Both the position numbers and the translations under genes were made by a program. A DNA stretch of 64,000 nucleotides, taken from assembly GCA_028287345.1 (NCBI GenBank), contig JAQBPV010000218.1:13681-77680 (forward strand). The letters are read 5' to 3'. Positions 1-64,000 of the stretch are shown piece by piece (positions within the stretch are counted from its first letter, which is position 1; every line of letters begins with the position of its first letter). The DNA comes from Gemmatimonadota bacterium (lineage in GTDB: Bacteria; Gemmatimonadota; Gemmatimonadetes; Gemmatimonadales; Gemmatimonadaceae). A model generated the notes under the pieces. The model saw only the letters and a program-made list of their open reading frames with translations, did not search any database and was not told the origin of the DNA.

Positions 1-1
1 G

Positions 2-1438
2 CGAGCGCTGGATTTCTTCGAGAGCGGATTCGGTGTAGGACGACGAATCCCATGGGGATTCGATGGCAGCCGGCTGCTGCTCGTGCCTCACGCCGGTCGC
101 GCGCAGAACGCGTACTACGACCGCGCGAGCCATTCGTTGCAGTTTTACTACTTTGAGGATGAGAAGAGCACGCTGTACACGTGTCTCTCGACGGACATCG
201 TCAATCACGAATTCGGGCATGCGGTACTCGACGGCATCCGTCCGCTTTTCATGGAATCCGTGCTGCCAGAGACTGCGGCGTTCCATGAATTCATGGGTGA
301 TCTCACCGCCATCCTGATTGCACTGCGCAACACGCCGTTCCGGAGATATCTCATCGCCGAAACTGGTGGCGACCTCGATAAGGATAGCGCGCTGTCCAAT
401 TTGGCGGAGCAGTTCGGCAGAGCCGTGGAGGGGCATCCATACCTACGGAGCGCGCGAAACGAACTCACCATGACAGACATCGTGGGCGACCAGCGGCCAC
501 ACTACATGTCACAAGTGCTCACCGGAACAATGTTTGACATCATTGTCCGTTTGTCGCGCTACTACGCCCAGGAGCGAGGACATTCGCTCGCGCAGGCGTT
601 TTGGTTCACGATCCAGCGCATGCAGAGCGTCGCCATCCAACCGCTCGACCTGTTGCCGCCGGTGGACGTCACCTTTCGTGACTACGCTCTCGCCGTTTTG
701 CGCTCCGACGAGGTCGCGAACCCAACCGACCCTGACGGTTATCGGGCGATGATGCTGGAGGCATTCGTCAATCGTGGCGTTCTTAACGACGAGGACCGCA
801 AGGCCTACTCGAATCCCCATCACGTCTTCGCGCGCCTCGACTTGGATGTGTTCCACGACATCGACACCATCGCGAGCTCACGCGCCGACGCCTATCGCTT
901 CCTCGATGATAACCGGCGGAAGCTCCTGATCCCGAGGAATGCCGACGTCACGGTCGTGGAGCTGTCGAAGGCCGACAAGCTAACGCGTGAGGCACGTCGG
1001 CTTCCTCGGCAGGTGCTGCTCCAGTACATCTGGCGGGAGGAGGTACTGCTGGACGGTGAGCAGTTTGGCCGGTTCGCGGGCCAGACGGTGAGTCTACTGT
1101 GCGGTGGCACGCTGGCCCTCAACCAGAACGGCGAGGTCCTGACTTGGGCTCGCAAGCCGGGCACAGATCTGATTGGCGAAAGCCAAAGTGTGAAGGCGGA
1201 GCAGGAGGCGGGTCGGTCGCGCCGCGCGGCTCTGCTCGAGGCGTTGCGGCAGCGGGTCCGAGCCGGCAGCATTACATCCGCCATCGGGGGCGAGGCAGGC
1301 CTGCTCGCGAGGACGCTGGCACCGCTGACGTCGCGGGTCGTCGATGGCGCGGTGCGTTTCGAACTTTCGCCGCACTTCGGAATTCACGAGGGCGACAATA
1401 CCGATCAGGGAGGCCGAGCATGGCAGATAAGCTCCTAA
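2..1438 (+). CDS. Thermolysin-like (gluzincin) zinc metallopeptidase, N-terminus outside window
   Basis: The frame is open from the window edge (no stop in 2-82), so the GTG at 83 is probably not the true start. The translation has HEFGH, then HEFMGD about 23 aa later (HExxH + ExxxD, the gluzincin arrangement). An upstream NAYYD...FYYF segment resembles the M4 active-site cleft region. Stop at 1436-1438. Confidence 0.7.
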   Translation, partial: RALDFFESGFGVGRRIPWGFDGSRLLLVPHAGRAQNAYYDRASHSLQFYYFEDEKSTLYTCLSTDIVNHEFGHAVLDGIRPLFMESVLPETAAFHEFMGDLTAILIALRNTPFRRYLIAETGGDLDKDSALSNLAEQFGRAVEGHPYLRSARNELTMTDIVGDQRPHYMSQVLTGTMFDIIVRLSRYYAQERGHSLAQAFWFTIQRMQSVAIQPLDLLPPVDVTFRDYALAVLRSDEVANPTDPDGYRAMMLEAFVNRGVLNDEDRKAYSNPHHVFARLDLDVFHDIDTIASSRADAYRFLDDNRRKLLIPRNADVTVVELSKADKLTREARRLPRQVLLQYIWREEVLLDGEQFGRFAGQTVSLLCGGTLALNQNGEVLTWARKPGTDLIGESQSVKAEQEAGRSRRAALLEALRQRVRAGSITSAIGGEAGLLARTLAPLTSRVVDGAVRFELSPHFGIHEGDNTDQGGRAWQISS

Positions 1439-2751
1439 TTCGCGCATACAACGTTGAGGTCGGAGACTGTCTCTATGTGCGCATCCCGAAAGGCAGAAAA
1501 GTGGGCAGGACCGTCGACGACTTTCATATTCTGATCGATTGCGGATCGGTGGGTGGCATGCCGCATCTGGAAGCCGCGCTGAAGAATCTCGCGACGATGC
1601 TGCCAGACGCCGGCGGAGGCAAGAAGCGCCTCGACCTCGTCGTGGCGACCCACGAGCACAAGGACCACATCGCTGGATTCGATCCCGACTTGTTCGAGAA
1701 CTTCAGTATCGGACACCTCTGGATGAATGCCGCGATGGATCCGAAGCATCCACAGGCGGACAAGTCATTCGCGTTGCGGGTCGCGGCGACCGCGGCGATG
1801 CGCGGTATCGCGAGTCAAAATCTCTCCCTCAGTCCAGAGCTCGAGGATCTCGTGGCCCTTTATGGCATCGACAACGACTCGGCCATGACCGCGCTGCGTG
1901 ATACGCTACCGCAACGCAGTGGAATCACCGCGGACTACGTGCACGCAGGAATGACCGGCGGGAAACTCGGGCTGCCGCTGAACGGCATATCGATCGACAT
2001 CCTGGGGCCGGAGCAGGACATCGATCGCTTTTATCTCGGCAAGGAGGCGGACAACTCGCTCAAGGGCCTCGTCGATGGCGCGGCGTTCTCGGTGGACGCA
2101 GTCACCGCGGTGCAGGCACCACGAAACGTCAGTGCATCCGAGTTCCGCCGCCTCCAGTCGCGGATGCTATCCTCTGCGTTCGCGTTCGCCGAGCTTTCAG
2201 GCAAGGTTACGAACAACACGAGCGTCGTCCTGCTCATCACCTGGAAGGGCAAGCGGCTGTTGTTCGTGGGCGACGCGGAGTGGGACTCGAAGTTCAAGGA
2301 GGGCAAATCCAACGGGTCGTGGAACGTGATGTGGAACAAACGACGCGCCCTACTGGCGAAAGGCATCGACTTTCTCAAGATCGGTCATCACGGCAGTGAG
2401 AACGCGACGCCGTGGAACGACCGCGAAGACGGAACCATGACCGAACCCAGCGCAATCCTCGACGCAATCCTGCCGCGCCCGGCTGCCGGAAGTATGGCAA
2501 CAGCGATGGCTGTAGTGTCCACGAAGCGCAAGAACTATGAGACGATCCCGCGCTCGGCGCTCCTTGCGGAGATAGGCACGCGCGTGGCCAATGTCCGGAA
2601 TTACGGGAAAGCGCTCGGCAAGCAAGCCCAAGCCTTGCCGAAATTCGCAGACTTCGAGAAGCAATGGGTGAACCTTCCGCAGCCGTGGCGGACTGACTGC
2701 GAAGGGATGCTCTCCAAGGACGCGTTCGTCGATGTGGAAATCGAAGGCTAA
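1420..2751 (+). CDS. MBL-fold metallo-hydrolase, ComEC-type
   Basis: ATG 1420 has GGGAGG 7 nt upstream and overlaps the protease stop by 19 nt. The ORF-track start at 1099 adds an Arg-rich, non-protein-like extension. Motifs: HILIDCGS, VATHEHKDHIAGF (HxHxDH), LLFVGDAEW, LKIGHHGSENA. Confidence 0.85.
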   Translation: MADKLLIRAYNVEVGDCLYVRIPKGRKVGRTVDDFHILIDCGSVGGMPHLEAALKNLATMLPDAGGGKKRLDLVVATHEHKDHIAGFDPDLFENFSIGHLWMNAAMDPKHPQADKSFALRVAATAAMRGIASQNLSLSPELEDLVALYGIDNDSAMTALRDTLPQRSGITADYVHAGMTGGKLGLPLNGISIDILGPEQDIDRFYLGKEADNSLKGLVDGAAFSVDAVTAVQAPRNVSASEFRRLQSRMLSSAFAFAELSGKVTNNTSVVLLITWKGKRLLFVGDAEWDSKFKEGKSNGSWNVMWNKRRALLAKGIDFLKIGHHGSENATPWNDREDGTMTEPSAILDAILPRPAAGSMATAMAVVSTKRKNYETIPRSALLAEIGTRVANVRNYGKALGKQAQALPKFADFEKQWVNLPQPWRTDCEGMLSKDAFVDVEIEG

Positions 2752-2769
2752 GACAAGTGAACCCACACC

Positions 2770-3783
2770 ATGACTGCTGACAAAGATCGGTCGCTTTCCG
2801 ACGAAGGCGTCCCAACTCCGGTGGGTAGGGGAAACACGTTCATCTCGATCGACGTCGAAGTCCAGCGACTTGCGAATCTGCAGTTCGCCGAGTTCGTCAA
2901 TGAGCTCATGGGGAAGGCCGAAAGAACCAAGAAGGAGCGCGCGATATACTTCGAGCGCCTTCGCAGCAGGAGTTCATATTGGGCGAACAACCTGCGGTTC
3001 TGGCTCGCGGGTTTCGGAGTCGCCGGGTTCGTGCTGACGATCGCGGCGTCGGTGGCACGCTTTCAGTGGGAGACGTCAGGTGCGGACAAACTGCTTCTCA
3101 TCGCAGCCTTGATGTTCTATGCGGTCATGGGGGCCATCAGCGCGTTCGACAGGTGGACGGACAAGACAACCACCTACTTTCGGCATGTAGGCGTATTGCT
3201 TTCCATTCGCGATCTGTGGACCAAACTCCAATTCGAAGTCCTCAGGGAGCTGACCGCGCTCGGAACCGTGCTCGATGAGACCGCTGAGCCGGCGGCTCGC
3301 CAGCGGATACAGCTTCTCGTCGAGGCGTTCAGTATGGACGCGGACAAGATCAGCAATACCGAGCAGGCGGAGTGGCGCACCGAGTTGTTGGCGTCGCGTT
3401 CCGAGCTCGAGGCAGTGTCCAAGCAGGGTGTCGATACCACGACTGCAGGAATTCAGGAGTCGATCAAAGCAGCTGCGAAGTTTGCGGACGAAGCAAAGGC
3501 CGCGGCAGAGAGGGCAGAGACAGCTGCCAAGATCGCCGCCGATGCCGGTCGACCGGGATCAGTGAATCTGACCATAGTGGCGGACTTCGACGACGAGGTC
3601 ACTATTTCAGTCGATGGCAGGGAGACGGCCAAGAGCACCGGTACGACTATCGCGCTGGAGCATGTGGCAACGGGCATGCGGAAGATCAGCGCTCGCGCGC
3701 TGAAGGGGGCAAAAGTGATCGAGGCCGCCGTTATGGTGGAGATCAAGCCCGGGTTGCAGGACGTCAGGATCGCGCTCGGCTGA
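2770..3783 (+). CDS. 2-TM membrane protein with long coiled-coil and C-terminal beta-rich domain (SLATT-like topology, unverified)
   Basis: It starts 18 nt after the MBL gene. It has two hydrophobic helices (FWLAGFGVAGFVLTIAASVA, LLLIAALMFYAVMGAISAF), then an Ala/Glu/Lys-rich helical stretch. The last ~90 aa are beta-rich (VTISVDGRETAKSTGTTIALEHV), PEGA-like. No enzymatic motif seen. Confidence 0.65.
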   Translation: MTADKDRSLSDEGVPTPVGRGNTFISIDVEVQRLANLQFAEFVNELMGKAERTKKERAIYFERLRSRSSYWANNLRFWLAGFGVAGFVLTIAASVARFQWETSGADKLLLIAALMFYAVMGAISAFDRWTDKTTTYFRHVGVLLSIRDLWTKLQFEVLRELTALGTVLDETAEPAARQRIQLLVEAFSMDADKISNTEQAEWRTELLASRSELEAVSKQGVDTTTAGIQESIKAAAKFADEAKAAAERAETAAKIAADAGRPGSVNLTIVADFDDEVTISVDGRETAKSTGTTIALEHVATGMRKISARALKGAKVIEAAVMVEIKPGLQDVRIALG

Positions 3784-4341
3784 TCCTAGGACTCGAGACA
3801 CGGGCAGTTTAGTCCGAGTGCTCGAATAGCAATGGATCGACATCGAGCAATGCGCTCGCCTCAGGTGTTTGGTCATCAAGGTCTGCCGGAGGGCCTAACC
3901 AACGCATAACGCGGTTTAGAGCTCTAACCGGCCGGTGGTCCCTGGCGTTGAACCGATCCGCAGATTAGAAAGTCTTAAGAGTTGCTGATCCGCGATGGAA
4001 AGTTGGCCTTGCAGCTATGAGCCATTCGCCGCATCATGTTGTGAGCGGAGTAGACGAGCTATATACGCAAAGTGTACAGTGTAGAAATGACGCCGAACCA
4101 GGGCTTGTGCGGCAGGCTGTCCATCGCAACTCGCCGCGCGAATCTCATACAGTTCCTTGCACCGGCACCAGGTTCCCGTGCTACCTCAGGAGTATCGCGG
4201 AGGAGCCCGTTGCTCGGACACCGCGGTAGTCGAATCTGTCGTTCAAACGGAGCCGTAACGGCTGGTATCATCGCTGACGTCCTTCGGGATATCGCGTAAG
4301 TCGACTAGCCGTCTTGGTGTGCCAACTCTGTTCGGGTCTCC

Positions 4342-4971
4342 ATGCCTCTACAGTGGTTCAGCGGCTTCGAATCATATAGCTATCGGGCGCGCCTCCTTCC
4401 GGTGCTCCTGACAGTGCTGCCAGTCCTCCTGACGGTCATGATTCTTTGCCCAGCGTTGTATACCGGCAAAGGTGCGGCTATACCGTCGGCGCTCGTATCG
4501 TGCGGCGCTATGTGGTTCCTCGCCAATGTGGTGCTACCACGCGGACGCGCTGCGGAAGCGGCATTCGTGAAGCAGTGGAGTGGGCACTCTACGGCTCGCA
4601 CACTGCGACATCGCAACGACGATGTGGAGCCAAACACGAAGCGGCGACATCACGCGCTCTTAATGACGCGGGTATCAAGCCTTCGTTTGCCAAAAGTAGA
4701 CCGGGAGCGAACGGACCCGAACTCCGCCGACGCGGCCTACCGGTCGGACGTCAATTGGCCCTTGGAATTCAGGCAGAATGCCTACCGGCTTCCGTTGGTC
4801 CGCATCGAGAACACGGCGTACGGCTTCTGGCGCTACCTCTATAGAGCAGAGCCCCTAGGACTCGCGCTGTACCTCGTGAGCACCTCGCACGCGGCAACGG
4901 CGGTTGTCGGTGCGGACGCGGCGAGCCACCGTGCTATACGCGCGCTCGCGTTGTTCTGGTGGTCGTGTTGA
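4342..4971 (+). CDS. Hypothetical membrane protein (two N-terminal TM helices), possibly C-terminally truncated
   Basis: ATG ORF of 209 aa. The N-terminus has LLPVLLTVLPVLLTVMILCPAL and ALVSCGAMWFLANVVL, followed by a soluble basic region. It sits after a ~560-nt ORF-free, lower-GC spacer and runs into the MBL remnant. Confidence 0.45.
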   Translation: MPLQWFSGFESYSYRARLLPVLLTVLPVLLTVMILCPALYTGKGAAIPSALVSCGAMWFLANVVLPRGRAAEAAFVKQWSGHSTARTLRHRNDDVEPNTKRRHHALLMTRVSSLRLPKVDRERTDPNSADAAYRSDVNWPLEFRQNAYRLPLVRIENTAYGFWRYLYRAEPLGLALYLVSTSHAATAVVGADAASHRAIRALALFWWSC

Positions 4972-5092
4972 ATTTCACCGCGGCGCGCTGGGCTTTCTTC
5001 GTGACGAAACTGTCCGCGCTCGATGCCTCGCCTGCCCACGCCGAGGCCCGTCCGCCTCGTGCGAAGCCCCTGAACCATACGCGCCATCACCA

Positions 5093-5438
5093 GTCGACAC
5101 CCGCACCCTGCGCCTTAAAATCTTTGATGTCGGTCACGGAGCTTGTGCGTTGCTGACCGCGTGCAACTACCACGCGTGACGAGCGACTGGGGCCATTGCG
5201 TCACACAATACTGGGCGGCAGCGAACATGCTGCGCGGACGCGGAGTCCCAGCTCGAGTCTCTCTTACGTTACGAACTACGATGAGGATCTTGTGAGCGGC
5301 AGGGCAACGTTCTTGACCGGGTTCAAGGGTCGTGGGTCTTCCGCAAAGGAGTGTGCGTCACCTCATACCATTCGACCGTCGAAGTCCAAGGACGGGACCA
5401 AGCACGACGCAAACTGCAACCACGACTCACTGCTCTAA
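5093..5438 (+). pseudogene. Remnant of a ComEC-type MBL-fold hydrolase gene
   Basis: One frame reads TLRLKIFDVGHGACALLTACN (typical MBL N-terminal strand/DxGxG region) and ends at a stop at 5177-5179. A second frame (5196-5438) reads LSYVTNYDEDLVSG in place of the HxHxDH motif, and ends after ~80 aa. No start codon lies before LRLKIF. Its TAA (5436-5438) directly abuts the ATG of the next gene. Confidence 0.55.
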
Positions 5439-6842
5439 ATGTCTAAAGCCACAGCCACCGACGAGACAGCCACCCCGGAGCAGCGCGCTGCTCGGCGCGG
5501 GGCACGAGCGATAATCAAGCACTCTCTGGCCATGTCTCCGAGGGAAGAACTCCTGGTGATCGTCGGCGAAGGAAAAGAAACGGAAATTGCTCTGCTGAGC
5601 AGCGTTGGTCGCGCGCTTGAGATTGAGGTTGGCGGGTTCATTGTACCAAATCAAACGCAACGACGCCTGACAGACCCGGAGCTGCTGCCGGGAACGTTGA
5701 AACGCGCGATCGAGACATGTCATGCCGTGTTAGTGTTGACTGACTACGCCGCCGAGCTCACAGCATTCCGCATGGCAGTACTCAGCTACTTCACGGACTT
5801 CCATCGGTTTGGTCGTGCGGCCTCAATGCCGGGAGGTAGTTGGCGGGAGTTTCACTACGCCGTAGGTGACTTCGAGCGCCTTGATGCGGACGCAGAAAGG
5901 GTGGGCGTGTTGCTCTTGAGGGCACACAGAGTCAATCTGGTCACGTCAGACGGTGAGAGAGACTACCACTTCAGCTTTCCTGTCGGTGCCAGGCCTACCA
6001 TCTGTGGTAGTGTCATAGCTCCAGGTGATTGGGACAACGTGCCATCGGGTGAAACATTCGTCCTTCCGAAAACGGGATGTGCCGATGGTAAAATCGCCAT
6101 TGACGGTAGTTTTCCGATGCTGCCACTCAATCGATCTACAAGCGTGATACTTACGATTGCCCGCGGGCGAATAATAGCAATGGATGGTGCCGACGGCGAA
6201 GCAGTGCGTCATGCTCGAGAGTTGTTCTTTGTTAACTATGCAAAGCGCCAATTGCGTGGCCGCAATGCGACGACATTCTGCGAGCTCGGGATCGGAGTCA
6301 ATCGCTCAGTGCGGACGTTTCACGGAATTCCCCTGTTCGATGAAAAGGTATACGGAACGGCGCATGTCGCGTTCGGAAGAAACGATCAACTTGGCGGCAA
6401 GGTTCACGGAGCGAGTCATCATGATCTCGTGATCGCAGCGCCACGGGTCTACCTTGACAATCAAGAGAAGCCCTTTGTGGCGAACGGGCGAATTGCGATT
6501 CCCAACGATCAGGTCGAACTGGATTGGACGAAGACAGAACCGCTCACCACCACGACGGGCACCATACGCTTGACTGGAGCATCCTGCTCCGTTCAACCCG
6601 CTACCGAGGAGCTAATCATGGAGTGGAACGCATGTGCCGGTCCGAGCATTCGCACAAGAGTCGGAAACTTTGCTACCAGTCAGCTCGCAGGGCGAGCATT
6701 CCGAACAATAGGGGAGAATGGGTTGTCTCTCAAACAATTCTATCGCGTGATGAAAGAGCGCAACGCACTCGATAAAGAAATCGCATCGAGAGCGCTTGCC
6801 ATTCTTAACGCGTATGGAATAATCAGGGTCGCAAGGGCATAG
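5439..6842 (+). CDS. Peptidase family M29 (aminopeptidase T/PepS-like) protein
   Basis: 467 aa. M29-like blocks: DNVPSGETFVLPK, FCELGIGVNRSV, LFDEKVYGTAHVAFGRNDQLGGKVHGASHHDLVI. Confidence 0.7.
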   Translation: MSKATATDETATPEQRAARRGARAIIKHSLAMSPREELLVIVGEGKETEIALLSSVGRALEIEVGGFIVPNQTQRRLTDPELLPGTLKRAIETCHAVLVLTDYAAELTAFRMAVLSYFTDFHRFGRAASMPGGSWREFHYAVGDFERLDADAERVGVLLLRAHRVNLVTSDGERDYHFSFPVGARPTICGSVIAPGDWDNVPSGETFVLPKTGCADGKIAIDGSFPMLPLNRSTSVILTIARGRIIAMDGADGEAVRHARELFFVNYAKRQLRGRNATTFCELGIGVNRSVRTFHGIPLFDEKVYGTAHVAFGRNDQLGGKVHGASHHDLVIAAPRVYLDNQEKPFVANGRIAIPNDQVELDWTKTEPLTTTTGTIRLTGASCSVQPATEELIMEWNACAGPSIRTRVGNFATSQLAGRAFRTIGENGLSLKQFYRVMKERNALDKEIASRALAILNAYGIIRVARA

Positions 6843-6850
6843 GAGTAAAC

Positions 6851-8434
6851 GTGAGCGACGCGCTGGAGTTCGTGAGACGAGTCGGCGCTGAAGCCACGCC
6901 GAAGAGCAATGCCAATGGTATTGCCATTTACGATATCGATGTGAGCGCTACCTTTCGCGGTCTGCAGGATCCCGTAAAGCTCGTTCACGTGTCGGAGCGT
7001 TACGCAGTAGAGGGGGCGTTCGACCTAGAAGCCGTATCTCGCCACATAGGACAGCTTCAGGTGAACTCGCGTCAGGTGGCTCTATTCCTTGTTAACGGAG
7101 AGCGAAGCAGGCCCAATACCGTGGTGCCGGCAGCTTGGCTTGTGCTTGACAGAGTGTTGGTGCAGGCCGTCACGGGAGCGGCAAATCCCCGAGTGGCGCT
7201 CGGCAAGCTTATGCGAGACAAACTCCGCCTCGGTGTGCTGGCGCCGTATTCAACGTCGCATACGCCATCACAAGCAATGTTCTACGGTCGTGATGCTGAA
7301 CTGCGCGACGTCGCGCAGAATCCGGGCGAAAGCTTTACGCTGATCGGCCCGCGACGTATTGGGAAGTCGTCTCTTGCCCGCATAATGGAAGCACAAATCA
7401 GGAAAAGCGCCGGACCGGCATTGCGTCTCGCTGCTGACCGTTATGCCTTCAGCACCGCGTACGTTGACTGTGATCTGCTTCCGAACCTAGATCAACCGGT
7501 AGACGACTTCTTTGAGCAAGTACTAAAGGCTATGAAGCTCGAGGCAAGGGATATTGCGTACAACCGCAAGGTCTTTGGCCGAACCATCCGCGCCACGACA
7601 CCATTCGAGTACTTCAATGCGTTGGTCAGCTCGAAATTCAGCAGCGTGACGCTCGTTATCGACGAGGTCGATGCGCTAATTCAGCATGAACGAAAAAACG
7701 GGTGGCCGCTCTTGCACAAAGTGCAAGGGTTGGCAGATCGCGCCCGTGGAACGACCGCCGACGGAGACCGCTGCCGCACCAATGTCATCCTTGTTGGTTT
7801 TGCCGTACTTCACGATGCGATGTTCGATACTGACTTCCCATTCTATCAAAGGTGCCGCCCGCTTGTCATAGGCAACTTGGGAAAGAGCGCAACAACTCAA
7901 CTCATCGTCGAACCATTTAGGGAACTCGCGGTAAAAATCGAACCGGAGGATGAGGTAGTAAACAGAATCTACGAACAGACGGGCGGCATGCCATCGCTTG
8001 TCCAAGCCGTCTGTAAGGAAATCCTATTGCGGCTTGAGGTCGAGGGTATCCGCACCATAACGCCAGCGCTAGTTGACGATGCGATTCGAAAGCTCGGACC
8101 CGTGGCGAATTACATGAGCTGGGTAGATTTCCAGGCCACCGCTCTCGAGAAGGCGATTGTATACTTCGCTGCTCCACTTAAACGCTTGCGGGCGGAGGAC
8201 TTGGCGAAGTTTCTCGCGAGCAAGGGAATACACGTGGATAAGAATGCGCTGAACGGACCTTTGGATCGCCTTGCGCTCGCGAATATTCTGCGCGCCACGA
8301 GGCGGTACGATACGTACGAATTCTCCGTGGAGGCTTTTCGAAGGGCGGTTACTGCAATGACAGACCGCGCCGCGGTGCTTGAGAGGCTGGTCAGCGACGC
8401 GCGTCAAGAGTGGGGCCGACGTCACTCGCGATGA
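6851..8434 (+). CDS. AAA/STAND-type ATPase (Arch_ATPase/ORC-Cdc6-like) with ~150-aa N-terminal domain of unknown function
   Basis: GTG 6851 has AGGAG 6-10 nt upstream and lies 8 nt after the M29 stop. FYGRDAELRDV...FTLIGPRRIGKSSLARIM is the FxGRexEL + Walker A block. VTLVIDEVDAL is Walker B. Confidence 0.8.
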   Translation: MSDALEFVRRVGAEATPKSNANGIAIYDIDVSATFRGLQDPVKLVHVSERYAVEGAFDLEAVSRHIGQLQVNSRQVALFLVNGERSRPNTVVPAAWLVLDRVLVQAVTGAANPRVALGKLMRDKLRLGVLAPYSTSHTPSQAMFYGRDAELRDVAQNPGESFTLIGPRRIGKSSLARIMEAQIRKSAGPALRLAADRYAFSTAYVDCDLLPNLDQPVDDFFEQVLKAMKLEARDIAYNRKVFGRTIRATTPFEYFNALVSSKFSSVTLVIDEVDALIQHERKNGWPLLHKVQGLADRARGTTADGDRCRTNVILVGFAVLHDAMFDTDFPFYQRCRPLVIGNLGKSATTQLIVEPFRELAVKIEPEDEVVNRIYEQTGGMPSLVQAVCKEILLRLEVEGIRTITPALVDDAIRKLGPVANYMSWVDFQATALEKAIVYFAAPLKRLRAEDLAKFLASKGIHVDKNALNGPLDRLALANILRATRRYDTYEFSVEAFRRAVTAMTDRAAVLERLVSDARQEWGRRHSR

Positions 8435-9846
8435 TGCGCCTGTTCGAAAGTCAAGAGCCGATCAGTATGGCCGCCATCCACAAGCACTTGGCGGAGGACA
8501 GCCATTTACATGGCATCGAGCCGGCCGCAGACGCGGCGACTGATTTGCCGATTTTTGTAGAGCAGATTCACGAGGCACACAAGCATAGCACGGCTCAGCT
8601 ATTGGCTGACGGAGTGCCACGGGTTCTGTGCAGGCCATCGACCGAGGGAAAAAGCACGGAGTTAAACTACATTGCGTGCCGCTTCGAAGCGCGGCCGCTC
8701 GATGGTAAGCAAAGAATAGGGATTCGTTTCGGACGAAGCGCGCGTGAGTTTTCGCGGTCACAAGTGTTCGCCATCCTCGCTGAGCGGCTGCAAGTCAAAC
8801 GCTGTGCATCACTTAAAGACGCAATCGAAGCCACGCGCGCAACGCAGTTGCTATTGACATGCGATAATATCGAACAGTTGCCAGACGACGCGCTTGCGTG
8901 GCTGCTCGCAAGTGTGAAAGACATGGGTCAGGACAAGGAGTTTTTGCAACAGCGTGGTGTATGTATTGTGCTCGCTGGCTCCATGGGACTTGCGCACAGC
9001 GCGCGCAACGTCTATTCGCACTATTTCGCCGATGAGGCTGCACCCCGAGTGCGAGACTATAATGCGACAGACCTGGAAGATGTGAATCAGCAATTGCGGA
9101 AGCGTGCCAACGTGGGCCTATCTGACGACGCCATTGCCGCCGTCATGCTGCAGTCCGCTGGCGACAAACGCTTGGCGAATATGATCCTTGAAATTGGCGT
9201 TAGAGCGCACTTGCGAAAAGGGGACGGTGAGGAGGCGCAACTTGAGCGAGGAGAGATTGATGCGGCAGTGGAACACTATACCACAATAGTCTTTCGTACG
9301 GACCGACGCTGGCAGCGAGCGCTCGAGAGCGTCCTGACCGACCGTGAGGCATGGAAGGCGTTGCGTGACATTGTGCGCGGACGCGATGTGCTGTGGGCCT
9401 ACATGCCGCCTTCCGTGCGCGGCGTGTTATTCCGGTGTGGCTTACTCGACGTCGAGGCCGAAGCCGCAAAGCCAAAGAACGCAATCATTGAGCGATTACT
9501 GCATTCTGCGCTTCGTCGGCAGTTGGACACACGTTCTTTCGTGAAGAGATGGTTTGCGTCGGATTCTGAAATGCCCGGCTCCACAAGGGAACGCCGCAAG
9601 TCAACGCGCGCGTTTCTCCAGCGGCAGGCCATATCTGGATGGCTGATGTGGCTGTTTTATGCGGAGGTAGTTGCGCGCGATGACACTGAGCTGACTCTGC
9701 GGTTTGTTGATGCGAAAGGCAATGAGGCATTCGGTAAGATGGCACTCGAGGATTTTGGGTTCGATCCGGAAATTGTAGAAGCATTCATAAAGTACTGCAT
9801 CTGGACGCCTCATGGGCTAAAGGAAATTGCTGTGCCCTATGCGTAA
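8431..9846 (+). CDS. ATPase-like protein with degenerate Walker motifs (paralog-like partner of the upstream ATPase)
   Basis: ATG 8431 overlaps the upstream TGA (ATGA). RPSTEGKSTELNYIA keeps GKST but lacks the first Walker A Gly. LLLTCDNIEQL has DN in place of the Walker B DE. The C-terminal ~200 aa have no recognised motif. Confidence 0.6.
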   Translation: MMRLFESQEPISMAAIHKHLAEDSHLHGIEPAADAATDLPIFVEQIHEAHKHSTAQLLADGVPRVLCRPSTEGKSTELNYIACRFEARPLDGKQRIGIRFGRSAREFSRSQVFAILAERLQVKRCASLKDAIEATRATQLLLTCDNIEQLPDDALAWLLASVKDMGQDKEFLQQRGVCIVLAGSMGLAHSARNVYSHYFADEAAPRVRDYNATDLEDVNQQLRKRANVGLSDDAIAAVMLQSAGDKRLANMILEIGVRAHLRKGDGEEAQLERGEIDAAVEHYTTIVFRTDRRWQRALESVLTDREAWKALRDIVRGRDVLWAYMPPSVRGVLFRCGLLDVEAEAAKPKNAIIERLLHSALRRQLDTRSFVKRWFASDSEMPGSTRERRKSTRAFLQRQAISGWLMWLFYAEVVARDDTELTLRFVDAKGNEAFGKMALEDFGFDPEIVEAFIKYCIWTPHGLKEIAVPYA

Positions 9847-10993
9847 CGCGTCCATTAGAGATAGGGGAACGCCCTTCACTCGCGAAGCGCGAAGATGGCC
9901 GCGCGAAGTGCACGTGGAAAAGCACGAAATCACCGTTAGTGTCACCGGCGGCGGGAATGGCGAAAGCATACTGATGAACGTTGGGAATGCCTTGATAGGC
10001 ATCGTCGATTCTTGCGCCGCAGTTGCCGAGGGAGGATCAAGCGTACGGCGCGCAATTGATAGCCTATTATCCGCACAGACAAATGTGGCCTTCGGATTCA
10101 TTGTGCTAACGCATCCGCACCTGGATCATTTCGAAGGGATGGATCGATTGTATGCGGAGTATGGCAAAGACGTTATAAGAGCGTGCCTGTTCCAAGGGAC
10201 TACCGAGTTGGAACTGAGTGAACTCTTCAACAAAAGGGAAAAGCAACCACAAAGGAGCGCGCGGGCTTATCGGTTTTTCAAGAGTTACTCTAAGATCCTG
10301 CAGGTATACCGTGACACACTGACTGGCGCACAACGGTTCGCTATCGGTGATGGGAGTGAAATATGTGCGTTGGAAGTCCGCGATAGTAATGGTAGGGCGG
10401 TGAGGCTCCGCGTATCATGTCTAGCCCCGTCCCGAGATGACGTAGAGCTGTTTTTGATGCAGGCGAAGATGACTAATTGCTACGACATCGCGAGTGGCGG
10501 GCGCCAAAGTTTGCGGCAGCGATGCAACGGAGTCTCGGCTGTGCTGCGAATCGAGTTTGGAGAGACACGGATCATGCTTGGTGGCGATGCTGAGCTAGAT
10601 AGCTGGCGGCAGATCCAAAGCAAAAATGGGCCTGATGAACTGGCGTCAGATGTTCTCAAGGTCAGCCATCACGGGTCCAGAACTGGAATGGACGCCGCTC
10701 TTGCGGCAGTACTGTCCAAGGGAAAGAGAGGTCGCTCTGAGACAGTTGCGGTGGTGACGCCGTCATTTTTGCACGGTCTTCCACACGATGAAACACTAGC
10801 CGTTCTTGATGAGCATTTTGATAGGGTAATCGTGAGCGTGGGGCAGGCACAGGAGACGATGGATGTAGGGAGTTGGGTGGGTAAGTTGCCACAAGTACGT
10901 GGAATAAGCGCGATTCAGAAGTATGCGACGAACGCTGTATCGCTTACCTATGATGCGACTGGACATTGCCTCGATATCACGCGCGATGTGTAG
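9839..10993 (+). CDS. MBL-fold metallo-hydrolase, ComEC-type (second intact copy)
   Basis: ATG 9839 overlaps the upstream gene by 8 nt (the ORF-track TTG 9827 is also possible). Motifs: FIVLTHPHLDHFEGM (HxHxDH), IMLGGDAELDSW, LKVSHHGSRTGM. Confidence 0.85.
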   Translation: MRNASIRDRGTPFTREARRWPREVHVEKHEITVSVTGGGNGESILMNVGNALIGIVDSCAAVAEGGSSVRRAIDSLLSAQTNVAFGFIVLTHPHLDHFEGMDRLYAEYGKDVIRACLFQGTTELELSELFNKREKQPQRSARAYRFFKSYSKILQVYRDTLTGAQRFAIGDGSEICALEVRDSNGRAVRLRVSCLAPSRDDVELFLMQAKMTNCYDIASGGRQSLRQRCNGVSAVLRIEFGETRIMLGGDAELDSWRQIQSKNGPDELASDVLKVSHHGSRTGMDAALAAVLSKGKRGRSETVAVVTPSFLHGLPHDETLAVLDEHFDRVIVSVGQAQETMDVGSWVGKLPQVRGISAIQKYATNAVSLTYDATGHCLDITRDV

Positions 10994-12156
10994 TGGTACA
11001 GCAAGCGCGCGATGACGCGACAGTAGACGGTAGCGATGACCCATTGCGGCTACGAAGGGGCAAGCTTGGTGGGAGCGCTCGCGCCGGCCAGGTAAGGCGG
11101 TTGGTAGGGACTGCGCTCTAACGGTGCGATGCACCGTCAAGTGGGCGGATAGTGTGCGCGTACCAAGAGGTCGTCTGCTCGGTGCAAAGCCCGGCGGAGC
11201 GAATGCCGACCGAAGCCGTGACCCTACGGTCGATGCAGCGGGCTCCCGCGACATGCTTTGATGTAACTCACTGTAGTCTCCGATAAGATGCCAGCATCAA
11301 TCGACGCAGCTGTCGATGGAACAAAGGGTGGAGAAGAGCCTGACAACGAACATGAATGTCAGGGTCTCTCTTCTAGAAGCAGATGCGGTCAGCACCACCG
11401 GTGCTCAACGAATGCCAGTATGGACGCGAAAGTGCTGTTCACCCGCCGCGAGCCGCTGGCTCAACGTGCAATAGCTGGGGGTGGTAGGCAGAGCGGCTGG
11501 CACAACACGGTGGTTCGCACTTCCTCTATGTCGTGCACGATGACGGTTGAACAGCAGCTCTCTGGGCTCGTCAGCGGGGATGTTCTGTGCGTTTAACTCC
11601 TGGAGTTGAGCGAGCCGCCGATCAGTATGCGCCAGCCATGACGTGGTATGGTCTGCTGCTCGGAGATGATGGTGATCATGTGATCGACCGACTGGAGACG
11701 TCGTGCGAGCCGCTCGAAAAAGTGGGAGGCGGCTCTTCGCGATTGCACTTCCGCACCGACGTTGTGCTTGGAGTTCTCCATCTCCGGGAGCGAGAACAGG
11801 GCCGATAGACCAACACGGTGAGGGCGCCGAGAGGCGCTGTCGGCCGGTTGGTGGTATTGTGCCGGGCGGTTCCATCAGCCGGCAGGTGTTGAACCACGAA
11901 AGTTAGGCGTGCACTAACGCGTATGCTCCAGCGGCAACGCCGAGCAGGCTCGTCTATCGCGTGTAATACTAGCGGCGCGTTGCCGAGACTCGATGTAATT
12001 GCGTGCGAACCATGAGTACGTCTCGTCAGGATGACACTCTCACGTGGTCTGCCCGAGCAAGTTTGGAATCCAGTATTGGCGTGGTGCACGAAGCGGAGAT
12101 GCTGGCTTGCTGGCTTGCTTGCTGTAATAGGCCCTAGTCCCTTCGAGAGTCCCCGC

Positions 12157-14409
12157 ATGATCCATCTGAGCCGTCCGCGCCAAAGTCCGGAGAACTTGCA
12201 AAGCCTCGCAGTCGACGGTCTGCGCGACCGAGTGAGGTCGTTTTACGCGCGAGCCGAGCGCAGTCGACGACAGGAGCGTGCGGACTTTCCTCTCCTTCCC
12301 AGGACTGTATTCGCGAAGGTCATGCGAGATATGCTCGCATACTCGTACGGTAAGTGCGCTTACTGCGAATCACCGATTGAATTCCCGGGCAGTGCGTCAC
12401 TGGATAGATACCGCCCGAAAGCCGGTGCGATCGGCTTCGACGGGAAATTTTCGACGGAGCACTATTGGTGGCTGGCCTATGAGTGGGAGAATCTCCTTCC
12501 CGCATGCACTAAGTGCAATAAGTTCAAGGGTGCCAAATTCCCGGTCGAGGGTAGTCGTGCGGCGACGACGGCGGCAGCCGATGAACTACAGACGGAGTCT
12601 CGCCTGCTGCTCGATCCGTGTTACGATGCTCCGTACGAACACCTGCAGTTCAATGACAGGGGTTTGGCGATGGCCTCCTCGCCATCGGGCGATGTCACGA
12701 TTGCGACGCTCGAGTTGAATCGCAGTGAGTTGATCGCTAGCCGCGGGAAAGTCGTGCGGGAACTACGGAGTGCGATTGCGCAGATAAAGTGGAACTCGGC
12801 CGCACTGGACGAGTGGATTGCATGGGGAGCGAATCGCGAGTCGGCGCATCTACCTGCTGCTGAAGCCACACCGTGGCAGACGGCGTTCGCTCGCATCGCG
12901 CAACTCGCGAGCCCAGAAAGGCCTTGGTCTGCCGCAGCCGCCGCGATACTCGATCATGGCCCAGAGGCAATCCTCTTAGGTGTCGTCAAGAGCGAACCTG
13001 TTTCGGCGGCGACATGGGCTGCTGCGCCGAGCGATATCCCTCGCCTAGCGCGCGCGGTCGAACCTGAAGCGGCATTGGGTCCGTCGGTGGGCAGCAGGTC
13101 AAGTCATGGTCGGGCCATCGCGAAGAAGGCGCAGAGCCTCCGTAGCCGCGTTGTTACTCGAATAGCCGTCCACAACTTCCGTGGCATAGCTGATCTTGAC
13201 ATGCGGATCGATTACGAGTCTGGCCGAGGCGCACCTTGGACCATTCTGCTTGGCGAAAATGCCGCCGGGAAGTCGTCGATCCTTCAGGCGGTTGTCCTTG
13301 CCCTGATCGACGAGGGTGACGACACAGCGATCGCTGCTACACCTCGTCAGGTGCTCAAGAAGGGCACATCCACGGGTTGGGTGCGCGTGTGGCTTGACGA
13401 ATCGACGGTGCCGCGCTCTCTCGTCTTCAACTCCAGGAGCCGGCGCTTTCGCCGTAGCGGCCCGCCGTACGCGAACGTCTTGCTCGGGTACGGGGCCACG
13501 CGACTCCTCCCCCGGAAGTACACTCGCAGGGCAAAGGCTCGTGTTCGGCTGAATAACATGTTCGATCCGTTCAGCCCTCTGCTCGACGCCAATCGATGGC
13601 TGGGAGCGCTCGACGCGCGAACGTTCGACTATGTGGCGCGCGCACTGAAAGACGTACTTGATCTTCCTCCCTTGTCAACGCTGAAGCGCGTGCGACGAGA
13701 CAAGCTCCCCGGCGTGAGATTGAAGCTGTTTGGTGTGGATCTCACGCTCGACGATCTCAGTGATGGGTACCAGTCGGTCCTTGGGTTGACGTGCGACATC
13801 ATCGCCGGTCTCCATGTTACGTCGAGTGGCGCGCTTGAGGCCGCGGAGGGGCTGGTGGTGATCGACGAACTAGGTGCACACCTGCACCCTCGCTGGCGCA
13901 TGCGTATCGTCCGGAGTCTGCGGACGGCCTTCCCGCGCGTGCAGTTCATCGCCAGCACCCACGATCCGCTGTGCCTGCGCGGGCTGGAGAACGGCGAGGC
14001 AATCGTCCTGAAGCGGACCTCGCGGCGCCGCATCTACGTCGTCCCCGACTTACCGCCAATCAAGGGCATGCGCGTAGATCAGATCCTCACATCGGAGTAC
14101 TTCGGTCTGGAGTCCTCGATGGATCCCGATGTCGAGCGCAAATTCCGGTCGCTGTACCGTCTTCTTGCCAAGCGAGTCGTCACCTCTGCAGACGAGGGGC
14201 GCATCGCGGCGCTCCGTGAAGAGCTCGCGCCTTTCGAGGTGCACGGTGCTACGCGGCGAGAGCGGCGCCTCCTGGAGCTCATCGACAAGGAACTGGCGGC
14301 CAGCGATGAGCAAGCGGATCCGCAGAAGCGCCACGCTATTCGGGCGTCCACCGACCTGATGGTGGCCGACATGAACCGAAGGCTTGCCGCTGGAGAGTCG
14401 ATCACATGA
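12157..14409 (+). CDS. HNH-like domain fused to ABC/OLD-type AAA ATPase (Septu PtuA-like)
   Basis: I chose ATG 12157 (MIHLSRP...) because it parallels the MIHVDRP... start of the next gene. N-terminal Cys-rich HNH-like block: CAYCES...LDRYRPK...WENLLPACTKCNKFKG. ATPase motifs: LLGENAAGKSSILQAV (Walker A), LVVIDELGAHLHPRW (Walker B), FIASTHDPLCL (H-loop). Confidence 0.8.
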   Translation: MIHLSRPRQSPENLQSLAVDGLRDRVRSFYARAERSRRQERADFPLLPRTVFAKVMRDMLAYSYGKCAYCESPIEFPGSASLDRYRPKAGAIGFDGKFSTEHYWWLAYEWENLLPACTKCNKFKGAKFPVEGSRAATTAAADELQTESRLLLDPCYDAPYEHLQFNDRGLAMASSPSGDVTIATLELNRSELIASRGKVVRELRSAIAQIKWNSAALDEWIAWGANRESAHLPAAEATPWQTAFARIAQLASPERPWSAAAAAILDHGPEAILLGVVKSEPVSAATWAAAPSDIPRLARAVEPEAALGPSVGSRSSHGRAIAKKAQSLRSRVVTRIAVHNFRGIADLDMRIDYESGRGAPWTILLGENAAGKSSILQAVVLALIDEGDDTAIAATPRQVLKKGTSTGWVRVWLDESTVPRSLVFNSRSRRFRRSGPPYANVLLGYGATRLLPRKYTRRAKARVRLNNMFDPFSPLLDANRWLGALDARTFDYVARALKDVLDLPPLSTLKRVRRDKLPGVRLKLFGVDLTLDDLSDGYQSVLGLTCDIIAGLHVTSSGALEAAEGLVVIDELGAHLHPRWRMRIVRSLRTAFPRVQFIASTHDPLCLRGLENGEAIVLKRTSRRRIYVVPDLPPIKGMRVDQILTSEYFGLESSMDPDVERKFRSLYRLLAKRVVTSADEGRIAALREELAPFEVHGATRRERRLLELIDKELAASDEQADPQKRHAIRASTDLMVADMNRRLAAGESIT

Positions 14410-15281
14410 TTCACGTCGACCGACCGATCACGAAGGCACCACCGGACTGGCTCACCGTGGCGAAGGAGGAACAGGCACTCGTCGAAACGGCGTACGCCGA
14501 ATATCAGAAGGCCGTGAAAGGAAAGGGAAAGAATCGCCCCGAGTTCGTCTATGAGTTCAAGGCATACGGCCACGTACTCCTTCGTGATGCGCTAAACAGC
14601 GTCTACGGCTTCAAGTGCGCGTACTGCGAGTCATACTTTGGTGCGACGCAGCCCGTCGCTGTGGAGCACTACCGGCCAAAGGGCGCCTTCGTCGAAGGCA
14701 AGGTGAAGGTGAAGCCGGGCTATTTCTGGCTGGCGTCCGCGTGGGAGAATCTCCTTCCCAGCTGCACTGACTGTAACTCACCCCGGCGCCAAGAAATGGT
14801 GGCGGGAAAGAAGGTCGTGCGCGGCAAAGGAAACTTCTTTCCAATCGTGCCGGGGTCTAGGCGCGCGCGCCGGCCGGGGCAGGAGAAGAATGAGCAACCG
14901 TTGCTGCTGCATCCTGAAGTCGACCAGCCCGATCAGCACCTAGAGTTCATAACAGACCACGATCGCGTTGGGCTCGTGCGACCTGCGCTCGTAAACGGAA
15001 GTGAGAGCGCCAGGGGCGCCGCGTCGGTCGACGTCTACGCACTCGATCGGCCGCAGCTCATTCAGGCTCGAAGTGAGCATGCGAAACGGCTGATCAGCCA
15101 CATTCGCAACACACGGCTAACGCACGAACTCCATCAGTCGAAACCAGGTGACGCGTCAGCCAGGCAAGCGTACGAGGACAATTGGAACGATCTGCACGCC
15201 CTGTACCTGTCACCCGCCAACCCGTATTTCGCGATGGCTCGACATATCGTGCGCGCCAAGCTTCCCGGGATTCATATATAA
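14406..15281 (+). CDS. HNH endonuclease (Septu PtuB / TIGR02646-like)
   Basis: ATG 14406 overlaps the upstream stop (ATGA). Motif: CAYCESYFGATQPVAVEHYRPKGAF...YFWLASAWENLLPSCTDCNSPRRQ, with the His intact. Confidence 0.8.
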   Translation: MIHVDRPITKAPPDWLTVAKEEQALVETAYAEYQKAVKGKGKNRPEFVYEFKAYGHVLLRDALNSVYGFKCAYCESYFGATQPVAVEHYRPKGAFVEGKVKVKPGYFWLASAWENLLPSCTDCNSPRRQEMVAGKKVVRGKGNFFPIVPGSRRARRPGQEKNEQPLLLHPEVDQPDQHLEFITDHDRVGLVRPALVNGSESARGAASVDVYALDRPQLIQARSEHAKRLISHIRNTRLTHELHQSKPGDASARQAYEDNWNDLHALYLSPANPYFAMARHIVRAKLPGIHI

Positions 15282-15285
15282 CTCG

Positions 15286-15303
15286 GAGCCGGCCGCTCGG
15301 CTC
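15286..15303 (+). terminator. Possible stem-loop 5 nt after the HNH gene stop
   Basis: GAGCCG-gccgct-CGGCTC, a 6-bp GC stem. No downstream T-tract. Confidence 0.25.
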
Positions 15304-15712
15304 GTCCGTCCCACCCCGAAGATGCCTCACATGCCGCTGATCGTTTGCCGACAAAAGAGTTTGTCGTTGGCCGCACTCGCCGCCGCGGCCAAGCGCGCCG
15401 TCGAAGTGAATCCGGCTAACCGAGGAATCGCTGCAACGCGTTCCCCGAACGCCCCCTGCGTGGACTGTATCGCGACGAGCCTCGGGCGCGCGACGACACA
15501 GCTCTGTGGCGCGCGGAGCCACCGTCGCCAAGCTGTCAGTCTTCCAAGAGCAGGTCACCGTTCCGTATTGCACAAGGCGCTAGTGCCAGGCGTGTTACGG
15601 TAGCTGAAAGAGACACGACAGTCCTGCCTTTAGCTGTATTTCGGTGCCGCATCGTGCCGCGTTGTGCCCGGGAGCATAATCACGAGGGGCGTAGTGCCTC
15701 TCTCATACGCCG

Positions 15713-15735
15713 GGGTCGCGCGTTCGAGTCCCGCC
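15713..15735 (+). repeat. tRNA T-arm-like 23-mer, copy 1 (possible decayed tRNA/att remnant)
   Basis: GGGTCGCGCGTTCGAGTCCCGCC contains GCGCG-TTCGAGT-CCCGC, a T-stem/loop with one C-C mismatch. A CTCATAC loop sits at anticodon-loop distance upstream, but the acceptor, D and anticodon stems do not pair. Confidence 0.4.
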
Positions 15736-15822
15736 CCTGCTATGTGAAGAACGGACGGCGGACAAAGGGCACATGTCGACTATCGGCCATATCGAAAATG
15801 CACAATGGCCAACGCAGTAGGT

Positions 15823-16113
15823 TCATCGCATGAACAGCCCCTGTCGTTCCTTCGTGAGCGGCGCGCGCGGTTCGATCCGTTCTCCGAGTCGCAACACCGT
15901 TGGTTGCGCCGGCGTGAAGGCGGGCCAGCGGGGAAGTCCCGCGCCGTTGGGATCACCGGTTATCGCGCAGTTCGCCCAATACGACATCACGGTCTTCGAT
16001 AGCGATGCAAGTGACAGCGTGGAGATCGCTCTCAAGTGTTCTGGATTGCCGAGTCGATCGATGGGAATCGTCTCAGCGATCATCACGGAGCGCGAATTTC
16101 CAGCTGAAGTCAC
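15823..16113 (-). pseudogene. C-terminal remnant of a type-B carboxylesterase
   Basis: The translation ends ...SKTVMSYWANCAITGDPNGAGLPRWPAFTPAQPTVLRLGE..., the conserved C-terminal block of COesterase-family enzymes. The upstream ~450 aa of such an enzyme are absent, because the + strand kinase gene starts at 16556. Confidence 0.55.
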
Positions 16114-16254
16114 CGGGCTAGTTCGTCCATTGCCGTTGAGCTCTCAGTTGGACCACTGCCGTCCTCGAGGCATGCTGGTCGTACGGCAACCGGAACGCGG
16201 CAGCTGGCCGAAATTGTCGATGATTGTGTACCCCAGAACCGAATGAGGCTCAGT

Positions 16255-16277
16255 GGGTCGCGCGTTCAAATCCCGCC
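16255..16277 (+). repeat. tRNA T-arm-like 23-mer, copy 2
   Basis: GGGTCGCGCGTTCAAATCCCGCC matches copy 1 at 21/23 positions, including the same C-C stem mismatch. The flanks diverge immediately and no cloverleaf could be built. Confidence 0.4.
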
Positions 16278-16555
16278 GTCCCGATATCGTGGAAGTCGAA
16301 ACCCTGCCTAGAGTTACATAGGCACGGCTTCTTCTTTTCGTCGCATCAAGGGGCCAGTTCGCGTTGGGAGTTCTTCGGTGCTGCGCAAGCGTATGGAGCC
16401 TGATCTCGTCTGTTGCGAACGTCGCAAATGGAGGCACAGCGCCAGCGGATATACCAAAAGTAATGGATTTTGCTGACCAATTCGGGTGATGCTTTGTTTG
16501 GGTGAAAACGCGTAATTAGCTGAGGGATTCTTTCCACTAAGGCTGCAGCAAGGCG

Positions 16556-18406
16556 ATGACATCGGGTGGGGACAACAGTGCGCAGAGTCGGCCATCTCTG
16601 CGTTCATCAGACGACGCAGTTGCTTTGATCGGCAGGGCCCACGAGCAGGCGGCGCAGCTATCGGCGGCGAGCGCCGTGCTGGAACGGTCGCTCGACCGTC
16701 TGGCGAATCTGTCAGACGTCCGGTTGCTCGTCAGCGAGGTCCTTACGTCGATCATCGAGGTCGCGGGCGCCAACGGTGGGGCGCTCCTCCGTTACGAGCC
16801 GACCACGCGCACGCTTGTGCTCCAATCCTACGTGCTTGATGGAGTGGTCGTCGACATTGCGAACAATGAGCGGTTGGCTCAGAAGCAGGAGGTGATGCCA
16901 GCCGAGAGTTTTCCTCACTGGAAGGATATTCTCGGCGCGACGGACACGTTTTTCGCCTACAGCGATTGCGGAGTTCACCCCGTGCTCCCGGAGGTCGCAT
17001 ACCTACACCGGCCCATGAACAGTGCGGGCTTGGCGCTGCGCCGCGGGGACACCATCGTCGGTCTCCTCATCCTTGTTTATGACTTGCCGGAGGAGTTGCC
17101 GGCGGAGCGAATCCGAGCCACGCGCACGCTGACACGCTACGCGGCACTCGTGCTCGAACTGGCGTCGCTGGCCGATGAATCACGTGAGGCCGCCGTGATC
17201 CGCGCACAGGCGAAGGCAGCCGAAGAACGTGCAACGGAACTGGCTAGCGCGAATGCGGCGCTGAGCAGGTCAATCGAGATGCTCGCGTCCTATGACGATT
17301 TGCCGCGCTTCACGAGTCAACTTCTGCGCGAGGCGATTCGAGCCTCCGGCGCGGACAATGGCAGCGTGGCGCTGCTCGATGAAGTGACGGATACCGTGCG
17401 CCGTATCGCTGTCTGCATCGACGGCCAAGCGGTCGATCTCGCGTCGGACGCAGAGGCGGCTTACTGGCAACCCTTTACGCTTTGGCCACCGATCTGGCAG
17501 CTTCTACGCGAGGGTCGCACGGGTTTCTGGGTTGACTGGAACAATCCAGACGCGCGACCGCCAGTGATGCGAGATGCGGCGCCCGAGATGTGCGCGCTGA
17601 CGCAGAGAACCGGCGATCGTGTTGCGGCACTCCTTCCGTTGTTCTTGCACGACGAGATCGTCGGGTTCCTTAGCCTGGGATTCCGGTCGTTCACGGAGCA
17701 ACGCTGGCCAATCGTGCGGGAGATCTGCGGTGTCTACATGCATCAGCTGGCGTTGGCGTTGCAGAGTGCACGGATCGCGGAGTCGGCGAAAGCCACGGCC
17801 GTCGCCGAAGAGCGCAACCGGGTGGCGCGCGACATCCACGACACGCTCGCGCAAGCACTCGCGCTTATCGTGATGCAGCTGCAGCGTGCAGAGTCCAAAC
17901 TCGGGCCGGCATGGGCGTCGGCTAGCGGGCCGTTGGAGACGGTCCGGCAGCTTGCCGTTGAAGGTCTCGCCGAGGCGAAGCGGTCAGTCAGCATGCTGCG
18001 TCCCCCTGTCACCCCCCGCGGACTTGCCGAAGCAGTGCACGAAGCGACCGATGCCGTCCATGCCTATTTTCGGGGCGCTCTCGAGGTGCGCGTGTCTGGA
18101 GTGCCGCACGCCATGGAGCGATCTGTTGAGGAAGAATTGTTTGCGATTCTTCGTGAGGCACTTACGAACGCCGCCAGGCACAGCAAGGCGAGTCGCATCG
18201 ATGTCGAGGTGGGCTACCTGGACGAGCGTAGCGTACGCGTTGCCGTCACCGACAACGGCGTCGGCTTCGATCCGGATCAACCTCGCAACGGACATTATGG
18301 CCTGATCGGGATGTCCGAGCGCGCCGTTCGGATCGGTGCGGCGCTGACGCTGGCGTCGGAACCCGGCGCGGGAACAGAAATCGTGGCGGTGTGGCCAAAT
18401 GATTGA
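16556..18406 (+). CDS. GAF-domain sensor histidine kinase (HisKA_3/NarX-DegS class)
   Basis: The N-terminal two-thirds is GAF-like. ERNRVARDIHDTLAQAL is the HisKA_3 H-box. EALTNAARHS and GYLDERSVRVAVTDNGVGF...GLIGMSERA are HATPase_c blocks. Confidence 0.85.
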   Translation: MTSGGDNSAQSRPSLRSSDDAVALIGRAHEQAAQLSAASAVLERSLDRLANLSDVRLLVSEVLTSIIEVAGANGGALLRYEPTTRTLVLQSYVLDGVVVDIANNERLAQKQEVMPAESFPHWKDILGATDTFFAYSDCGVHPVLPEVAYLHRPMNSAGLALRRGDTIVGLLILVYDLPEELPAERIRATRTLTRYAALVLELASLADESREAAVIRAQAKAAEERATELASANAALSRSIEMLASYDDLPRFTSQLLREAIRASGADNGSVALLDEVTDTVRRIAVCIDGQAVDLASDAEAAYWQPFTLWPPIWQLLREGRTGFWVDWNNPDARPPVMRDAAPEMCALTQRTGDRVAALLPLFLHDEIVGFLSLGFRSFTEQRWPIVREICGVYMHQLALALQSARIAESAKATAVAEERNRVARDIHDTLAQALALIVMQLQRAESKLGPAWASASGPLETVRQLAVEGLAEAKRSVSMLRPPVTPRGLAEAVHEATDAVHAYFRGALEVRVSGVPHAMERSVEEELFAILREALTNAARHSKASRIDVEVGYLDERSVRVAVTDNGVGFDPDQPRNGHYGLIGMSERAVRIGAALTLASEPGAGTEIVAVWPND

Positions 18407-19034
18407 GTTCGCCGGTTCGATACGGATCCTGCTCGCCGACGATCACGCGATCGTGCGCAACGGCGTCGCGCAGATTCTGAATGAAGAGCGCGGGATGAGC
18501 GTGGTCGCGCAGGCGGCCGACGGTGCGGAAGCCGTTGAACTGTTCGCGCTCCATCGCCCGGACGTGGCGCTCCTCGATCTGCGCATGCCGAAGCTGGAAG
18601 GCGTCCAGGTGGTGGAACAGATCCGGGCGCGTTTCCCCGACGCCGCCACCATCATGCTGACGACATACGATACCGATAACGATATCGAGCGCGCGTTGCG
18701 CGCGGGGGCCAAGGCCTTTCTCGTGAAGGACGTGTCGCCGGAAGAGTTGGTGGCCTGCGTCCGCGCCGTGCATGCGGGGCGCAGTTGGGTGTCGCCCAGA
18801 GTCGCAGCCAAGCTGGTTGCGCACGTGACGAATGTGCGCATCACCCGGCGCGAGCTCGCTGTCCTACGGCTATTGGCAGCCGGAAATTCCAACAAGGAGA
18901 TTGGCGACGCACTCGGCATCACCGACGGCACGGTGAAGATTCACGTCACGCACCTGTTCGCCAAGCTCGATGTGACGAGCCGTACGGAAGCGATCAATGT
19001 TGCCCTGCGACGAGGGCTCGTGCGGATCGACTGA
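18399..19034 (+). CDS. NarL/LuxR-family response regulator
   Basis: Overlaps the kinase stop by 8 nt. Receiver: ILLADDHAIVRNG...DVALLDLRMP. HTH: LTRRELAVLRLLAAGNSNKEIGDALGITDGTVKIHVTHLFAKL. Confidence 0.9.
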   Translation: MIEFAGSIRILLADDHAIVRNGVAQILNEERGMSVVAQAADGAEAVELFALHRPDVALLDLRMPKLEGVQVVEQIRARFPDAATIMLTTYDTDNDIERALRAGAKAFLVKDVSPEELVACVRAVHAGRSWVSPRVAAKLVAHVTNVRITRRELAVLRLLAAGNSNKEIGDALGITDGTVKIHVTHLFAKLDVTSRTEAINVALRRGLVRID

Positions 19035-19103
19035 GGCTGGCGGCGTATCACTAGGTGAGCCACATTCGCTGCCCTGCTGTCTACCACCCGAACCGCGTTG
19101 CGA

Positions 19104-22100
19104 ATGTCGTCTCTCACGGTCATCCATCTGGCCGCGTTGATGCTGGCGCAGACGCAGGCCGATACCACCAAGCCGCGTCCCATCGCGCAGATGGTACACA
19201 CGAGGTGGACGGCCAAGGAAGGCGCTCCGTCCGAGGTGTCTGCGTTCGCGCAGACCCGCGATGGCTATCTCTGGATCGGCACGCGCTCTGGGCTCGTTCG
19301 CTTCGATGGCGTGCGCTTCGTGCCGTTTGCCCCTGCGACCGGCGACACACTGCCAACCGGAGGTGTCCGCAATCTGCGCACCACCCGCGACGGGAACTTG
19401 TGGGTCGTGTCGACGAGCGGTTGGGTGAGTCGCATCCGCGACGGTCGGGTGACATCCTTCGGCGAAAAGGATGGAATACCGCGCACGCTTCAGCTGGCCG
19501 AGTCGCGGAGTGGGACGCTGTTAGCCGGGACGGCGAAAGGAATCCGGCGGTTCGTCAATGGAACGTGGAACGACGCCGGGAAGGAATGGGATTACACGGG
19601 CGGAGACACCAAGGCGATCTGGTTCGATCGGGAAGACGCGCTCTGGGTGGAGGCACACGATCGCTTTCTCTACTTGCCGGCGGGCGAAAAGCGATTCCTG
19701 GATCCGCACATGAGCGCGCTGTTATCGCCAGAGCGGGGGGAGTTTGCGGAAGTGAGCGACGGTACGATCTGGTTTACGGAACTCGCCCGCTCCATTCATA
19801 CCATTCCGCGCATTGGAGATTCGCGGCCAGTGAGCGAGGTGATGGGCGGCGCCGTGCACCTAATCGTCGATCGCAAGGGCAGCCTGTGGATCGGCTCGCA
19901 GGGCGGAGGTCTTCGGCGGCTGCTGGAACCGACGTCAGTGCGCGGCGGAAAGATCGGCCCGGCCGATCCGATCGGGGAGAAATATGCGGAGAAGGAGGGG
20001 CTGCTCTCGGGAATCGTCAACGCCCTCTTCGAGGATCGCGAAGGCAACATCTGGGTTGGCACGGATCGCGGCATCGAGCGTTTTCGCGAAAGTGCGTTTG
20101 TGCCATTTCCGGCGTCAGGTCCGGCCCGTGCGCGATTCGTTTTCGCGAGCCGCGATACTTCCATCTGGTCGAATACGTTCAACACTGGCGCCACTGTCAG
20201 GATTGGTCCTCGCACGCGCGATTCGATTCAGACTGCACTTCTCAAGACGGTCGCCGAAGACCGCTCTGGTACCCTGTGGTTTACGCAGTCGGAGGGCGTA
20301 GGTCGGATCAAGAATCTGCGCACCTCGCACAATTGGCTGGGCGCGTCTGGAGCCGTGTACGACGGAGTCACCGCGGACACTGCCGGAGACGTGTTTGTCT
20401 TCGAGGTGGGATACGGCCTATCGCGGGTTACTCCGACAGGAGTCGTTCGGGCCGCAGCGCTTCCTGAAGCTGCGCGGTCGCTCTCGGCCAGCACGATGTT
20501 CGCCGATCGCAAGGGAAGGATCTGGGTCGGACATCTTAGTCACGTGTCGCTGGTTGATCACGGCGAAATGCGCGTTTTCGGCCCCGATCAGGGTGTTGTG
20601 CCTGGGCGTGTGAACGGCTTTCTCGAGGACCGCGGCGGTGGCATCTGGGCTGTCGGCGATGCCGGGATCAGCAAATTCGATCGCGCCCACTTCCGCTCAA
20701 TTTCGAGACGACAAAGCCTGCCCGGCCGATCGGTATACGGTGTCGCCGAAGATGCTTCGGGTGCGTGGTGGGTCGTCACTCCCGGTGCAGTGCTGCGATT
20801 GCCGCCAGGTGAGGTGGACCGCGCGCTGGCCGATTCCGATCATGTCATTCGGTATCGCAGCTTTGGTATCACTGATGGGGTTCCGGGAATGCTCAGCGGC
20901 ACAGCGTGGGGGCCCCAGGTGACGCGCGCAGCCGACGGACGCATCTGGATCGCTGCCGATAGCGGTGTGGCGAGCATCGATCCTCGGAGCCTGGGGAGCG
21001 ATGCCCCACCGGACGTGCTCGTCGAAACGGCACGCGTCGGAGGCCGCGAACTGACGTGGCCGGCCAGTGACGTCGGGCCCCGAGTGAGTGATCTCGAAGT
21101 CGACTACACCGCGCCGGTGCTCGCGAATCCTGAGCGCATTCAATTCCGGTATCGACTCGAGGGTGCCGATACATCCTGGCATGACGCCGGTACGCGCCGC
21201 CGAGCGTATTTCACCGGACTCGCGCCGGGCTCGTACATCTTCCGCGTTTCCGCGCGCAACGGCGACGGAGCTTGGAGCGAGGTTGGCGCTGCATGGCCGT
21301 TTCGCGTGCTGCCCACGTGGTATCAGACGCTCTGGTTTCGGGCCACTGTGCTCCTCGCCGTCGCTGGGCTCATCGCGGCAGGGTCGGTAAAGGTGCAACG
21401 ACGGCGCGAAGTTCAAACGCGTGAGAAGCTCAAGAACGAGTACGAAGCGACGCTCGCCGAACGTGCCCGCATCGCGCAGGAGTTGCACGACACGCTGTTG
21501 CAGGGTTTCACGGGAGTGACCGTGCAGATCCAGGCGGCCGAGTTCGCGTTTTCGAATCAACCCGAGCTCGCGGCACAAGCCCCTTTGACGGTGCAACGAC
21601 TTGCGCGCGCTTCACTTCTCGCGCGCGCCTCGCTCAAGGAGGCGCGCGAGCGCGTGTGGGACATGCACGAAGAACTTGACGGCGATGATCTATCCACGGC
21701 ACTCGAGGCGTACGCACTCGAGCAGACGGCGGGCAGCAAGGTGAAGGTCAGCATGATCAGCACGGGACATCGCAGGCGGCTCCGCGGCCGTGTCGAAGAC
21801 GCGGCCTTTCGGATCGGCCGCGAAGCCATCATCAACGCGGTGCAACACGCGGAGCCGCGCCGGATCGAGATTCGCGTGGACTTCGGCCCAACCAGTCTCC
21901 AGCTCGAGGTGCTGGACGACGGACGCGGGTTCAGTGTCGAGCAAGCTGAGGAAGCGCGGCGCCAGGGACACTTTGGATTGAGCGGTGCGCGAGAGCGGGC
22001 GGAGGTCGTCGGTGGGCGCTTTGCCGTGCGGGAACGACCGGGTGGCGGCACGATTGCGCGTTTCGAACTACCGCTGCAGGATACCGCGAAGGACGTGTTG

Positions 22101-22118
22101 TCCCTGTCCGCGTCATAG
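19104..22118 (+). CDS. Periplasmic beta-propeller (two-component regulator propeller/Y_Y_Y) sensor histidine kinase, HisKA_3 class
   Basis: Signal-like N-terminus MSSLTVIHLAALMLAQTQA (TTG 19098 is an alternative start). Repeated W/G-rich propeller repeats (GLxRFDG, IWVGT). A TM segment follows at LWFRATVLLAVAGLIAAG. Then ERARIAQELHDTLLQ (H-box) and a C-terminal HATPase_c. Confidence 0.85.
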   Translation: MSSLTVIHLAALMLAQTQADTTKPRPIAQMVHTRWTAKEGAPSEVSAFAQTRDGYLWIGTRSGLVRFDGVRFVPFAPATGDTLPTGGVRNLRTTRDGNLWVVSTSGWVSRIRDGRVTSFGEKDGIPRTLQLAESRSGTLLAGTAKGIRRFVNGTWNDAGKEWDYTGGDTKAIWFDREDALWVEAHDRFLYLPAGEKRFLDPHMSALLSPERGEFAEVSDGTIWFTELARSIHTIPRIGDSRPVSEVMGGAVHLIVDRKGSLWIGSQGGGLRRLLEPTSVRGGKIGPADPIGEKYAEKEGLLSGIVNALFEDREGNIWVGTDRGIERFRESAFVPFPASGPARARFVFASRDTSIWSNTFNTGATVRIGPRTRDSIQTALLKTVAEDRSGTLWFTQSEGVGRIKNLRTSHNWLGASGAVYDGVTADTAGDVFVFEVGYGLSRVTPTGVVRAAALPEAARSLSASTMFADRKGRIWVGHLSHVSLVDHGEMRVFGPDQGVVPGRVNGFLEDRGGGIWAVGDAGISKFDRAHFRSISRRQSLPGRSVYGVAEDASGAWWVVTPGAVLRLPPGEVDRALADSDHVIRYRSFGITDGVPGMLSGTAWGPQVTRAADGRIWIAADSGVASIDPRSLGSDAPPDVLVETARVGGRELTWPASDVGPRVSDLEVDYTAPVLANPERIQFRYRLEGADTSWHDAGTRRRAYFTGLAPGSYIFRVSARNGDGAWSEVGAAWPFRVLPTWYQTLWFRATVLLAVAGLIAAGSVKVQRRREVQTREKLKNEYEATLAERARIAQELHDTLLQGFTGVTVQIQAAEFAFSNQPELAAQAPLTVQRLARASLLARASLKEARERVWDMHEELDGDDLSTALEAYALEQTAGSKVKVSMISTGHRRRLRGRVEDAAFRIGREAIINAVQHAEPRRIEIRVDFGPTSLQLEVLDDGRGFSVEQAEEARRQGHFGLSGARERAEVVGGRFAVRERPGGGTIARFELPLQDTAKDVLSLSAS

Positions 22119-22128
22119 CCTTACGTCA

Positions 22129-22590
22129 TCACAGGGCGCGTTCCTCGATCCAGTCGACGCAGAGCAATCGCTCGGCAAACAGCCAAGAACCGTCCGACTT
22201 CACGAAGCTATCGTTGTAGCGGAGCGCGGCGATCATCATGCGTCGTTTTCCCGCGTCGGATGTCAGGTGATGCGCCAGCGTGTACGCCTCGCCGGTCGCG
22301 CGATCGCCAGTCAGTGAGAGAATCGTGCTCTGTCCGACGAAGTGCATCGTGGCCTCGTATTGATTCAGGTCCGCGAAGACAGGCGCAAGCGCCTCGCGCG
22401 AGTGCAGCTCCTGCGTGGGCACCGGATCTTTCGCGTTCATGAAAACGACGAAGTGGGTATCCGGTGTAAACAGAGCCATCTGGCCGTTCGCGTCGCGACG
22501 ATCGGCGCAATGCGCGTACGCCTCGACGAGCTCACGGATCGCGAGGCGATCCGCTGCTTCCTCGGGTGGAACGGTGACATGCATGCTCAT
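22129..22590 (-). CDS. SnoaL-like/NTF2-fold protein
   Basis: 153 aa, ADRLAIRELVEAYAHCADRRD...FTPDTHFVVF, typical of the SnoaL_4/NTF2 family. Convergent with the kinase gene, with a 10-nt gap. Confidence 0.6.
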   Translation of the reverse strand: MSMHVTVPPEEAADRLAIRELVEAYAHCADRRDANGQMALFTPDTHFVVFMNAKDPVPTQELHSREALAPVFADLNQYEATMHFVGQSTILSLTGDRATGEAYTLAHHLTSDAGKRRMMIAALRYNDSFVKSDGSWLFAERLLCVDWIEERAL

Positions 22591-22729
22591 GAGCGAGGTC
22601 GGTTGCTGGTTGGTGTAGCGTCATACGCGCGTCCCGCTTAGAGGATACCGCCGCGAGGCCAGTGAGCACATATCCATTAAGTCGTATTGACGTACGCCAC
22701 CATTCGCGAGAGCGGCGGTGCGGTCGGCA

Positions 22730-22820
22730 TATCCCAAAGGGCTGATATTGCCCTATTCACCTCGCTAGACGCGCGCGCATCTGACGGCGCGTAGCATTTG
22801 CGGCGCTGAAACACCACACC
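22730..22820 (+). promoter_or_regulatory. Conserved intergenic element, copy A (TATC-N10-GATA core + CAGACGCGCGCGC block)
   Basis: TATCCCAAAGGGCTGATA at 22730-22747, then ...TAGACGCGCGCGCAT...GCGTAGCATTTGCGGCGC...ACACCAC. Aligns by eye over ~90 nt with the copies at 32239 and 46029, and partly with 29322. Lies 50-140 nt upstream of the RND operon start. Confidence 0.5.
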
Positions 22821-22871
22821 TGCGAGTGAGCATGGACATGCCGCCAGGATCGTTCGGAGAAGAGCCTTCTC

Positions 22872-23978
22872 ATGTCTAGCATGCGCTCGACAGTCAATGA
22901 GTGCGGTCTGGCGCTGATCGCGCTCCTCGCTGCGTGCGAGAAAGCCCCGCCTCCGCCGCAAGTCATCCCGACTGTCGCCGTGGCGCCCGCTCTACGGCGC
23001 ACTGTCGGCGACTGGACTGAGCTCACTGGCCAGGTCGCCGCGGTCCAGACTGTAGAGGTGCGTCCGCAGGTCGCGGGCTACGTGATGCGAGTGGCATTTC
23101 GCGAAGGCGCCGACGTGCGGGCGGGCGATACGCTCTTCGTCATCGATCCGCGGCCGTTCGCGGCCGCCCTCGCGACGGCCCGTGCGCAGCTCGCGCGGGA
23201 GCGGAGCGCGCTCGGCCTCGCCGTCGCCGAAGCCGCTCGCGCAGAAACGCTGTTCGCGGCCAATGCGACCTCGCGAGACGATCTGGAAACGCGCTCGGCG
23301 GCCCTTGCCAGGGCGCGCGCGGAAGTCGGTGCCGACGAAGCCTCTGCCGAGACGGCACGGCTGAACCTCGAGTGGACGCTCGTGCGCGCCCCAATCGATG
23401 GTCGCGTTAGCAGTGCCGCCGTCACGCGCGGCAACTACGTGCAGAACGGCGCGACGACGCCGCCGCTGACCACCATCGTCTCGCAGAATCCGATGTACGT
23501 CTACTTCCCCGTGGACGAGCAGTCCTACCTGCGTCACGCCGATGGCGCCGGACGCTCAGGGACGGTGGGAATCGGGCTCGCCAACGAAGCCGGATATCCT
23601 CGCGTAGGACGGATCGACTTCGTGGACAATCAACTCGATGTCGCCAGCGGCACCATTCGCCTCCGCGCGGTGGTGGACAATCACGACCGCCGCCTCGTGC
23701 CCGGACTGTTCGCGCGGGTCCGGCTCGCGGGAGCACCGGCGCAGCCGACGACGGTCGTGGAAGAGCGGGCGATCGGTACCGATCAGGATCGCAAGTTCGT
23801 GTACGTCGTCAAGGCCGACTCCACCGTGGAGTATCGTGCCGTGCAGATCGGTCGCGTCGATAGCGGGTATCGCGTCGTGCAAAGCGGCGTCGTTGCCGGA
23901 GAGCGAGTGATCGTCGATGGACTCCAGCGCGTACGACCCGCGGGCAAGGTCGTCGCCAGTGCGCAGCGGCCCCACTAG
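22872..23978 (+). CDS. RND efflux periplasmic adaptor (MFP) lipoprotein
   Basis: Lipobox LLAAC. HlyD/AcrA-like barrel-sandwich and coiled-coil blocks (GDTLFVIDPRPF, LEWTLVRAPIDGRV). Confidence 0.9.
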   Translation: MSSMRSTVNECGLALIALLAACEKAPPPPQVIPTVAVAPALRRTVGDWTELTGQVAAVQTVEVRPQVAGYVMRVAFREGADVRAGDTLFVIDPRPFAAALATARAQLARERSALGLAVAEAARAETLFAANATSRDDLETRSAALARARAEVGADEASAETARLNLEWTLVRAPIDGRVSSAAVTRGNYVQNGATTPPLTTIVSQNPMYVYFPVDEQSYLRHADGAGRSGTVGIGLANEAGYPRVGRIDFVDNQLDVASGTIRLRAVVDNHDRRLVPGLFARVRLAGAPAQPTTVVEERAIGTDQDRKFVYVVKADSTVEYRAVQIGRVDSGYRVVQSGVVAGERVIVDGLQRVRPAGKVVASAQRPH

Positions 23979-24005
23979 CTCATCTTCCCTCGACCGGTAC
24001 TGACG

Positions 24006-27000
24006 ATGGGCTTATCCCGCTTCTTCATCGATCGTCCGATCTTCGCCGGCGTCGTCTCGATCGTCATCGTTCTCGCGGGGGCGCTCGCTATCGCGGTGCT
24101 CCCGGTGAGTGAGTACCCAGAGGTAACGCCGCCCACCATTCAAGTGATCGCCGCGTACCCAGGAGCCAGTCCCTCCGTACTCGCCGCTACAGTTGCCACG
24201 CCTCTCGAAGAGCAGATCAATGGCGTGGACAACATGCTCTACATGTCATCGCAGTCGCAGCCAAACGGAAACCTCGCGCTCTCGGTGACGTTCAAGATTG
24301 GCACGAATCCCGACATCGCGCAGGTGCAGGTACAGAATCGGGTATCGCAGGCGCTGCCACGGCTCCCGGATGTGGTGCGCGCGCTCGGCGTGACGACGGT
24401 CAAGACCTCCCCGGATTTCATGATGGGGATCAGCCTGTTCTCCCCCAACGGGCGGTACGACGCGCTGTACCTGCGCAACTACGCGACGCTTCAACTGAAG
24501 GACGGCCTGACGCGCATCCCGGGTGTGGGCCAGGCGACGGTGTTCGGCGCGGGCGACTATGCCATGCGCGTCTGGCTCGATCCGACGCAACTCGCCAGCC
24601 GCGGTTTGATGGCCAGCGATGTCGTGAACGCCATCCGCGAGCAGAACGTTCAGGTGGCTGGCGGCATCATTGGCGCCCAACCGGTCGCCATACCCACTGC
24701 GTTCCAGCTGATCGTGAACGTCCATGGCCGCCTCGAGAGCGAAGAGGAGTTTGGCGACATCATTGTCAGAACCGATGCCGCAGGCCGGACCACTCACCTG
24801 CGAGACGTTGCCCGCGTGCAGTTGGGTGCGGGGGACTACTCGGTCCGCAGCGCGCTCGACAACAAGCAATCGTCCACCATCGGCATCTTCCAGGCGCCCG
24901 GATCGAACCAACTTGCGCTCGCACATGCGATCGAAGCGAAGATGCGAGAGCTCAAGCAGGACTTTCCGCCGGGTCTGGATTATTCCATCGCGTACAACAC
25001 CACCACCGTTGTCGAGGAATCGATCGCCGACGTGGTCCGTACGCTGCTCATCGCAATCGGCCTTGTGGCGATTGTGGTCGTCGTGTTCCTGCAGACGTGG
25101 CGCGCCTCGCTTATTCCACTCGCCGCAGTGCCGGTCTCGATCATCGGCACATTCGCCGTCATGCTTGTGGCGGGCTTCGCCATCAACACGCTGACGTTGT
25201 TCGGCCTCGTGCTTGCCGTCGGGATCGTCGTCGATGACGCGATTGTCGTCGTGGAGAACGTGGAGCGGCACATTGAAGCGGGGCTGACGCCGCGCGAGGC
25301 GAGCCGCGCCGCGATGGATGAAGTAAGCGGACCCATTATCGCGATCGGCCTCGTGCTCTGCGCGGTCTTCGTACCAATGGCGTTCATCAGCGGCCTCTCT
25401 GGCCAGTTCTATCGCCAGTTCGCGCTCACGATCGCGTTCTCGACGGTGATCTCGGCGTTCAATTCGCTCACGCTGTCGCCCGCACTCGCCGCGCTCTTGC
25501 TGCGGCCACGCGACGCCGAGCCGGATCGACTTACAAGGATCATCGACGCCGCCGCGGGATGGTTCTTCCGACCGTTCAACCGCGGATTCGTCGCCGCCAC
25601 CCGTCGGTACGAGGAAGGCGTCCGTCGCCTGATTCAGCACAAGGGCGCGCCGCTCGCGGTGTACGCGGTCCTCCTCGTGCTGACGGTCGTGGCGTTCCGT
25701 CGCGTTCCGGCGGGGTTCGTCCCGACGCAGGACAAGCAGTACTTGATTGCAGTGGCGCAGCTTCCCAACGGCGCCTCCCTCGATCGGACGGATGAAGTGC
25801 TTCACCGCATGACGTCGATTGGACTCGCCCACCCCGGCGTGGCACACGCATTCAGTATCACTGGGCTCTCGATCAACGCGTTCGCCAGTCTTCCGAATGC
25901 CGGCGCGATCTTCTTCATCCTCAAGCCGTTCTCGGAGCGCAAGGGCAAGGGCATGTATGGCCTCGACATCGCCCAGACGCTGAATCAACAATTGGCCGCG
26001 ATCCCGGGAGCATTCATCGCCGTGTTCCCACCACCGGCCGTCAGCGGACTTGGTCCCGTCGGCGGTTTCAAACTGGAGATCGAAGACAGGGCGGGCGTGG
26101 GGAGCGCAGGGCTCTATCAAGCCACCCAAGCGATGATGGGCCGGGCGTACCAGACGCCCGCGCTTGCCGGCGTGTTCTCCACGTACGAGATCAATGTCCC
26201 ACAGCTCTTTGTCGACGTTGACCGAGCGAAAGCGAAGCGGGAGGGTGTAGCGCTGCGCGACCTGTTCGAGACCCTCCAGGCAAACCTCGGCTCCGAATAC
26301 GTCAACGACTTCAACAAGTTCGGCCGCACCTACCAGGTCGTGGCACAGGCCGACGCCAGTCACCGCGCGGTTCCCGAGGACATCACCCAGCTCAAGGTGC
26401 GGAATGCGTACGGCGTGATGGTGCCCGTCGGCACGATCGCCACCGTCCGGCAGACATTTGGACCGGCGCTGGTGGGGCACTACAACGGATTCCCGGCGGC
26501 GGACGTGAGCGGTAATGCGGCGCCGGGTATCGCCTCCGGCGAAGCCCAGGCCGCCATCGCAAAAATTGCCACCGAAGTCCTGCCAAACGGTGTTGGATTC
26601 GAATGGACCGACCTCGCCTATCAGCAGATCGTTGCCGGCAGCTCCGCCGCGTTGATCTTCCCACTCTCGGTGCTGCTCGCCTTCCTCGTACTCGCCGCGC
26701 AGTACGAGAGCTGGACGCTACCGCTGGCCGTCATACTCATCGTGCCGATGAGCATTCTGTGCGCGCTCACCGGCGTGCTGCTGACGCACGGCGACAAGAA
26801 CGTGTTCGTCGAAGTCGGGTTGGTGGTGCTCCTTGGGCTGGCGTGCAAGAACGCCATCCTCATCGTGCAGTTTGCGCACGAGCGCCAGGAAGCGGCCGGT
26901 GCGGATCGCGTGTCCGCGGCGCTCGACGCGGCGCGGCTGCGACTTCGGCCCATTCTCATGACGTCCTTTGCCTTCATCATGGGCGTCGTTCCGCTCGTCT

Positions 27001-27215
27001 TTGCATCCGGTGCGGGCGCAGAGATGCGACATGCGATGGGCGTCGCCGTTTTCTCGGGGATGCTCGGGGTCAGCTTCTTCGGCCTTTTCCTCACGCCGGT
27101 CTTCTTCGTCGTCATTCGGGCCATTGCTGAACGGGTCGCCTCGCCTGTCGCGACGACACAGTCGCGCGATCCGATGCCTCCGACGACCGCCCATTCACAC
27201 GCGGGAGACGACTGA
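24006..27215 (+). CDS. RND multidrug efflux permease (AcrB/MexB family)
   Basis: 1069 aa. MGLSRFFIDRPIFAGVVSIVI..., 12-TM architecture, VGIVVDDAIVVVENVERH motif. Confidence 0.95.
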   Translation: MGLSRFFIDRPIFAGVVSIVIVLAGALAIAVLPVSEYPEVTPPTIQVIAAYPGASPSVLAATVATPLEEQINGVDNMLYMSSQSQPNGNLALSVTFKIGTNPDIAQVQVQNRVSQALPRLPDVVRALGVTTVKTSPDFMMGISLFSPNGRYDALYLRNYATLQLKDGLTRIPGVGQATVFGAGDYAMRVWLDPTQLASRGLMASDVVNAIREQNVQVAGGIIGAQPVAIPTAFQLIVNVHGRLESEEEFGDIIVRTDAAGRTTHLRDVARVQLGAGDYSVRSALDNKQSSTIGIFQAPGSNQLALAHAIEAKMRELKQDFPPGLDYSIAYNTTTVVEESIADVVRTLLIAIGLVAIVVVVFLQTWRASLIPLAAVPVSIIGTFAVMLVAGFAINTLTLFGLVLAVGIVVDDAIVVVENVERHIEAGLTPREASRAAMDEVSGPIIAIGLVLCAVFVPMAFISGLSGQFYRQFALTIAFSTVISAFNSLTLSPALAALLLRPRDAEPDRLTRIIDAAAGWFFRPFNRGFVAATRRYEEGVRRLIQHKGAPLAVYAVLLVLTVVAFRRVPAGFVPTQDKQYLIAVAQLPNGASLDRTDEVLHRMTSIGLAHPGVAHAFSITGLSINAFASLPNAGAIFFILKPFSERKGKGMYGLDIAQTLNQQLAAIPGAFIAVFPPPAVSGLGPVGGFKLEIEDRAGVGSAGLYQATQAMMGRAYQTPALAGVFSTYEINVPQLFVDVDRAKAKREGVALRDLFETLQANLGSEYVNDFNKFGRTYQVVAQADASHRAVPEDITQLKVRNAYGVMVPVGTIATVRQTFGPALVGHYNGFPAADVSGNAAPGIASGEAQAAIAKIATEVLPNGVGFEWTDLAYQQIVAGSSAALIFPLSVLLAFLVLAAQYESWTLPLAVILIVPMSILCALTGVLLTHGDKNVFVEVGLVVLLGLACKNAILIVQFAHERQEAAGADRVSAALDAARLRLRPILMTSFAFIMGVVPLVFASGAGAEMRHAMGVAVFSGMLGVSFFGLFLTPVFFVVIRAIAERVASPVATTQSRDPMPPTTAHSHAGDD

Positions 27216-28537
27216 TGCTGCTTGCCTCTCTCGGGCTGATGGCGCTTCAGGCCGTGAGCGTGTCCGGGACCCAACCCGATTCGATCCCGACGATCAGCCT
27301 CGCCGAGGCCATTCGGCGCGCCTACGACATCTCGCCGGCGACGGTCACTGCGCGCGGACAGCTCGGGACGATCATCTGGGCTCGGCGCGCGGCGGTAGCC
27401 GCCCTCTTCACTCCATCACTGACGGTCGGTGGCAACGTCAACTCGCTCTCGCCACCTGTCGTCAATTTCAATGTGCTCCCGCCCGGCGGTGCGTTCACCG
27501 CACTCTCTCCCACTTCTCACACCACCGACGGGAACATTCAGGTCGCGTATACGTTCTTCGCGGGAGGGCAGAGCCTCTTCCGCCTGAGAGCTGCGCGCGC
27601 AGGCGAGTCGGCGGCGCGCGCCAATGATGACGCCGTTCACTCGTCGACGCGCGTCGAGGTCGAGACGGTGTACTACGCCGTCGTCGCCGATCAGGAGCTG
27701 CTTCGAGTGGCCGAGGAGCAGGTGCAAACCCTCACCGAACAACTGGCGATCTCGCGCGCCCGCGTTCGCGCCGGCGCCGCGGCCCAGACGGACTCACTGC
27801 AAGTGTTGTTACAGCTCACGACCGCCCGCGTGTCCTTGCTGCGCCAGCATGTCACGGTGGACGTCGACCGCCTCGCGCTCGGCCGACGTATCGGACTGAG
27901 CACGCCGGTGGGTGCACAGCCGCTCGACACGCTGCCTGCGCCGCCGCTTCCATTGTCCCTGAATGAGGCGGTCAACATGGCGCTCGCCTCGGGGCCCGCG
28001 TACCTGCGCGCCAGGGCCGGCGAGCGCGCGGTGACGGCGCAACTCGCGGTCCAGGTGGGAGGCTTCATCCCATCACTCACCCTGAGCGCTACACGGTTTG
28101 CGTACGGTGACGCACTACCCCCAAACAAACTCTATCGAAACCAGTTCTCCGTCGGTCTCTCGTTCCCGATTCTCGATCAGGGTGTGCGAGAAGCAGGACT
28201 TGTGTCGGCGCGCGCGTCCGCCGACAGCGCACGTGCCGCACGTGCCGACCTGGAGCGCGGAGCAGCGCAGGACGTCACGAGCGCATACGAGGCGTACAAC
28301 ACGGCGCGCACGACGGTCGACATGGAACAATTATCGGTCCTCGTCGCGCGGGAGAACCTGCGCGTGGCAACGCTGCGGTATCGAACCGGCGCCGAGAATA
28401 TCCTCAACCTGCTGACCGCTCAGGTCGCGCTGACGCAGGCGGAGTCCGACCTCGTGTCGGCGCGAAGGAACACCCGCCTCGCGCTCGCCTCTCTCCAGTC
28501 ACTCACGGGGAAGACACTCATACCGGGGGAACACTGA
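27215..28537 (+). CDS. Outer-membrane efflux protein (TolC/OprM-like)
   Basis: Start overlaps the permease stop (TGATG). Two OEP repeats with coiled-coil segments. 440 aa. Confidence 0.8.
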   Translation: MLLASLGLMALQAVSVSGTQPDSIPTISLAEAIRRAYDISPATVTARGQLGTIIWARRAAVAALFTPSLTVGGNVNSLSPPVVNFNVLPPGGAFTALSPTSHTTDGNIQVAYTFFAGGQSLFRLRAARAGESAARANDDAVHSSTRVEVETVYYAVVADQELLRVAEEQVQTLTEQLAISRARVRAGAAAQTDSLQVLLQLTTARVSLLRQHVTVDVDRLALGRRIGLSTPVGAQPLDTLPAPPLPLSLNEAVNMALASGPAYLRARAGERAVTAQLAVQVGGFIPSLTLSATRFAYGDALPPNKLYRNQFSVGLSFPILDQGVREAGLVSARASADSARAARADLERGAAQDVTSAYEAYNTARTTVDMEQLSVLVARENLRVATLRYRTGAENILNLLTAQVALTQAESDLVSARRNTRLALASLQSLTGKTLIPGEH

Positions 28538-28538
28538 A

Positions 28539-29270
28539 GTGAGATATCACCCCAGCCGCGCCGTCGCGATGACTTTGCTGATGACATTGCTCGGTGTCGC
28601 AACAGAAGCGCGGGCCCAGAGCCTAACACCGCTCGAAACGCATCTCAAGCCAGGCGAAACCGCAATCATCCTCGTCGACTTCCAGTATCCGTTCACTAAC
28701 CCCGCAGGTGACAGCTACGCCGTCGTAAAAAAGGACATTCAAGGCGGGATGCTCGATCGGACTGTCGCGTTAGTCAAGAGAGCGCGTGAGTTGGGCGTGT
28801 GGGTCGTCCACGTCACCGAGGGCTACACGAAGGACTATCGCGAACTCGATCCCACGAATCCCGGCGGGTTTCATCGGTTCGGCATTCAAGCGCAGGGCTT
28901 CAAGACCGGGACGCCGAAGGCAGCGGAATATCCTCCGCTTGCCCCCGGACCAAATGACAAAGACCTGATCATGGCACCGCGCATCCAGAGTTCGGCTTTT
29001 GGCGGTACCGGCTTGAATGAGATTCTGCGCTCACGCGGGATCAAGAACATCGCCGTTGCCGGATTCACCGTCGACGTATGCGACTACGCGACTGTGACAG
29101 CCGGCTATGATCTCGGGTACCACGTCTATGCGCTGAAGGAATCCATGGCGGCGTACACGCAACCCCTGTCCGGCATGATGCTGAACAGCGTGTACACTCT
29201 GTGGTCGAAAGTTCTCAGCAATGACGACTTCATCGTCATGGTGTCGCCACCGAAAAGCGCAAACCGGTAG
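28539..29270 (+). CDS. Secreted isochorismatase-family cysteine hydrolase
   Basis: GTG 1 nt after the OMF stop. Signal peptide AMTLLMTLLGVATEARAQ. ILVDFQ...VAGFTVDVCD (Asp/Lys/Cys triad pattern). Confidence 0.75.
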   Translation: MRYHPSRAVAMTLLMTLLGVATEARAQSLTPLETHLKPGETAIILVDFQYPFTNPAGDSYAVVKKDIQGGMLDRTVALVKRARELGVWVVHVTEGYTKDYRELDPTNPGGFHRFGIQAQGFKTGTPKAAEYPPLAPGPNDKDLIMAPRIQSSAFGGTGLNEILRSRGIKNIAVAGFTVDVCDYATVTAGYDLGYHVYALKESMAAYTQPLSGMMLNSVYTLWSKVLSNDDFIVMVSPPKSANR

Positions 29271-29321
29271 CCCGTCCTCCAGCCATGCGCGACGAGTAAG
29301 CTCTCAGAGCGTACCAAGCTC

Positions 29322-29385
29322 TATAACGTTTGGCTGATATCCATCTATGCGCCCAGCCAGACGCGCTCGTACCTGGCTGACCATA
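29322..29385 (+). promoter_or_regulatory. Conserved intergenic element, copy C (partial)
   Basis: TATAACGTTTGGCTGATA (TATA-N10-GATA), then ATCTAT...GCCAGACGCGC, collinear with copies A, B and D. Ends just before the oxidoreductase start. Confidence 0.4.
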
Positions 29386-29387
29386 GG

Positions 29388-31997
29388 TTGGCCGAAATGC
29401 TAGAGCTCAACGTCAATCAGGCCACTGTATCGGTGGACGAGCGCTTCGAGAAGACCCCTCTGTTATGGGCGCTGAGGGATGTCCTGGGCCTGCGCGGGAC
29501 CAAGTTCGGCTGCGGTGCGGGATTCTGTGCGGCGTGTACGGTGCTCATTGATGGCAAGGCCACGAAGTCTTGTCAGGTCCCGGTTGGTCGCGCGGTTGGA
29601 AAAGCGATCGTCACCGTGGAGGGGATTTCCGGTGCGGCCGTCGATGCTGTGCGCACAGCGTGGTATACGGGCAATGTCGTGCAGTGCGGCTATTGTCAGC
29701 CTGGCCAGACCCTGGCCGCCACTTCGTTATTGACCGCCAATCCCGCTCCGGATGACGAAGCGATAAACGAAGCCATGAATGGGAATCTCTGCCGCTGCGG
29801 GACGTATCCGCGGATTCGGAGCGCTATCCATCATGCGTCCGGCATCCTCGCGAACGGCACGTCCTCGGCACTGCCGCAGGTAAACGAATCGCCGGTTCCG
29901 CCACTGCTGGACAGTGAGCTCGGTGACCCGGTCCATCCATACATCAAGATCACGGCGCACGGGCGCGTGCTCGTCAGGTCAAGCCAGATCGAGATGGGAC
30001 AAGGCATCAATACGGGTTTGACCACGCTCATCGCCGAGGAACTGGACGTGGCGCCGGAGGTGGTTCAGGTGACGCAGGCATCTGGCGGAGCGACAGAGGC
30101 TGGTCCGGTATACGGCAACTTGATGATGGCCAATCTGACGCAGCTGACGGGTGGTTCGACGTCGACTCAAACTTTTTGGGCTCGGTACCGTGCTGTTGCA
30201 GCAATGGCGAGAGCGCGACTGCTCGCAGCGGCTTCCGAACGGCTTGGCGTGCCGGTCGGGGAGCTGCATGTCGACGTGGGAATCATCAGCGCTCCTGATG
30301 GCCGTCACGTCAGTTTCGGTGACGTCGCCCAGAGGGCCGAGCAAATGCCGGTGCCGACCGGCACCGCGCCAAAAGAGCCGTCGCAGTACAGGCTGATCGG
30401 GCATAGCGATCTGCGTCGCGTCGAAAGCGCGGCAAAGATCCTGGGGAAGACCCACTATACGATTGACATCGCACCGCCGCATGTGCGCACTGCCGTCGTG
30501 CTCCATGCGCCCCGGTTCGGGGCTAAGGTCCTCACCGTCGATGACAAAGCCGCACTCTCCCTTCCTGGCGTCGTGGCTGTCGTGCCGATCAGCAACGGCA
30601 TCGGCGTCGTGGGCGAGACGTTCGACGACGCACAGCGCGGGTTGCGGGCACTGACGGTTACGTGGGACGATGCATCGGCCGAGACCCGCAGCTCGGAGCA
30701 GCTCGCCGCTGAGCATCGTCGCATCCTGGAAAGCGGCGATGGAATGTTGGTCGCCCGCGACCAGGGCGACGTCACGGTCGAACTGGCGAGAGCGGCATAT
30801 TCCGTCGACGCGGTATACGAGCAGCCGTTTCTCGCACATGCCGCAATGGAGCCGAACAACGCCGTCTGTCAGATGCGAGAGGACGGACGCCTCGACGTGT
30901 GGGCATCCACACAAGGGCCCGAGTACACGGCCATGGCAGCATCCGTCGCATCCGGCCTGCCGCGTGATCGCATCGATGTGCACGTGACGTTGGCGGGTGG
31001 CGCGTTCGGTCTTCACTCGAGCCACGGCAGCGATCCCTCGAGCGAGGCAGTGGAGATCGCCCGCGCCATGCGCTGGGAGCACGCGATCAAGGTACAGTCG
31101 CTTCGCGAAGAGGACTTCAAGAGCGGCCGCTTTCGCCCGATGTCAGCGCAGCGAGTCCGCGCCGGAACAGACGCGCAGGGTGCCGTCACCGCATTTCATC
31201 ATGAATTGGCGGCCAAGCCGACCGGAAGTGAACTACCGATCGTCAGCAACATCCTGGTGCAAAATGGCGTGGATTTCCTGACTGTGACCGGGGCCGTGGA
31301 TCCTCCGTACGCCATTCCCAACATGCGCGTTCGCGTGGCCAACGTCACCCACGGCGTACCAGTGATGACCATGAGATCCGTGGGCAACTCGCCCTCGGAG
31401 TTTGCAAGAGAGAGCGCCGTTGATGAGCTGGCGCTTGCGGCGAACATGGATCCCGTCGCGATCCGCCGACGCATGCTCTCTGACAATCCGCGGACGTTGC
31501 AGGCACTCAACATGGTGGCTGACATCATCGGGTGGCGGCCGGACACCGCACGTGGGCGAGGAATTGGCTTCGCCTGTTCCGATGGGCTCAAGAGCCACTC
31601 CGCGGCCGCCGTCGAGGTGACCGTAGACGCACAACAACGCATCCACGTCGAGCGCGTCGTGTTCGCGCTCGATTGCGGAATCAAGCTCACTCCTGATTTG
31701 GTGCGCGCTCAGGTCGAGGGTGGGATTCTGTTCGGGCTCAGCGCCGCCCTCTGGGGCGAAATCATTCTTGGCGACGGTGGCGAGATCGTGACCAGGAACT
31801 TCGACCGCTATCAGCTGATGCGCATGCGGACGACTCCTACCATCGACGTGCATCTCATTGAGTCGACGGAGGAACCGGGGGGCGTCGGCGAAGTGAGCGT
31901 TCCGTTGGTGGCGCCTGCGGTGGCCAATGCCGTGTTCAATCTCACTGGTGTCCGGATTCGCCGGCTGCCAATCAACAAGACACTTCGCGTGCACTGA
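29388..31997 (+). CDS. Fused (2Fe-2S)-binding + molybdopterin-dependent oxidoreductase (IorA-IorB / aldehyde oxidase family)
   Basis: N-terminal Cys clusters: GCGAGFCAACTV, CGYCQPGQ, NLCRCGTYPRI. These are followed without a stop by ~700 aa of IorB-like Mo-binding subunit. TTG 29388 or ATG 29397 are both possible starts. Confidence 0.85.
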   Translation: MAEMLELNVNQATVSVDERFEKTPLLWALRDVLGLRGTKFGCGAGFCAACTVLIDGKATKSCQVPVGRAVGKAIVTVEGISGAAVDAVRTAWYTGNVVQCGYCQPGQTLAATSLLTANPAPDDEAINEAMNGNLCRCGTYPRIRSAIHHASGILANGTSSALPQVNESPVPPLLDSELGDPVHPYIKITAHGRVLVRSSQIEMGQGINTGLTTLIAEELDVAPEVVQVTQASGGATEAGPVYGNLMMANLTQLTGGSTSTQTFWARYRAVAAMARARLLAAASERLGVPVGELHVDVGIISAPDGRHVSFGDVAQRAEQMPVPTGTAPKEPSQYRLIGHSDLRRVESAAKILGKTHYTIDIAPPHVRTAVVLHAPRFGAKVLTVDDKAALSLPGVVAVVPISNGIGVVGETFDDAQRGLRALTVTWDDASAETRSSEQLAAEHRRILESGDGMLVARDQGDVTVELARAAYSVDAVYEQPFLAHAAMEPNNAVCQMREDGRLDVWASTQGPEYTAMAASVASGLPRDRIDVHVTLAGGAFGLHSSHGSDPSSEAVEIARAMRWEHAIKVQSLREEDFKSGRFRPMSAQRVRAGTDAQGAVTAFHHELAAKPTGSELPIVSNILVQNGVDFLTVTGAVDPPYAIPNMRVRVANVTHGVPVMTMRSVGNSPSEFARESAVDELALAANMDPVAIRRRMLSDNPRTLQALNMVADIIGWRPDTARGRGIGFACSDGLKSHSAAAVEVTVDAQQRIHVERVVFALDCGIKLTPDLVRAQVEGGILFGLSAALWGEIILGDGGEIVTRNFDRYQLMRMRTTPTIDVHLIESTEEPGGVGEVSVPLVAPAVANAVFNLTGVRIRRLPINKTLRVH

Positions 31998-32008
31998 AAG
32001 GAAAACCC

Positions 32009-32206
32009 ATGGCAGACGTGACGATTGTTCCCACTGAAAACGGCCCGTACGTGGTAACCGGTCCGGTCAAATTGATGGCGCCTGACGGCCGAGTCATCGA
32101 TCACGACGACCCAATGGCAATGTGCCGATGTGGCCACTCGAGTAACAAGCCGTTCTGCGACGGCACGCACGCCACGATCGACTTCGATGGCAAGCTCGCG
32201 GTCTGA
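32009..32206 (+). CDS. CDGSH iron-sulfur domain protein
   Basis: 65 aa with CRCGHSSNKPFCDGTH (CDGSH-type 2Fe-2S motif). Starts 11 nt after the oxidoreductase stop, with an RBS-like GAAAGGAAA. Confidence 0.8.
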   Translation: MADVTIVPTENGPYVVTGPVKLMAPDGRVIDHDDPMAMCRCGHSSNKPFCDGTHATIDFDGKLAV

Positions 32207-32238
32207 CACGCGACGTTGAGCGGCAGGCGCAGTAGCTG

Positions 32239-32330
32239 TATCCCAATAGTCTGATAGCGATCTATCGACCTCGCCAGACGCGCGCGCATTGGGCTGAGCG
32301 TACCATTCGCGGCGCACTACCATCACCACA
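32239..32330 (+). promoter_or_regulatory. Conserved intergenic element, copy B
   Basis: TATCCCAATAGTCTGATA at 32239-32256, then ATCTATCGACCTCGCCAGACGCGCGCGCAT...GCGTACCATTCGCGGCGC...CATCACCAC. About 75-80% identical by eye to copy A. Confidence 0.5.
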
Positions 32331-32350
32331 GCGAACGAGGAGAACGACAC

Positions 32351-33016
32351 GTGTCTGCCGCAGCGAAGCAACCGTCATACACCGGTCTAGACGCACTTCT
32401 CACTCCCGAAGACTGCGCGCTGCTCCTGATCGATCATCAGGGCGCCCAGTTCGCCAATCTCCACAGTCATGAGCCGCAGCTCATTGTGAACAACGTGGTC
32501 GCACTGGCAAAGACGGCGAAGCTCCTAGGCGTGCCCACGGTTCTGACCACAGTCGTGGCGGCGCGCAGCGGCAACATCATCGGTGGCATTCACGACGTCT
32601 TTCCCGACCAGCCGCCGATCGACCGCACGTTCATCAACGCGTGGCAAGACGCGCAGTTCGTGAACGCCGTCAAGAAGACCGGGCGCAAAAAGTTGATCAT
32701 GGCTGGTCTGTGGACGGAAGTCTGTGTCGCAATGCCTGCGATACAGGCACAGGGGGAAGGCTACGACGTCTATGTGGTCTCGGATGCGTCGGGCGGCGTG
32801 TCGGTCGAAGCACACGCCATGTCGATGGACCGGATGATCCAGGCCGGAATCAAGCCAATCACCTGGCTCGCCGTGCTCTGCGAGTGGCAGCGTGATTGGG
32901 CCGCACGCCCGGACACGATGGGTCAGCTGACGGGCATTCTGATCGAGCACGGTGGCAGCTCGGGCGCGGCGTTCGCCTGGGGCTACCAACTACTGGCCAG
33001 CGCTGGCAAAGCCTAG
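32351..33016 (+). CDS. Isochorismatase-family hydrolase (YcaC-like)
   Basis: GTG start with GAGGAG upstream. LLLIDHQ, GLWTEVCVAMPAI, YVVSDASGG. Confidence 0.8.
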   Translation: MSAAAKQPSYTGLDALLTPEDCALLLIDHQGAQFANLHSHEPQLIVNNVVALAKTAKLLGVPTVLTTVVAARSGNIIGGIHDVFPDQPPIDRTFINAWQDAQFVNAVKKTGRKKLIMAGLWTEVCVAMPAIQAQGEGYDVYVVSDASGGVSVEAHAMSMDRMIQAGIKPITWLAVLCEWQRDWAARPDTMGQLTGILIEHGGSSGAAFAWGYQLLASAGKA

Positions 33017-33085
33017 CTCGGGAGAGTTCCCCCGTGGCTACGCTGACCCAGAGGAGACATGCGACGCAAGCAAAGGAGAATCGCC

Positions 33086-34636
33086 ATGCATGACAAGCAG
33101 CAAATACACTACGACTACATCGTTGTCGGGGCAGGACCGGCGGGCTCCGTGCTGGCAGATGCACTATCCGCATCCGGCGCCACCGTGATTGTCGTCGAGT
33201 CTGGGGGACTCGACGAAGCGCCAACCATCGCGAATCCAAGTCTGTGGTTCACCAATGTCGGCGGGCCGATGGATTACAACCTGCCCATCACGCCATCGCC
33301 CCGACTGAACAACCGCAAGCTCACCATGGCCCTTGGCCACGTGTTGGGCGGCGGCAGCAGCATCAACGCAATGGTGTGGACTCGCGGCATGCAGCGAGAC
33401 TACGACGAGTGGGCGAAGGACGGAGCAAAGGGCTGGACCTTCGCAGACGTGCTTCCGGTCTTCAAGCAATTGGAAGATTGGGAGGCCGGCGCGAACGAGT
33501 GGCGCGGCGCAGGCGGCCCGATACACATCCGTCGGCCCAGGGACCCACATCCCACGGCGCCGGCATTCATAGAAGCGGCACGGCAGATGGGCATGCCCAT
33601 CCTGGACGACATGAATGGGCCAATGCGTCCCGGCGCCGGCTACATCAACATGAACATCGACGCCGATGGAACGCGCGTGAGCGCCGCCCGTGCCTTTCTG
33701 CACCCGGCGCTCTCGAGGCCGAACCTGACGGTGCTCCACGGCACCGACGTGATCAGGTTGAACTTCGTTGGAATGCGGTGTGTCGGCGTCAAGGCAACGA
33801 CCGGCGGGATGATCAACGACATCGCGGCGGACAAGGAAGTGATCCTTGCTGCCGGAGCGATTGCGAGCCCGAAGCTACTGATGCTCTCCGGTATCGGAGA
33901 TGCGACCGCGCTTCGCGGTCTTGGCATTGACGTCGTCCAAAACCTGCCGGGAGTTGGTCTAAACCTGCAGGACCACGTACTGGTCTCCGGAGTCGTCTTC
34001 CAGTACCAGGGCCGGATGCCGGATCGGCCCATCGACAGCAATGCCGTCGAAGCGGAAGCGTACCTGTCCGCCGATGCTTCCAGCGACGCCGACATCGACA
34101 CTGTCCTCGTACTCGAGCAACTGCCAGCGCTCACCCCTGAGGCGGCTGCGCGCTTTGGAACTCCTCCGGCCGACGCGTTCACCATCGCGCCCGGTCTCGT
34201 GCAACCGACGAGCCGAGGATCGGTCCGCCTAGTGAGCGACCGCTTCCAGGATGCGGCGGTCATCGACGGAAACTATCTCGCGTCGGAGAGCGATTTCGCG
34301 GCGATCGTTCGGGCCATCGAAGCCGCGCGCGAGCTCGGGAATCAGCGTGCCTTCGACAGTGTGCGCGCGCGCGAACTCGTCCCCGGGCCCAAGGCCACTG
34401 CTGAGGGGATCCGTGAGCTCGCTCGACTTGGTGCAGCGAGTTTTGGTCACCCCGTGGGAACGTGCAGGATCGGCGCAGACGCGCTCGCAGTCGTCGACCC
34501 GGAGTTGCGCGTCCACGGCATCGATGGGTTGCGCGTCGCGGACGCCTCCGTGATGCCCCGGATCATTCGTGGACCAGGGACAAACGCGGCAAGCCACATG
34601 ATCGGCGGCCGAGCAGCGCAGTTGGTTCTTCGCTGA
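33086..34636 (+). CDS. GMC-family FAD oxidoreductase (choline dehydrogenase-like)
   Basis: ATG 33086 with AAGGAGA upstream. YDYIVVGAGPAGSVLA (FAD fold). C-terminal HPVGTCRIG...RVADASVMP. Confidence 0.9.
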   Translation: MHDKQQIHYDYIVVGAGPAGSVLADALSASGATVIVVESGGLDEAPTIANPSLWFTNVGGPMDYNLPITPSPRLNNRKLTMALGHVLGGGSSINAMVWTRGMQRDYDEWAKDGAKGWTFADVLPVFKQLEDWEAGANEWRGAGGPIHIRRPRDPHPTAPAFIEAARQMGMPILDDMNGPMRPGAGYINMNIDADGTRVSAARAFLHPALSRPNLTVLHGTDVIRLNFVGMRCVGVKATTGGMINDIAADKEVILAAGAIASPKLLMLSGIGDATALRGLGIDVVQNLPGVGLNLQDHVLVSGVVFQYQGRMPDRPIDSNAVEAEAYLSADASSDADIDTVLVLEQLPALTPEAAARFGTPPADAFTIAPGLVQPTSRGSVRLVSDRFQDAAVIDGNYLASESDFAAIVRAIEAARELGNQRAFDSVRARELVPGPKATAEGIRELARLGAASFGHPVGTCRIGADALAVVDPELRVHGIDGLRVADASVMPRIIRGPGTNAASHMIGGRAAQLVLR

Positions 34637-34662
34637 ATCACGCGTCACCGAAGGTGGAGACG

Positions 34663-35646
34663 ATGCAACAATCACAGGAGTTGGAAACGATGCAACAGGA
34701 AATCTCCAGTGACGCCTTTTCGAAGGCTCCGTGGATGTCGGTGCATCCACTCAGCCAGGGCGATGCTGTCGCAGCAGCCGCACTGCGCACTGCCGTCGCA
34801 GCATTCAAGGGCCAGCTCGCGGGAACTGCTGCCCGCACTCCGTTCGACGCGACCATGGAGCGAGTCGCTGCTCCCGCGAACGTGACCTTCGAAGCCGATA
34901 CCGTCGGAGGGATCTCCGGCTTGTGGGCGAGACCGACGCGGTCGCGGAAAGGCGCAGCGATCCTTCATGCGCATGGCGGTTGGTTCAACCTGGGAAGCGC
35001 CCATGCATACAGGAATTTCGTCGGCCAAATCGCCGCGAGCGCGGGAGTCGATGCCTTCATTCCCGAATATCGGCTCGCTCCGGAGCACCTCTTTCCTGCG
35101 GCCGTCACTGACGTCGAGACGTGCTATCGCGGACTGGCCGCCAAGGGAATCAAGAAGATCGCCGTCACCGGCGACTCGGCCGGAGGCGATTTGGCCCTCG
35201 TTCTTCTCACCATGACCTCAGCGCATGGCTACAAGGGCGGCATCGCCCCCGTCGGCGCGGTGGCGATTTCGCCGGTGACCGACCTCGCCATGACCGGAGA
35301 GAGCTATGAGACGCGCGCAGAAGCAGATCCGTTCTTCGCTAAGGCACAGGTTGCCGGACTGATCGCCTCGTACTTGGGTGAGACCGACGCGAAGAACCCG
35401 GTGGCGTCGGCCCTGTACGGGGAGTTGAAGGGGCTGCCTCCAATCCGCGTTCACGTGGGAGACGACGAGCTGTTGCTCGACGATTCACGCCGCTACGTGA
35501 AGCGCGCCGTCGCAGCGGGGGTAGACGCCGAGGTGGATGTGTGGATGGGAATGCCGCACGGATTCGTGGCCTACACGCGCGAGTTCGATGCGGCGCGACA
35601 GGCACTCAGTGCGATCGGAGTCTTTCTGAACCAGCGCTTCTTGTAA
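34663..35646 (+). CDS. Alpha/beta hydrolase (HSL-type esterase/lipase)
   Basis: ATG 34663 with GGTGGAGA upstream. HAHGGWF (HGG oxyanion motif), GDSAGG nucleophile elbow. The ORF-track start at 34462 overlaps the GMC gene. Confidence 0.8.
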   Translation: MQQSQELETMQQEISSDAFSKAPWMSVHPLSQGDAVAAAALRTAVAAFKGQLAGTAARTPFDATMERVAAPANVTFEADTVGGISGLWARPTRSRKGAAILHAHGGWFNLGSAHAYRNFVGQIAASAGVDAFIPEYRLAPEHLFPAAVTDVETCYRGLAAKGIKKIAVTGDSAGGDLALVLLTMTSAHGYKGGIAPVGAVAISPVTDLAMTGESYETRAEADPFFAKAQVAGLIASYLGETDAKNPVASALYGELKGLPPIRVHVGDDELLLDDSRRYVKRAVAAGVDAEVDVWMGMPHGFVAYTREFDAARQALSAIGVFLNQRFL

Positions 35647-35712
35647 TCGGCGTCGCACTTCGCACGGCGCACCGTCCGAGCTGCACACAACGCGAACTTG
35701 AGGAAATATGTG

Positions 35713-36126
35713 ATGAGTGAAAACACCCTTCGGGCGACGCGCATTTTCCCAGTAACGCCAGTAGCGGCAGTGGTCGGCGCGACGGCGGCGGCCATCGCGA
35801 TCTGGGCCGTGGCAACAACGGCGGGCGCTGAGCTGACCGTCAGTTTCGGACCCGGCCAACCGATCCAGAAGATCACGATAGTCAACGTCGTGATAGCGGC
35901 GTTGGTGGGGTCGCTGGCCGGCTGGGGTTTCCTCATCCTGCTTCGCGCATTCACGGCCAAGGCCCGTGCGATCTGGACCGTCACCGCGATAGTCGCCGCG
36001 CTGCTGTCGTTGGCGGGGCCGTTATCGGCGATCGCGTCTGCCGGCACCAAGGCATCGCTGGTCGCGATGCACCTGGCCGTCGCGACGGTGCTGATCGTCG
36101 TCCTGCGACGGACCACACCCACGTGA
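35713..36126 (+). CDS. Small integral membrane protein (4 TM, DUF6069-like)
   Basis: Four hydrophobic segments. The competing 279-aa antisense ORF is Arg/Ala-rich and not protein-like. Confidence 0.55.
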   Translation: MSENTLRATRIFPVTPVAAVVGATAAAIAIWAVATTAGAELTVSFGPGQPIQKITIVNVVIAALVGSLAGWGFLILLRAFTAKARAIWTVTAIVAALLSLAGPLSAIASAGTKASLVAMHLAVATVLIVVLRRTTPT

Positions 36127-36142
36127 TGAAGGGGAGAGCGAT

Positions 36143-37030
36143 ATGACCGGCAAGTTGAAGGTGCTCGTGACTGGCGCGACGGGGAAGCAGGGCGGCCATC
36201 TGGTGCGTGAGCTTCTCGCCCGGGGGCACACGGTCCGCGCGCTGACGAGAACACCGGAGTCACCTGCCGCGGCCGCGCTCGCGGAGCGCGGCGCCAGGAT
36301 CGTTCCAGGCGATTTCGATGATCAGGGAAGTCTCGAGCGCGCCGCACGCGGCGTTGACACCGTCTTTGCGATGTCGACGCCATTCGGGGGCGGGGAGGAA
36401 ACGGAGACACGTGAAGGCATCAACATTCTTCACGCCGCGTCGAGCGAGGGTGTCACGCATCTCGTCTATTCGTCGGTGGCCGGCGCCGATCGAGCCACGG
36501 GCATTCCGCATTTCGACAGCAAGTTCGAGGTCGAGAAGGAGATACGACAGTCGGGCATACCGTTCACGATTGTCGCGCCGGTCTTCTTCATGGAGAACTT
36601 TCTCGCAGACTGGATGGCAGCCGGTATCGCTAAGGGCTCGATCGCGATGGCCTTGCCCGCGACGCGTCGCCTGCAACAGATCGCGGTCGCTGATATCGCG
36701 CAGTTCACGGCGCTCGTCATCGAGCGTCGTGAGGGTTTCCTCGGAAAACGGATCGAAATCGCGTCCGACGAACTGACGGTCGCCACGGTCGCCGCCCAAA
36801 TCAGCGATGAGACGGGGCGACACATCGAGTATACGGCGATTCCAGTGGACGCCGTGCGTCAGCAGAACGAAGATGTCGCGCGGATGTATGAGTGGTTCGA
36901 CCGCGTGGGATACGACGCTGACGTCGTTGGCCTGCGATGGCGCTATCCCGAAGTCGACTGGCACCGTTTCGACACTTGGGTTGGCGAGCAGGAGTGGCCA
37001 GCCATCGCCCTCGCGGCGACAGTGCTCTGA
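36143..37030 (+). CDS. NmrA-family NAD(P)-binding protein
   Basis: VLVTGATGKQGGHLVRELLARGHTVRALTR Rossmann N-terminus. About 295 aa. Confidence 0.8.
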   Translation: MTGKLKVLVTGATGKQGGHLVRELLARGHTVRALTRTPESPAAAALAERGARIVPGDFDDQGSLERAARGVDTVFAMSTPFGGGEETETREGINILHAASSEGVTHLVYSSVAGADRATGIPHFDSKFEVEKEIRQSGIPFTIVAPVFFMENFLADWMAAGIAKGSIAMALPATRRLQQIAVADIAQFTALVIERREGFLGKRIEIASDELTVATVAAQISDETGRHIEYTAIPVDAVRQQNEDVARMYEWFDRVGYDADVVGLRWRYPEVDWHRFDTWVGEQEWPAIALAATVL

Positions 37031-37980
37031 TGAAGGCCGCCAGAGTGCTGGAATACGGTGGCCAGCTGTTGCTCAATGATGTGCCGATGCCGACGATCGA
37101 ACCCGATGAGATCCTGGTGAAGGTCAGGAGTACCGCCGTCAACCAGTTGGACCTCGTGAAGGCCTCCGGAACTGTCAGGCAGATACTCCCCATCGACCTG
37201 CCGTGGATCCCTGGTCATGAGTTTTCCGGAAATGTCGAGCAGGTCGGCAGTGCCGTGACGGCGTGGGTGCGGGGTGACGCCGTGTTCGGTACGAGCGATC
37301 AGGGTGCCTACGCGGAGTACGTGCTTGTAAAGCCAACGACCATCGCAAAGAAGCCAACCAGACTCTCCTTTGAGGAGGCCGCATCCGTGCCCATCGCCGC
37401 ACAAACGGCATGGCAGGGAATCTTCACTCACGGTCTCATGGAGAAGGGACAGACGATCCTTATTCATGGCGGCGCCGGAGCCGTGGGCTCGTATGCGGTG
37501 CAATTGGCATCGAGGGCCGGTGCCACGGTCATTGCCACGGCAAGCCGCACCGATGAGGCATACCTCCATTCCATCGGAGCCACCAGGGTTATCGATTATC
37601 ACGATGCGCCATTCGAAAAGGTGTTGCGAGAGAAAGTCGATGTGGTGCTCGATCTGGTCGGAGGCGATACCCAGAAGCGGTCCTTCGAGGTTCTGAAGGA
37701 GGGCGGGCATCTCGTCGCAACCACTCAGCCCGTGTCGTCGGAAGAGACGACGAGGCACCGCGTGTCGGGCGCGATGATGAGACTTGCGCCGTCGGCGGGC
37801 GGGCTGCACAGAATCGCGCAGCTGCTGGAAGCGGGGACGATCCGACCCGATGTCGCGAGCGTGTACGCGCTCCATGATGCGGCCCAAGCCTGGAAGGACA
37901 TCGCTGCGAATGTGTCGCCTTCTGGAAGTCGCCGGTCGCACGGCAAGATCGTGCTGCGCGTGGCGGTGGAGCAGGCCTGA
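37030..37980 (+). CDS. MDR-family NADPH:quinone oxidoreductase / Zn-alcohol dehydrogenase-like
   Basis: ATG overlaps the upstream TGA (TGATG). MKAARVLEYGG..., ILIHGGAGAVGSYAVQLA nucleotide-binding motif. Confidence 0.85.
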   Translation: MKAARVLEYGGQLLLNDVPMPTIEPDEILVKVRSTAVNQLDLVKASGTVRQILPIDLPWIPGHEFSGNVEQVGSAVTAWVRGDAVFGTSDQGAYAEYVLVKPTTIAKKPTRLSFEEAASVPIAAQTAWQGIFTHGLMEKGQTILIHGGAGAVGSYAVQLASRAGATVIATASRTDEAYLHSIGATRVIDYHDAPFEKVLREKVDVVLDLVGGDTQKRSFEVLKEGGHLVATTQPVSSEETTRHRVSGAMMRLAPSAGGLHRIAQLLEAGTIRPDVASVYALHDAAQAWKDIAANVSPSGSRRSHGKIVLRVAVEQA

Positions 37981-38741
37981 TGTCAGGCCGATTGGCGGGG
38001 AAGGTGTGCATCATCACGGGAACGGGCGGAAGCGTGGGCCGCGCGGCCGCCCTGGCCTTTGCACGCGAGGGGGCGTCAGTCGTCGGTTGCGACGTGACAG
38101 TCGAGGAGGCTGAAGTGACGAGTGAATTGGTCCGCGCCGAGGGCGGAACGATGATCTCGCTCCAGCCATGCCGCCTGACGGATTCGTCCGAGTGTCACGC
38201 GCTTGTCGACTTCGCAGTGCGCGCGTTCGGACGGATCGACGTGCTATTCAACAATGCCGCCATGGCGTACTTCAACTGGCTCGAGGACATCACGGACGAA
38301 GAGTGGAGTCGTGACATGCGGGGAGAAATTGACCTGGTGTTCTTCCTCACGCGTGCGGCGTGGCCGCATTTGAAGACCAGCCACGGAGTCGTGGTCAACA
38401 CTGCGTCCCTGAATGGTCTCCTCAGCTTCAAGACGCTGGGGTCCCTGGCGCATACGACCGCCAAGGCAGGCGTCATCGGCATGACGCGACAGCTCGCGAT
38501 GGAAGGGCGAGAGCACGGGATTCGCGCGAACTCCATCTCGCCTGGATTGATCGAGACCAACCAGACGCGCGAGCAGCTGAAGGACCCCGCATGGGCGAGC
38601 GCGATGCTGGGGAAGACACTCCTCGGCCGTCTTGGCCGGCCGGAGGAAGTGGCGAACCTCGCGCTCTTCCTGGCGTCGGAGGAGAGCTCCTACGTGACGG
38701 GTGTGGATATCGTGGTCGATGGAGGAATGCGAGTTTGGTAA
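37980..38741 (+). CDS. SDR-family oxidoreductase
   Basis: Start overlaps the upstream stop. GKVCIITGTGGSVGRAAA (TGxxxGxG), NNAA. The catalytic Tyr position reads LAHTTAKAG, a His-for-Tyr variant of YxxxK worth checking. Confidence 0.8.
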   Translation: MSGRLAGKVCIITGTGGSVGRAAALAFAREGASVVGCDVTVEEAEVTSELVRAEGGTMISLQPCRLTDSSECHALVDFAVRAFGRIDVLFNNAAMAYFNWLEDITDEEWSRDMRGEIDLVFFLTRAAWPHLKTSHGVVVNTASLNGLLSFKTLGSLAHTTAKAGVIGMTRQLAMEGREHGIRANSISPGLIETNQTREQLKDPAWASAMLGKTLLGRLGRPEEVANLALFLASEESSYVTGVDIVVDGGMRVW

Positions 38742-38936
38742 CGGTCCAGGAGGACACAACGATCATAAGTGAAGCTGAGCCTGCCGAAACCTAAGCCCCG
38801 ACGGACAACGGCAAGGCTCGAGGCTAAGCGAATCGTGAGACGTCCGATGCCGTGAGCGCGAAGGAAGTAGTTCGGATAGCGGGTACGCGTGGCATTCAGC
38901 TGGCGCAACCTAGCTCGATGCTTGCGAGATCCTCAA

Positions 38937-41117
38937 TCACATGTCGTTCCGCGCTCTATTTCGGAAACGATTCTTGTCGATCTTCAGGGTGCGAATCTTC
39001 GACTCGAGCGTCGAGCGAGGGATTCCAAGTCGCGCTGCTGCTCCCGCAGACCCGAACACGCGACCGCCACAGGCCCGCAGCGCGTCCTCGACGATCGCCT
39101 TCTCGTGCACGCCCATCGCTCGTGACAGGCCAAGTCGACTTTCGACCGAACGTGCCGTCGAGACCCAACTGTCGTCAACCGTAAATTCGTCCGTGTCAGA
39201 AACGATGACCGACCGCTCGATCACGTTTTGCAGTTCGCGAACATTTCCCGGCCAGGGATACGACTGGAGACGCTCGAGTGTCCGCTTGGCGACGCGCCGA
39301 AACGTCTTGCCCGCTTTCCGCGCATACCGACCGACGAAGTACTCTACCAAGTGCGGAATGTCTTCCGGTCGCTCTCGTAGAGGCGGCATCTCGAGCGGAA
39401 ACACGTTCAGGCGATAGTAGAGATCTTCGCGGAAGACCCCGTCTGTGACGGCGGCAGCCAAGTCACGATTCGTCGCGGCAATGACGCGCACATCGACGCG
39501 GATGAGATCGTTTCCACCAACTCGTTCGAATTCCCGCTCCTGAAGCACCCGCAGCAATGCTACCTGAATGTCGGGTGAGAGTTCACCGACCTCGTCGAGA
39601 AAAAGCGTACCACCGTTCGCGAGCTCGAATCGGCCGCGGCGCCGCTGAGTCGCGCCGGTAAACGCACCTTTCTCATGGCCGAACAATTCAGAGGCAATCA
39701 GGTCGCGGGGAATAGCCGCGCAGTTCACGGCCACAAACGCGCGCGAAGCACGGGGCGAGCGTACATGAATCGCCCGCGCCACGAGTTCCTTTCCCGTCCC
39801 CGTCTCGCCGGTGACAAGGACAGTCGAATCGCTACCGGCGACTTTAGAAACTCGTGACAGCGCGGCCGTCAACGCGGGTGACGTGCCCACGATGTCTTCG
39901 AACATTGAAGACTGCGCAATTTCCTCACGAAGCGCCACGTTTTCCTGAAGTAACCGGTCCTCGGCGCCTTTCCTATCGTCGATATCGGTGCAGGCAAAGT
40001 AATATCGGACCACTTGTCCTTGGTCGTTGCGAAGAGGATGGTACCGAACAAGAAACCAGCGATGGGTTCCATCTCCCTTCCGCAGGCGCACTTCAAACTC
40101 GCAATCAGCCTGGTTGTTCGCGGAACGAATGAGCACCGTGTTCACGCGATCGACGTCGTCCGGATGTACTTCGTCCGCCGAGGTTCGTTGGCGCCATTCG
40201 TCGAGCGTGATGCCGTAATAGTCAAGCGCAAAGCGGCTCGCATACAGACGCTCGCCCCCGGATCCCAAGACGCCAATGATCTGAGGCGCGAGATCCAGTA
40301 TTTGACGGAGTTCTGTTTCCTGCGCTCGGATCTTGTCCTCGGCCTCCCTGCGCTCCGTGATGTCCACGATCGCGCCAAGCACTTCTGCGTGGCCCGTCTC
40401 ATCACGATAGCAGTGTGCAATGTTGCTGATATGACGTATCGAACCATCGGTCATCAGCAAGCGATGCTCATATGCAATATCGTCCTCGCCGAGAGCCCCC
40501 CGCCGAATGGCGTCTTTGACAAGGCCCACGTCCTCGGGATGAACTCGCCCCAATATCGCCTCGAGCGTCGGTTCTGTCCCGGGTGAGTACCCGTAGATGC
40601 GAGCGGACTCGTCAGACCAAAATATCCGCTCCGTACTGACGTCCATTCCGACGCTACCGACATGGCTCAGTCGTTGTGCTTCCACGATGCAGTGCTCGCT
40701 ACGGCGCAGGGCGTCCTCTGCGCGCTTGCGGTCTTCGATATCGAGATTAATGCCGATGAAACCGCGTACCGCACCATCGTGCGCGAGCAACGGCTCGACA
40801 CAACTCAGAAACCAGCGGTGCTCGCCGTCAGCAGCTCGCACCCGAAATGCCGTCTGACCCGCCTGGCCTGTTTTGAGGATCGCTTCGCCGACATCTCGCG
40901 ACGACTGATGGTCGTCTGGATGGAGCAGTTGGAGATGAGTGTCCCAAGCCACGCCCGTCTCCACCCCCGACCGAAGAGGATGGTCGCTCTTGAGACCCAG
41001 ATAGTCCGCATACCGGCGGTTGACGAACGTGAGGACACCCGACGGACCGGAGTACCAAGTGTACGCCGGAATTGTATCGAGCGTGATTCGCAACTGTTCT
41101 CGAAGGGATTCATCCAT
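38937..41117 (-). CDS. PAS-domain sigma-54-dependent transcriptional activator (bEBP)
   Basis: Three PAS-like repeats, then VLVTGETGTGKELVARAIH (Walker A), ELFGHEKGAFTGA (GAFTGA), and a C-terminal Fis-type HTH. Confidence 0.9.
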   Translation of the reverse strand: MDESLREQLRITLDTIPAYTWYSGPSGVLTFVNRRYADYLGLKSDHPLRSGVETGVAWDTHLQLLHPDDHQSSRDVGEAILKTGQAGQTAFRVRAADGEHRWFLSCVEPLLAHDGAVRGFIGINLDIEDRKRAEDALRRSEHCIVEAQRLSHVGSVGMDVSTERIFWSDESARIYGYSPGTEPTLEAILGRVHPEDVGLVKDAIRRGALGEDDIAYEHRLLMTDGSIRHISNIAHCYRDETGHAEVLGAIVDITERREAEDKIRAQETELRQILDLAPQIIGVLGSGGERLYASRFALDYYGITLDEWRQRTSADEVHPDDVDRVNTVLIRSANNQADCEFEVRLRKGDGTHRWFLVRYHPLRNDQGQVVRYYFACTDIDDRKGAEDRLLQENVALREEIAQSSMFEDIVGTSPALTAALSRVSKVAGSDSTVLVTGETGTGKELVARAIHVRSPRASRAFVAVNCAAIPRDLIASELFGHEKGAFTGATQRRRGRFELANGGTLFLDEVGELSPDIQVALLRVLQEREFERVGGNDLIRVDVRVIAATNRDLAAAVTDGVFREDLYYRLNVFPLEMPPLRERPEDIPHLVEYFVGRYARKAGKTFRRVAKRTLERLQSYPWPGNVRELQNVIERSVIVSDTDEFTVDDSWVSTARSVESRLGLSRAMGVHEKAIVEDALRACGGRVFGSAGAAARLGIPRSTLESKIRTLKIDKNRFRNRARNDM

Positions 41118-41215
41118 GATCTGTGCTCCTCATTGATTGTCCAGTATTTCACCATTGGCGAGATGCTGTCAAGGTCGCGGCGATGAAAGACCTTCTAAAT
41201 CAACAACTTACGCGA

Positions 41216-41231
41216 TGGAACAACCATTGCC
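41216..41231 (+). promoter_or_regulatory. Candidate sigma-54 (-24/-12) promoter
   Basis: TGGAACAACCATTGCC has GG-N10-GC spacing and matches TGGCAC-N5-TTGC at TGG.AC and TTGC. It is divergent from the bEBP gene, but ~290 nt upstream of the next start codon (41521). Confidence 0.4.
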
Positions 41232-41520
41232 TTTGACGACTGCGCTAGCATGCACGCCGACGAGGACTCTGGATCCCGAGTACTTGGTCCACAACGAGAT
41301 GATCAAGACGCGGATGACATCAACTGATCGACCACCTCATGAGCCTTCGACGCGCCCGCGCGTCGAGTTGGCGGTTCTTGACCCACACTCCAAGCGAAGC
41401 CTCGGATCGGCTGGCAGCCCCTGACGGGCACGAGGAACACGCCGATTAGCGACACGCGCTCGCCCCACGTGCTCGCAGAATGGAGCCGCTGAGCCACACA
41501 ATCGCAGAGAGGGAGCTCAT

Positions 41521-41961
41521 ATGTCCGACGAAGCACGGCTTGAGGTCAATAAGAAGATCGCCCGGGAGTACATCCAGCGCGTGTTCAACGAGCACAAGCC
41601 GGAGTTGGCGAAGGACTACGTCACGGCGGACGTTGTGTGGCACGGCGGGATTCTTGGTGACATCTCGGGCGCGGAGAATGTTGCCCAGTTGCTCACGAGT
41701 TTCATCGGGGCGTTACCCGACCTCCAGGCCGTGGAAGAGGACATCGTCGCCGAGTCCGATCTCGTCGTGATCCGACTCGTGGTTACGGCCACCCAGCGGG
41801 GCGACCTCTTGGGAGTTCCGGCGAGCGGACGCGCCGTTCGGTGGAACGCTGTTGATATCTACCGCGTTCGCGACGGACGGATCAGCGAGGAGTGGGCCGC
41901 GGACGACATCGCGGCAATCATGAGCCAGCTCGGTGCCTTCGCGCCGCCGTGGAAGGCCTGA
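41521..41961 (+). CDS. SnoaL-like ester cyclase/polyketide cyclase-fold protein
   Basis: NKKIAREYIQRVFNEHKPELAKDYVTADVVWHG... is typical of the ester cyclase family. RBS GAGGGAG. Confidence 0.7.
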   Translation: MSDEARLEVNKKIAREYIQRVFNEHKPELAKDYVTADVVWHGGILGDISGAENVAQLLTSFIGALPDLQAVEEDIVAESDLVVIRLVVTATQRGDLLGVPASGRAVRWNAVDIYRVRDGRISEEWAADDIAAIMSQLGAFAPPWKA

Positions 41962-42125
41962 GACGGGAGGCGAGATGACGGCGATGCGTACGACATCAAA
42001 AGGGCGACCGCCTCATGAGTCTTCAATGCGTGCGCGCACCGAGTCCGCGACCGGAGATCAGCCGATCGTGTGCCGAAGGACATTCGAACGGCTCAACACA
42101 GTCCTCGATAAGGAGGGAGATTGTT

Positions 42126-42983
42126 ATGGCGGGGAGTAGCGTACGCACGGCGGCGGTCACAGGCGCTGGCAGCGGACTTGGTCGCGATATCGCGTTGGGT
42201 CTCGCCGCCAAGAACTATCGGGTGTTCGGCACGGCGACAAAACAAGCAGATATCGACGAAGTCCGAACGGCTTCCGGCGCAGCTGTCAACCTAACCCGCT
42301 GCGACATTACCGACGATTCTACTGTAAGGCAGTGGGCGCGCGACGTCGCATCGCAAACCGGAGGCGGCCTCGATCTCCTCATCAACAACGCCGGAATCCT
42401 GACTCCCGGTCCGTTGGAAATTCTCTCGCCTGCGGCCATCCGACGTGAGTTCGACGTCAACGTTTTCGGAGCGATCTCCGTGATCAATGCGTTTCTGCCG
42501 GCGCTTCGCCAGGTACGCGGGCGCATCGTCCAGATCGGCACTTGGACAGCCAGTTTGCCGATGCCTTTCAACGGACCATCGGGCGCATCGAAAGCGGCAG
42601 TCGAGGTGTTGGCAGCCGTCTACCGCGCCGAGCTGAAGCCGTTCGGCATCGACGTGGTAGTTGCCGTGCCGGGCAACATGAGAACGGGCGGTCCCGCGAA
42701 GACTGCGGCAGCCATGGAAAGAGTCGCCGACGAGATGACAGCCGAACAGCGCGAACTGTACGGACGCACGTTCGGAACCTTCGCGAACGCCCTCAACAGC
42801 ATGCAAAACAGCGGGCTCGATTCCGTTTCAGCTGCGAACAAGGTGATCGAACTCGCTGAGCAAGTGCCTGCGCAGAGCCGTGCACCGGTTGGCACTGACG
42901 CCGAGGAAATGCTGCGTGCCGTACGGGAGAAATCTGACGCCGAGCTGGACGCCCTTCGCCTGCAGGTGGTCGGCCTGAACTGA
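42126..42983 (+). CDS. SDR-family oxidoreductase
   Basis: ATG 42126 with AAGGAGGGAG upstream. AAVTGAGSGLGRDIA, NNAG. ASKAAVEV has no Tyr at the YxxxK position and is an atypical variant. Confidence 0.8.
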   Translation: MAGSSVRTAAVTGAGSGLGRDIALGLAAKNYRVFGTATKQADIDEVRTASGAAVNLTRCDITDDSTVRQWARDVASQTGGGLDLLINNAGILTPGPLEILSPAAIRREFDVNVFGAISVINAFLPALRQVRGRIVQIGTWTASLPMPFNGPSGASKAAVEVLAAVYRAELKPFGIDVVVAVPGNMRTGGPAKTAAAMERVADEMTAEQRELYGRTFGTFANALNSMQNSGLDSVSAANKVIELAEQVPAQSRAPVGTDAEEMLRAVREKSDAELDALRLQVVGLN

Positions 42984-43027
42984 GGCACGCCTGACGACAG
43001 ATGCGGATCAGAGATCGGAGGCCGTCC

Positions 43028-43507
43028 ATGATCAATAAGGAGTCAGACGTGATTGAACTCGTCGATGCGAAGGATACCCGCGCAGTTCGCAACAAGAACA
43101 ATGTCCTTGCCTTCTATGAGTTGGTAATCAACAACAAGCGCTCGGAAGAAAGCGTGGCGCAGTTCATGACCCCGGCGTACATCCAGCATAATCCGCTCAT
43201 CGGTGACGGTGCGCCGGCTCTGGGAACGTTTTTTGGCCAGATCACGAAGGACCGCGCTCGGGCCAGGGTGGTGGTCCACCGCATCATCGCCGTCGGCGAC
43301 TATGTATGGGCGCATGTCAACTTTCTGAATTTGTTCAACGACGATCCGCAGGACAGTGGAATCGCTGGCGTCGACATCTATAGGATGGACGCTGACGGAA
43401 AGGCGATCGAGCACTGGGATACTCTGCAAGTCGTCGGGGACCAGAAAAATGCTGCGCCATGGCTTGCGCCGAATGTGCACCGGGCGAATTCACACGGGAT
43501 GTTCTGA
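43028..43507 (+). CDS. SnoaL-like/NTF2-fold protein
   Basis: NKNNVLAFYELVINNKRSEESVAQFMTPAYIQHNPLIGDG is typical of the SnoaL_2 family. RBS GGAGG. Confidence 0.65.
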   Translation: MINKESDVIELVDAKDTRAVRNKNNVLAFYELVINNKRSEESVAQFMTPAYIQHNPLIGDGAPALGTFFGQITKDRARARVVVHRIIAVGDYVWAHVNFLNLFNDDPQDSGIAGVDIYRMDADGKAIEHWDTLQVVGDQKNAAPWLAPNVHRANSHGMF

Positions 43508-43534
43508 GACGACAACACTCCGGCCGCCTGTCGA

Positions 43535-44453
43535 ATGCGCCGCGAAATGGAGAGAAGCATGAACGCGGAGTTAGCATCTAATTCGCCGAAAACGCGAAAC
43601 GTTATTCATCGGACGAGGGGATTCAGTCACGGGCCGATCACGCGATTGATGAGCCCGTCCGATCTGGGGCAGGAGCTGAAGCCGTTTGTCTTTCTCGACC
43701 TCTTCGAGGCGGACATGCGAGACCTGGCGCGCGGCACGCCCATACATCCGCATTCTGGTATCGCGACGATTACGGTGTTTACAGAGGGTGACGCGACTTT
43801 CGACGATCCGCGATCTGGACACGGGACCATCGGCTACGGCGGCGTCGAGTGGGTGCGTGCCGGACGTGGTATGTGGCACGGCAAGGAACTCTCCGCTGGT
43901 GCGTCGAAGACGGTCCAGGGCTTTCAACTCTGGATCGCACTTCCGCCAGACTTGGAGAACACGGAGCCCGAGGCGCAGTACCTAAGTGCCGAGGCCATAC
44001 CGACGATCGGTCCGGCGCGTCTCATCGTTGGTGCGTACGGTGGGGCGAGGAGCCCGGTCAGAGCGCCGGGCGCGATCAACTATGTCCTTGTTACTCTGAG
44101 GCCCGGTGAGCGCTGGGCGTACGAACCACCGGCGGGTCATACCGTGGGCTGGGTCGCGGTGGCCAAGGGAGCGCTCGCGGCGGGCGCGCAGCTGGCCGAG
44201 GGCGAGCTCGTGGTTTTTGAAAAGGCCGATTCGCCCATCACGTTTGAGGCCATGCCGTCGGGTGAGTGCAACGTTCGTTCTCGGCTCTGCCGCACCGCAC
44301 TCGCACCCGCTGTACCTCGGCGCCTATTCGGTCCACACATCCGAGGACGCGTTAGCCGTCGGTGAACGGAACATCGACGAGTTGAAAAAGCGTCTTGACG
44401 CAGCCGGGGATCGACGCACAGAAACCGGTTCGATGCCCGTCTTCCGCGACTGA
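43535..44453 (+). pseudogene. Pirin-family bicupin, interrupted by a frameshift near 44240-44270
   Basis: Frame A (43535-44365) gives the N-terminal cupin (IHPHSGIATITVFTEGD). Its tail after ...ITFEAMPSGE becomes Arg-rich nonsense. A second frame (open to 44453) reads ATFVLGSAAPHSHPLYLGAYSVHTSEDALAVGERNIDELKKRL, a plausible native C-terminus. Confidence 0.6.
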
Positions 44454-44549
44454 TGATCGTCGCGGCCGTCTGCCCGGGAAACTTCGCGGATGAAGAGATG
44501 TAACGCGCGCATTGATGATACGCTTACTTCACAGAGATGAGGAGCCAGT

Positions 44550-45155
44550 ATGAAAATTGGAATAATCGGCGCCGGCAACATCGGACAGGCGATCGCAAAG
44601 CGGCTCGCCCGTGCAGGAATTCCGGCCTCAATCGCGAACAGCCGCGGGCCGAGTTCCTTGTCTTCGCTTGTGCGCGAACTTGGCGCGGGGATCACCGCGA
44701 CGGAGATAGAGGTGGCCTCGAAGGCCGACGTGGTGTTTCTCGCAGTGCCTTGGCACATCTACGCGGAAGCGGTGTCCGGTCTCGCGCCTTGGGGCGGCCG
44801 CATCGTGATTGACGCCATGAATGCGGCCATCGTAGGGCCCGATGGCTTTCAACCAGCGGACCTTGGCGGCCGACCCTCCAGTAGTGTCGTGGCCGAACAA
44901 CTCACGGGAGCTCGACTGGTCAAGGCATTCAATACATTGCCGGCCGCAGCCCTTGCGAGCGAACCCGGCGCGGATGGCGGCAAGCGAGTGTTATTTGTCT
45001 CGGGCGACGATGCGTCCGCGAAACGAGAAGTTGCTCAACTCATCGAGCGCCTCGGGTTTGTGGCCATCGACCTCGGTGATTTCGAGATGGGTCGCCGACT
45101 GCAGCAGTTTCCGGGCGGCCCGCTTGCAGGACGCAACATGGTTCAGTTTCCATGA
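44550..45155 (+). CDS. NADP-dependent oxidoreductase, F420-oxidoreductase-like Rossmann protein
   Basis: MKIGIIGAGNIGQAIAKRLARAG. About 200 aa. C-terminal ...FVSGDDASAKREVAQLIERLGF is typical of the NADP_oxidored_coenzyme_F420-dependent family. Confidence 0.7.
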   Translation: MKIGIIGAGNIGQAIAKRLARAGIPASIANSRGPSSLSSLVRELGAGITATEIEVASKADVVFLAVPWHIYAEAVSGLAPWGGRIVIDAMNAAIVGPDGFQPADLGGRPSSSVVAEQLTGARLVKAFNTLPAAALASEPGADGGKRVLFVSGDDASAKREVAQLIERLGFVAIDLGDFEMGRRLQQFPGGPLAGRNMVQFP

Positions 45156-45317
45156 GCGCGAGGCAGACCAAGGGCTCGTACGGCTCACGTTCTCGGAGTC
45201 GAACACAAAGCCCTCCATGCGCGAGGGTCGCTATGTCAGCTGCGGCGCCGGCGCAACATGTCGAACGTGGAGACACGATGGATGCCGCGATGTCGAACAC
45301 GCCGGCGTCTTTCTCTC

Positions 45318-45971
45318 ATGGGAGGACTAACTAGCGTGGGGCAAGCGATAGACGACGCGGCGCTGAACGTGCTTTTCCGCGAAGCACGCACACACACAGC
45401 GTGGCAGCCGCGAGCGGTAGGCGATCAGACGCTACGGGATCTCTACGAGCTCCTCAAGTGGGCGCCCACTAGCTCGAACTCCGAGCCGGCTCGGTTTGCG
45501 TTTCTTCGGTCGAAGGAAGCGAAGGAACGGCTCCGTCCAGCGCTTGCTCCAGGAAACGTCGAGAAGACGATGACGGCTCCGGTCACCGTCATCGTCGCGT
45601 ACGATATGAAATTCTATGAGCAACTCCCAAAGCTGTTTCCTCCCAGCCCAAGTGCGAGGCAGATGTTTGAGGGCAATCCCCAGTTGGTGGAGGTGACTAC
45701 TCAGCGGAATTCTACGTTGCAGGGCGCATATCTGATCCTCGCCGCACGGGCGCTCGGGCTCGATTGTGGGCCGATGTCCGGCTTCGATAACGCCAGGGTG
45801 GATGAGGCGTTTTTTACTTCGGCGAAGGCTAGTACCGGCTGCGATCAGGAGTTCTTCCCCGAAGGTCATGTCAGGTCGAATTTCCTCTGCAACATTGGGT
45901 ACGGTGACGCAAGCAGACTACACCCCCGGCTTCCGCGTCTACCGTTCAATGCAGCGTGTTCGCTTCTGTAG
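45318..45971 (+). CDS. Nitroreductase-family malonic semialdehyde reductase (RutE-like)
   Basis: [16 protein letters not shown]...[31 protein letters not shown]...[11 protein letters not shown]...[26 protein letters not shown] is collinear with E. coli RutE as I remember it. Start is uncertain (45258 or 45318). Confidence 0.75.
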
Positions 45972-46028
45972 CGATATGCATTCGAGAAGAGTTCGCGCTG
46001 AGACTGTCGGGTGGCAGAGCCGCCGATC

Positions 46029-46116
46029 TATCCCAAAGGTCTGATAGGGACGTCACCACATTGGCAGACGCGGGCACGCTTGGCATCGCGTACACTCTCG
46101 TTGCGCAACCACACCA
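46029..46116 (+). promoter_or_regulatory. Conserved intergenic element, copy D
   Basis: TATCCCAAAGGTCTGATA at 46029-46046, then ...GGCAGACGCGGGCACG...CGCGTACACTCTCGTTGCGCAACCACACC. Collinear with copies A and B. Ends ~20 nt before ATG 46135. Confidence 0.5.
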
Positions 46117-46134
46117 AATCGCCGAGAGCGGATC

Positions 46135-46428
46135 ATGCGACGCCAGAAGCCAAGGAATACCACGGACGTGACCTTTGAAGCCGATATCATCGGAGGAGCA
46201 TCCGCGCATGACGCTCGGGCCGAAGGAAACTTAACGATCACCAATGAAACCGAGACCGTTGATGATGAGATCGCGACGGCCAACAGTGAAGCGTCGGACG
46301 CGGATTCTCTGGTGATCGCGATTCAGTTGCAGGCATATGCACTGTATCTGTTGCGCGGAGAGACGCACGGCGACGATGTCGCGGATTGGCTCGAGGCCGA
46401 GCGCATCGTGCGACGTCTGAGGTCGTGA
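46135..46428 (+). CDS. DUF2934-domain small protein
   Basis: C-terminal IAIQLQAYALYLLRGETHGDDVADWLEAERIV matches the DUF2934 pattern (RAYELxxxRGxxxGxxxxDWLxAE). Confidence 0.6.
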   Translation: MRRQKPRNTTDVTFEADIIGGASAHDARAEGNLTITNETETVDDEIATANSEASDADSLVIAIQLQAYALYLLRGETHGDDVADWLEAERIVRRLRS

Positions 46429-46493
46429 CGGGCGAAGGAAATAGTCCGGAAAATGGTCGTGCGTGGCATTTGTCGATGTTGGAAGGGTGGTCA

Positions 46494-47129
46494 ATGCTGA
46501 CCCTGTTGATCGCAACGGCCCGGCGAATTGTACTCGCGAGTGCATTCGGCTTATGCGCTTCGCCGTGGGCACTGGCCGCTCAGCGAACTGCCCGGGACAG
46601 CACGGATGCGTACTGGGAAATACACTGGAGCGTCGGGGCCTATATGCCCCTCGGTCAGCAGCGACTCACAATGGCGAACGCGCCATACTACCGACTCGCC
46701 GCGCTCGTCGCGCCGATCCGCGAAATCGCGCTGGTTGCAAGCACAGGCTGGGTGCCGACGCACCACCGCGAGCGCGACGTCGTCGAGTCGGTGGATATCA
46801 CCGAGATCCAAGGTGGCATCGAGGTTCGGCCCTATGCCATCAAACGAGGCGTGATCGTCGTCAAACCGTTCACTGAAATCGGCTTGGGTGCGCGCTCGTA
46901 CAGCCGCCGCGGCGTCAGCACGCCCGTCACGACGGAAGTCACGCCGGACATCACGACGCTGGCCGGATACACCTCCCTTGGACTTGCGTGCGAGTACGCC
47001 GCCACGGGCATCAGAATCAGCGTCCGTAGCCATATGTCCGCGTACGATGGTGTCGACGGCCGCTCGCAGGGCAGCATACGTCACGAAGTGAGCTTCACCA
47101 TTGGGGTGATCGCGCGTGCGGTGCCTTAA
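46494..47129 (+). CDS. Secreted hypothetical protein, probable small OM beta-barrel
   Basis: Signal peptide MLTLLIATARRIVLASAFGLCASPWALAAQ, alternating beta-strand-like pattern. Start chosen at the M preceding the signal peptide. Confidence 0.5.
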   Translation: MLTLLIATARRIVLASAFGLCASPWALAAQRTARDSTDAYWEIHWSVGAYMPLGQQRLTMANAPYYRLAALVAPIREIALVASTGWVPTHHRERDVVESVDITEIQGGIEVRPYAIKRGVIVVKPFTEIGLGARSYSRRGVSTPVTTEVTPDITTLAGYTSLGLACEYAATGIRISVRSHMSAYDGVDGRSQGSIRHEVSFTIGVIARAVP

Positions 47130-47221
47130 GAAGCACCTCGGGGGAATCGCAGCCCCTCTCTAAGGCTTGGAGTCCGTTCATCGATAACCAGATCGCTCGA
47201 AGACCATTGGCAGTGTGAGCC

Positions 47222-47863
47222 ATGTCGACCAAGGTTCTTGTGGTCTACTACAGTCTGCACGGTCACGTCGAGGCGCTCGCCAATGCTGTCGGCGCTGGTG
47301 CGGAGGCGGTACGCAACACCGAGGTGCGCATCCGCCGCGTTCGGGATCTGGACGCCAAGCCGACGGAGAGCTCCGTTCCGTTCGCGACACACGATGACCT
47401 GCGCTGGGCCGACGGAATCGCCTGGGGCACGCCGACCCGCTACGGCGTCATGGCAACGCCGTTGAAGCGCTTCCTCGACGGAATGGTCGACCTTTGGCTG
47501 CGTGGTGAGCTCGAAGATAAACCGACCGGTGTCTTCACGAGCTCCGCGTCGATTCACGGAGGGCAGGAGTCGACGATCCTCACGACGCTCGTGCCGTTGC
47601 TGCACTTCGGGATGATCTTCGTTGGAACGCCGTATGTGCAGAATCCGCAGATTCTCACCACTGATGCGATCGGCGGGTCGCCCTACGGGCCTTCGGCGAT
47701 CGCTGGGCCTGACGGCACGCGTGGCGTGCTGCCGGTCGAACTGCTGACAGCGAAGAATCTGGGAGTGCGAATCGCGCGTGTTGCGTCGGCACTCAAGATC
47801 GTTCGCATCACGACGACCCAGCGGCCAGTCGACGTGCCAGCATACGTGGACGAGCACGAGTGA
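47222..47863 (+). CDS. wrbA: NAD(P)H:quinone oxidoreductase, type IV (WrbA flavodoxin-like)
   Basis: MSTKVLVVYYSLHGHVEALA..., GTPTRYG, SSASIHGGQESTILT blocks are characteristic of WrbA. Confidence 0.85.
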   Translation: MSTKVLVVYYSLHGHVEALANAVGAGAEAVRNTEVRIRRVRDLDAKPTESSVPFATHDDLRWADGIAWGTPTRYGVMATPLKRFLDGMVDLWLRGELEDKPTGVFTSSASIHGGQESTILTTLVPLLHFGMIFVGTPYVQNPQILTTDAIGGSPYGPSAIAGPDGTRGVLPVELLTAKNLGVRIARVASALKIVRITTTQRPVDVPAYVDEHE

Positions 47864-48045
47864 CCCACCCCATATACTGAGCTTCCACCGATTTGATGGA
47901 CACCTCATTAGCCCTGATATTCAGGGTGGAGGTGGTGAATGGTCAAATCGAAACGAACGCGTCGTGGGTTCAGTCCCGAGTTCATGGACCGTCGAGGGTG
48001 AACGTCGTGCGATGGTCCGCGATTGCGTTTGCGGAGAAGGGCGAC

Positions 48046-48660
48046 ATGTTACGCGGCATGCGTGTCCCTTTCCTAGCCGCAATCGTGCTGCGCCTCCGGA
48101 ACCAGAAATCCGTCGCTCGATGAGTTTCCGCCCGGTGTCACTGGCGGTGCCGAGGTGACTTACTATGACATCAAAGGCAGCACGGCGCAGCAGCTCGTCG
48201 CGGAAATGCGGCGTCTCGGTCCCAAGCGGGACGGTATTTCGGCGAAGCGCAGTCGCCTCTCCGGTGGTCGTGGCGGACGAGGAGCAACAGCGTGAACTGC
48301 ACGCTCACGTCGGTGACCGTTCGTATGCGGTCGGACGTCACGCTCCCACGCTGGACACCGCCGACCGACACAGCGCCGGGGCTCGTCACGCAGTGGAACC
48401 AGTTCATCGATGCGCTGGAGAAACACGAAGTGGGGCACAAGGACATCGCAGCGCGTGGTGCGAAGGAGATCCTGCACAAGCTGCAAACCCTCACCGCTCC
48501 GTGCGCGACGATCGGCAACGAGGCGCAACGCGTAGCAACGGAGATCGTCACGCGAATGCGCGAGGAGCAGGTCGCATACGACACAGAGACGCGGCACGGA
48601 GTAACGCAAGGCGCGACGTTTCCCGGACGTCGCCCGAATCCCATCGCCAGTACGCCATAA
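48046..48660 (+). pseudogene. DUF922 (HExxH) putative secreted Zn-protease, at least two frameshifts
   Basis: Signal-like MLRGMRVPFLAAIVL (frame 1, stop at 48121). EVTYYDIKGSTAQQLVAEMRRLGPKRDG (frame 2, stop at 48287). RYFGEAQSPLRWSW...NCTLTSVTVRMRSDVTLPRW...ALEKHEVGHKDIA (frame 1 to 48660). Together these reconstruct one DUF922-like protein. Confidence 0.55.
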
Positions 48661-49042
48661 TACCATCCACTACCAATGGAGGGTGATGGGTTCTTCTCAT
48701 CGGATCGCGCGTCGTCGCGACAACCCGCAGGTCCATGAAGCCGCGCTCAATCCGAGGCTGCGTTCAACTGAGGACATGCTTGGGGCTCTGGCGACCTCGA
48801 TCAAATCATGCTACAATCGCCGTCACACAGGTAGTTGCGTGAGGCCAAACACCAGCTCTCGGCAGAGCATCGCGCCGCGCGAATCGTTCTACTCTTTCCG
48901 GTCGGCGCGATCATGAGCACAGCGACGGTCACACCTCCGCTGTAGAGGTCCTCAGCTAGTCGCGAAAGTTCTCGAAAGGCGCCCGCCCCCGACAACGCGC
49001 CGCGGGCCGATCGAGAATCAGACGACAAAGGAGACGGGACAG

Positions 49043-52000
49043 ATGAAGGCCGCCGTCCTGTTCGGGGCTGGTTGGGAAGACGACTCGCTAGAGGTCTTGT
49101 GGCGAGGCGATGGCCGTGCCTTCTGCAGACTCGGGCGAGATGATGCCAAGGGCGAGACGCACGCGTTCGTACCCATTCGTACAGACGCTGAGCATCCGAC
49201 GCTTGAGAGCCTCAATCGCCTCACGCATGAATACCAACTTCGAGAGTACTTAGACCCCACGTGGGCATTGCAGCCAGTCGATCTCGTATGCGAACGCGGG
49301 CAGAGCATGCTCGTGGTCGACTACGCAGGAGGCGAGCCTCTCGATCGCCTCACCCATCAACCGATGGAGGTCGGACAGTTTCTCCGACTTGCTGTGGCCC
49401 TGTCCGGCGCACTCAGTCAGTGCCATGGCCGTGGGCTCATCCACAAGGACATCAAGCCAACCAATGTTCTCGTTGACTCGGCCACTGGTCGGGTCCATCT
49501 CACCGGCTTCGGCATCGCATCGCGCCTGCCACGCGAGCGCCAGGCGCCCGAGCCTCCAGAGATCCTTGCCGGGACGCTCGCCTACATGGCGCCCGAGCAG
49601 ACCGGACGACTGAACCGCTCCATCGATTCCCGCAGCGACCTTTACTCCCTTGGCGTCACGTTCTACGAAATGCTGACCGGCGGTCTCCCATTCACCGGAG
49701 CCGATCCGATGGAGTGGGTGCACTGTCACATCGCGCGACAACCGGCCACACCGAGCGAGCGACTGAGCACCGTGCCCGTCTCGGTTTCCGCGATCACGAT
49801 GAAGCTGCTGTCCAAGACGGCCGAAGAGAGGTATCAGACAGCGGCGGGAGTCGAGAGCGATCTTCGGCGCTGCCTTTCGCAATGGGAGTCCGACGGATTC
49901 ATCGAAGACTTCGCGCTCGGCAGTCATGATACTTCGGATCGCCTCATGATCCCCGAGAGGCTGTACGGGCGTGACGGCGAGGTCGAAACGCTCCTCGCGG
50001 CATTCGATCGCGTCGTCGCGGGCGGACGGCCGGAGTTGGTGCTGGTCTCCGGATACTCCGGCATCGGCAAATCCGCGGTCGTGAATGAGCTTCACAGGCC
50101 GCTGGTCCCTCCCCGTGGCCTGTTTGCATCCGGCAAGTTCGACCAGTACAAGCGCGACATACCGTATGCCACGCTGGCGCAGGCGTTTCAGACTCTCGTC
50201 CGGCCTCTCCTCAGCAAGAACGAAGAAGACTTGCGCAAATGGCGTGATGCGCTTCGAGCGGCGCTGGAGCCGAACGGGCTGCTCATCGTCGATCTCGTCC
50301 CGGAATTGAAGCTCGTCCTTGGCGAACAGCCACCAGTACCCGAGCTGTCGCCGCAAGAAGCGCAGAGACGCTTTCATCTGGTCGTTCGGCGATTCATCGG
50401 CGTCTTCGCGCGCCCCGAGCATCCGCTTGCGGTCTTCCTCGACGATCTCCAATGGCTGGATGCGGCAACACTCGACTTGCTCGAAGACCTGTTGACCAGC
50501 GACGATCTGCAGCACCTGCTGCTCATCGGCGCGTATCGGGACAACGAGGTCGATGCCACGCATCCGTTGGTACGCAAGCTCGATGCGATCCGACAGGCCG
50601 GCGCGGCTGTACAGGACATCGTTCTCACACCGCTCTGCCTCGACGATCTCGGCCGACTGCTTGCGGATTCTCTTCACTGCGAACCGGAGCGCGTTGCCCC
50701 GCTCGCGGAACTGATTCGCGCGAAGACGACGGGCAACCCGTTTTTCACGATTCAATTCATTTCTGCCTTGGCCGACGAGCACCTTCTTTCATTCGATTAC
50801 GGTGAGCGGCGTTGGGTCTGGGACCTCAGCCGCATTCACGCCAAAGGCTTTACGGACAATATCGTAGCGCTGATGGTCGGGAAGTTGAATCGCCTGCCGG
50901 CACAGACCCAGGAAGCGCTCAAGCTGTTCGCCTGCATGGGCAACAGCGCAGAGTTCGAGCTGCTTCAGATGGTGTATCCGGGCTCGGTCGAGCGCATGCA
51001 TGACGATCTTTGGGAAGCCGTGCGATCAGGTCTCATCTTTCGTGGGGAGGATTCGTACCGGTTCCTGCACGATCGCGTGCAGGAGGCAGCGTACTCACTC
51101 ATCGCGAAAGACCTTCGCGCCGAGGCGCACCTGCGCATCGGCATGCTGCTCGCCGCGAACACACCTCCAGCGAGACGCGACGAAGTCATTTTCGAGATCG
51201 TCAATCAACTCAATCGCGGCTCGCACCTCATCGCGTCGGTCGAAGAGCGCGAGCGGGTCGCAGACCTGAATCTGATCGCCGGAAAGCGCGCGAAGTCAGC
51301 GACCGCATACGACGCCGCGCTCAAGTACTTGAGAGCCGGCAGCGCTCTCCTGACGGAGGAGACCTGGCAGCGAAACTACGAGCTCGTGTTTTCGATCGAG
51401 CACCTGATGGCCGAGTGCGAAATGCTGACGGCGGAGATGGTCGGAGCGGAAGATCGAATGCTGCGACTATCGCAGCGTGCGAGGAACCGCCACGACGTCT
51501 GTGTCATGACGCGCTTGCTGCTCACCCTCTACACCAATTGGGACAGAAGCGACCGCGGACTCGACGTGTTCCTGGAGTGGCTCCGGCGGGACGGCACCGA
51601 CTGGTCGAGACATCCGACCCGCGACGATGCGATGCGCGAGTACGCACGGATCTGGACGCTGCTCGGCACTCGGCAAATTGAACACCTCGTGGAGTTGCCA
51701 CTGATTACGGACCCCGAGGTCCTGGACACGCTGGACGTCTTTTCGGATGCCGTTACACCGTCCTTCTTCTTCGACGAACACCTGTCATCACTCGTTGTCT
51801 GCCGCCTGGTTAGCCTGAGCCTCGAATACGGCAACTGTGACGCGTCGTGTTACGGCTATGCATGGTTGGGCTTTCTTGCCGGGCCGCGCTTTGGCAACCT
51901 TAGAGACGGATATCGGTTCGGCCAACTTGGGATTGACCTGGTCGAGAAACGTGGCCTGACTCGTTATCGGGCGCGAACCTACTTGAGCGTGGGCGCGCTC

Positions 52001-54868
52001 GTGATGCCGTGGACGAAGCATCCGGCCAGCGGCCAGGATCTGGTGCGCCGGGCGTTCGACGCCTTCTATCGGGCCGGCGAACTGGCGTTTGCGGGTTACT
52101 GCTTCACCACATCGTTCGCGCTCAGCCTGGCGGTCGGAGCGCCTCTCGCGGAAGTCCAAGCGGAAGCCGAACGCGGCCTCGCTTTTTCCCGCAAGGCCCA
52201 ACTACGTCTCGTGAGTGACATCCTCAGCACTCAGGTGGGGCTGACACGGACGCTCCGCGGACTAACCGCGACCTTCGGGCGGCTGGATCACGAAGGATAT
52301 GACGAGGGCGATGCTGAGGCCTATCTAGCCAGCAACCGCAATTTCGGGTTTGTCGAATGTTTCTATTGGGTCCGGAAGTTACAAGCACGATTTCTTGCCC
52401 GGGACTACTCATCTGCAGTTGACGCTGCGATGAAGGCGCAACCTCTCCTTTGGAACACGCCATCAAACTTCGAGACCGTCGAATTTCACCTCTACGGTGC
52501 GCTCGCGCATGCTGCAGCCCACGATGCTGCCCTGGGCGACCAGCGGCAGCGACACTTCGAGGCTCTAGTTGGTCACCACCAGCAGTTCGAAGTGTGGGCG
52601 CAGCACAACCCTGTCACCTTTGAGAATTGCGCAGCGATAGTCGGTGCCGAAATCGCCCGGGTTTCAGGCCGCGCACTTGAAGCTCAAGAGCTCTATGAGA
52701 AAGCCGTGCATTCGGCGCACACCCAGGGGTTTGTCCACAATGAGGCGATCGCCAACGAGCGGGCCGGATGCTTTTACGCGGCGCGCGGCTTCGAGAAAAT
52801 TGCGGCGACCTACCTGCGGGAAGCCCGCTACTGCTATCGCCGCTGGGGCGCGGATGCAAAGGTTCGACAACTCGAGCAGCTCTATCCGCAGATCGGAGCC
52901 GAGGTGTCGATCGCCGATGCGACAGCGACGATACAGACACCCGTCGATCACCTCGATCTAGCGACAGTGATCAAGGTGTCCGAAGCGGTTTCTGGTGAGA
53001 TCGTGTTCGAGAGGCTGATCGACGCGCTGATGCGCGCAGCAATCGAGCACGCGGGCGCCGAAAGAGGTCTCCTGATTCTGCCTCGAGGAGACGACTACGA
53101 AATTGAGGCGTCGGCAACAACGACCACCGATGACGTGAATGTAGTCTTGCGTCGGGCGAGCATCACGGCCGCGGATCTACCGAGCTCGGTGCTTCAGTAT
53201 GTTCTCCGGACGAAGGAAAGCATTCTCCTGCGCGATGCGTCTGCTCAGAACCCATTCGCAGGCGATGAGTACATCAAGCGGCACCGCGCCCGGTCTGTGC
53301 TCTGTCTACCCCTCCTCAAGCAGACGAGATTGATTGGGCTGCTGTACCTCGAAAACAATCTTACGCCGCACGCGTTCACGCCGGCCCGCATGGCCATCCT
53401 CAAGTTGCTTGCTTCGGGCGCGGCAATGTCCATCGAGAACACGCGTCTCTATGGCGACCTCCAAGAGCGCGAATCGCGGGTTCGAAGGTTGGTTGATGCG
53501 AACATCGTGGGAGTTCTCATTTGGAATCTGGATGGGCGGATTCTCGAGGCCAATGATGCGTTTCTCAGCATGTTGCAATACGGTCGAGACGATCTCGTTT
53601 CAGATGGCGTACGCTGGACGGAACTGACGCCCGCTGAATGGCGCGAGCGAGATGAACGCGCGACGACCGATCTCAAGTCGACTGGGACGGTACGGCCTTA
53701 TGAGACGGAGCTCCTGCGGAAAGATGGCAGTCGCGTTCCGGTTCTGATGGGCGGTGCGCTGTTTGATGCGCGCGGGAACGATGGTGTCGCGTTTGCGTTC
53801 GACTTGAGCGAACAAAAGCACGCTGACGCAGAGATCAGGGCGCTCAAGGATCAACTCTACCGAGAAAACCTGGCGCTGCGAGACGAGATCGACCGCGCTC
53901 AGATGTTTGAGGAAATCATCGGTTCCTCCAAGACATTGAAGAACGCGCTGTCGCGAGTCGCCAAGGTGGCTCCCACAGACTCGACCGTGGTCATCACAGG
54001 CGAGACAGGCACCGGCAAGGAACTGATTGCCCGCGCAGTCCACAAACGATCCCACAGGGCTGGACGCGCTTTCGTCAGTGTGAACTGTGCCGCTCTGGCG
54101 CCTGCGCTAGTCTCGTCGGAGTTGTTCGGTCACGAAAAGGGAGCCTTCACCGGAGCTACCCAGCGGCGGTTGGGGCGCTTTGAACTGGCGAATGGCGGCA
54201 CGATCTTTCTCGATGAAGTCGGTGAACTTCCGCCCGACACACAGGTCGCGCTGTTGAGAGTCTTGCAAGAGCGCGAGTTTGAACGAGTCGGCGGAGCACA
54301 GACGATCAGAGTCGATGTTCGAGTCATCACGGCGACCAACCGTGATCTGACAGCCGCGGTGGCGAATGGAAGTTTTCGCCAAGACCTGTTTTATCGACTC
54401 AACGTATTTCCCATTGAGGTACCACCGCTCCGAGACCGGAGGGACGACATCCTGATGCTCGTCGAGTACTTCGTGCGACGCTATGCCTCCCGCGCGGGCA
54501 AGAAGTTCAGCTCGATCGACAAGAAGACGTTGGACTCGTTGCAGACTTACGAGTGGCCCGGGAACGTTCGTGAGCTGCAGAACGTGATCGAGCGATCGGT
54601 GATTCTGAACTCCAGCGAAGTATTTGCGGTCGATGAATCCTGGCTGTCCAAACAACCCGCCCTGCGACCACGTCAGGTTGTTTCGCACACGACGTCTCGA
54701 GGCGAGCCCCAAACGGAGCGGGAGATCATCGAAGCGGCACTCGCCGCGTCCCGAGGGCGTGTGTCCGGCCGGTCAGGGGCCGCAGGGAGGCTCGGAATCC
54801 CACCATCCACGCTTGACCACCGCATCAAGGCGCTGCGAATCGACAAGACGCAATTCAAGTTTCGCTAA
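49043..54868 (+). CDS. Giant multidomain regulator: Ser/Thr-kinase-like domain + AAA_16/STAND ATPase + helical repeats + GAF + PAS + sigma-54 AAA+ + Fis HTH
   Basis: A single 1,941-aa ORF. It contains: HKDIKPTN and APEQ kinase blocks; VLVSGYSGIGKSAVVNEL (Walker A) with AVFLDDLQWLD (Walker B); a long helical region; GAF (LPLLKQTRLIGLLYLENN); PAS (IVGVLIWNLDGRILEANDAF); VVITGETGTGKELIARAVH...GAFTGA; and C-terminal GRLGIPPSTLDHRIKAL. Confidence 0.9.
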   Translation: MKAAVLFGAGWEDDSLEVLWRGDGRAFCRLGRDDAKGETHAFVPIRTDAEHPTLESLNRLTHEYQLREYLDPTWALQPVDLVCERGQSMLVVDYAGGEPLDRLTHQPMEVGQFLRLAVALSGALSQCHGRGLIHKDIKPTNVLVDSATGRVHLTGFGIASRLPRERQAPEPPEILAGTLAYMAPEQTGRLNRSIDSRSDLYSLGVTFYEMLTGGLPFTGADPMEWVHCHIARQPATPSERLSTVPVSVSAITMKLLSKTAEERYQTAAGVESDLRRCLSQWESDGFIEDFALGSHDTSDRLMIPERLYGRDGEVETLLAAFDRVVAGGRPELVLVSGYSGIGKSAVVNELHRPLVPPRGLFASGKFDQYKRDIPYATLAQAFQTLVRPLLSKNEEDLRKWRDALRAALEPNGLLIVDLVPELKLVLGEQPPVPELSPQEAQRRFHLVVRRFIGVFARPEHPLAVFLDDLQWLDAATLDLLEDLLTSDDLQHLLLIGAYRDNEVDATHPLVRKLDAIRQAGAAVQDIVLTPLCLDDLGRLLADSLHCEPERVAPLAELIRAKTTGNPFFTIQFISALADEHLLSFDYGERRWVWDLSRIHAKGFTDNIVALMVGKLNRLPAQTQEALKLFACMGNSAEFELLQMVYPGSVERMHDDLWEAVRSGLIFRGEDSYRFLHDRVQEAAYSLIAKDLRAEAHLRIGMLLAANTPPARRDEVIFEIVNQLNRGSHLIASVEERERVADLNLIAGKRAKSATAYDAALKYLRAGSALLTEETWQRNYELVFSIEHLMAECEMLTAEMVGAEDRMLRLSQRARNRHDVCVMTRLLLTLYTNWDRSDRGLDVFLEWLRRDGTDWSRHPTRDDAMREYARIWTLLGTRQIEHLVELPLITDPEVLDTLDVFSDAVTPSFFFDEHLSSLVVCRLVSLSLEYGNCDASCYGYAWLGFLAGPRFGNLRDGYRFGQLGIDLVEKRGLTRYRARTYLSVGALVMPWTKHPASGQDLVRRAFDAFYRAGELAFAGYCFTTSFALSLAVGAPLAEVQAEAERGLAFSRKAQLRLVSDILSTQVGLTRTLRGLTATFGRLDHEGYDEGDAEAYLASNRNFGFVECFYWVRKLQARFLARDYSSAVDAAMKAQPLLWNTPSNFETVEFHLYGALAHAAAHDAALGDQRQRHFEALVGHHQQFEVWAQHNPVTFENCAAIVGAEIARVSGRALEAQELYEKAVHSAHTQGFVHNEAIANERAGCFYAARGFEKIAATYLREARYCYRRWGADAKVRQLEQLYPQIGAEVSIADATATIQTPVDHLDLATVIKVSEAVSGEIVFERLIDALMRAAIEHAGAERGLLILPRGDDYEIEASATTTTDDVNVVLRRASITAADLPSSVLQYVLRTKESILLRDASAQNPFAGDEYIKRHRARSVLCLPLLKQTRLIGLLYLENNLTPHAFTPARMAILKLLASGAAMSIENTRLYGDLQERESRVRRLVDANIVGVLIWNLDGRILEANDAFLSMLQYGRDDLVSDGVRWTELTPAEWRERDERATTDLKSTGTVRPYETELLRKDGSRVPVLMGGALFDARGNDGVAFAFDLSEQKHADAEIRALKDQLYRENLALRDEIDRAQMFEEIIGSSKTLKNALSRVAKVAPTDSTVVITGETGTGKELIARAVHKRSHRAGRAFVSVNCAALAPALVSSELFGHEKGAFTGATQRRLGRFELANGGTIFLDEVGELPPDTQVALLRVLQEREFERVGGAQTIRVDVRVITATNRDLTAAVANGSFRQDLFYRLNVFPIEVPPLRDRRDDILMLVEYFVRRYASRAGKKFSSIDKKTLDSLQTYEWPGNVRELQNVIERSVILNSSEVFAVDESWLSKQPALRPRQVVSHTTSRGEPQTEREIIEAALAASRGRVSGRSGAAGRLGIPPSTLDHRIKALRIDKTQFKFR

Positions 54869-54880
54869 GACCCACCAGCT

Positions 54881-54911
54881 TCGCCAAATTCACAACATTC
54901 ACCAAATCCAC
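54881..54911 (+). repeat. Tandem 13-mer direct repeat (possible enhancer/UAS)
   Basis: TCGCCAAATTCAC (54881-54893) and TCACCAAATCCAC (54899-54911) match at 11/13 positions, 18 nt start to start. They lie 57-87 nt upstream of the sigma-54 promoter candidate. Confidence 0.35.
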
Positions 54912-54967
54912 CGGATTTCGCCGGTCGAACAGTTTCTGGATCTCTCGCTGTGCCAATGACTTACGGG

Positions 54968-54983
54968 TGGCGTCCCGTTTGCG
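54968..54983 (+). promoter_or_regulatory. Candidate sigma-54 (-24/-12) promoter
   Basis: TGGCGTCCCGTTTGCG has exact GG-N10-GC spacing and matches TGGC..-N5-TTGC. The -12 GC lies 35 nt upstream of ATG 55018, with GGGAGG as an RBS in between. Confidence 0.6.
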
Positions 54984-55017
54984 TTGATAGTGGGTCAACG
55001 GGAGGCTGAGAAACCGG

Positions 55018-55281
55018 ATGACCTGCAGAATCGACCGTCATTCGACTGAACAGGGTCTAGTCCTTCACATCAGCGGTCGAATCGCAGCGGAAGCTGTGGA
55101 GGTAGTTCGCGCCGCGCTCGACGAATCGCCTGTAGTCGCCATCGAAATCGCAGCGGTAGAACTCGTCGACGGTGACGCTGTGAAGCTCCTGGCACACACC
55201 GAAGGCGAAGGCATCGAACTCAGGAACTGCCCGGCCTACATCCGCGAGTGGATCACCAAGGAGTGCGAGAGCAGTTCGTAG
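55018..55281 (+). CDS. Small STAS-like protein (anti-sigma-antagonist fold suspected)
   Basis: 87 aa: GLVLHISGRIAAEAVEVVRAALDE...VAIEIAAVELVDGDAVKLLAHTEGEGIELRNCPAYIREWI. This pattern resembles STAS/SpoIIAA-like domains. Good RBS and a sigma-54 promoter upstream. Confidence 0.5.
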   Translation: MTCRIDRHSTEQGLVLHISGRIAAEAVEVVRAALDESPVVAIEIAAVELVDGDAVKLLAHTEGEGIELRNCPAYIREWITKECESSS

Positions 55282-55332
55282 GCACGTTCAAGGCTGTGGC
55301 ATATGAGGTGGTCGTAGATCCTCTTCGCGTTC

Positions 55333-56445
55333 ATGCGCTTGACCCCACTGCGGATGAGCGCTGTTAGTTCCCGTCCGACGATGGAGTGTTGTATGGAGTC
55401 CAATGTCGCACACTGCGCCCTCGACGACGCTCGTGAGTTCGTTCGAGCGGAGTCACCCACGCGGATTGGACATGCGGGAACGAGGCCAGTCCCGCAGAGG
55501 TACGAGGCGGCTCATACACGACTCGCGATCGGGGTCAGTCCGCAATGGCGGGCCGTATTGAAACAGGCGAGTCAGGTCGCCGCGACGGAAGCCACGACCT
55601 GCCTGAGAGGCGAGTCTGGCACGGGGAAGGAAGTCGTCGCCCGATTCATTCACGACGCGTCGCCGCGCAAGCACGGTCCATTCATCGCAATCAACTGCGC
55701 GGCGCTCCCGGAAACGCTTGTCGAATCGGAATTGTTCGGCTTCGAACGTGGAGCCTTCACTGGAGCCCAATACCCAAAGCCTGGCCACATTGAATTGGCA
55801 GAGAGCGGGGTGCTGTTTCTCGACGAAGTCACGGAGATGCCATTGACCGCGCAAGCGAAGTTGCTGCGCGTGCTACAGGAGCGCCAATTCTACCGCCTGG
55901 GCGGAACACGACCCATCACGATGAATGCGCGCGTGATTGCGGCCACGAATCAGGACTTGAAAAAAGCAGTCGCGGAGGGACGGTTTCGGCAGGACCTGTA
56001 CTATCGAATCAACGTCTTCGACATAAGAATCCCACCGTTACGCGAACGAGGCCTGGACATCCTACTGCTCGCTGAGCACTTCCTCAGTGGCATTGCGCGT
56101 GGTAACGACCGGCGCGCGCAGTTGACGACGAACGCCGAGGAGGCGCTGCTCGCCTATCACTGGCCAGGAAACGTCCGCGAACTTCGCAACGCGATCGAAC
56201 GGGCAACCATCGTGTGCGAAGGAGCGTCGATTGACGCCGAACATCTCTCGCTCGCCGACAGGGATGATACTCCCGCGTTGCGAAGTACCGATCTCGGCGT
56301 CCTCGAGCAACAGGCAATTGAGCAAGCGATGCGCGAAGTCGCCGGCAACAAGGCGCGAGCGGCTCAGAGACTTGGGATATCCCGTACGCAGCTGTATGGC
56401 CGACTGCGCAAGTACGAACTCGAACGCGTCTGCCCACACAAGTGA
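55333..56445 (+). CDS. Sigma-54-dependent activator lacking a receiver/sensor domain (AAA+ + HTH only)
   Basis: [18 protein letters not shown] (Walker A), [14 protein letters not shown]-terminal [20 protein letters not shown]. Only ~70 aa precede the AAA+ core. Start is uncertain (55333, 55381 or 55393). Confidence 0.8.
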
Positions 56446-56795
56446 GCCGATAGCCTCTGCTCCCGACGCAGTCGGCGGTAATGAGCAGGGCCCGCGCCTC
56501 GGATAGAGCCGCCGCGCTACTGTCTGTCCTCACTCCGCGCGCAAGCCACGTCAACTTCCATCGAGCGAAGTCTCTGCGAGAGATGACGCGTGCATCTGTA
56601 TCATCGCGGAGGTCGACTGCATGGACTGAGCGTCTCCACGGACAGAGGAGTGCGCAACTATGTGTGAATTTCGCACCACGGAGTGGAACAACCAGCGAGA
56701 ACGTTCGTTAACTCGCGCACACCCTTTGCCAAAATGCGCGATGCGTTCACGAGGTAAAAGGCGCTGGACCGATGAGCCACTCAAAGGAGGATATC

Positions 56796-58025
56796 ATGAC
56801 CGCGACCGCGACACGGCAACGCAACAAGCAAGCAACTGACATCACGACCACGATTCGCCCGTTTCGTTTCGAGGCTACAGACGCCGAACTCGACGAACTG
56901 CGCAGGCGCATCACGGAGACGCGATTCCCGGAGAAGGAAACTGTCGCCGATCCGTCGCAGGGCGTGCAACTCGCCCTCGTCCAAGCGCTCGCGCGGTATT
57001 GGGCGACCGATTACAACTGGCGGAGGTGCGAAGCGCGACTGAACTCTCATCCCCAGTTCATCACCGAGATCGACGGCTTGGATATCCACTTCATTCACGT
57101 CCGCTCGAGACATGAAGATGCCATGCCGCTCATCGTCACCCACGGCTGGCCTGGCTCACCCATCGAGCAACTAAAGATCATCGATCCGCTGACCAACCCC
57201 ACGGCTCACGGCGCCAGCGCGTCGGACGCCTTCCACGTGGTGATCCCGTCGATGGCCGGCTACGGGTTTTCAGGCAAGCCCACTGCGCCGGGTTGGGACC
57301 CCGCTCGCATGGCGCGGGCGTGGGTGGAGTTGATGAAGCGCCTCGGGTACAGCCGATTCGCGGCGCAAGGCGGTGATTGGGGTGGCTTCGTCACGAACCT
57401 GATGGCGCAACAGGCACCTCCGGAGTTGATCGGCATCCATGTGAACTTCTCCGGTGCCGCGCCCCCGGACGTTGCCAAGGCGCTTCAGTCTGGGGGGCCG
57501 CCGCCGGCCGATCTCTCGGCTGAGGAGCAGCGGGCATACGAGCAGATGGCGTTCCTTTACCAGCACGTCCCGACGCAGATCATGATGGCCGCACACCCGC
57601 AAACCCTGTACGGGTTGGCGGACTCGCCCGTCGCCCTTGCCGCCTGGATGATCGACCACGACGTGGCCAGCTACGGGCACATTGCGAAACTCTTTCTCGA
57701 TGGGGAGCCCTACGGCGACCTCACACGGGACGACATCCTCGACAACATCACCCTTTCCTGGTTGACGAACACTGGCGTGTCCTGCGCTCGTCTCTATCAT
57801 GAATACAAGGGCGCCTTCTTCAGCGACTACAACATCACCGTTCCGGCTGCCGTTAGCGTCTTCCCTGAAGAGGTCTACCAGGCTCCGCGGAGTTGGACCG
57901 AGCGCGCCTACCACAATCTCATGCATTTCAATGTCCTCCCCAAAGGCGGACACTTTGCCGCCTGGGAACAGCCGCAACTCTTCTCAGAAGAGCTACGCAT
58001 CGGCTTCAGGTCGCTGCGCGGATAG
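56796..58025 (+). CDS. Epoxide hydrolase (EHN N-terminal domain + alpha/beta hydrolase), cytoplasmic
   Basis: ATG 56796 with AAAGGAGG upstream. [20 protein letters not shown]...[11 protein letters not shown]...THGWPGS, GGDWGG nucleophile motif. Confidence 0.85.
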
Positions 58026-58065
58026 CCAATAGGGGCGGACAAACTCATTGCAAGGAGAGTATCAC

Positions 58066-58662
58066 ATGTCACGCAATGCCTCCAACATCACCCTCGCCGT
58101 CGCCTTGTTGTCGACGCTCGCCATTCCAGCGGACGGACAGTCGCTGTCGCCATCCGCCTTTCGAGTTCGTCCACTCGTCGGTGCGCTCGTCCCGACTGGC
58201 GACGAGCGCGCTCAGCTCAAGGACGCCGTTCTGGTTGGTGCACAAGGGTCCTACAAGATCAACCAGAACGTGGCCGTCGTTGGCGCACTCGGTTGGTCAC
58301 AGAGCGAGGACAAGGCATCCGTGGCGCGGCCGACGGTCGATCTCTATCAGTACGACATCGGGATCGAGGCGAGCTTGAACAATCTCACACCGACGGCGGG
58401 CATCTCGACGCGTCCGTATGCGGTCGCTGGCGGTGGCGGGCGCACGTATGATCTTCGCCACACCGTTGGTTCAGGCAGCCAGACCAATCCGCTCGGTTAC
58501 GGCGCAGTGGGCCTCGATCTGAACGAGACCACCGATCGCATCGGTCTTCGCCTCGAGGCGCGCGACAACGTTACGGGATTCAGGGGTCTTCGTGGCGAAC
58601 TTCGCGACCGCAGGGCACGCAATGATCTGCAGTTCGCAGCGGGACTGACCTTTGGTTTCTGA
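58066..58662 (+). CDS. Small outer-membrane beta-barrel protein
   Basis: Signal peptide MSRNASNITLAVALLSTLAIPADGQ, alternating strands, C-terminal ...LQFAAGLTFGF (terminal Phe). RBS AAGGAGAG. Confidence 0.65.
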   Translation: MSRNASNITLAVALLSTLAIPADGQSLSPSAFRVRPLVGALVPTGDERAQLKDAVLVGAQGSYKINQNVAVVGALGWSQSEDKASVARPTVDLYQYDIGIEASLNNLTPTAGISTRPYAVAGGGGRTYDLRHTVGSGSQTNPLGYGAVGLDLNETTDRIGLRLEARDNVTGFRGLRGELRDRRARNDLQFAAGLTFGF

Positions 58663-58845
58663 CGCCCGAGCCTGTCGGCGCCGGCGCGGACTGATCTGCC
58701 ATTCGAGTCCGCGTCGGCGCATTCGCTTCGTGCCGGCTGAGAATGCAGACCACTACCATAGTGCAATATGCGTTCGGCCGCGCACGTGCTTAATGATGTG
58801 CAAGAGCATGATGTTCGAAATGAGGCAGCAGACGAGGGTGAGACG

Positions 58846-60219
58846 ATGGATACAACGATGTCACAGCTGCAAAGCCCAGATGACTTCAGCAAGGACTCGT
58901 TCAACCCAGGGTTCGATCCGCGCCAGCAGGAAGTGTCGGCAAATCTGCGAGCGAGCCATCAATCGCTGAGCACTGCGCTGGCCGACGCGGAAACCGTGGC
59001 GCTGCACATGATGCAACTTCAGGAGGTCACCGCGGCTCTCTCGAAGGCGCGGACGGAGGACGAGGTTGCGGATATCGTACTTCGCATGGGACTCGGCGTC
59101 GTCGCGGGCGTCGCCGGTGTACTCGCGCGAGTGGATGGAGAGAGCTTCCAGAGGATTGCCGCCGTCGGATTCGCACCCGAGCTGCAGGAACGCGTGCTGG
59201 CGATGACGCGCGCCGACGAATGTCCGCTCATCTCGGTGGCGAAAAGCGGCGAGCAGCTTTGGCTCAGATCGAGGGATGAGCACGTCAATTCCTTCGGGCT
59301 CGTGTACGAACGACTCGGAATACCAGCTCCGGAGGCATCGGCGGCAGTGCCGCTCTTCCACGGCAGCGAGATCGTCGGCGTGCTCAGTGTGATCTTCGAG
59401 AACGCATCGGCCTTTGGCGCTGTCAAGCAGGCCTTCACGCTGCTCCTTGCGCAGGTCGCCGCCGACGCACTCGCCCGTGCGCGCAGTTACGACGTCGAGC
59501 GAGGAGCCAGGCGTGGCGCGGAAAGCATCGCGCAGGCACGCGCCGACGTGCTCGCGATCGTAGCCCACGATCTCCGCAATCCCCTCAGCGTCATCTCGTC
59601 GAGCAGTGCTCTCCTACTCGAGATGGACGAACTGCCGATAGGGCAGCGGCGGAAGCTACTCGAGACGACCCAACGTGCAGCACGGCGAATGAATCGTCTG
59701 ATCGGCGACCTACTTGACGCGACGCGTCTGCAGGCTGGCCGGCTCACACTCGAGCTTCGCGATGTGGATGCGTGCAAGATCATACGCGAATCCGAAGAGA
59801 CCCTTGGGCCCTCCGCAGCGGAGCGCCATATCGATCTGCGGGTGTTCGCACCAGACAGCGACTGCTGGGTGCGGGCCGACGAGGGTCGCCTCCTTCAGGT
59901 CATTGGGAATCTTGTCGGCAATGCACTCAAGTTCACCACCGAGGGCGGGCGTGTCACGTTATCCGCTGAGCGCCGTGAATGTGAAGTCGTCTTCAATGTG
60001 TCGGACAACGGACCGGGCATTCCTGCCGAGGATCAGTCGCGCCTGTTCGAAAGCTTCTGGCAGGCGCGGAGCGGTGACAGTCGCGGCGTCGGTCTCGGAC
60101 TGTCCATCACGAAAGACCTCGTCAGTGCGCTCGAGGGACGCCTGTGGGTCGACAGCGTCGTGGGGAGCGGAAGCACTTTCGCATTCGCGCTTCCGTCGGC
60201 TCAAGCTACGCAGCACTGA
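58846..60219 (+). CDS. GAF-domain sensor histidine kinase (HisKA class)
   Basis: GAF-like N-terminal half. VLAIVAHDLRNPLS (H-box), GNLVGNALKFT (N-box), DNGPGI, GVGLGLSI. Start is uncertain (58768 or 58846). Confidence 0.85.
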   Translation: MDTTMSQLQSPDDFSKDSFNPGFDPRQQEVSANLRASHQSLSTALADAETVALHMMQLQEVTAALSKARTEDEVADIVLRMGLGVVAGVAGVLARVDGESFQRIAAVGFAPELQERVLAMTRADECPLISVAKSGEQLWLRSRDEHVNSFGLVYERLGIPAPEASAAVPLFHGSEIVGVLSVIFENASAFGAVKQAFTLLLAQVAADALARARSYDVERGARRGAESIAQARADVLAIVAHDLRNPLSVISSSSALLLEMDELPIGQRRKLLETTQRAARRMNRLIGDLLDATRLQAGRLTLELRDVDACKIIRESEETLGPSAAERHIDLRVFAPDSDCWVRADEGRLLQVIGNLVGNALKFTTEGGRVTLSAERRECEVVFNVSDNGPGIPAEDQSRLFESFWQARSGDSRGVGLGLSITKDLVSALEGRLWVDSVVGSGSTFAFALPSAQATQH

Positions 60220-60510
60220 TCCTCGTCTGCTGGTGGGGTCCGGCATTGACGGAAGCAGAAGCGCCAATGAGCAGAAGCCCACTGCGGGGTGATCATGGAC
60301 ACGATGCCAGGCATTATCACGAACTGTCGTTGTTGTCGATCGCCTTGGCTTCCATTGCGACGCCGGAGCACAAGGTCGCGGAGCTTCAGGCTCAGATCGC
60401 CGCGTGCCGCGAGCTGTCGACGTCATTGGCAATCGGCGACGATCCCAGGTAGCTGACGGAACAACCCCCGCAACGGCATCGTCTGGTTCCGATTTATTCG
60501 ACAATGACTA

Positions 60511-60894
60511 TCAGCCAGCTCTGAGAGCGGCGTTGACTGCACGACGCAGCGCGGTGTCCGCGAACGGCTTGAACAGACAGTCTACGGCACCAGCAGCAAA
60601 CACGCGAGCGCGCACAGTGTCATTTGCCTCGCCAGTGATGAACACGATGGGAATCGCGCGCGGGCCACGTGCCAGCACCTTTTGTAGCTCGAGACCACTC
60701 ATTCCGGGCATGGCAACGTCGAGGAGCAGGCAGTCGACGCGCTCGAGGAGGCCAGACTCCAAGAAGCCTTGGGCGGACGCGAATACCTCGGCGTCGAAGC
60801 CGAACTCGCGGAGAAGGAGTGGCAAGTACTCGCGCATCGACAGGTCATCATCGACGACGACCACTAGCGCCCGCGCTGCCGAGCCATGAGGCAT
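60511..60894 (-). CDS. Single-domain (CheY-like) response regulator
   Basis: LVVVVDDDLSMREYL...DCLLLDVAMPGMSGLELQ...PIVFITGE...FKPF. 127 aa. Confidence 0.85.
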   Translation of the reverse strand: MPHGSAARALVVVVDDDLSMREYLPLLLREFGFDAEVFASAQGFLESGLLERVDCLLLDVAMPGMSGLELQKVLARGPRAIPIVFITGEANDTVRARVFAAGAVDCLFKPFADTALRRAVNAALRAG

Positions 60895-60934
60895 CGGTCC
60901 GTTGGTGGAAGTCTCCGTCCCGTTGCGCGCGCCG

Positions 60935-61609
60935 TCAGGTACTTGAGTCAGGCGTCGGTAGAATGTGAAGATGACCTGCCTGAGTCACCAGATCGGCCAG
61001 TGATGCCGCATGCATCTTGCGCATCATGTGGCCTCGATGCGCCTTGACTGTGAGCTCACTGATGCCAAGCGCCGCGCCGATCTGCTTGTTGAGGCGCCCG
61101 GCCACGACGAGCGTAAGTATCTCTCGTTCGCGACCGGTCAGCATGGAATAGTCATGGCGTAAGACTTGGAGTCGTTCCTCGCGGGCGATGCCAATCTCGC
61201 TACGACCGAGCGCGTTGCCAATTGCCGCCCGAAGTACGTCCTCCTCCCAGGGCTTGGTCAAGAACTCGAACGCACCTTCCTTCATCGCACGAACGGTGAT
61301 CGGTACGTCGCCGTGTCCAGTGAGAAAGATGATCGGCATCGTCATCCGATCCGCCGCAATACGGTTCTGCAGATCCAGACCATTGAGGTCGGGCAGGTAG
61401 ACGTCCAGCACGAGACAGCTCGGCACGCGTGTGCGCGGAAACGCGAGAAAGTCATTCGCAGAGGCGAAGGTCACCGGTTGCCAACCTTCGTACCGAATCA
61501 CGGATGCGAGCGCCTCGCGTACGGAGATGTCGTCATCGACGACAAATACCACCGGTACATGCGAACGCGGCGTCAGCGCTGATGCGTGCGAAGGCTTCCC
61601 GGGTTCCAT
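60935..61609 (-). CDS. FixJ/LuxR-family response regulator
   Basis: VVFVVDDDISVREAL...CLVLDVYLPDLNGLDLQ receiver domain. LTGREREILTLVVAGRLNKQIGAALGISELTVKAHRGHMMRKM HTH. I prefer the M at 61609 over the ORF-track start at 61672. Confidence 0.85.
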   Translation of the reverse strand: MEPGKPSHASALTPRSHVPVVFVVDDDISVREALASVIRYEGWQPVTFASANDFLAFPRTRVPSCLVLDVYLPDLNGLDLQNRIAADRMTMPIIFLTGHGDVPITVRAMKEGAFEFLTKPWEEDVLRAAIGNALGRSEIGIAREERLQVLRHDYSMLTGREREILTLVVAGRLNKQIGAALGISELTVKAHRGHMMRKMHAASLADLVTQAGHLHILPTPDSST

Positions 61610-61899
61610 GAAATCTCGCTGCGTGGTACCTGATCTCAAAGCAATGTGGCGCCTCTCGCGCCGGCACCGCAACCGCTACCTAGGTCGCGGGCGCGTGTTC
61701 ATGCGATGCGGCGACTACGCAGTCTTCAAGAGTATCGACACTCGACGCCACGATGACCGTCGCGACCTAAGTAGCGATCGCGACCTTCGTGCTATATGAC
61801 CGTTGCCTCGTCTCCCGGAGATTCTCGCCGCGGACCTCACTTCGGCATCCTCACACGAGGACGCATACCGCGAACAACTCTACCTACTCGGGGGCGCAC

Positions 61900-63348
61900 A
61901 TGAAAAACATTAACACGAGGACTGGCGGTAGTGCGAGAGCGGCACCGCTGGTCCAGGACAGCAACAGCCTCCTTGTCCATCTGCATTGCGTGGGATTGGT
62001 CTTCTGTCTGTCAGTCTCGATGACCGTCCACGCTCAAGCGACTTCCCCGAGCGACAACGCTCGCGGCACACTCAACCGGACCGAGAACATGACCGCGCTC
62101 AATACGGTGGACGCGCTCCGCACGACGCCATCGCCGGCGACTCCCAAGGACGATCAATCCATTCGACCGTTCCACGTACACTTCTCGGACGAAGCTCTTG
62201 CCGACCTTCGCCGACGCGTTCAGGCAACGAATTGGCCCGATCGTGAGACGGTCAACGATCCGTCGCAGGGCGTGCAACTCGCGACGATTCAGAATCTCGC
62301 AAAGTACTGGGCGACGTCGTACGACTGGCGCAAGGTGGAGGCACGGCTGAACGCGCTTCCGCAATTCGTCACGACGATCGATGGGTTGGACATTCACTTC
62401 ATTCACGTGCGTTCGGCACACAAGAATGCCCTTCCGATGATCATCACGCACGGATGGCCGGGTTCCATCATCGAGCAGATGAAGATCATCGATCCACTCA
62501 CCAACCCGACCGCGCACGGCGCCAAAGCCGAAGACGCCTTTGACGTAGTGATTCCATCGATGCCGGGCTACGGCTTTTCTGGCAAGCCAACCTCGGGAGG
62601 CTGGGACGCCGTCCATATTGCGCGTGCGTGGGCGGAGCTGATGAAACGACTTGGGTACACGCGATATGTGGCCCAGGGAGGCGATTGGGGCGCTGTGGTA
62701 ACCGAAATGATGGCTCTGCAGACGCCGCCAGGATTGATCGGCATTCACGTCAACATGCCCGGTGCGATTCCAGTCGACATCGACAAGGCCGCGGCTTCCG
62801 GCGCGGCGGCGCCACCGGGCCTCTCCGCCGAGGAAAGGCACGCGTACGACCAGCTGGCCTTCGTCTACACAAAGGGCATCGGCTACGCCTATCAGTTGGG
62901 GTTGCATCCGCAGACAATGATCGGAATCGCGGATTCACCCGTTGGCCTCGCGGCATACCTCATCGACCACGACCTGCGTAGCTACGAAATGATCGCGCGT
63001 GTCTTTGCCGGAGAGCGCGAGGGGCTCACACGGGACGACCTGCTCGACAACATCACCCTCACCTGGTTGACCGGGACGGGAATTTCATCCGGTCGGCTCT
63101 ATTGGGAGAACAAGCAGCCGTTCTTCAGTGTCAAAGGCGTCACTCTCCCAGTCGCGGTGAGCGCCTTTCCGGATGAGCTGTACCAGACGCCACGGAGTTG
63201 GGCGGAGCGGGCGTTTCCCAAGCTCATATTCTACCACAAGCTCGACAAAGGTGGCCACTTCGCTGCGTGGGAGCAGCCGCAGCTTCTCACGGAGGATCTG
63301 CGCGAGGGCTTGCGATCCCTGCGCTCGACGAATTCAGCATCACGCTAG
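61900..63348 (+). CDS. Epoxide hydrolase paralog with N-terminal signal/anchor and ~60-aa linker
   Basis: ATG 61900. Hydrophobic LVHLHCVGLVFCLSVSMTVHAQA. From IRPFHVHFSDEALADLRRRV onward it is collinear with the 56796 gene and roughly 65-70% identical by eye. Confidence 0.8.
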   Translation: MKNINTRTGGSARAAPLVQDSNSLLVHLHCVGLVFCLSVSMTVHAQATSPSDNARGTLNRTENMTALNTVDALRTTPSPATPKDDQSIRPFHVHFSDEALADLRRRVQATNWPDRETVNDPSQGVQLATIQNLAKYWATSYDWRKVEARLNALPQFVTTIDGLDIHFIHVRSAHKNALPMIITHGWPGSIIEQMKIIDPLTNPTAHGAKAEDAFDVVIPSMPGYGFSGKPTSGGWDAVHIARAWAELMKRLGYTRYVAQGGDWGAVVTEMMALQTPPGLIGIHVNMPGAIPVDIDKAAASGAAAPPGLSAEERHAYDQLAFVYTKGIGYAYQLGLHPQTMIGIADSPVGLAAYLIDHDLRSYEMIARVFAGEREGLTRDDLLDNITLTWLTGTGISSGRLYWENKQPFFSVKGVTLPVAVSAFPDELYQTPRSWAERAFPKLIFYHKLDKGGHFAAWEQPQLLTEDLREGLRSLRSTNSASR

Positions 63349-63361
63349 TGCGTATGACACA

Positions 63362-63388
63362 GCGGCGCGCACATAAGGTGCGCGCCGC
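63362..63388. terminator. Strong GC hairpin between convergent genes (candidate bidirectional terminator)
   Basis: GCGGCGCGCAC-ataag-GTGCGCGCCGC, an 11-bp perfect stem. It lies 14 nt after the epoxide hydrolase stop and ~50 nt from the convergent kinase stop. No clear U-tract. Confidence 0.45.
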
Positions 63389-63440
63389 CCCGGGGGCGTC
63401 ATCGATCACGCTTTCCAGCGCACTGCTCACCGCACAGACG

Positions 63441-64000
63441 CTAGGTGAGCTGAGTATCGCTCACCGAAGGCAACTGATGCGTCTGCAGGCCCTGTTCTCC
63501 CACGACAACTCCAGGCGGACAGGGAAGGGAGAACGAGAATGTGGCTCCCGGTCCATCATTCTGAGTTGCCCACAGGCGGCCATGATGACTGTCGATAATG
63601 GAGCGGCTGATGGACAGCCCCATGCCCATGCCGTCATCCTTGGTCGTGTAGAAGGCACCAAAGAGCCTGTCGACGGCCACGGAATCCAATCCGACACCAG
63701 AATCCTGCACGTCCAGGCACACGCAATCGCCACCCCGTCGTTCGGTTCTGATCACCAATAGCCTCGGACGATCGTCAACGCCGCTCATCGCGTCGCGAGC
63801 GTTGAGGAGCAGATTCAGAATGACCTGTTGTAGCTGAACACGATCCCCCATGACATGCGGGAGGTCAGTGGCATGCTCAGCTCGAACAGCCACTTGCTCC
63901 TTCTGCAACTCACCCAACGAAAGAGCGATGACCTCTCGCGTGAGTTCGTTCAGATCGAGGGATTCCGTTACAGTCTCTTTCCTGCCGAAGAGGGCCCGCA
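63441..64000 (-). CDS. Sensor histidine kinase, C-terminal HATPase_c part (N-terminus outside window)
   Basis: The reverse frame is open to the window edge (...FGRKETVTESLDLNELTREVIALS...). GDRVQLQQVILNLLLNARDAM (N-box), VQDSGVGL, GMGMGLSISRSI, GPGATFSFSLP. Confidence 0.85.
   Translation of the reverse strand, partial: RALFGRKETVTESLDLNELTREVIALSLGELQKEQVAVRAEHATDLPHVMGDRVQLQQVILNLLLNARDAMSGVDDRPRLLVIRTERRGGDCVCLDVQDSGVGLDSVAVDRLFGAFYTTKDDGMGMGLSISRSIIDSHHGRLWATQNDGPGATFSFSLPCPPGVVVGEQGLQTHQLPSVSDTQLT

Follow-up and report, generated by a model that had tools for sequence, protein, structure and literature searches.

We identified a horizontally transferred, self-contained four-gene system, A-B-C-D, in the 64,000-nt stretch of DNA analysed here (the window). 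Within a larger, unnamed family of sensor modules built from three parts, the cassette represents the form armed with a predicted nuclease. With moderate confidence, we favour the view that it works as an ATP-driven sensor switch that releases the nuclease, probably for defence.

The four co-directional open reading frames, at 5439-10993 on the + strand, are translationally coupled (Table 1). An 8-nt gap separates the TAG stop of A (6840-6842) from B, and AGGAG at 6841-6845 lies 5 nt 5' of the GTG start of B; B and C share an ATGA overlap (8431-8434), and C and D an 8-nt ATGCGTAA overlap (9839-9846) that is also present in the related loci L002, L004, L006 and L105. These junctions, already described in an earlier reading of the DNA (the sequence-only reading), are all present. 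Alternative starts are GTG at 8410 for C and TTG at 9827 for D. The promoter is presumed to lie in the upstream non-coding region, where a consensus sigma-70 scan gave 6 sites against 3.3 +/- 2.0 expected, which is not above chance; one of these sites is at 5094-5121.

Table 1. Features of the cassette and its upstream region, in window coordinates.
Feature	Position	Strand	Details
Upstream non-coding region	4972..5438	+	467-nt gap between the preceding ORF (4342-4971) and the ATG of A
Gene A, M29/NicX-fold metalloenzyme	5439..6842	+	467 aa, ATG start
Gene B, AAA+/STAND-like ATPase	6851..8434	+	527 aa, GTG start
Gene C, B paralogue with modified P-loop	8431..9846	+	471 aa counted from ATG
Gene D, stand-alone ComEC-type MBL-fold hydrolase	9839..10993	+	384 aa counted from ATG

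The operon is AT-richer than its flanks, as first proposed. Its GC content of 0.552 is the minimum for 5.5-kb segments of the 64 kb (mean 0.612, sd 0.022), its GC3 is 0.55-0.62 versus 0.68-0.80 in other genes, and the segment 7380-7700, given earlier as an example, has a GC content of 0.52. This foreign base composition supports the suggested horizontal acquisition. A clear Septu system (PtuA 642 bits, PtuB 221 bits) occupies 12031-15281, about 1 kb downstream of the cassette, where a conflict-type module had been recognized, and a second MBL gene was found upstream. The claim that the island is bounded by tRNA-like scars survives in part: two 23-nt repeats at 15713 and 16255 resemble a tRNA 3' end, but no tRNA-like scar was found on the upstream side of the cassette, ARAGORN detected no tRNA, and an Rfam search gave no match of any kind.

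At least nine loci from at least four clades share the order A-B-C-D (the window, L002, L004, L006, L007, L008, L104, L105 and, in part, L009) at 22-45% identity and with unlike flanks. Pairwise identities fall in parallel for the four proteins (A 34-43%, B 27-38%, C 22-33%, D 30-42%), and all D homologues of at least 35% identity among the contigs examined lie in an A-B-C-D cassette. The cassette corresponds to no named system in PADLOC v2 or NCBIfam 2026, in agreement with the sequence-only reading, and our literature search found no paper describing it. Its neighbours include Wadjet JetA/B, an MBL gene plus an E1/E2/JAB pair and an integrase in L006, JAB/ThiF plus BubE in L104, two TPR-CHAT genes in L105, and patatin in L002, L006 and L008; chemotaxis and ABC-transporter genes adjoin L004 and L007. 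The position of the MBL-armed clade beside defence genes (Septu, Wadjet, E1/E2/JAB, CHAT, patatin) argues for immunity, the surroundings of L004 and L007 against it.

Protein A had been described as M29 aminopeptidase-like. The fold was borne out by an AlphaFold model (pLDDT 92.9) and by Foldseek, in which NicX is the best match (7cn3; E 1e-20, TM 0.71), followed by PepS, AmpT and AmpS, and the precomputed match is PF26233 NicX; Pfam M29, however, gives only 15.9 bits, under its cut-off of 27. The M29/NicX fold covers residues 1 to ~345, and a beta plus three-helix, winged-helix-like domain of about 120 aa beyond the M29 fold forms the C-terminus (~375-467). This domain distinguishes A from M29 AmpS/AmpT/PepS, NicX and the peptide-binding proteins CgnB/CgnE, with which it otherwise has a common fold (Foldseek E 1e-20 to 1e-15). 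A keeps the five residues of the M29 EEHYHD motif that ligate the dinuclear metal, with E205, E282, H309 and H327 conserved in all 69 non-redundant relatives and D329 in 68 of them, but not the catalytic Tyr, and its putative peptidase activity is therefore uncertain. M29-fold proteins can act as peptide binders (PMC10070186).

NicX is a nicotinate-pathway dioxygenase, NCBI annotates A as 'aminopeptidase', and the best solved relatives of D are ComEC proteins, all of which would fit a housekeeping locus clustered by chance and serving DNA uptake and competence (ComEC-type MBL) or catabolism (NicX-type dioxygenase, ordinary aminopeptidase). This reading, already disfavoured, is highly improbable in our view. 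The NicX Fe ligands H265 and S302 are Glu and Ala in A, which retains the M29 pattern, and A sits in an ATPase operon, not in the housekeeping context of M29 enzymes and NicX. Generic 315-aa M29-like relatives, which do occur in housekeeping contexts, lack the C-terminal domain of A and score at most 93 bits, versus 266-988 bits for cassette members. Moreover, a ComEC competence or membrane domain is absent, as are com and nic genes, and flanks are not conserved between loci; the cassette belongs to neither a competence nor a metabolic locus. The hypothesis of the sequence-only reading withstood each of the computational refutation tests that it had proposed, but parts of it need revision.

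B matches AAA_22 (28.2 bits), ATPase_2, AAA_35, nSTAND1 and AAA_16 of Pfam over residues 140-385, downstream of an N-terminal domain of ~140 aa without assigned function. Only the AAA_22 cut-off is reached, with ATPase_2, nSTAND1 and AAA_16 all sub-threshold. The domain labels of the sequence-only reading are mostly correct, though with less support than it claimed. Its Walker A (GxRRxGK[TS]S) and Walker B (hhhDExD) motifs are essentially invariant in 56 relatives, and B is predicted to be competent for ATP hydrolysis. C had been called Walker-degenerate, and its P-loop is indeed modified (RPSxEGK[ST]TEL), but the first glycine is the sole loss; neither GK[ST]T nor the Walker B aspartate varies. 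Besides this P-loop, C (model pLDDT 83.8) has a lid, a winged helix and, at its C-terminus, a beta domain, and its top Foldseek matches are the archaeal ATPase_2 proteins 2qen and 2fna, Orc1/Cdc6, RFC and RuvB. C has no match in Pfam, PADLOC or NCBIfam, and only 30 relatives among 1.84 billion representatives.

B and C are paralogues. In hhalign, the N-terminal domains of effector-fused third genes from other loci align with C at 99.2% probability (E 1.7e-19) and with B at 98.3%. These third genes belong to about 90 more distant loci that keep the A-B pair, with A followed by B in 68 of the 70 loci with room; the N-terminus of the third gene is homologous to C, and its C-terminus is a variable output. 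The outputs are SpoIIE/PP2C (L011, L027, L034, L046/47), a GAF-HATPase_c histidine kinase with a response-regulator gene after it (L036, L049, L057/59/65, L074), Metallophos (L016, L017, L018, L050, L073, L080, L089, L101), CHAT or unassigned. Since the A-B pair is kept and the C-like ATPase is fused to variable outputs, A+B+C is the core and D one swappable output; and because fusion to an effector is the rule in most relatives, C is the output-carrying adaptor of the system. A, previously counted as a second effector hydrolase, is instead an invariant core partner of the ATPases, kept whatever the output.

The diversity of outputs bears on whether the family is immune at all. A+B+C could be a general sensor inside the cell, responding for instance to peptides, the state of proteolysis or a metabolite, and could serve non-immune signal transduction through various outputs, in which case the hydrolase of this clade would act in stress-induced or developmental DNA or RNA turnover, or in programmed death. 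Classic PP2C and histidine kinase plus response-regulator outputs in many relatives point this way, as do the hosts of the relatives (Acidobacteriota, Chloroflexota and Gemmatimonadota, phyla with many complex signalling proteins) and the mixed, largely housekeeping or regulatory flanks of 24 distant loci (DegV, G3P dehydrogenase, ECF sigma, HAD, radical SAM); no family recurred among 106 sampled neighbours of distant loci, and PADLOC gave hardly any signal there. Because siblings signal to histidine kinase or PP2C and their neighbours lack PADLOC signal, the core may be not an immune device but one for signalling in general. We nevertheless regard this explanation as rather unlikely for the cassette, since the MBL-armed clade repeatedly adjoins known defence genes and integrases, CHAT and DS-9A-like metallophosphatase outputs are typical immune effectors, base composition is foreign, the distribution of the cassette is patchy and rare (as the few C-type relatives show), and an unregulated ComEC-type DNase is improbable as a routine signalling output. 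DS-9A is a metallophosphatase validated as anti-phage (DefensePredictor; PMC13092281), and the likeness of the L017 output to its domain (NCBIfam DS9_1_antiphage, 144 bits, below the cut-off of 420) supports defence; DS-9 differs in having no M29-like gene or paired ATPases, and it matches this sibling output, not the MBL form of the window. Immunity is thus plausible for the clade with the nuclease, but it is not established for the family, because many siblings have signalling outputs and ordinary neighbourhoods.

D carries THPHLDH, as expected of the ComEC-type MBL hydrolase that it had been taken for, and H92-x-H94-x-D96-H97, D250 and H277-H278 are invariant. All its matches are weak: the best solved relatives, ComEC MBL nuclease domains, reach at most 38 bits, and the LmuA-MBL, RTasMBL, Avs1a (22.9 against 420) and 6A-MBL (40 against 220) models fall far below their cut-offs. 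From its sequence, D is predicted to be the DNase output of this clade. ComEC-like MBL DNases act as defence effectors alongside a peptidase and an NTPase in Avs1, HamMAB Hachiman, Lamassu-MBL, DRT-MBL and canu (Tuck et al. 2025; PMC12799240), where the MBL causes abortive infection. The cassette likewise combines an NTPase switch, a peptidase fold and a separate ~380-aa ComEC-like MBL. In those modules, however, the protease is trypsin-like or a caspase, whereas the peptidase of the cassette is an M29-fold metalloenzyme, stand-alone, first in the operon and kept regardless of output; the MBL lies downstream; and B and C are two short paralogous ATPases that have neither TPR sensors nor large sensor domains of the repeat type seen in Avs proteins.

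This shared part list raises the alternative of a protease-gated pro-nuclease pair, in which A would activate an autoinhibited D, as in Avs1, HamMAB, Lamassu-MBL and canu, with B and C timing the processing. D resembles HamM and Avs1a in size, carries ~55 extra residues between the HxHxDH and GD motifs relative to the ComEC MBL domain, and contains two hydrophilic, poorly conserved loops (~130-145 and 213-226); its weak profile matches agree with this idea, and further nuclease clades with 'other diverse' protease families have been reported (PMC12799240). We judge it unlikely all the same. A is equally conserved in relatives without any MBL (PP2C, kinase, CHAT, metallophosphatase), and its role therefore cannot be D-specific. 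M29 enzymes that have been characterised act as exopeptidases rather than as endopeptidases that cut loops, and the catalytic Tyr is missing from A; moreover, a stand-alone protease with the nuclease downstream is the reverse of the described arrangement, and D scores far below the family cut-offs.

For the favoured sensor switch, we infer the trigger, the part played by A, physical association of the four proteins in one complex, DNase activity and an immune phenotype as follows. A, hydrolysis-competent B, and C, which carries or recruits the output, would form the sensor and switch, with D as an output that is separate from but translationally coupled to C. A may bind or trim a peptide or protein N-terminus newly present or altered upon infection or stress, and this event would license the ATP-dependent assembly of B and C. 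The assembly would activate D, which would then break down DNA and stop phage replication in an abortive-infection-like manner. The conserved catalytic residues of A, B and D indicate active sites under selection. Counting against this reading are the weak likeness of D to nuclease MBLs, the missing catalytic Tyr of A and the lack of Avs-type repeat sensors in B and C.

A comparable logic of an NTPase core with interchangeable effectors (CHAT, phosphoesterase, nuclease) has been described for STAND/AAA+ modular conflict systems, including nSTAND1, which are enriched in Acidobacteriota, Chloroflexota and similar phyla (Kaur, Burroughs, Iyer, Aravind 2020/2021). B relatives match Pfam nSTAND1, ATPase_2 and AAA_16, and neither of these papers mentions an M29 or aminopeptidase partner. 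The cassette family differs from these systems in its invariant M29-fold protein with two paralogous ATPases, and in outputs that include PP2C and histidine kinases.

The operon encodes a predicted M29-fold metalloenzyme (A), two AAA+/STAND-like ATPases (B and C) and a ComEC-type MBL hydrolase (D). The four open reading frames are co-directional, and all three junctions read as the sequence-only reading had described them: the TAG stop of A is followed by an 8-nt gap, with AGGAG 5 nt ahead of the GTG start of B (6851); B and C share an ATGA start/stop overlap (8431-8434); and C and D overlap by 8 nt (ATGCGTAA, 9839-9846), an arrangement also present in four related loci. The base composition of the operon, already described as AT-rich, is foreign: its GC content of 0.552 is the minimum among 5.5-kb windows of the 64 kb (mean 0.612, sd 0.022), and its GC3 is 0.55-0.62, compared with 0.68-0.80 for other genes; the window comes from a Gemmatimonadetes MAG contig (84.6 kb). 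Promoter and terminator scans showed no excess over chance, and Rfam and ARAGORN returned no match.

Features of the window and of related loci (L handles: loci with the A-B-C-D cassette as named in the table, the others being more distant sibling loci with an A-B pair and a third gene)
Feature	Locus	Position	Strand	Description
Gene A	window	5439-6842	+	M29/NicX-fold (predicted)
Gene B	window	6851-8434	+	AAA+/STAND-like ATPase, 527 aa
Gene C	window	8431-9846	+	B paralogue, 471 aa
Gene D	window	9839-10993	+	MBL hydrolase, 384 aa, soluble-size
Upstream HExxH ORF	window	to 1438		runs off left window end
Upstream MBL gene	window	1099-2751		likely true start near 1420
Unannotated gene	window	2770-3783		coiled-coil or membrane-like
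Unannotated gene	window	4342-4971		membrane-like
Spacer	window	10994-12030		short overlapping ORFs
Spacer ORF	window	10796-11254	-	
Spacer ORF	window	11288-11596	+	
Spacer ORF	window	11405-11875	-	
Septu	window	12031-15281		complete system
57-nt repeat	window	12462-12518, 14720-14776		direct, 79% identity
23-nt repeat	window	15713-15735, 16255-16277		direct, 542 bp apart
A-B-C-D cassette	L002/L003, L004/L005, L006, L007, L008, L009, L104, L105			L009 partial
Patatin-like gene	L002	2055-3437	-	
Patatin-like gene	L006	6113-7534		
Patatin-like gene	L008	6171-7394		
Defence-type flanks	L006	89-7534, 15328-19607		
JAB/ThiF + BubE	L104	1-446		
Third-gene output	L011, L027, L034, L046/47			SpoIIE/PP2C
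Third-gene output	L036, L049, L057/59/65, L074			GAF-HATPase_c histidine kinase
Third-gene output	L033			GAF only
Third-gene output	L016-18, L050, L073, L080, L089, L101			calcineurin-like metallophosphatase
Third-gene output	L012, L019			CHAT
Third-gene output	L015, L083, L087, L092/94			no assigned family, ~890 aa in total
~890-aa third gene	L015	12912-15578		
~890-aa third gene	L083	12927-15602		
~890-aa third gene	L087	10852-13539		
Extended A	L014	739-3387		N-terminal extension ~400 aa
Extended A	L016	9677-12235		N-terminal extension ~400 aa
Split B, tandem CHAT	L019	11370-18521		
Degraded copy	L013	9962-12786		
CHAT-MBL fusion	L015	17742-20903		1053 aa

C is rare, with just two other 90%-identity clusters among 5.8 billion proteins and 30 relatives among 1.84 billion representatives. 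Wherever a close homologue of A, C or D lies on a long-enough contig, the A-B-C-D order recurs. Identity to the window proteins falls in parallel across these loci (A 34-43%, B 27-38%, C 27-32%, D 32-42%), indicating that the four genes are inherited as a unit, and their flanks differ from locus to locus, which rules out a conserved metabolic or competence locus. The grouping of these genes into one system, first proposed from a single contig, is therefore borne out by synteny elsewhere.

Scans for conserved A motifs extended the family to 10 genome loci (Acidobacteriota/Thermoanaerobaculia, Terriglobus, Anaerolineae and Promineofilum MAGs) and 80 metagenome loci; the A-derived patterns were used in place of the C-derived pattern GK[TS]TELN[YF]I, which had yielded no confirmed relative in the metagenome scan. 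Of the 70 loci with 1.2 kb or more downstream, 68 have a B-like gene after A; the other two hold a degraded copy and a fragment of A. Next comes a third gene (680-1581 aa), mostly via a 4-nt overlap, whose N-terminal domain shows homology to C (hhalign 99.2%, E 1.7e-19), often with a degenerate P-loop (e.g. GPKYSGRTT, GPQFCGQRL, GPRHHLKSR), and whose C-terminus is variable. In L057, a response regulator gene lies directly after the histidine-kinase-type third gene. The metallophosphatase output of L017 scores 144 bits, under the cut-off of 420, against the DS-9A domain, which is validated as anti-phage (PMC13092281). The A-B pairing, together with a C-homologous third gene of variable C-terminus, indicates that A, B and C form the invariant unit and that C is the output carrier. 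In the window clade, which is the rarer form, C is not fused and a separate MBL gene serves as the output. What stands of the sequence-only reading is thus an NTPase/hydrolase cassette that is real, conserved, unnamed, acquired horizontally and set among defence genes; its domain and function scheme becomes a core of an M29-fold protein and two ATPases, to which an exchangeable output is joined.

An alignment-based AlphaFold model of A (pLDDT 92.9) matches the NicX dioxygenase in Foldseek (E 1e-20, TM 0.71) as well as PepS 4icr, AmpT 2ayi and AmpS 1zjc (E 1e-16 to 1e-15), and on this modelled structure A belongs to the M29 fold. The Fe site of NicX, which we take to be a mononuclear site of His265/Ser302/His318/Asp320, is not kept: in the HMM alignment of A with 7cn3, H265 corresponds to Glu282 and S302 to Ala311, and only H318 and D320 are common. 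Membership of peptidase family M29 is incomplete in that the Pfam score of A (15.9 bits) lies below the gathering score (27) and the catalytic motif EEHYHD (PMC7023490) lacks its Tyr, the position being replaced by a NicX-like GxNxxxGG loop (GRNDQLGG). The ligands E205, E282, H309 and H327 are kept in 69/69 non-redundant relatives and D329 in 68/69. A also carries an extra C-terminal domain of ~120 aa (beta strands and three helices) that the generic 315-aa relatives lack; these score at most 93 bits, compared with 266-988 bits for cassette members, and neighbour ribosomal, Omp85/TamB, BacA and LplA genes.

B reaches the Pfam threshold for AAA_22; its matches to nSTAND1 (22.1, cut-off 27.1), ATPase_2 (25.4, cut-off 33.2), AAA_35 and AAA_16 are sub-threshold, and its relatives carry unmarked precomputed nSTAND1/ATPase_2 matches. 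Both of its Walker motifs (A and B) are intact and invariant over 56 relatives, and a PDB sequence search with B gave nothing usable. C has no family match in Pfam, PADLOC or NCBIfam. The C model (pLDDT 83.8) shows an AAA+ core, lid and winged helix, followed by a C-terminal beta domain, and comes closest to the archaeal ATPase_2 proteins 2qen and 2fna, Orc1/Cdc6, RFC and RuvB. The P-loop of C has lost its first glycine, with GK[ST]T and the Asp of Walker B invariant. Judged by profile comparison, B and C are paralogues: they align directly (hhalign, E 8.5e-5), and each matches the fused third-gene domains (98-99% probability).

In D, HxHxDH, D250 and H277/H278 are invariant, and among solved proteins D is nearest to the MBL nuclease domains of ComEC (at most 38 bits). 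Matches to the LmuA-MBL, RTasMBL, Avs1a, 6A-MBL and ComEC models are partial and far below the cut-offs: 22.9 bits for NCBIfam Avs1a (cut-off 420) and 17.7 bits for PADLOC Avs1a, the latter over residues 232-291 only; 40.3 bits for 6A-MBL (NF058524, cut-off 220), over residues 230-288 only; and 31.5 bits for ComEC_Rec2 (cut-off 190), in the C-terminal MBL segment only. D thus resembles ComEC/Rec2 in this segment but has no Competence (PF03772) membrane domain. The next-nearest D-like protein (30% identity) sits next to an integrase, in an unrelated context of three genes. A competence or catabolic housekeeping locus is rejected as highly improbable. The competence, NicX catabolism and bulk aminopeptidase readings were set aside on the partial ComEC_Rec2 match, the replaced NicX Fe ligands and the separation of the generic relatives, respectively.

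The cassette had been put forward as an undescribed system, and neither PADLOC v2 nor NCBIfam release 20 (June 2026), with its many newly named anti-phage families, assigns it to a named one, as no core protein reaches any of their families. Against PADLOC v2, A and C have no match, B matches PDC-S01 only (E 0.0055, 25 residues) and D gives only partial MBL-domain matches. Targeted literature searches did not find M29 or aminopeptidase in defence or STAND contexts, and an M29 partner is unmentioned in the Aravind-group conflict-system papers, the 2026 Avs survey, DefensePredictor and the nuclease-protease paper. The cassette works like conflict systems that pair an NTPase with a swappable effector, and is closest to the NTPase, peptidase and MBL modules of the Avs1 type. 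In Avs1, however, a trypsin-like protease forms one protein with a STAND NTPase that bears a TPR-like sensor, whereas Pfam, PADLOC and NCBIfam detect no trypsin or TPR domain in A, B or C, B and C measure only 527 and 471 aa, the peptidase fold differs and D does not reach the score of an Avs1a-type nuclease. The pairs of Tuck et al. 2025 have a ComEC-like MBL nuclease in a gene of its own beside a protease, which is a fused trypsin or a caspase; in the cassette D is a separate ComEC-like MBL, and the peptidase-fold gene A is of M29 type, stand-alone and three genes upstream of D. Given this Avs1-like logic and the failed tests of membership, the cassette is neither a member of a named system nor categorically new.

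An immune function of the cassette is plausible. We favour, with confidence slightly better than even, a mechanism wherein the M29-fold protein A would license an ATP-driven switch of two ATPases, with B active and C as adaptor; the switch would then release the nuclease D, which would degrade DNA and thereby bring about abortive-infection-type defence. The architecture, the conserved catalytic sites, the B/C paralogy, the swapping of outputs, the foreign composition and the defence neighbours are observed; what triggers the system, the complex, DNase activity of D and the phenotype are what we infer. Least certain of all is the role of A. That A is strictly conserved whatever the output speaks for a part in the sensor or switch and against an effector, and the M29-fold proteins CgnB and CgnE are non-hydrolytic peptide binders (PMC10070186). 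Alternatively, A may proteolytically activate D as a gated pro-nuclease, for which Avs1, HamMAB and canu provide precedents (PMC12799240). The size of D, its ~55 extra residues relative to the ComEC MBL domain and its two variable loops at ~130-145 and 213-226 would fit such gating; but A is also kept in systems without MBL and M29 enzymes are exopeptidases, and we consider this activation quite improbable. The described pro-nucleases have two insertions that block the active site and bear conserved cleavage residues; in D, a conserved cut site at Ile or Gly is not apparent.

The window clade lies among defence genes. A complete Septu system stands 1 kb downstream of the cassette, with PtuA (792 aa, 642 bits in PADLOC) carrying an N-terminal PtuB-like segment and overlapping PtuB (291 aa, 221 bits) by 4 nt. 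Dense defence islands also surround the closest relatives of the cassette. L006, another cassette locus, is flanked by an integrase, a 373-aa MBL gene with a 796-aa E2/ThiF/JAB fusion after it, a patatin gene and the Wadjet type III genes JetA and JetB; its MBL gene beside ubiquitin-like E1/E2/JAB genes recalls the NCBIfam-named 6A-MBL system. L104 has JAB/ThiF and BubE genes, and L105 two TPR-CHAT genes as neighbours; the che genes beside L004 and the ABC transporter beside L007 are a neutral context. The cassette was not found in IMG/VR viral contigs, INPHARED phages or PLSDB plasmids, the last holding only two generic M29-like genes, and there is therefore no evidence of phage or known-plasmid carriage. 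Patatin-like phospholipase genes were considered as a fifth component and rejected: they are absent from the window, L004, L007, L104 and L105, and elsewhere they share 30% identity between two divergent clades and lie on differing sides and strands, as recurrent neighbours.

The surroundings of the wider family are ordinary. Its 106 sampled neighbours show no recurrent family and almost no PADLOC signal; among the matches listed, PD-T4-6, mad6, a kinase model, MkoA and PglW hit two neighbours each, which most likely are generic matches from two Ser/Thr protein kinases of the Pfam run. These flanks, together with the kinase and PP2C outputs, lend support to non-immune signalling by the A+B+C core, a reading that we regard as unlikely. 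A broader reading, possible and held only tentatively, is that A is the ligand-sensing subunit (for a peptide or protein N-terminus) of an unrecognised cytoplasmic receptor class, with an asymmetric ATPase pair and interchangeable outputs, either immune (MBL DNase, CHAT protease, DS-9-like metallophosphatase) or signalling (PP2C, histidine kinase with response regulator). If true, a single gene family would connect two-component signalling with switches of the innate-immunity type.

If confirmed, the cassette would represent a defence or conflict system with an undescribed core, in which an aminopeptidase-fold metalloenzyme is strictly coupled to two paralogous ATPases, conserved over ~100 loci from soil and sediment phyla that have received little study. 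The M29 family, hitherto regarded as housekeeping, would gain a regulatory or sensing role, and the theme of peptidase-controlled ComEC-like pro-nucleases may extend to a metallopeptidase fold. Effector swapping provides a natural experiment, with a nuclease, caspase-like protease, metallophosphatase, PP2C phosphatase and histidine kinase on one core, and makes the rewiring of NTPase switches between immunity and signalling testable.

Several further features were observed in the window. The 57-nt direct repeat in Septu corresponds to the PtuB-like segment inside PtuA. The spacer between D and Septu contains only short overlapping ORFs on both strands, without Pfam or PADLOC matches. A pair of 23-nt direct repeats (GGGTCGCGCGTTCGAGTCCCGCC and a second copy, mismatched at 2 positions), resembling a tRNA T-arm/3'-end, lies between Septu and the first two-component gene; shuffles expect none, the window has no intact tRNA, and the repeats are probably att-like remnants at the right edge of the island. 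Upstream, positions 1-4971 may hold a candidate metalloprotease and MBL-nuclease pair: an ORF with the zinc-protease motif HEFGH (HExxH), lacking any Pfam, PADLOC or PDB match, overlaps or abuts a second MBL gene (LmuA-MBL 60 bits, Lactamase_B 41 bits), followed by two unannotated genes. Tuck et al. 2025 hint at 'other protease families' paired with MBL nucleases (PMC12799240).

Variants also occur among the distant loci. In L014 and L016, the N-terminal extension of A has no Pfam match, and a PDB sequence search with the long A of L016 gave nothing usable. In L019 the B gene is split and two CHAT-fused ATPase genes stand in tandem, and in L013 A is truncated and B present as fragments only. 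The ~890-aa third genes share a K-to-R change in the P-loop (GPKYSGRTT). Their C-terminal half of ~450 aa is a candidate new output domain; it has no family match other than one in L087, which is weak and nucleoside 2-deoxyribosyltransferase-like (E 7.5e-4). Approximately 2 kb downstream of its A-B-C system, L015 encodes a CHAT-MBL fusion, the MBL part of which scores 206 bits for LmuA-MBL and 130 bits for Avs1a, and which looks like a 'canu'-like fused caspase-nuclease.
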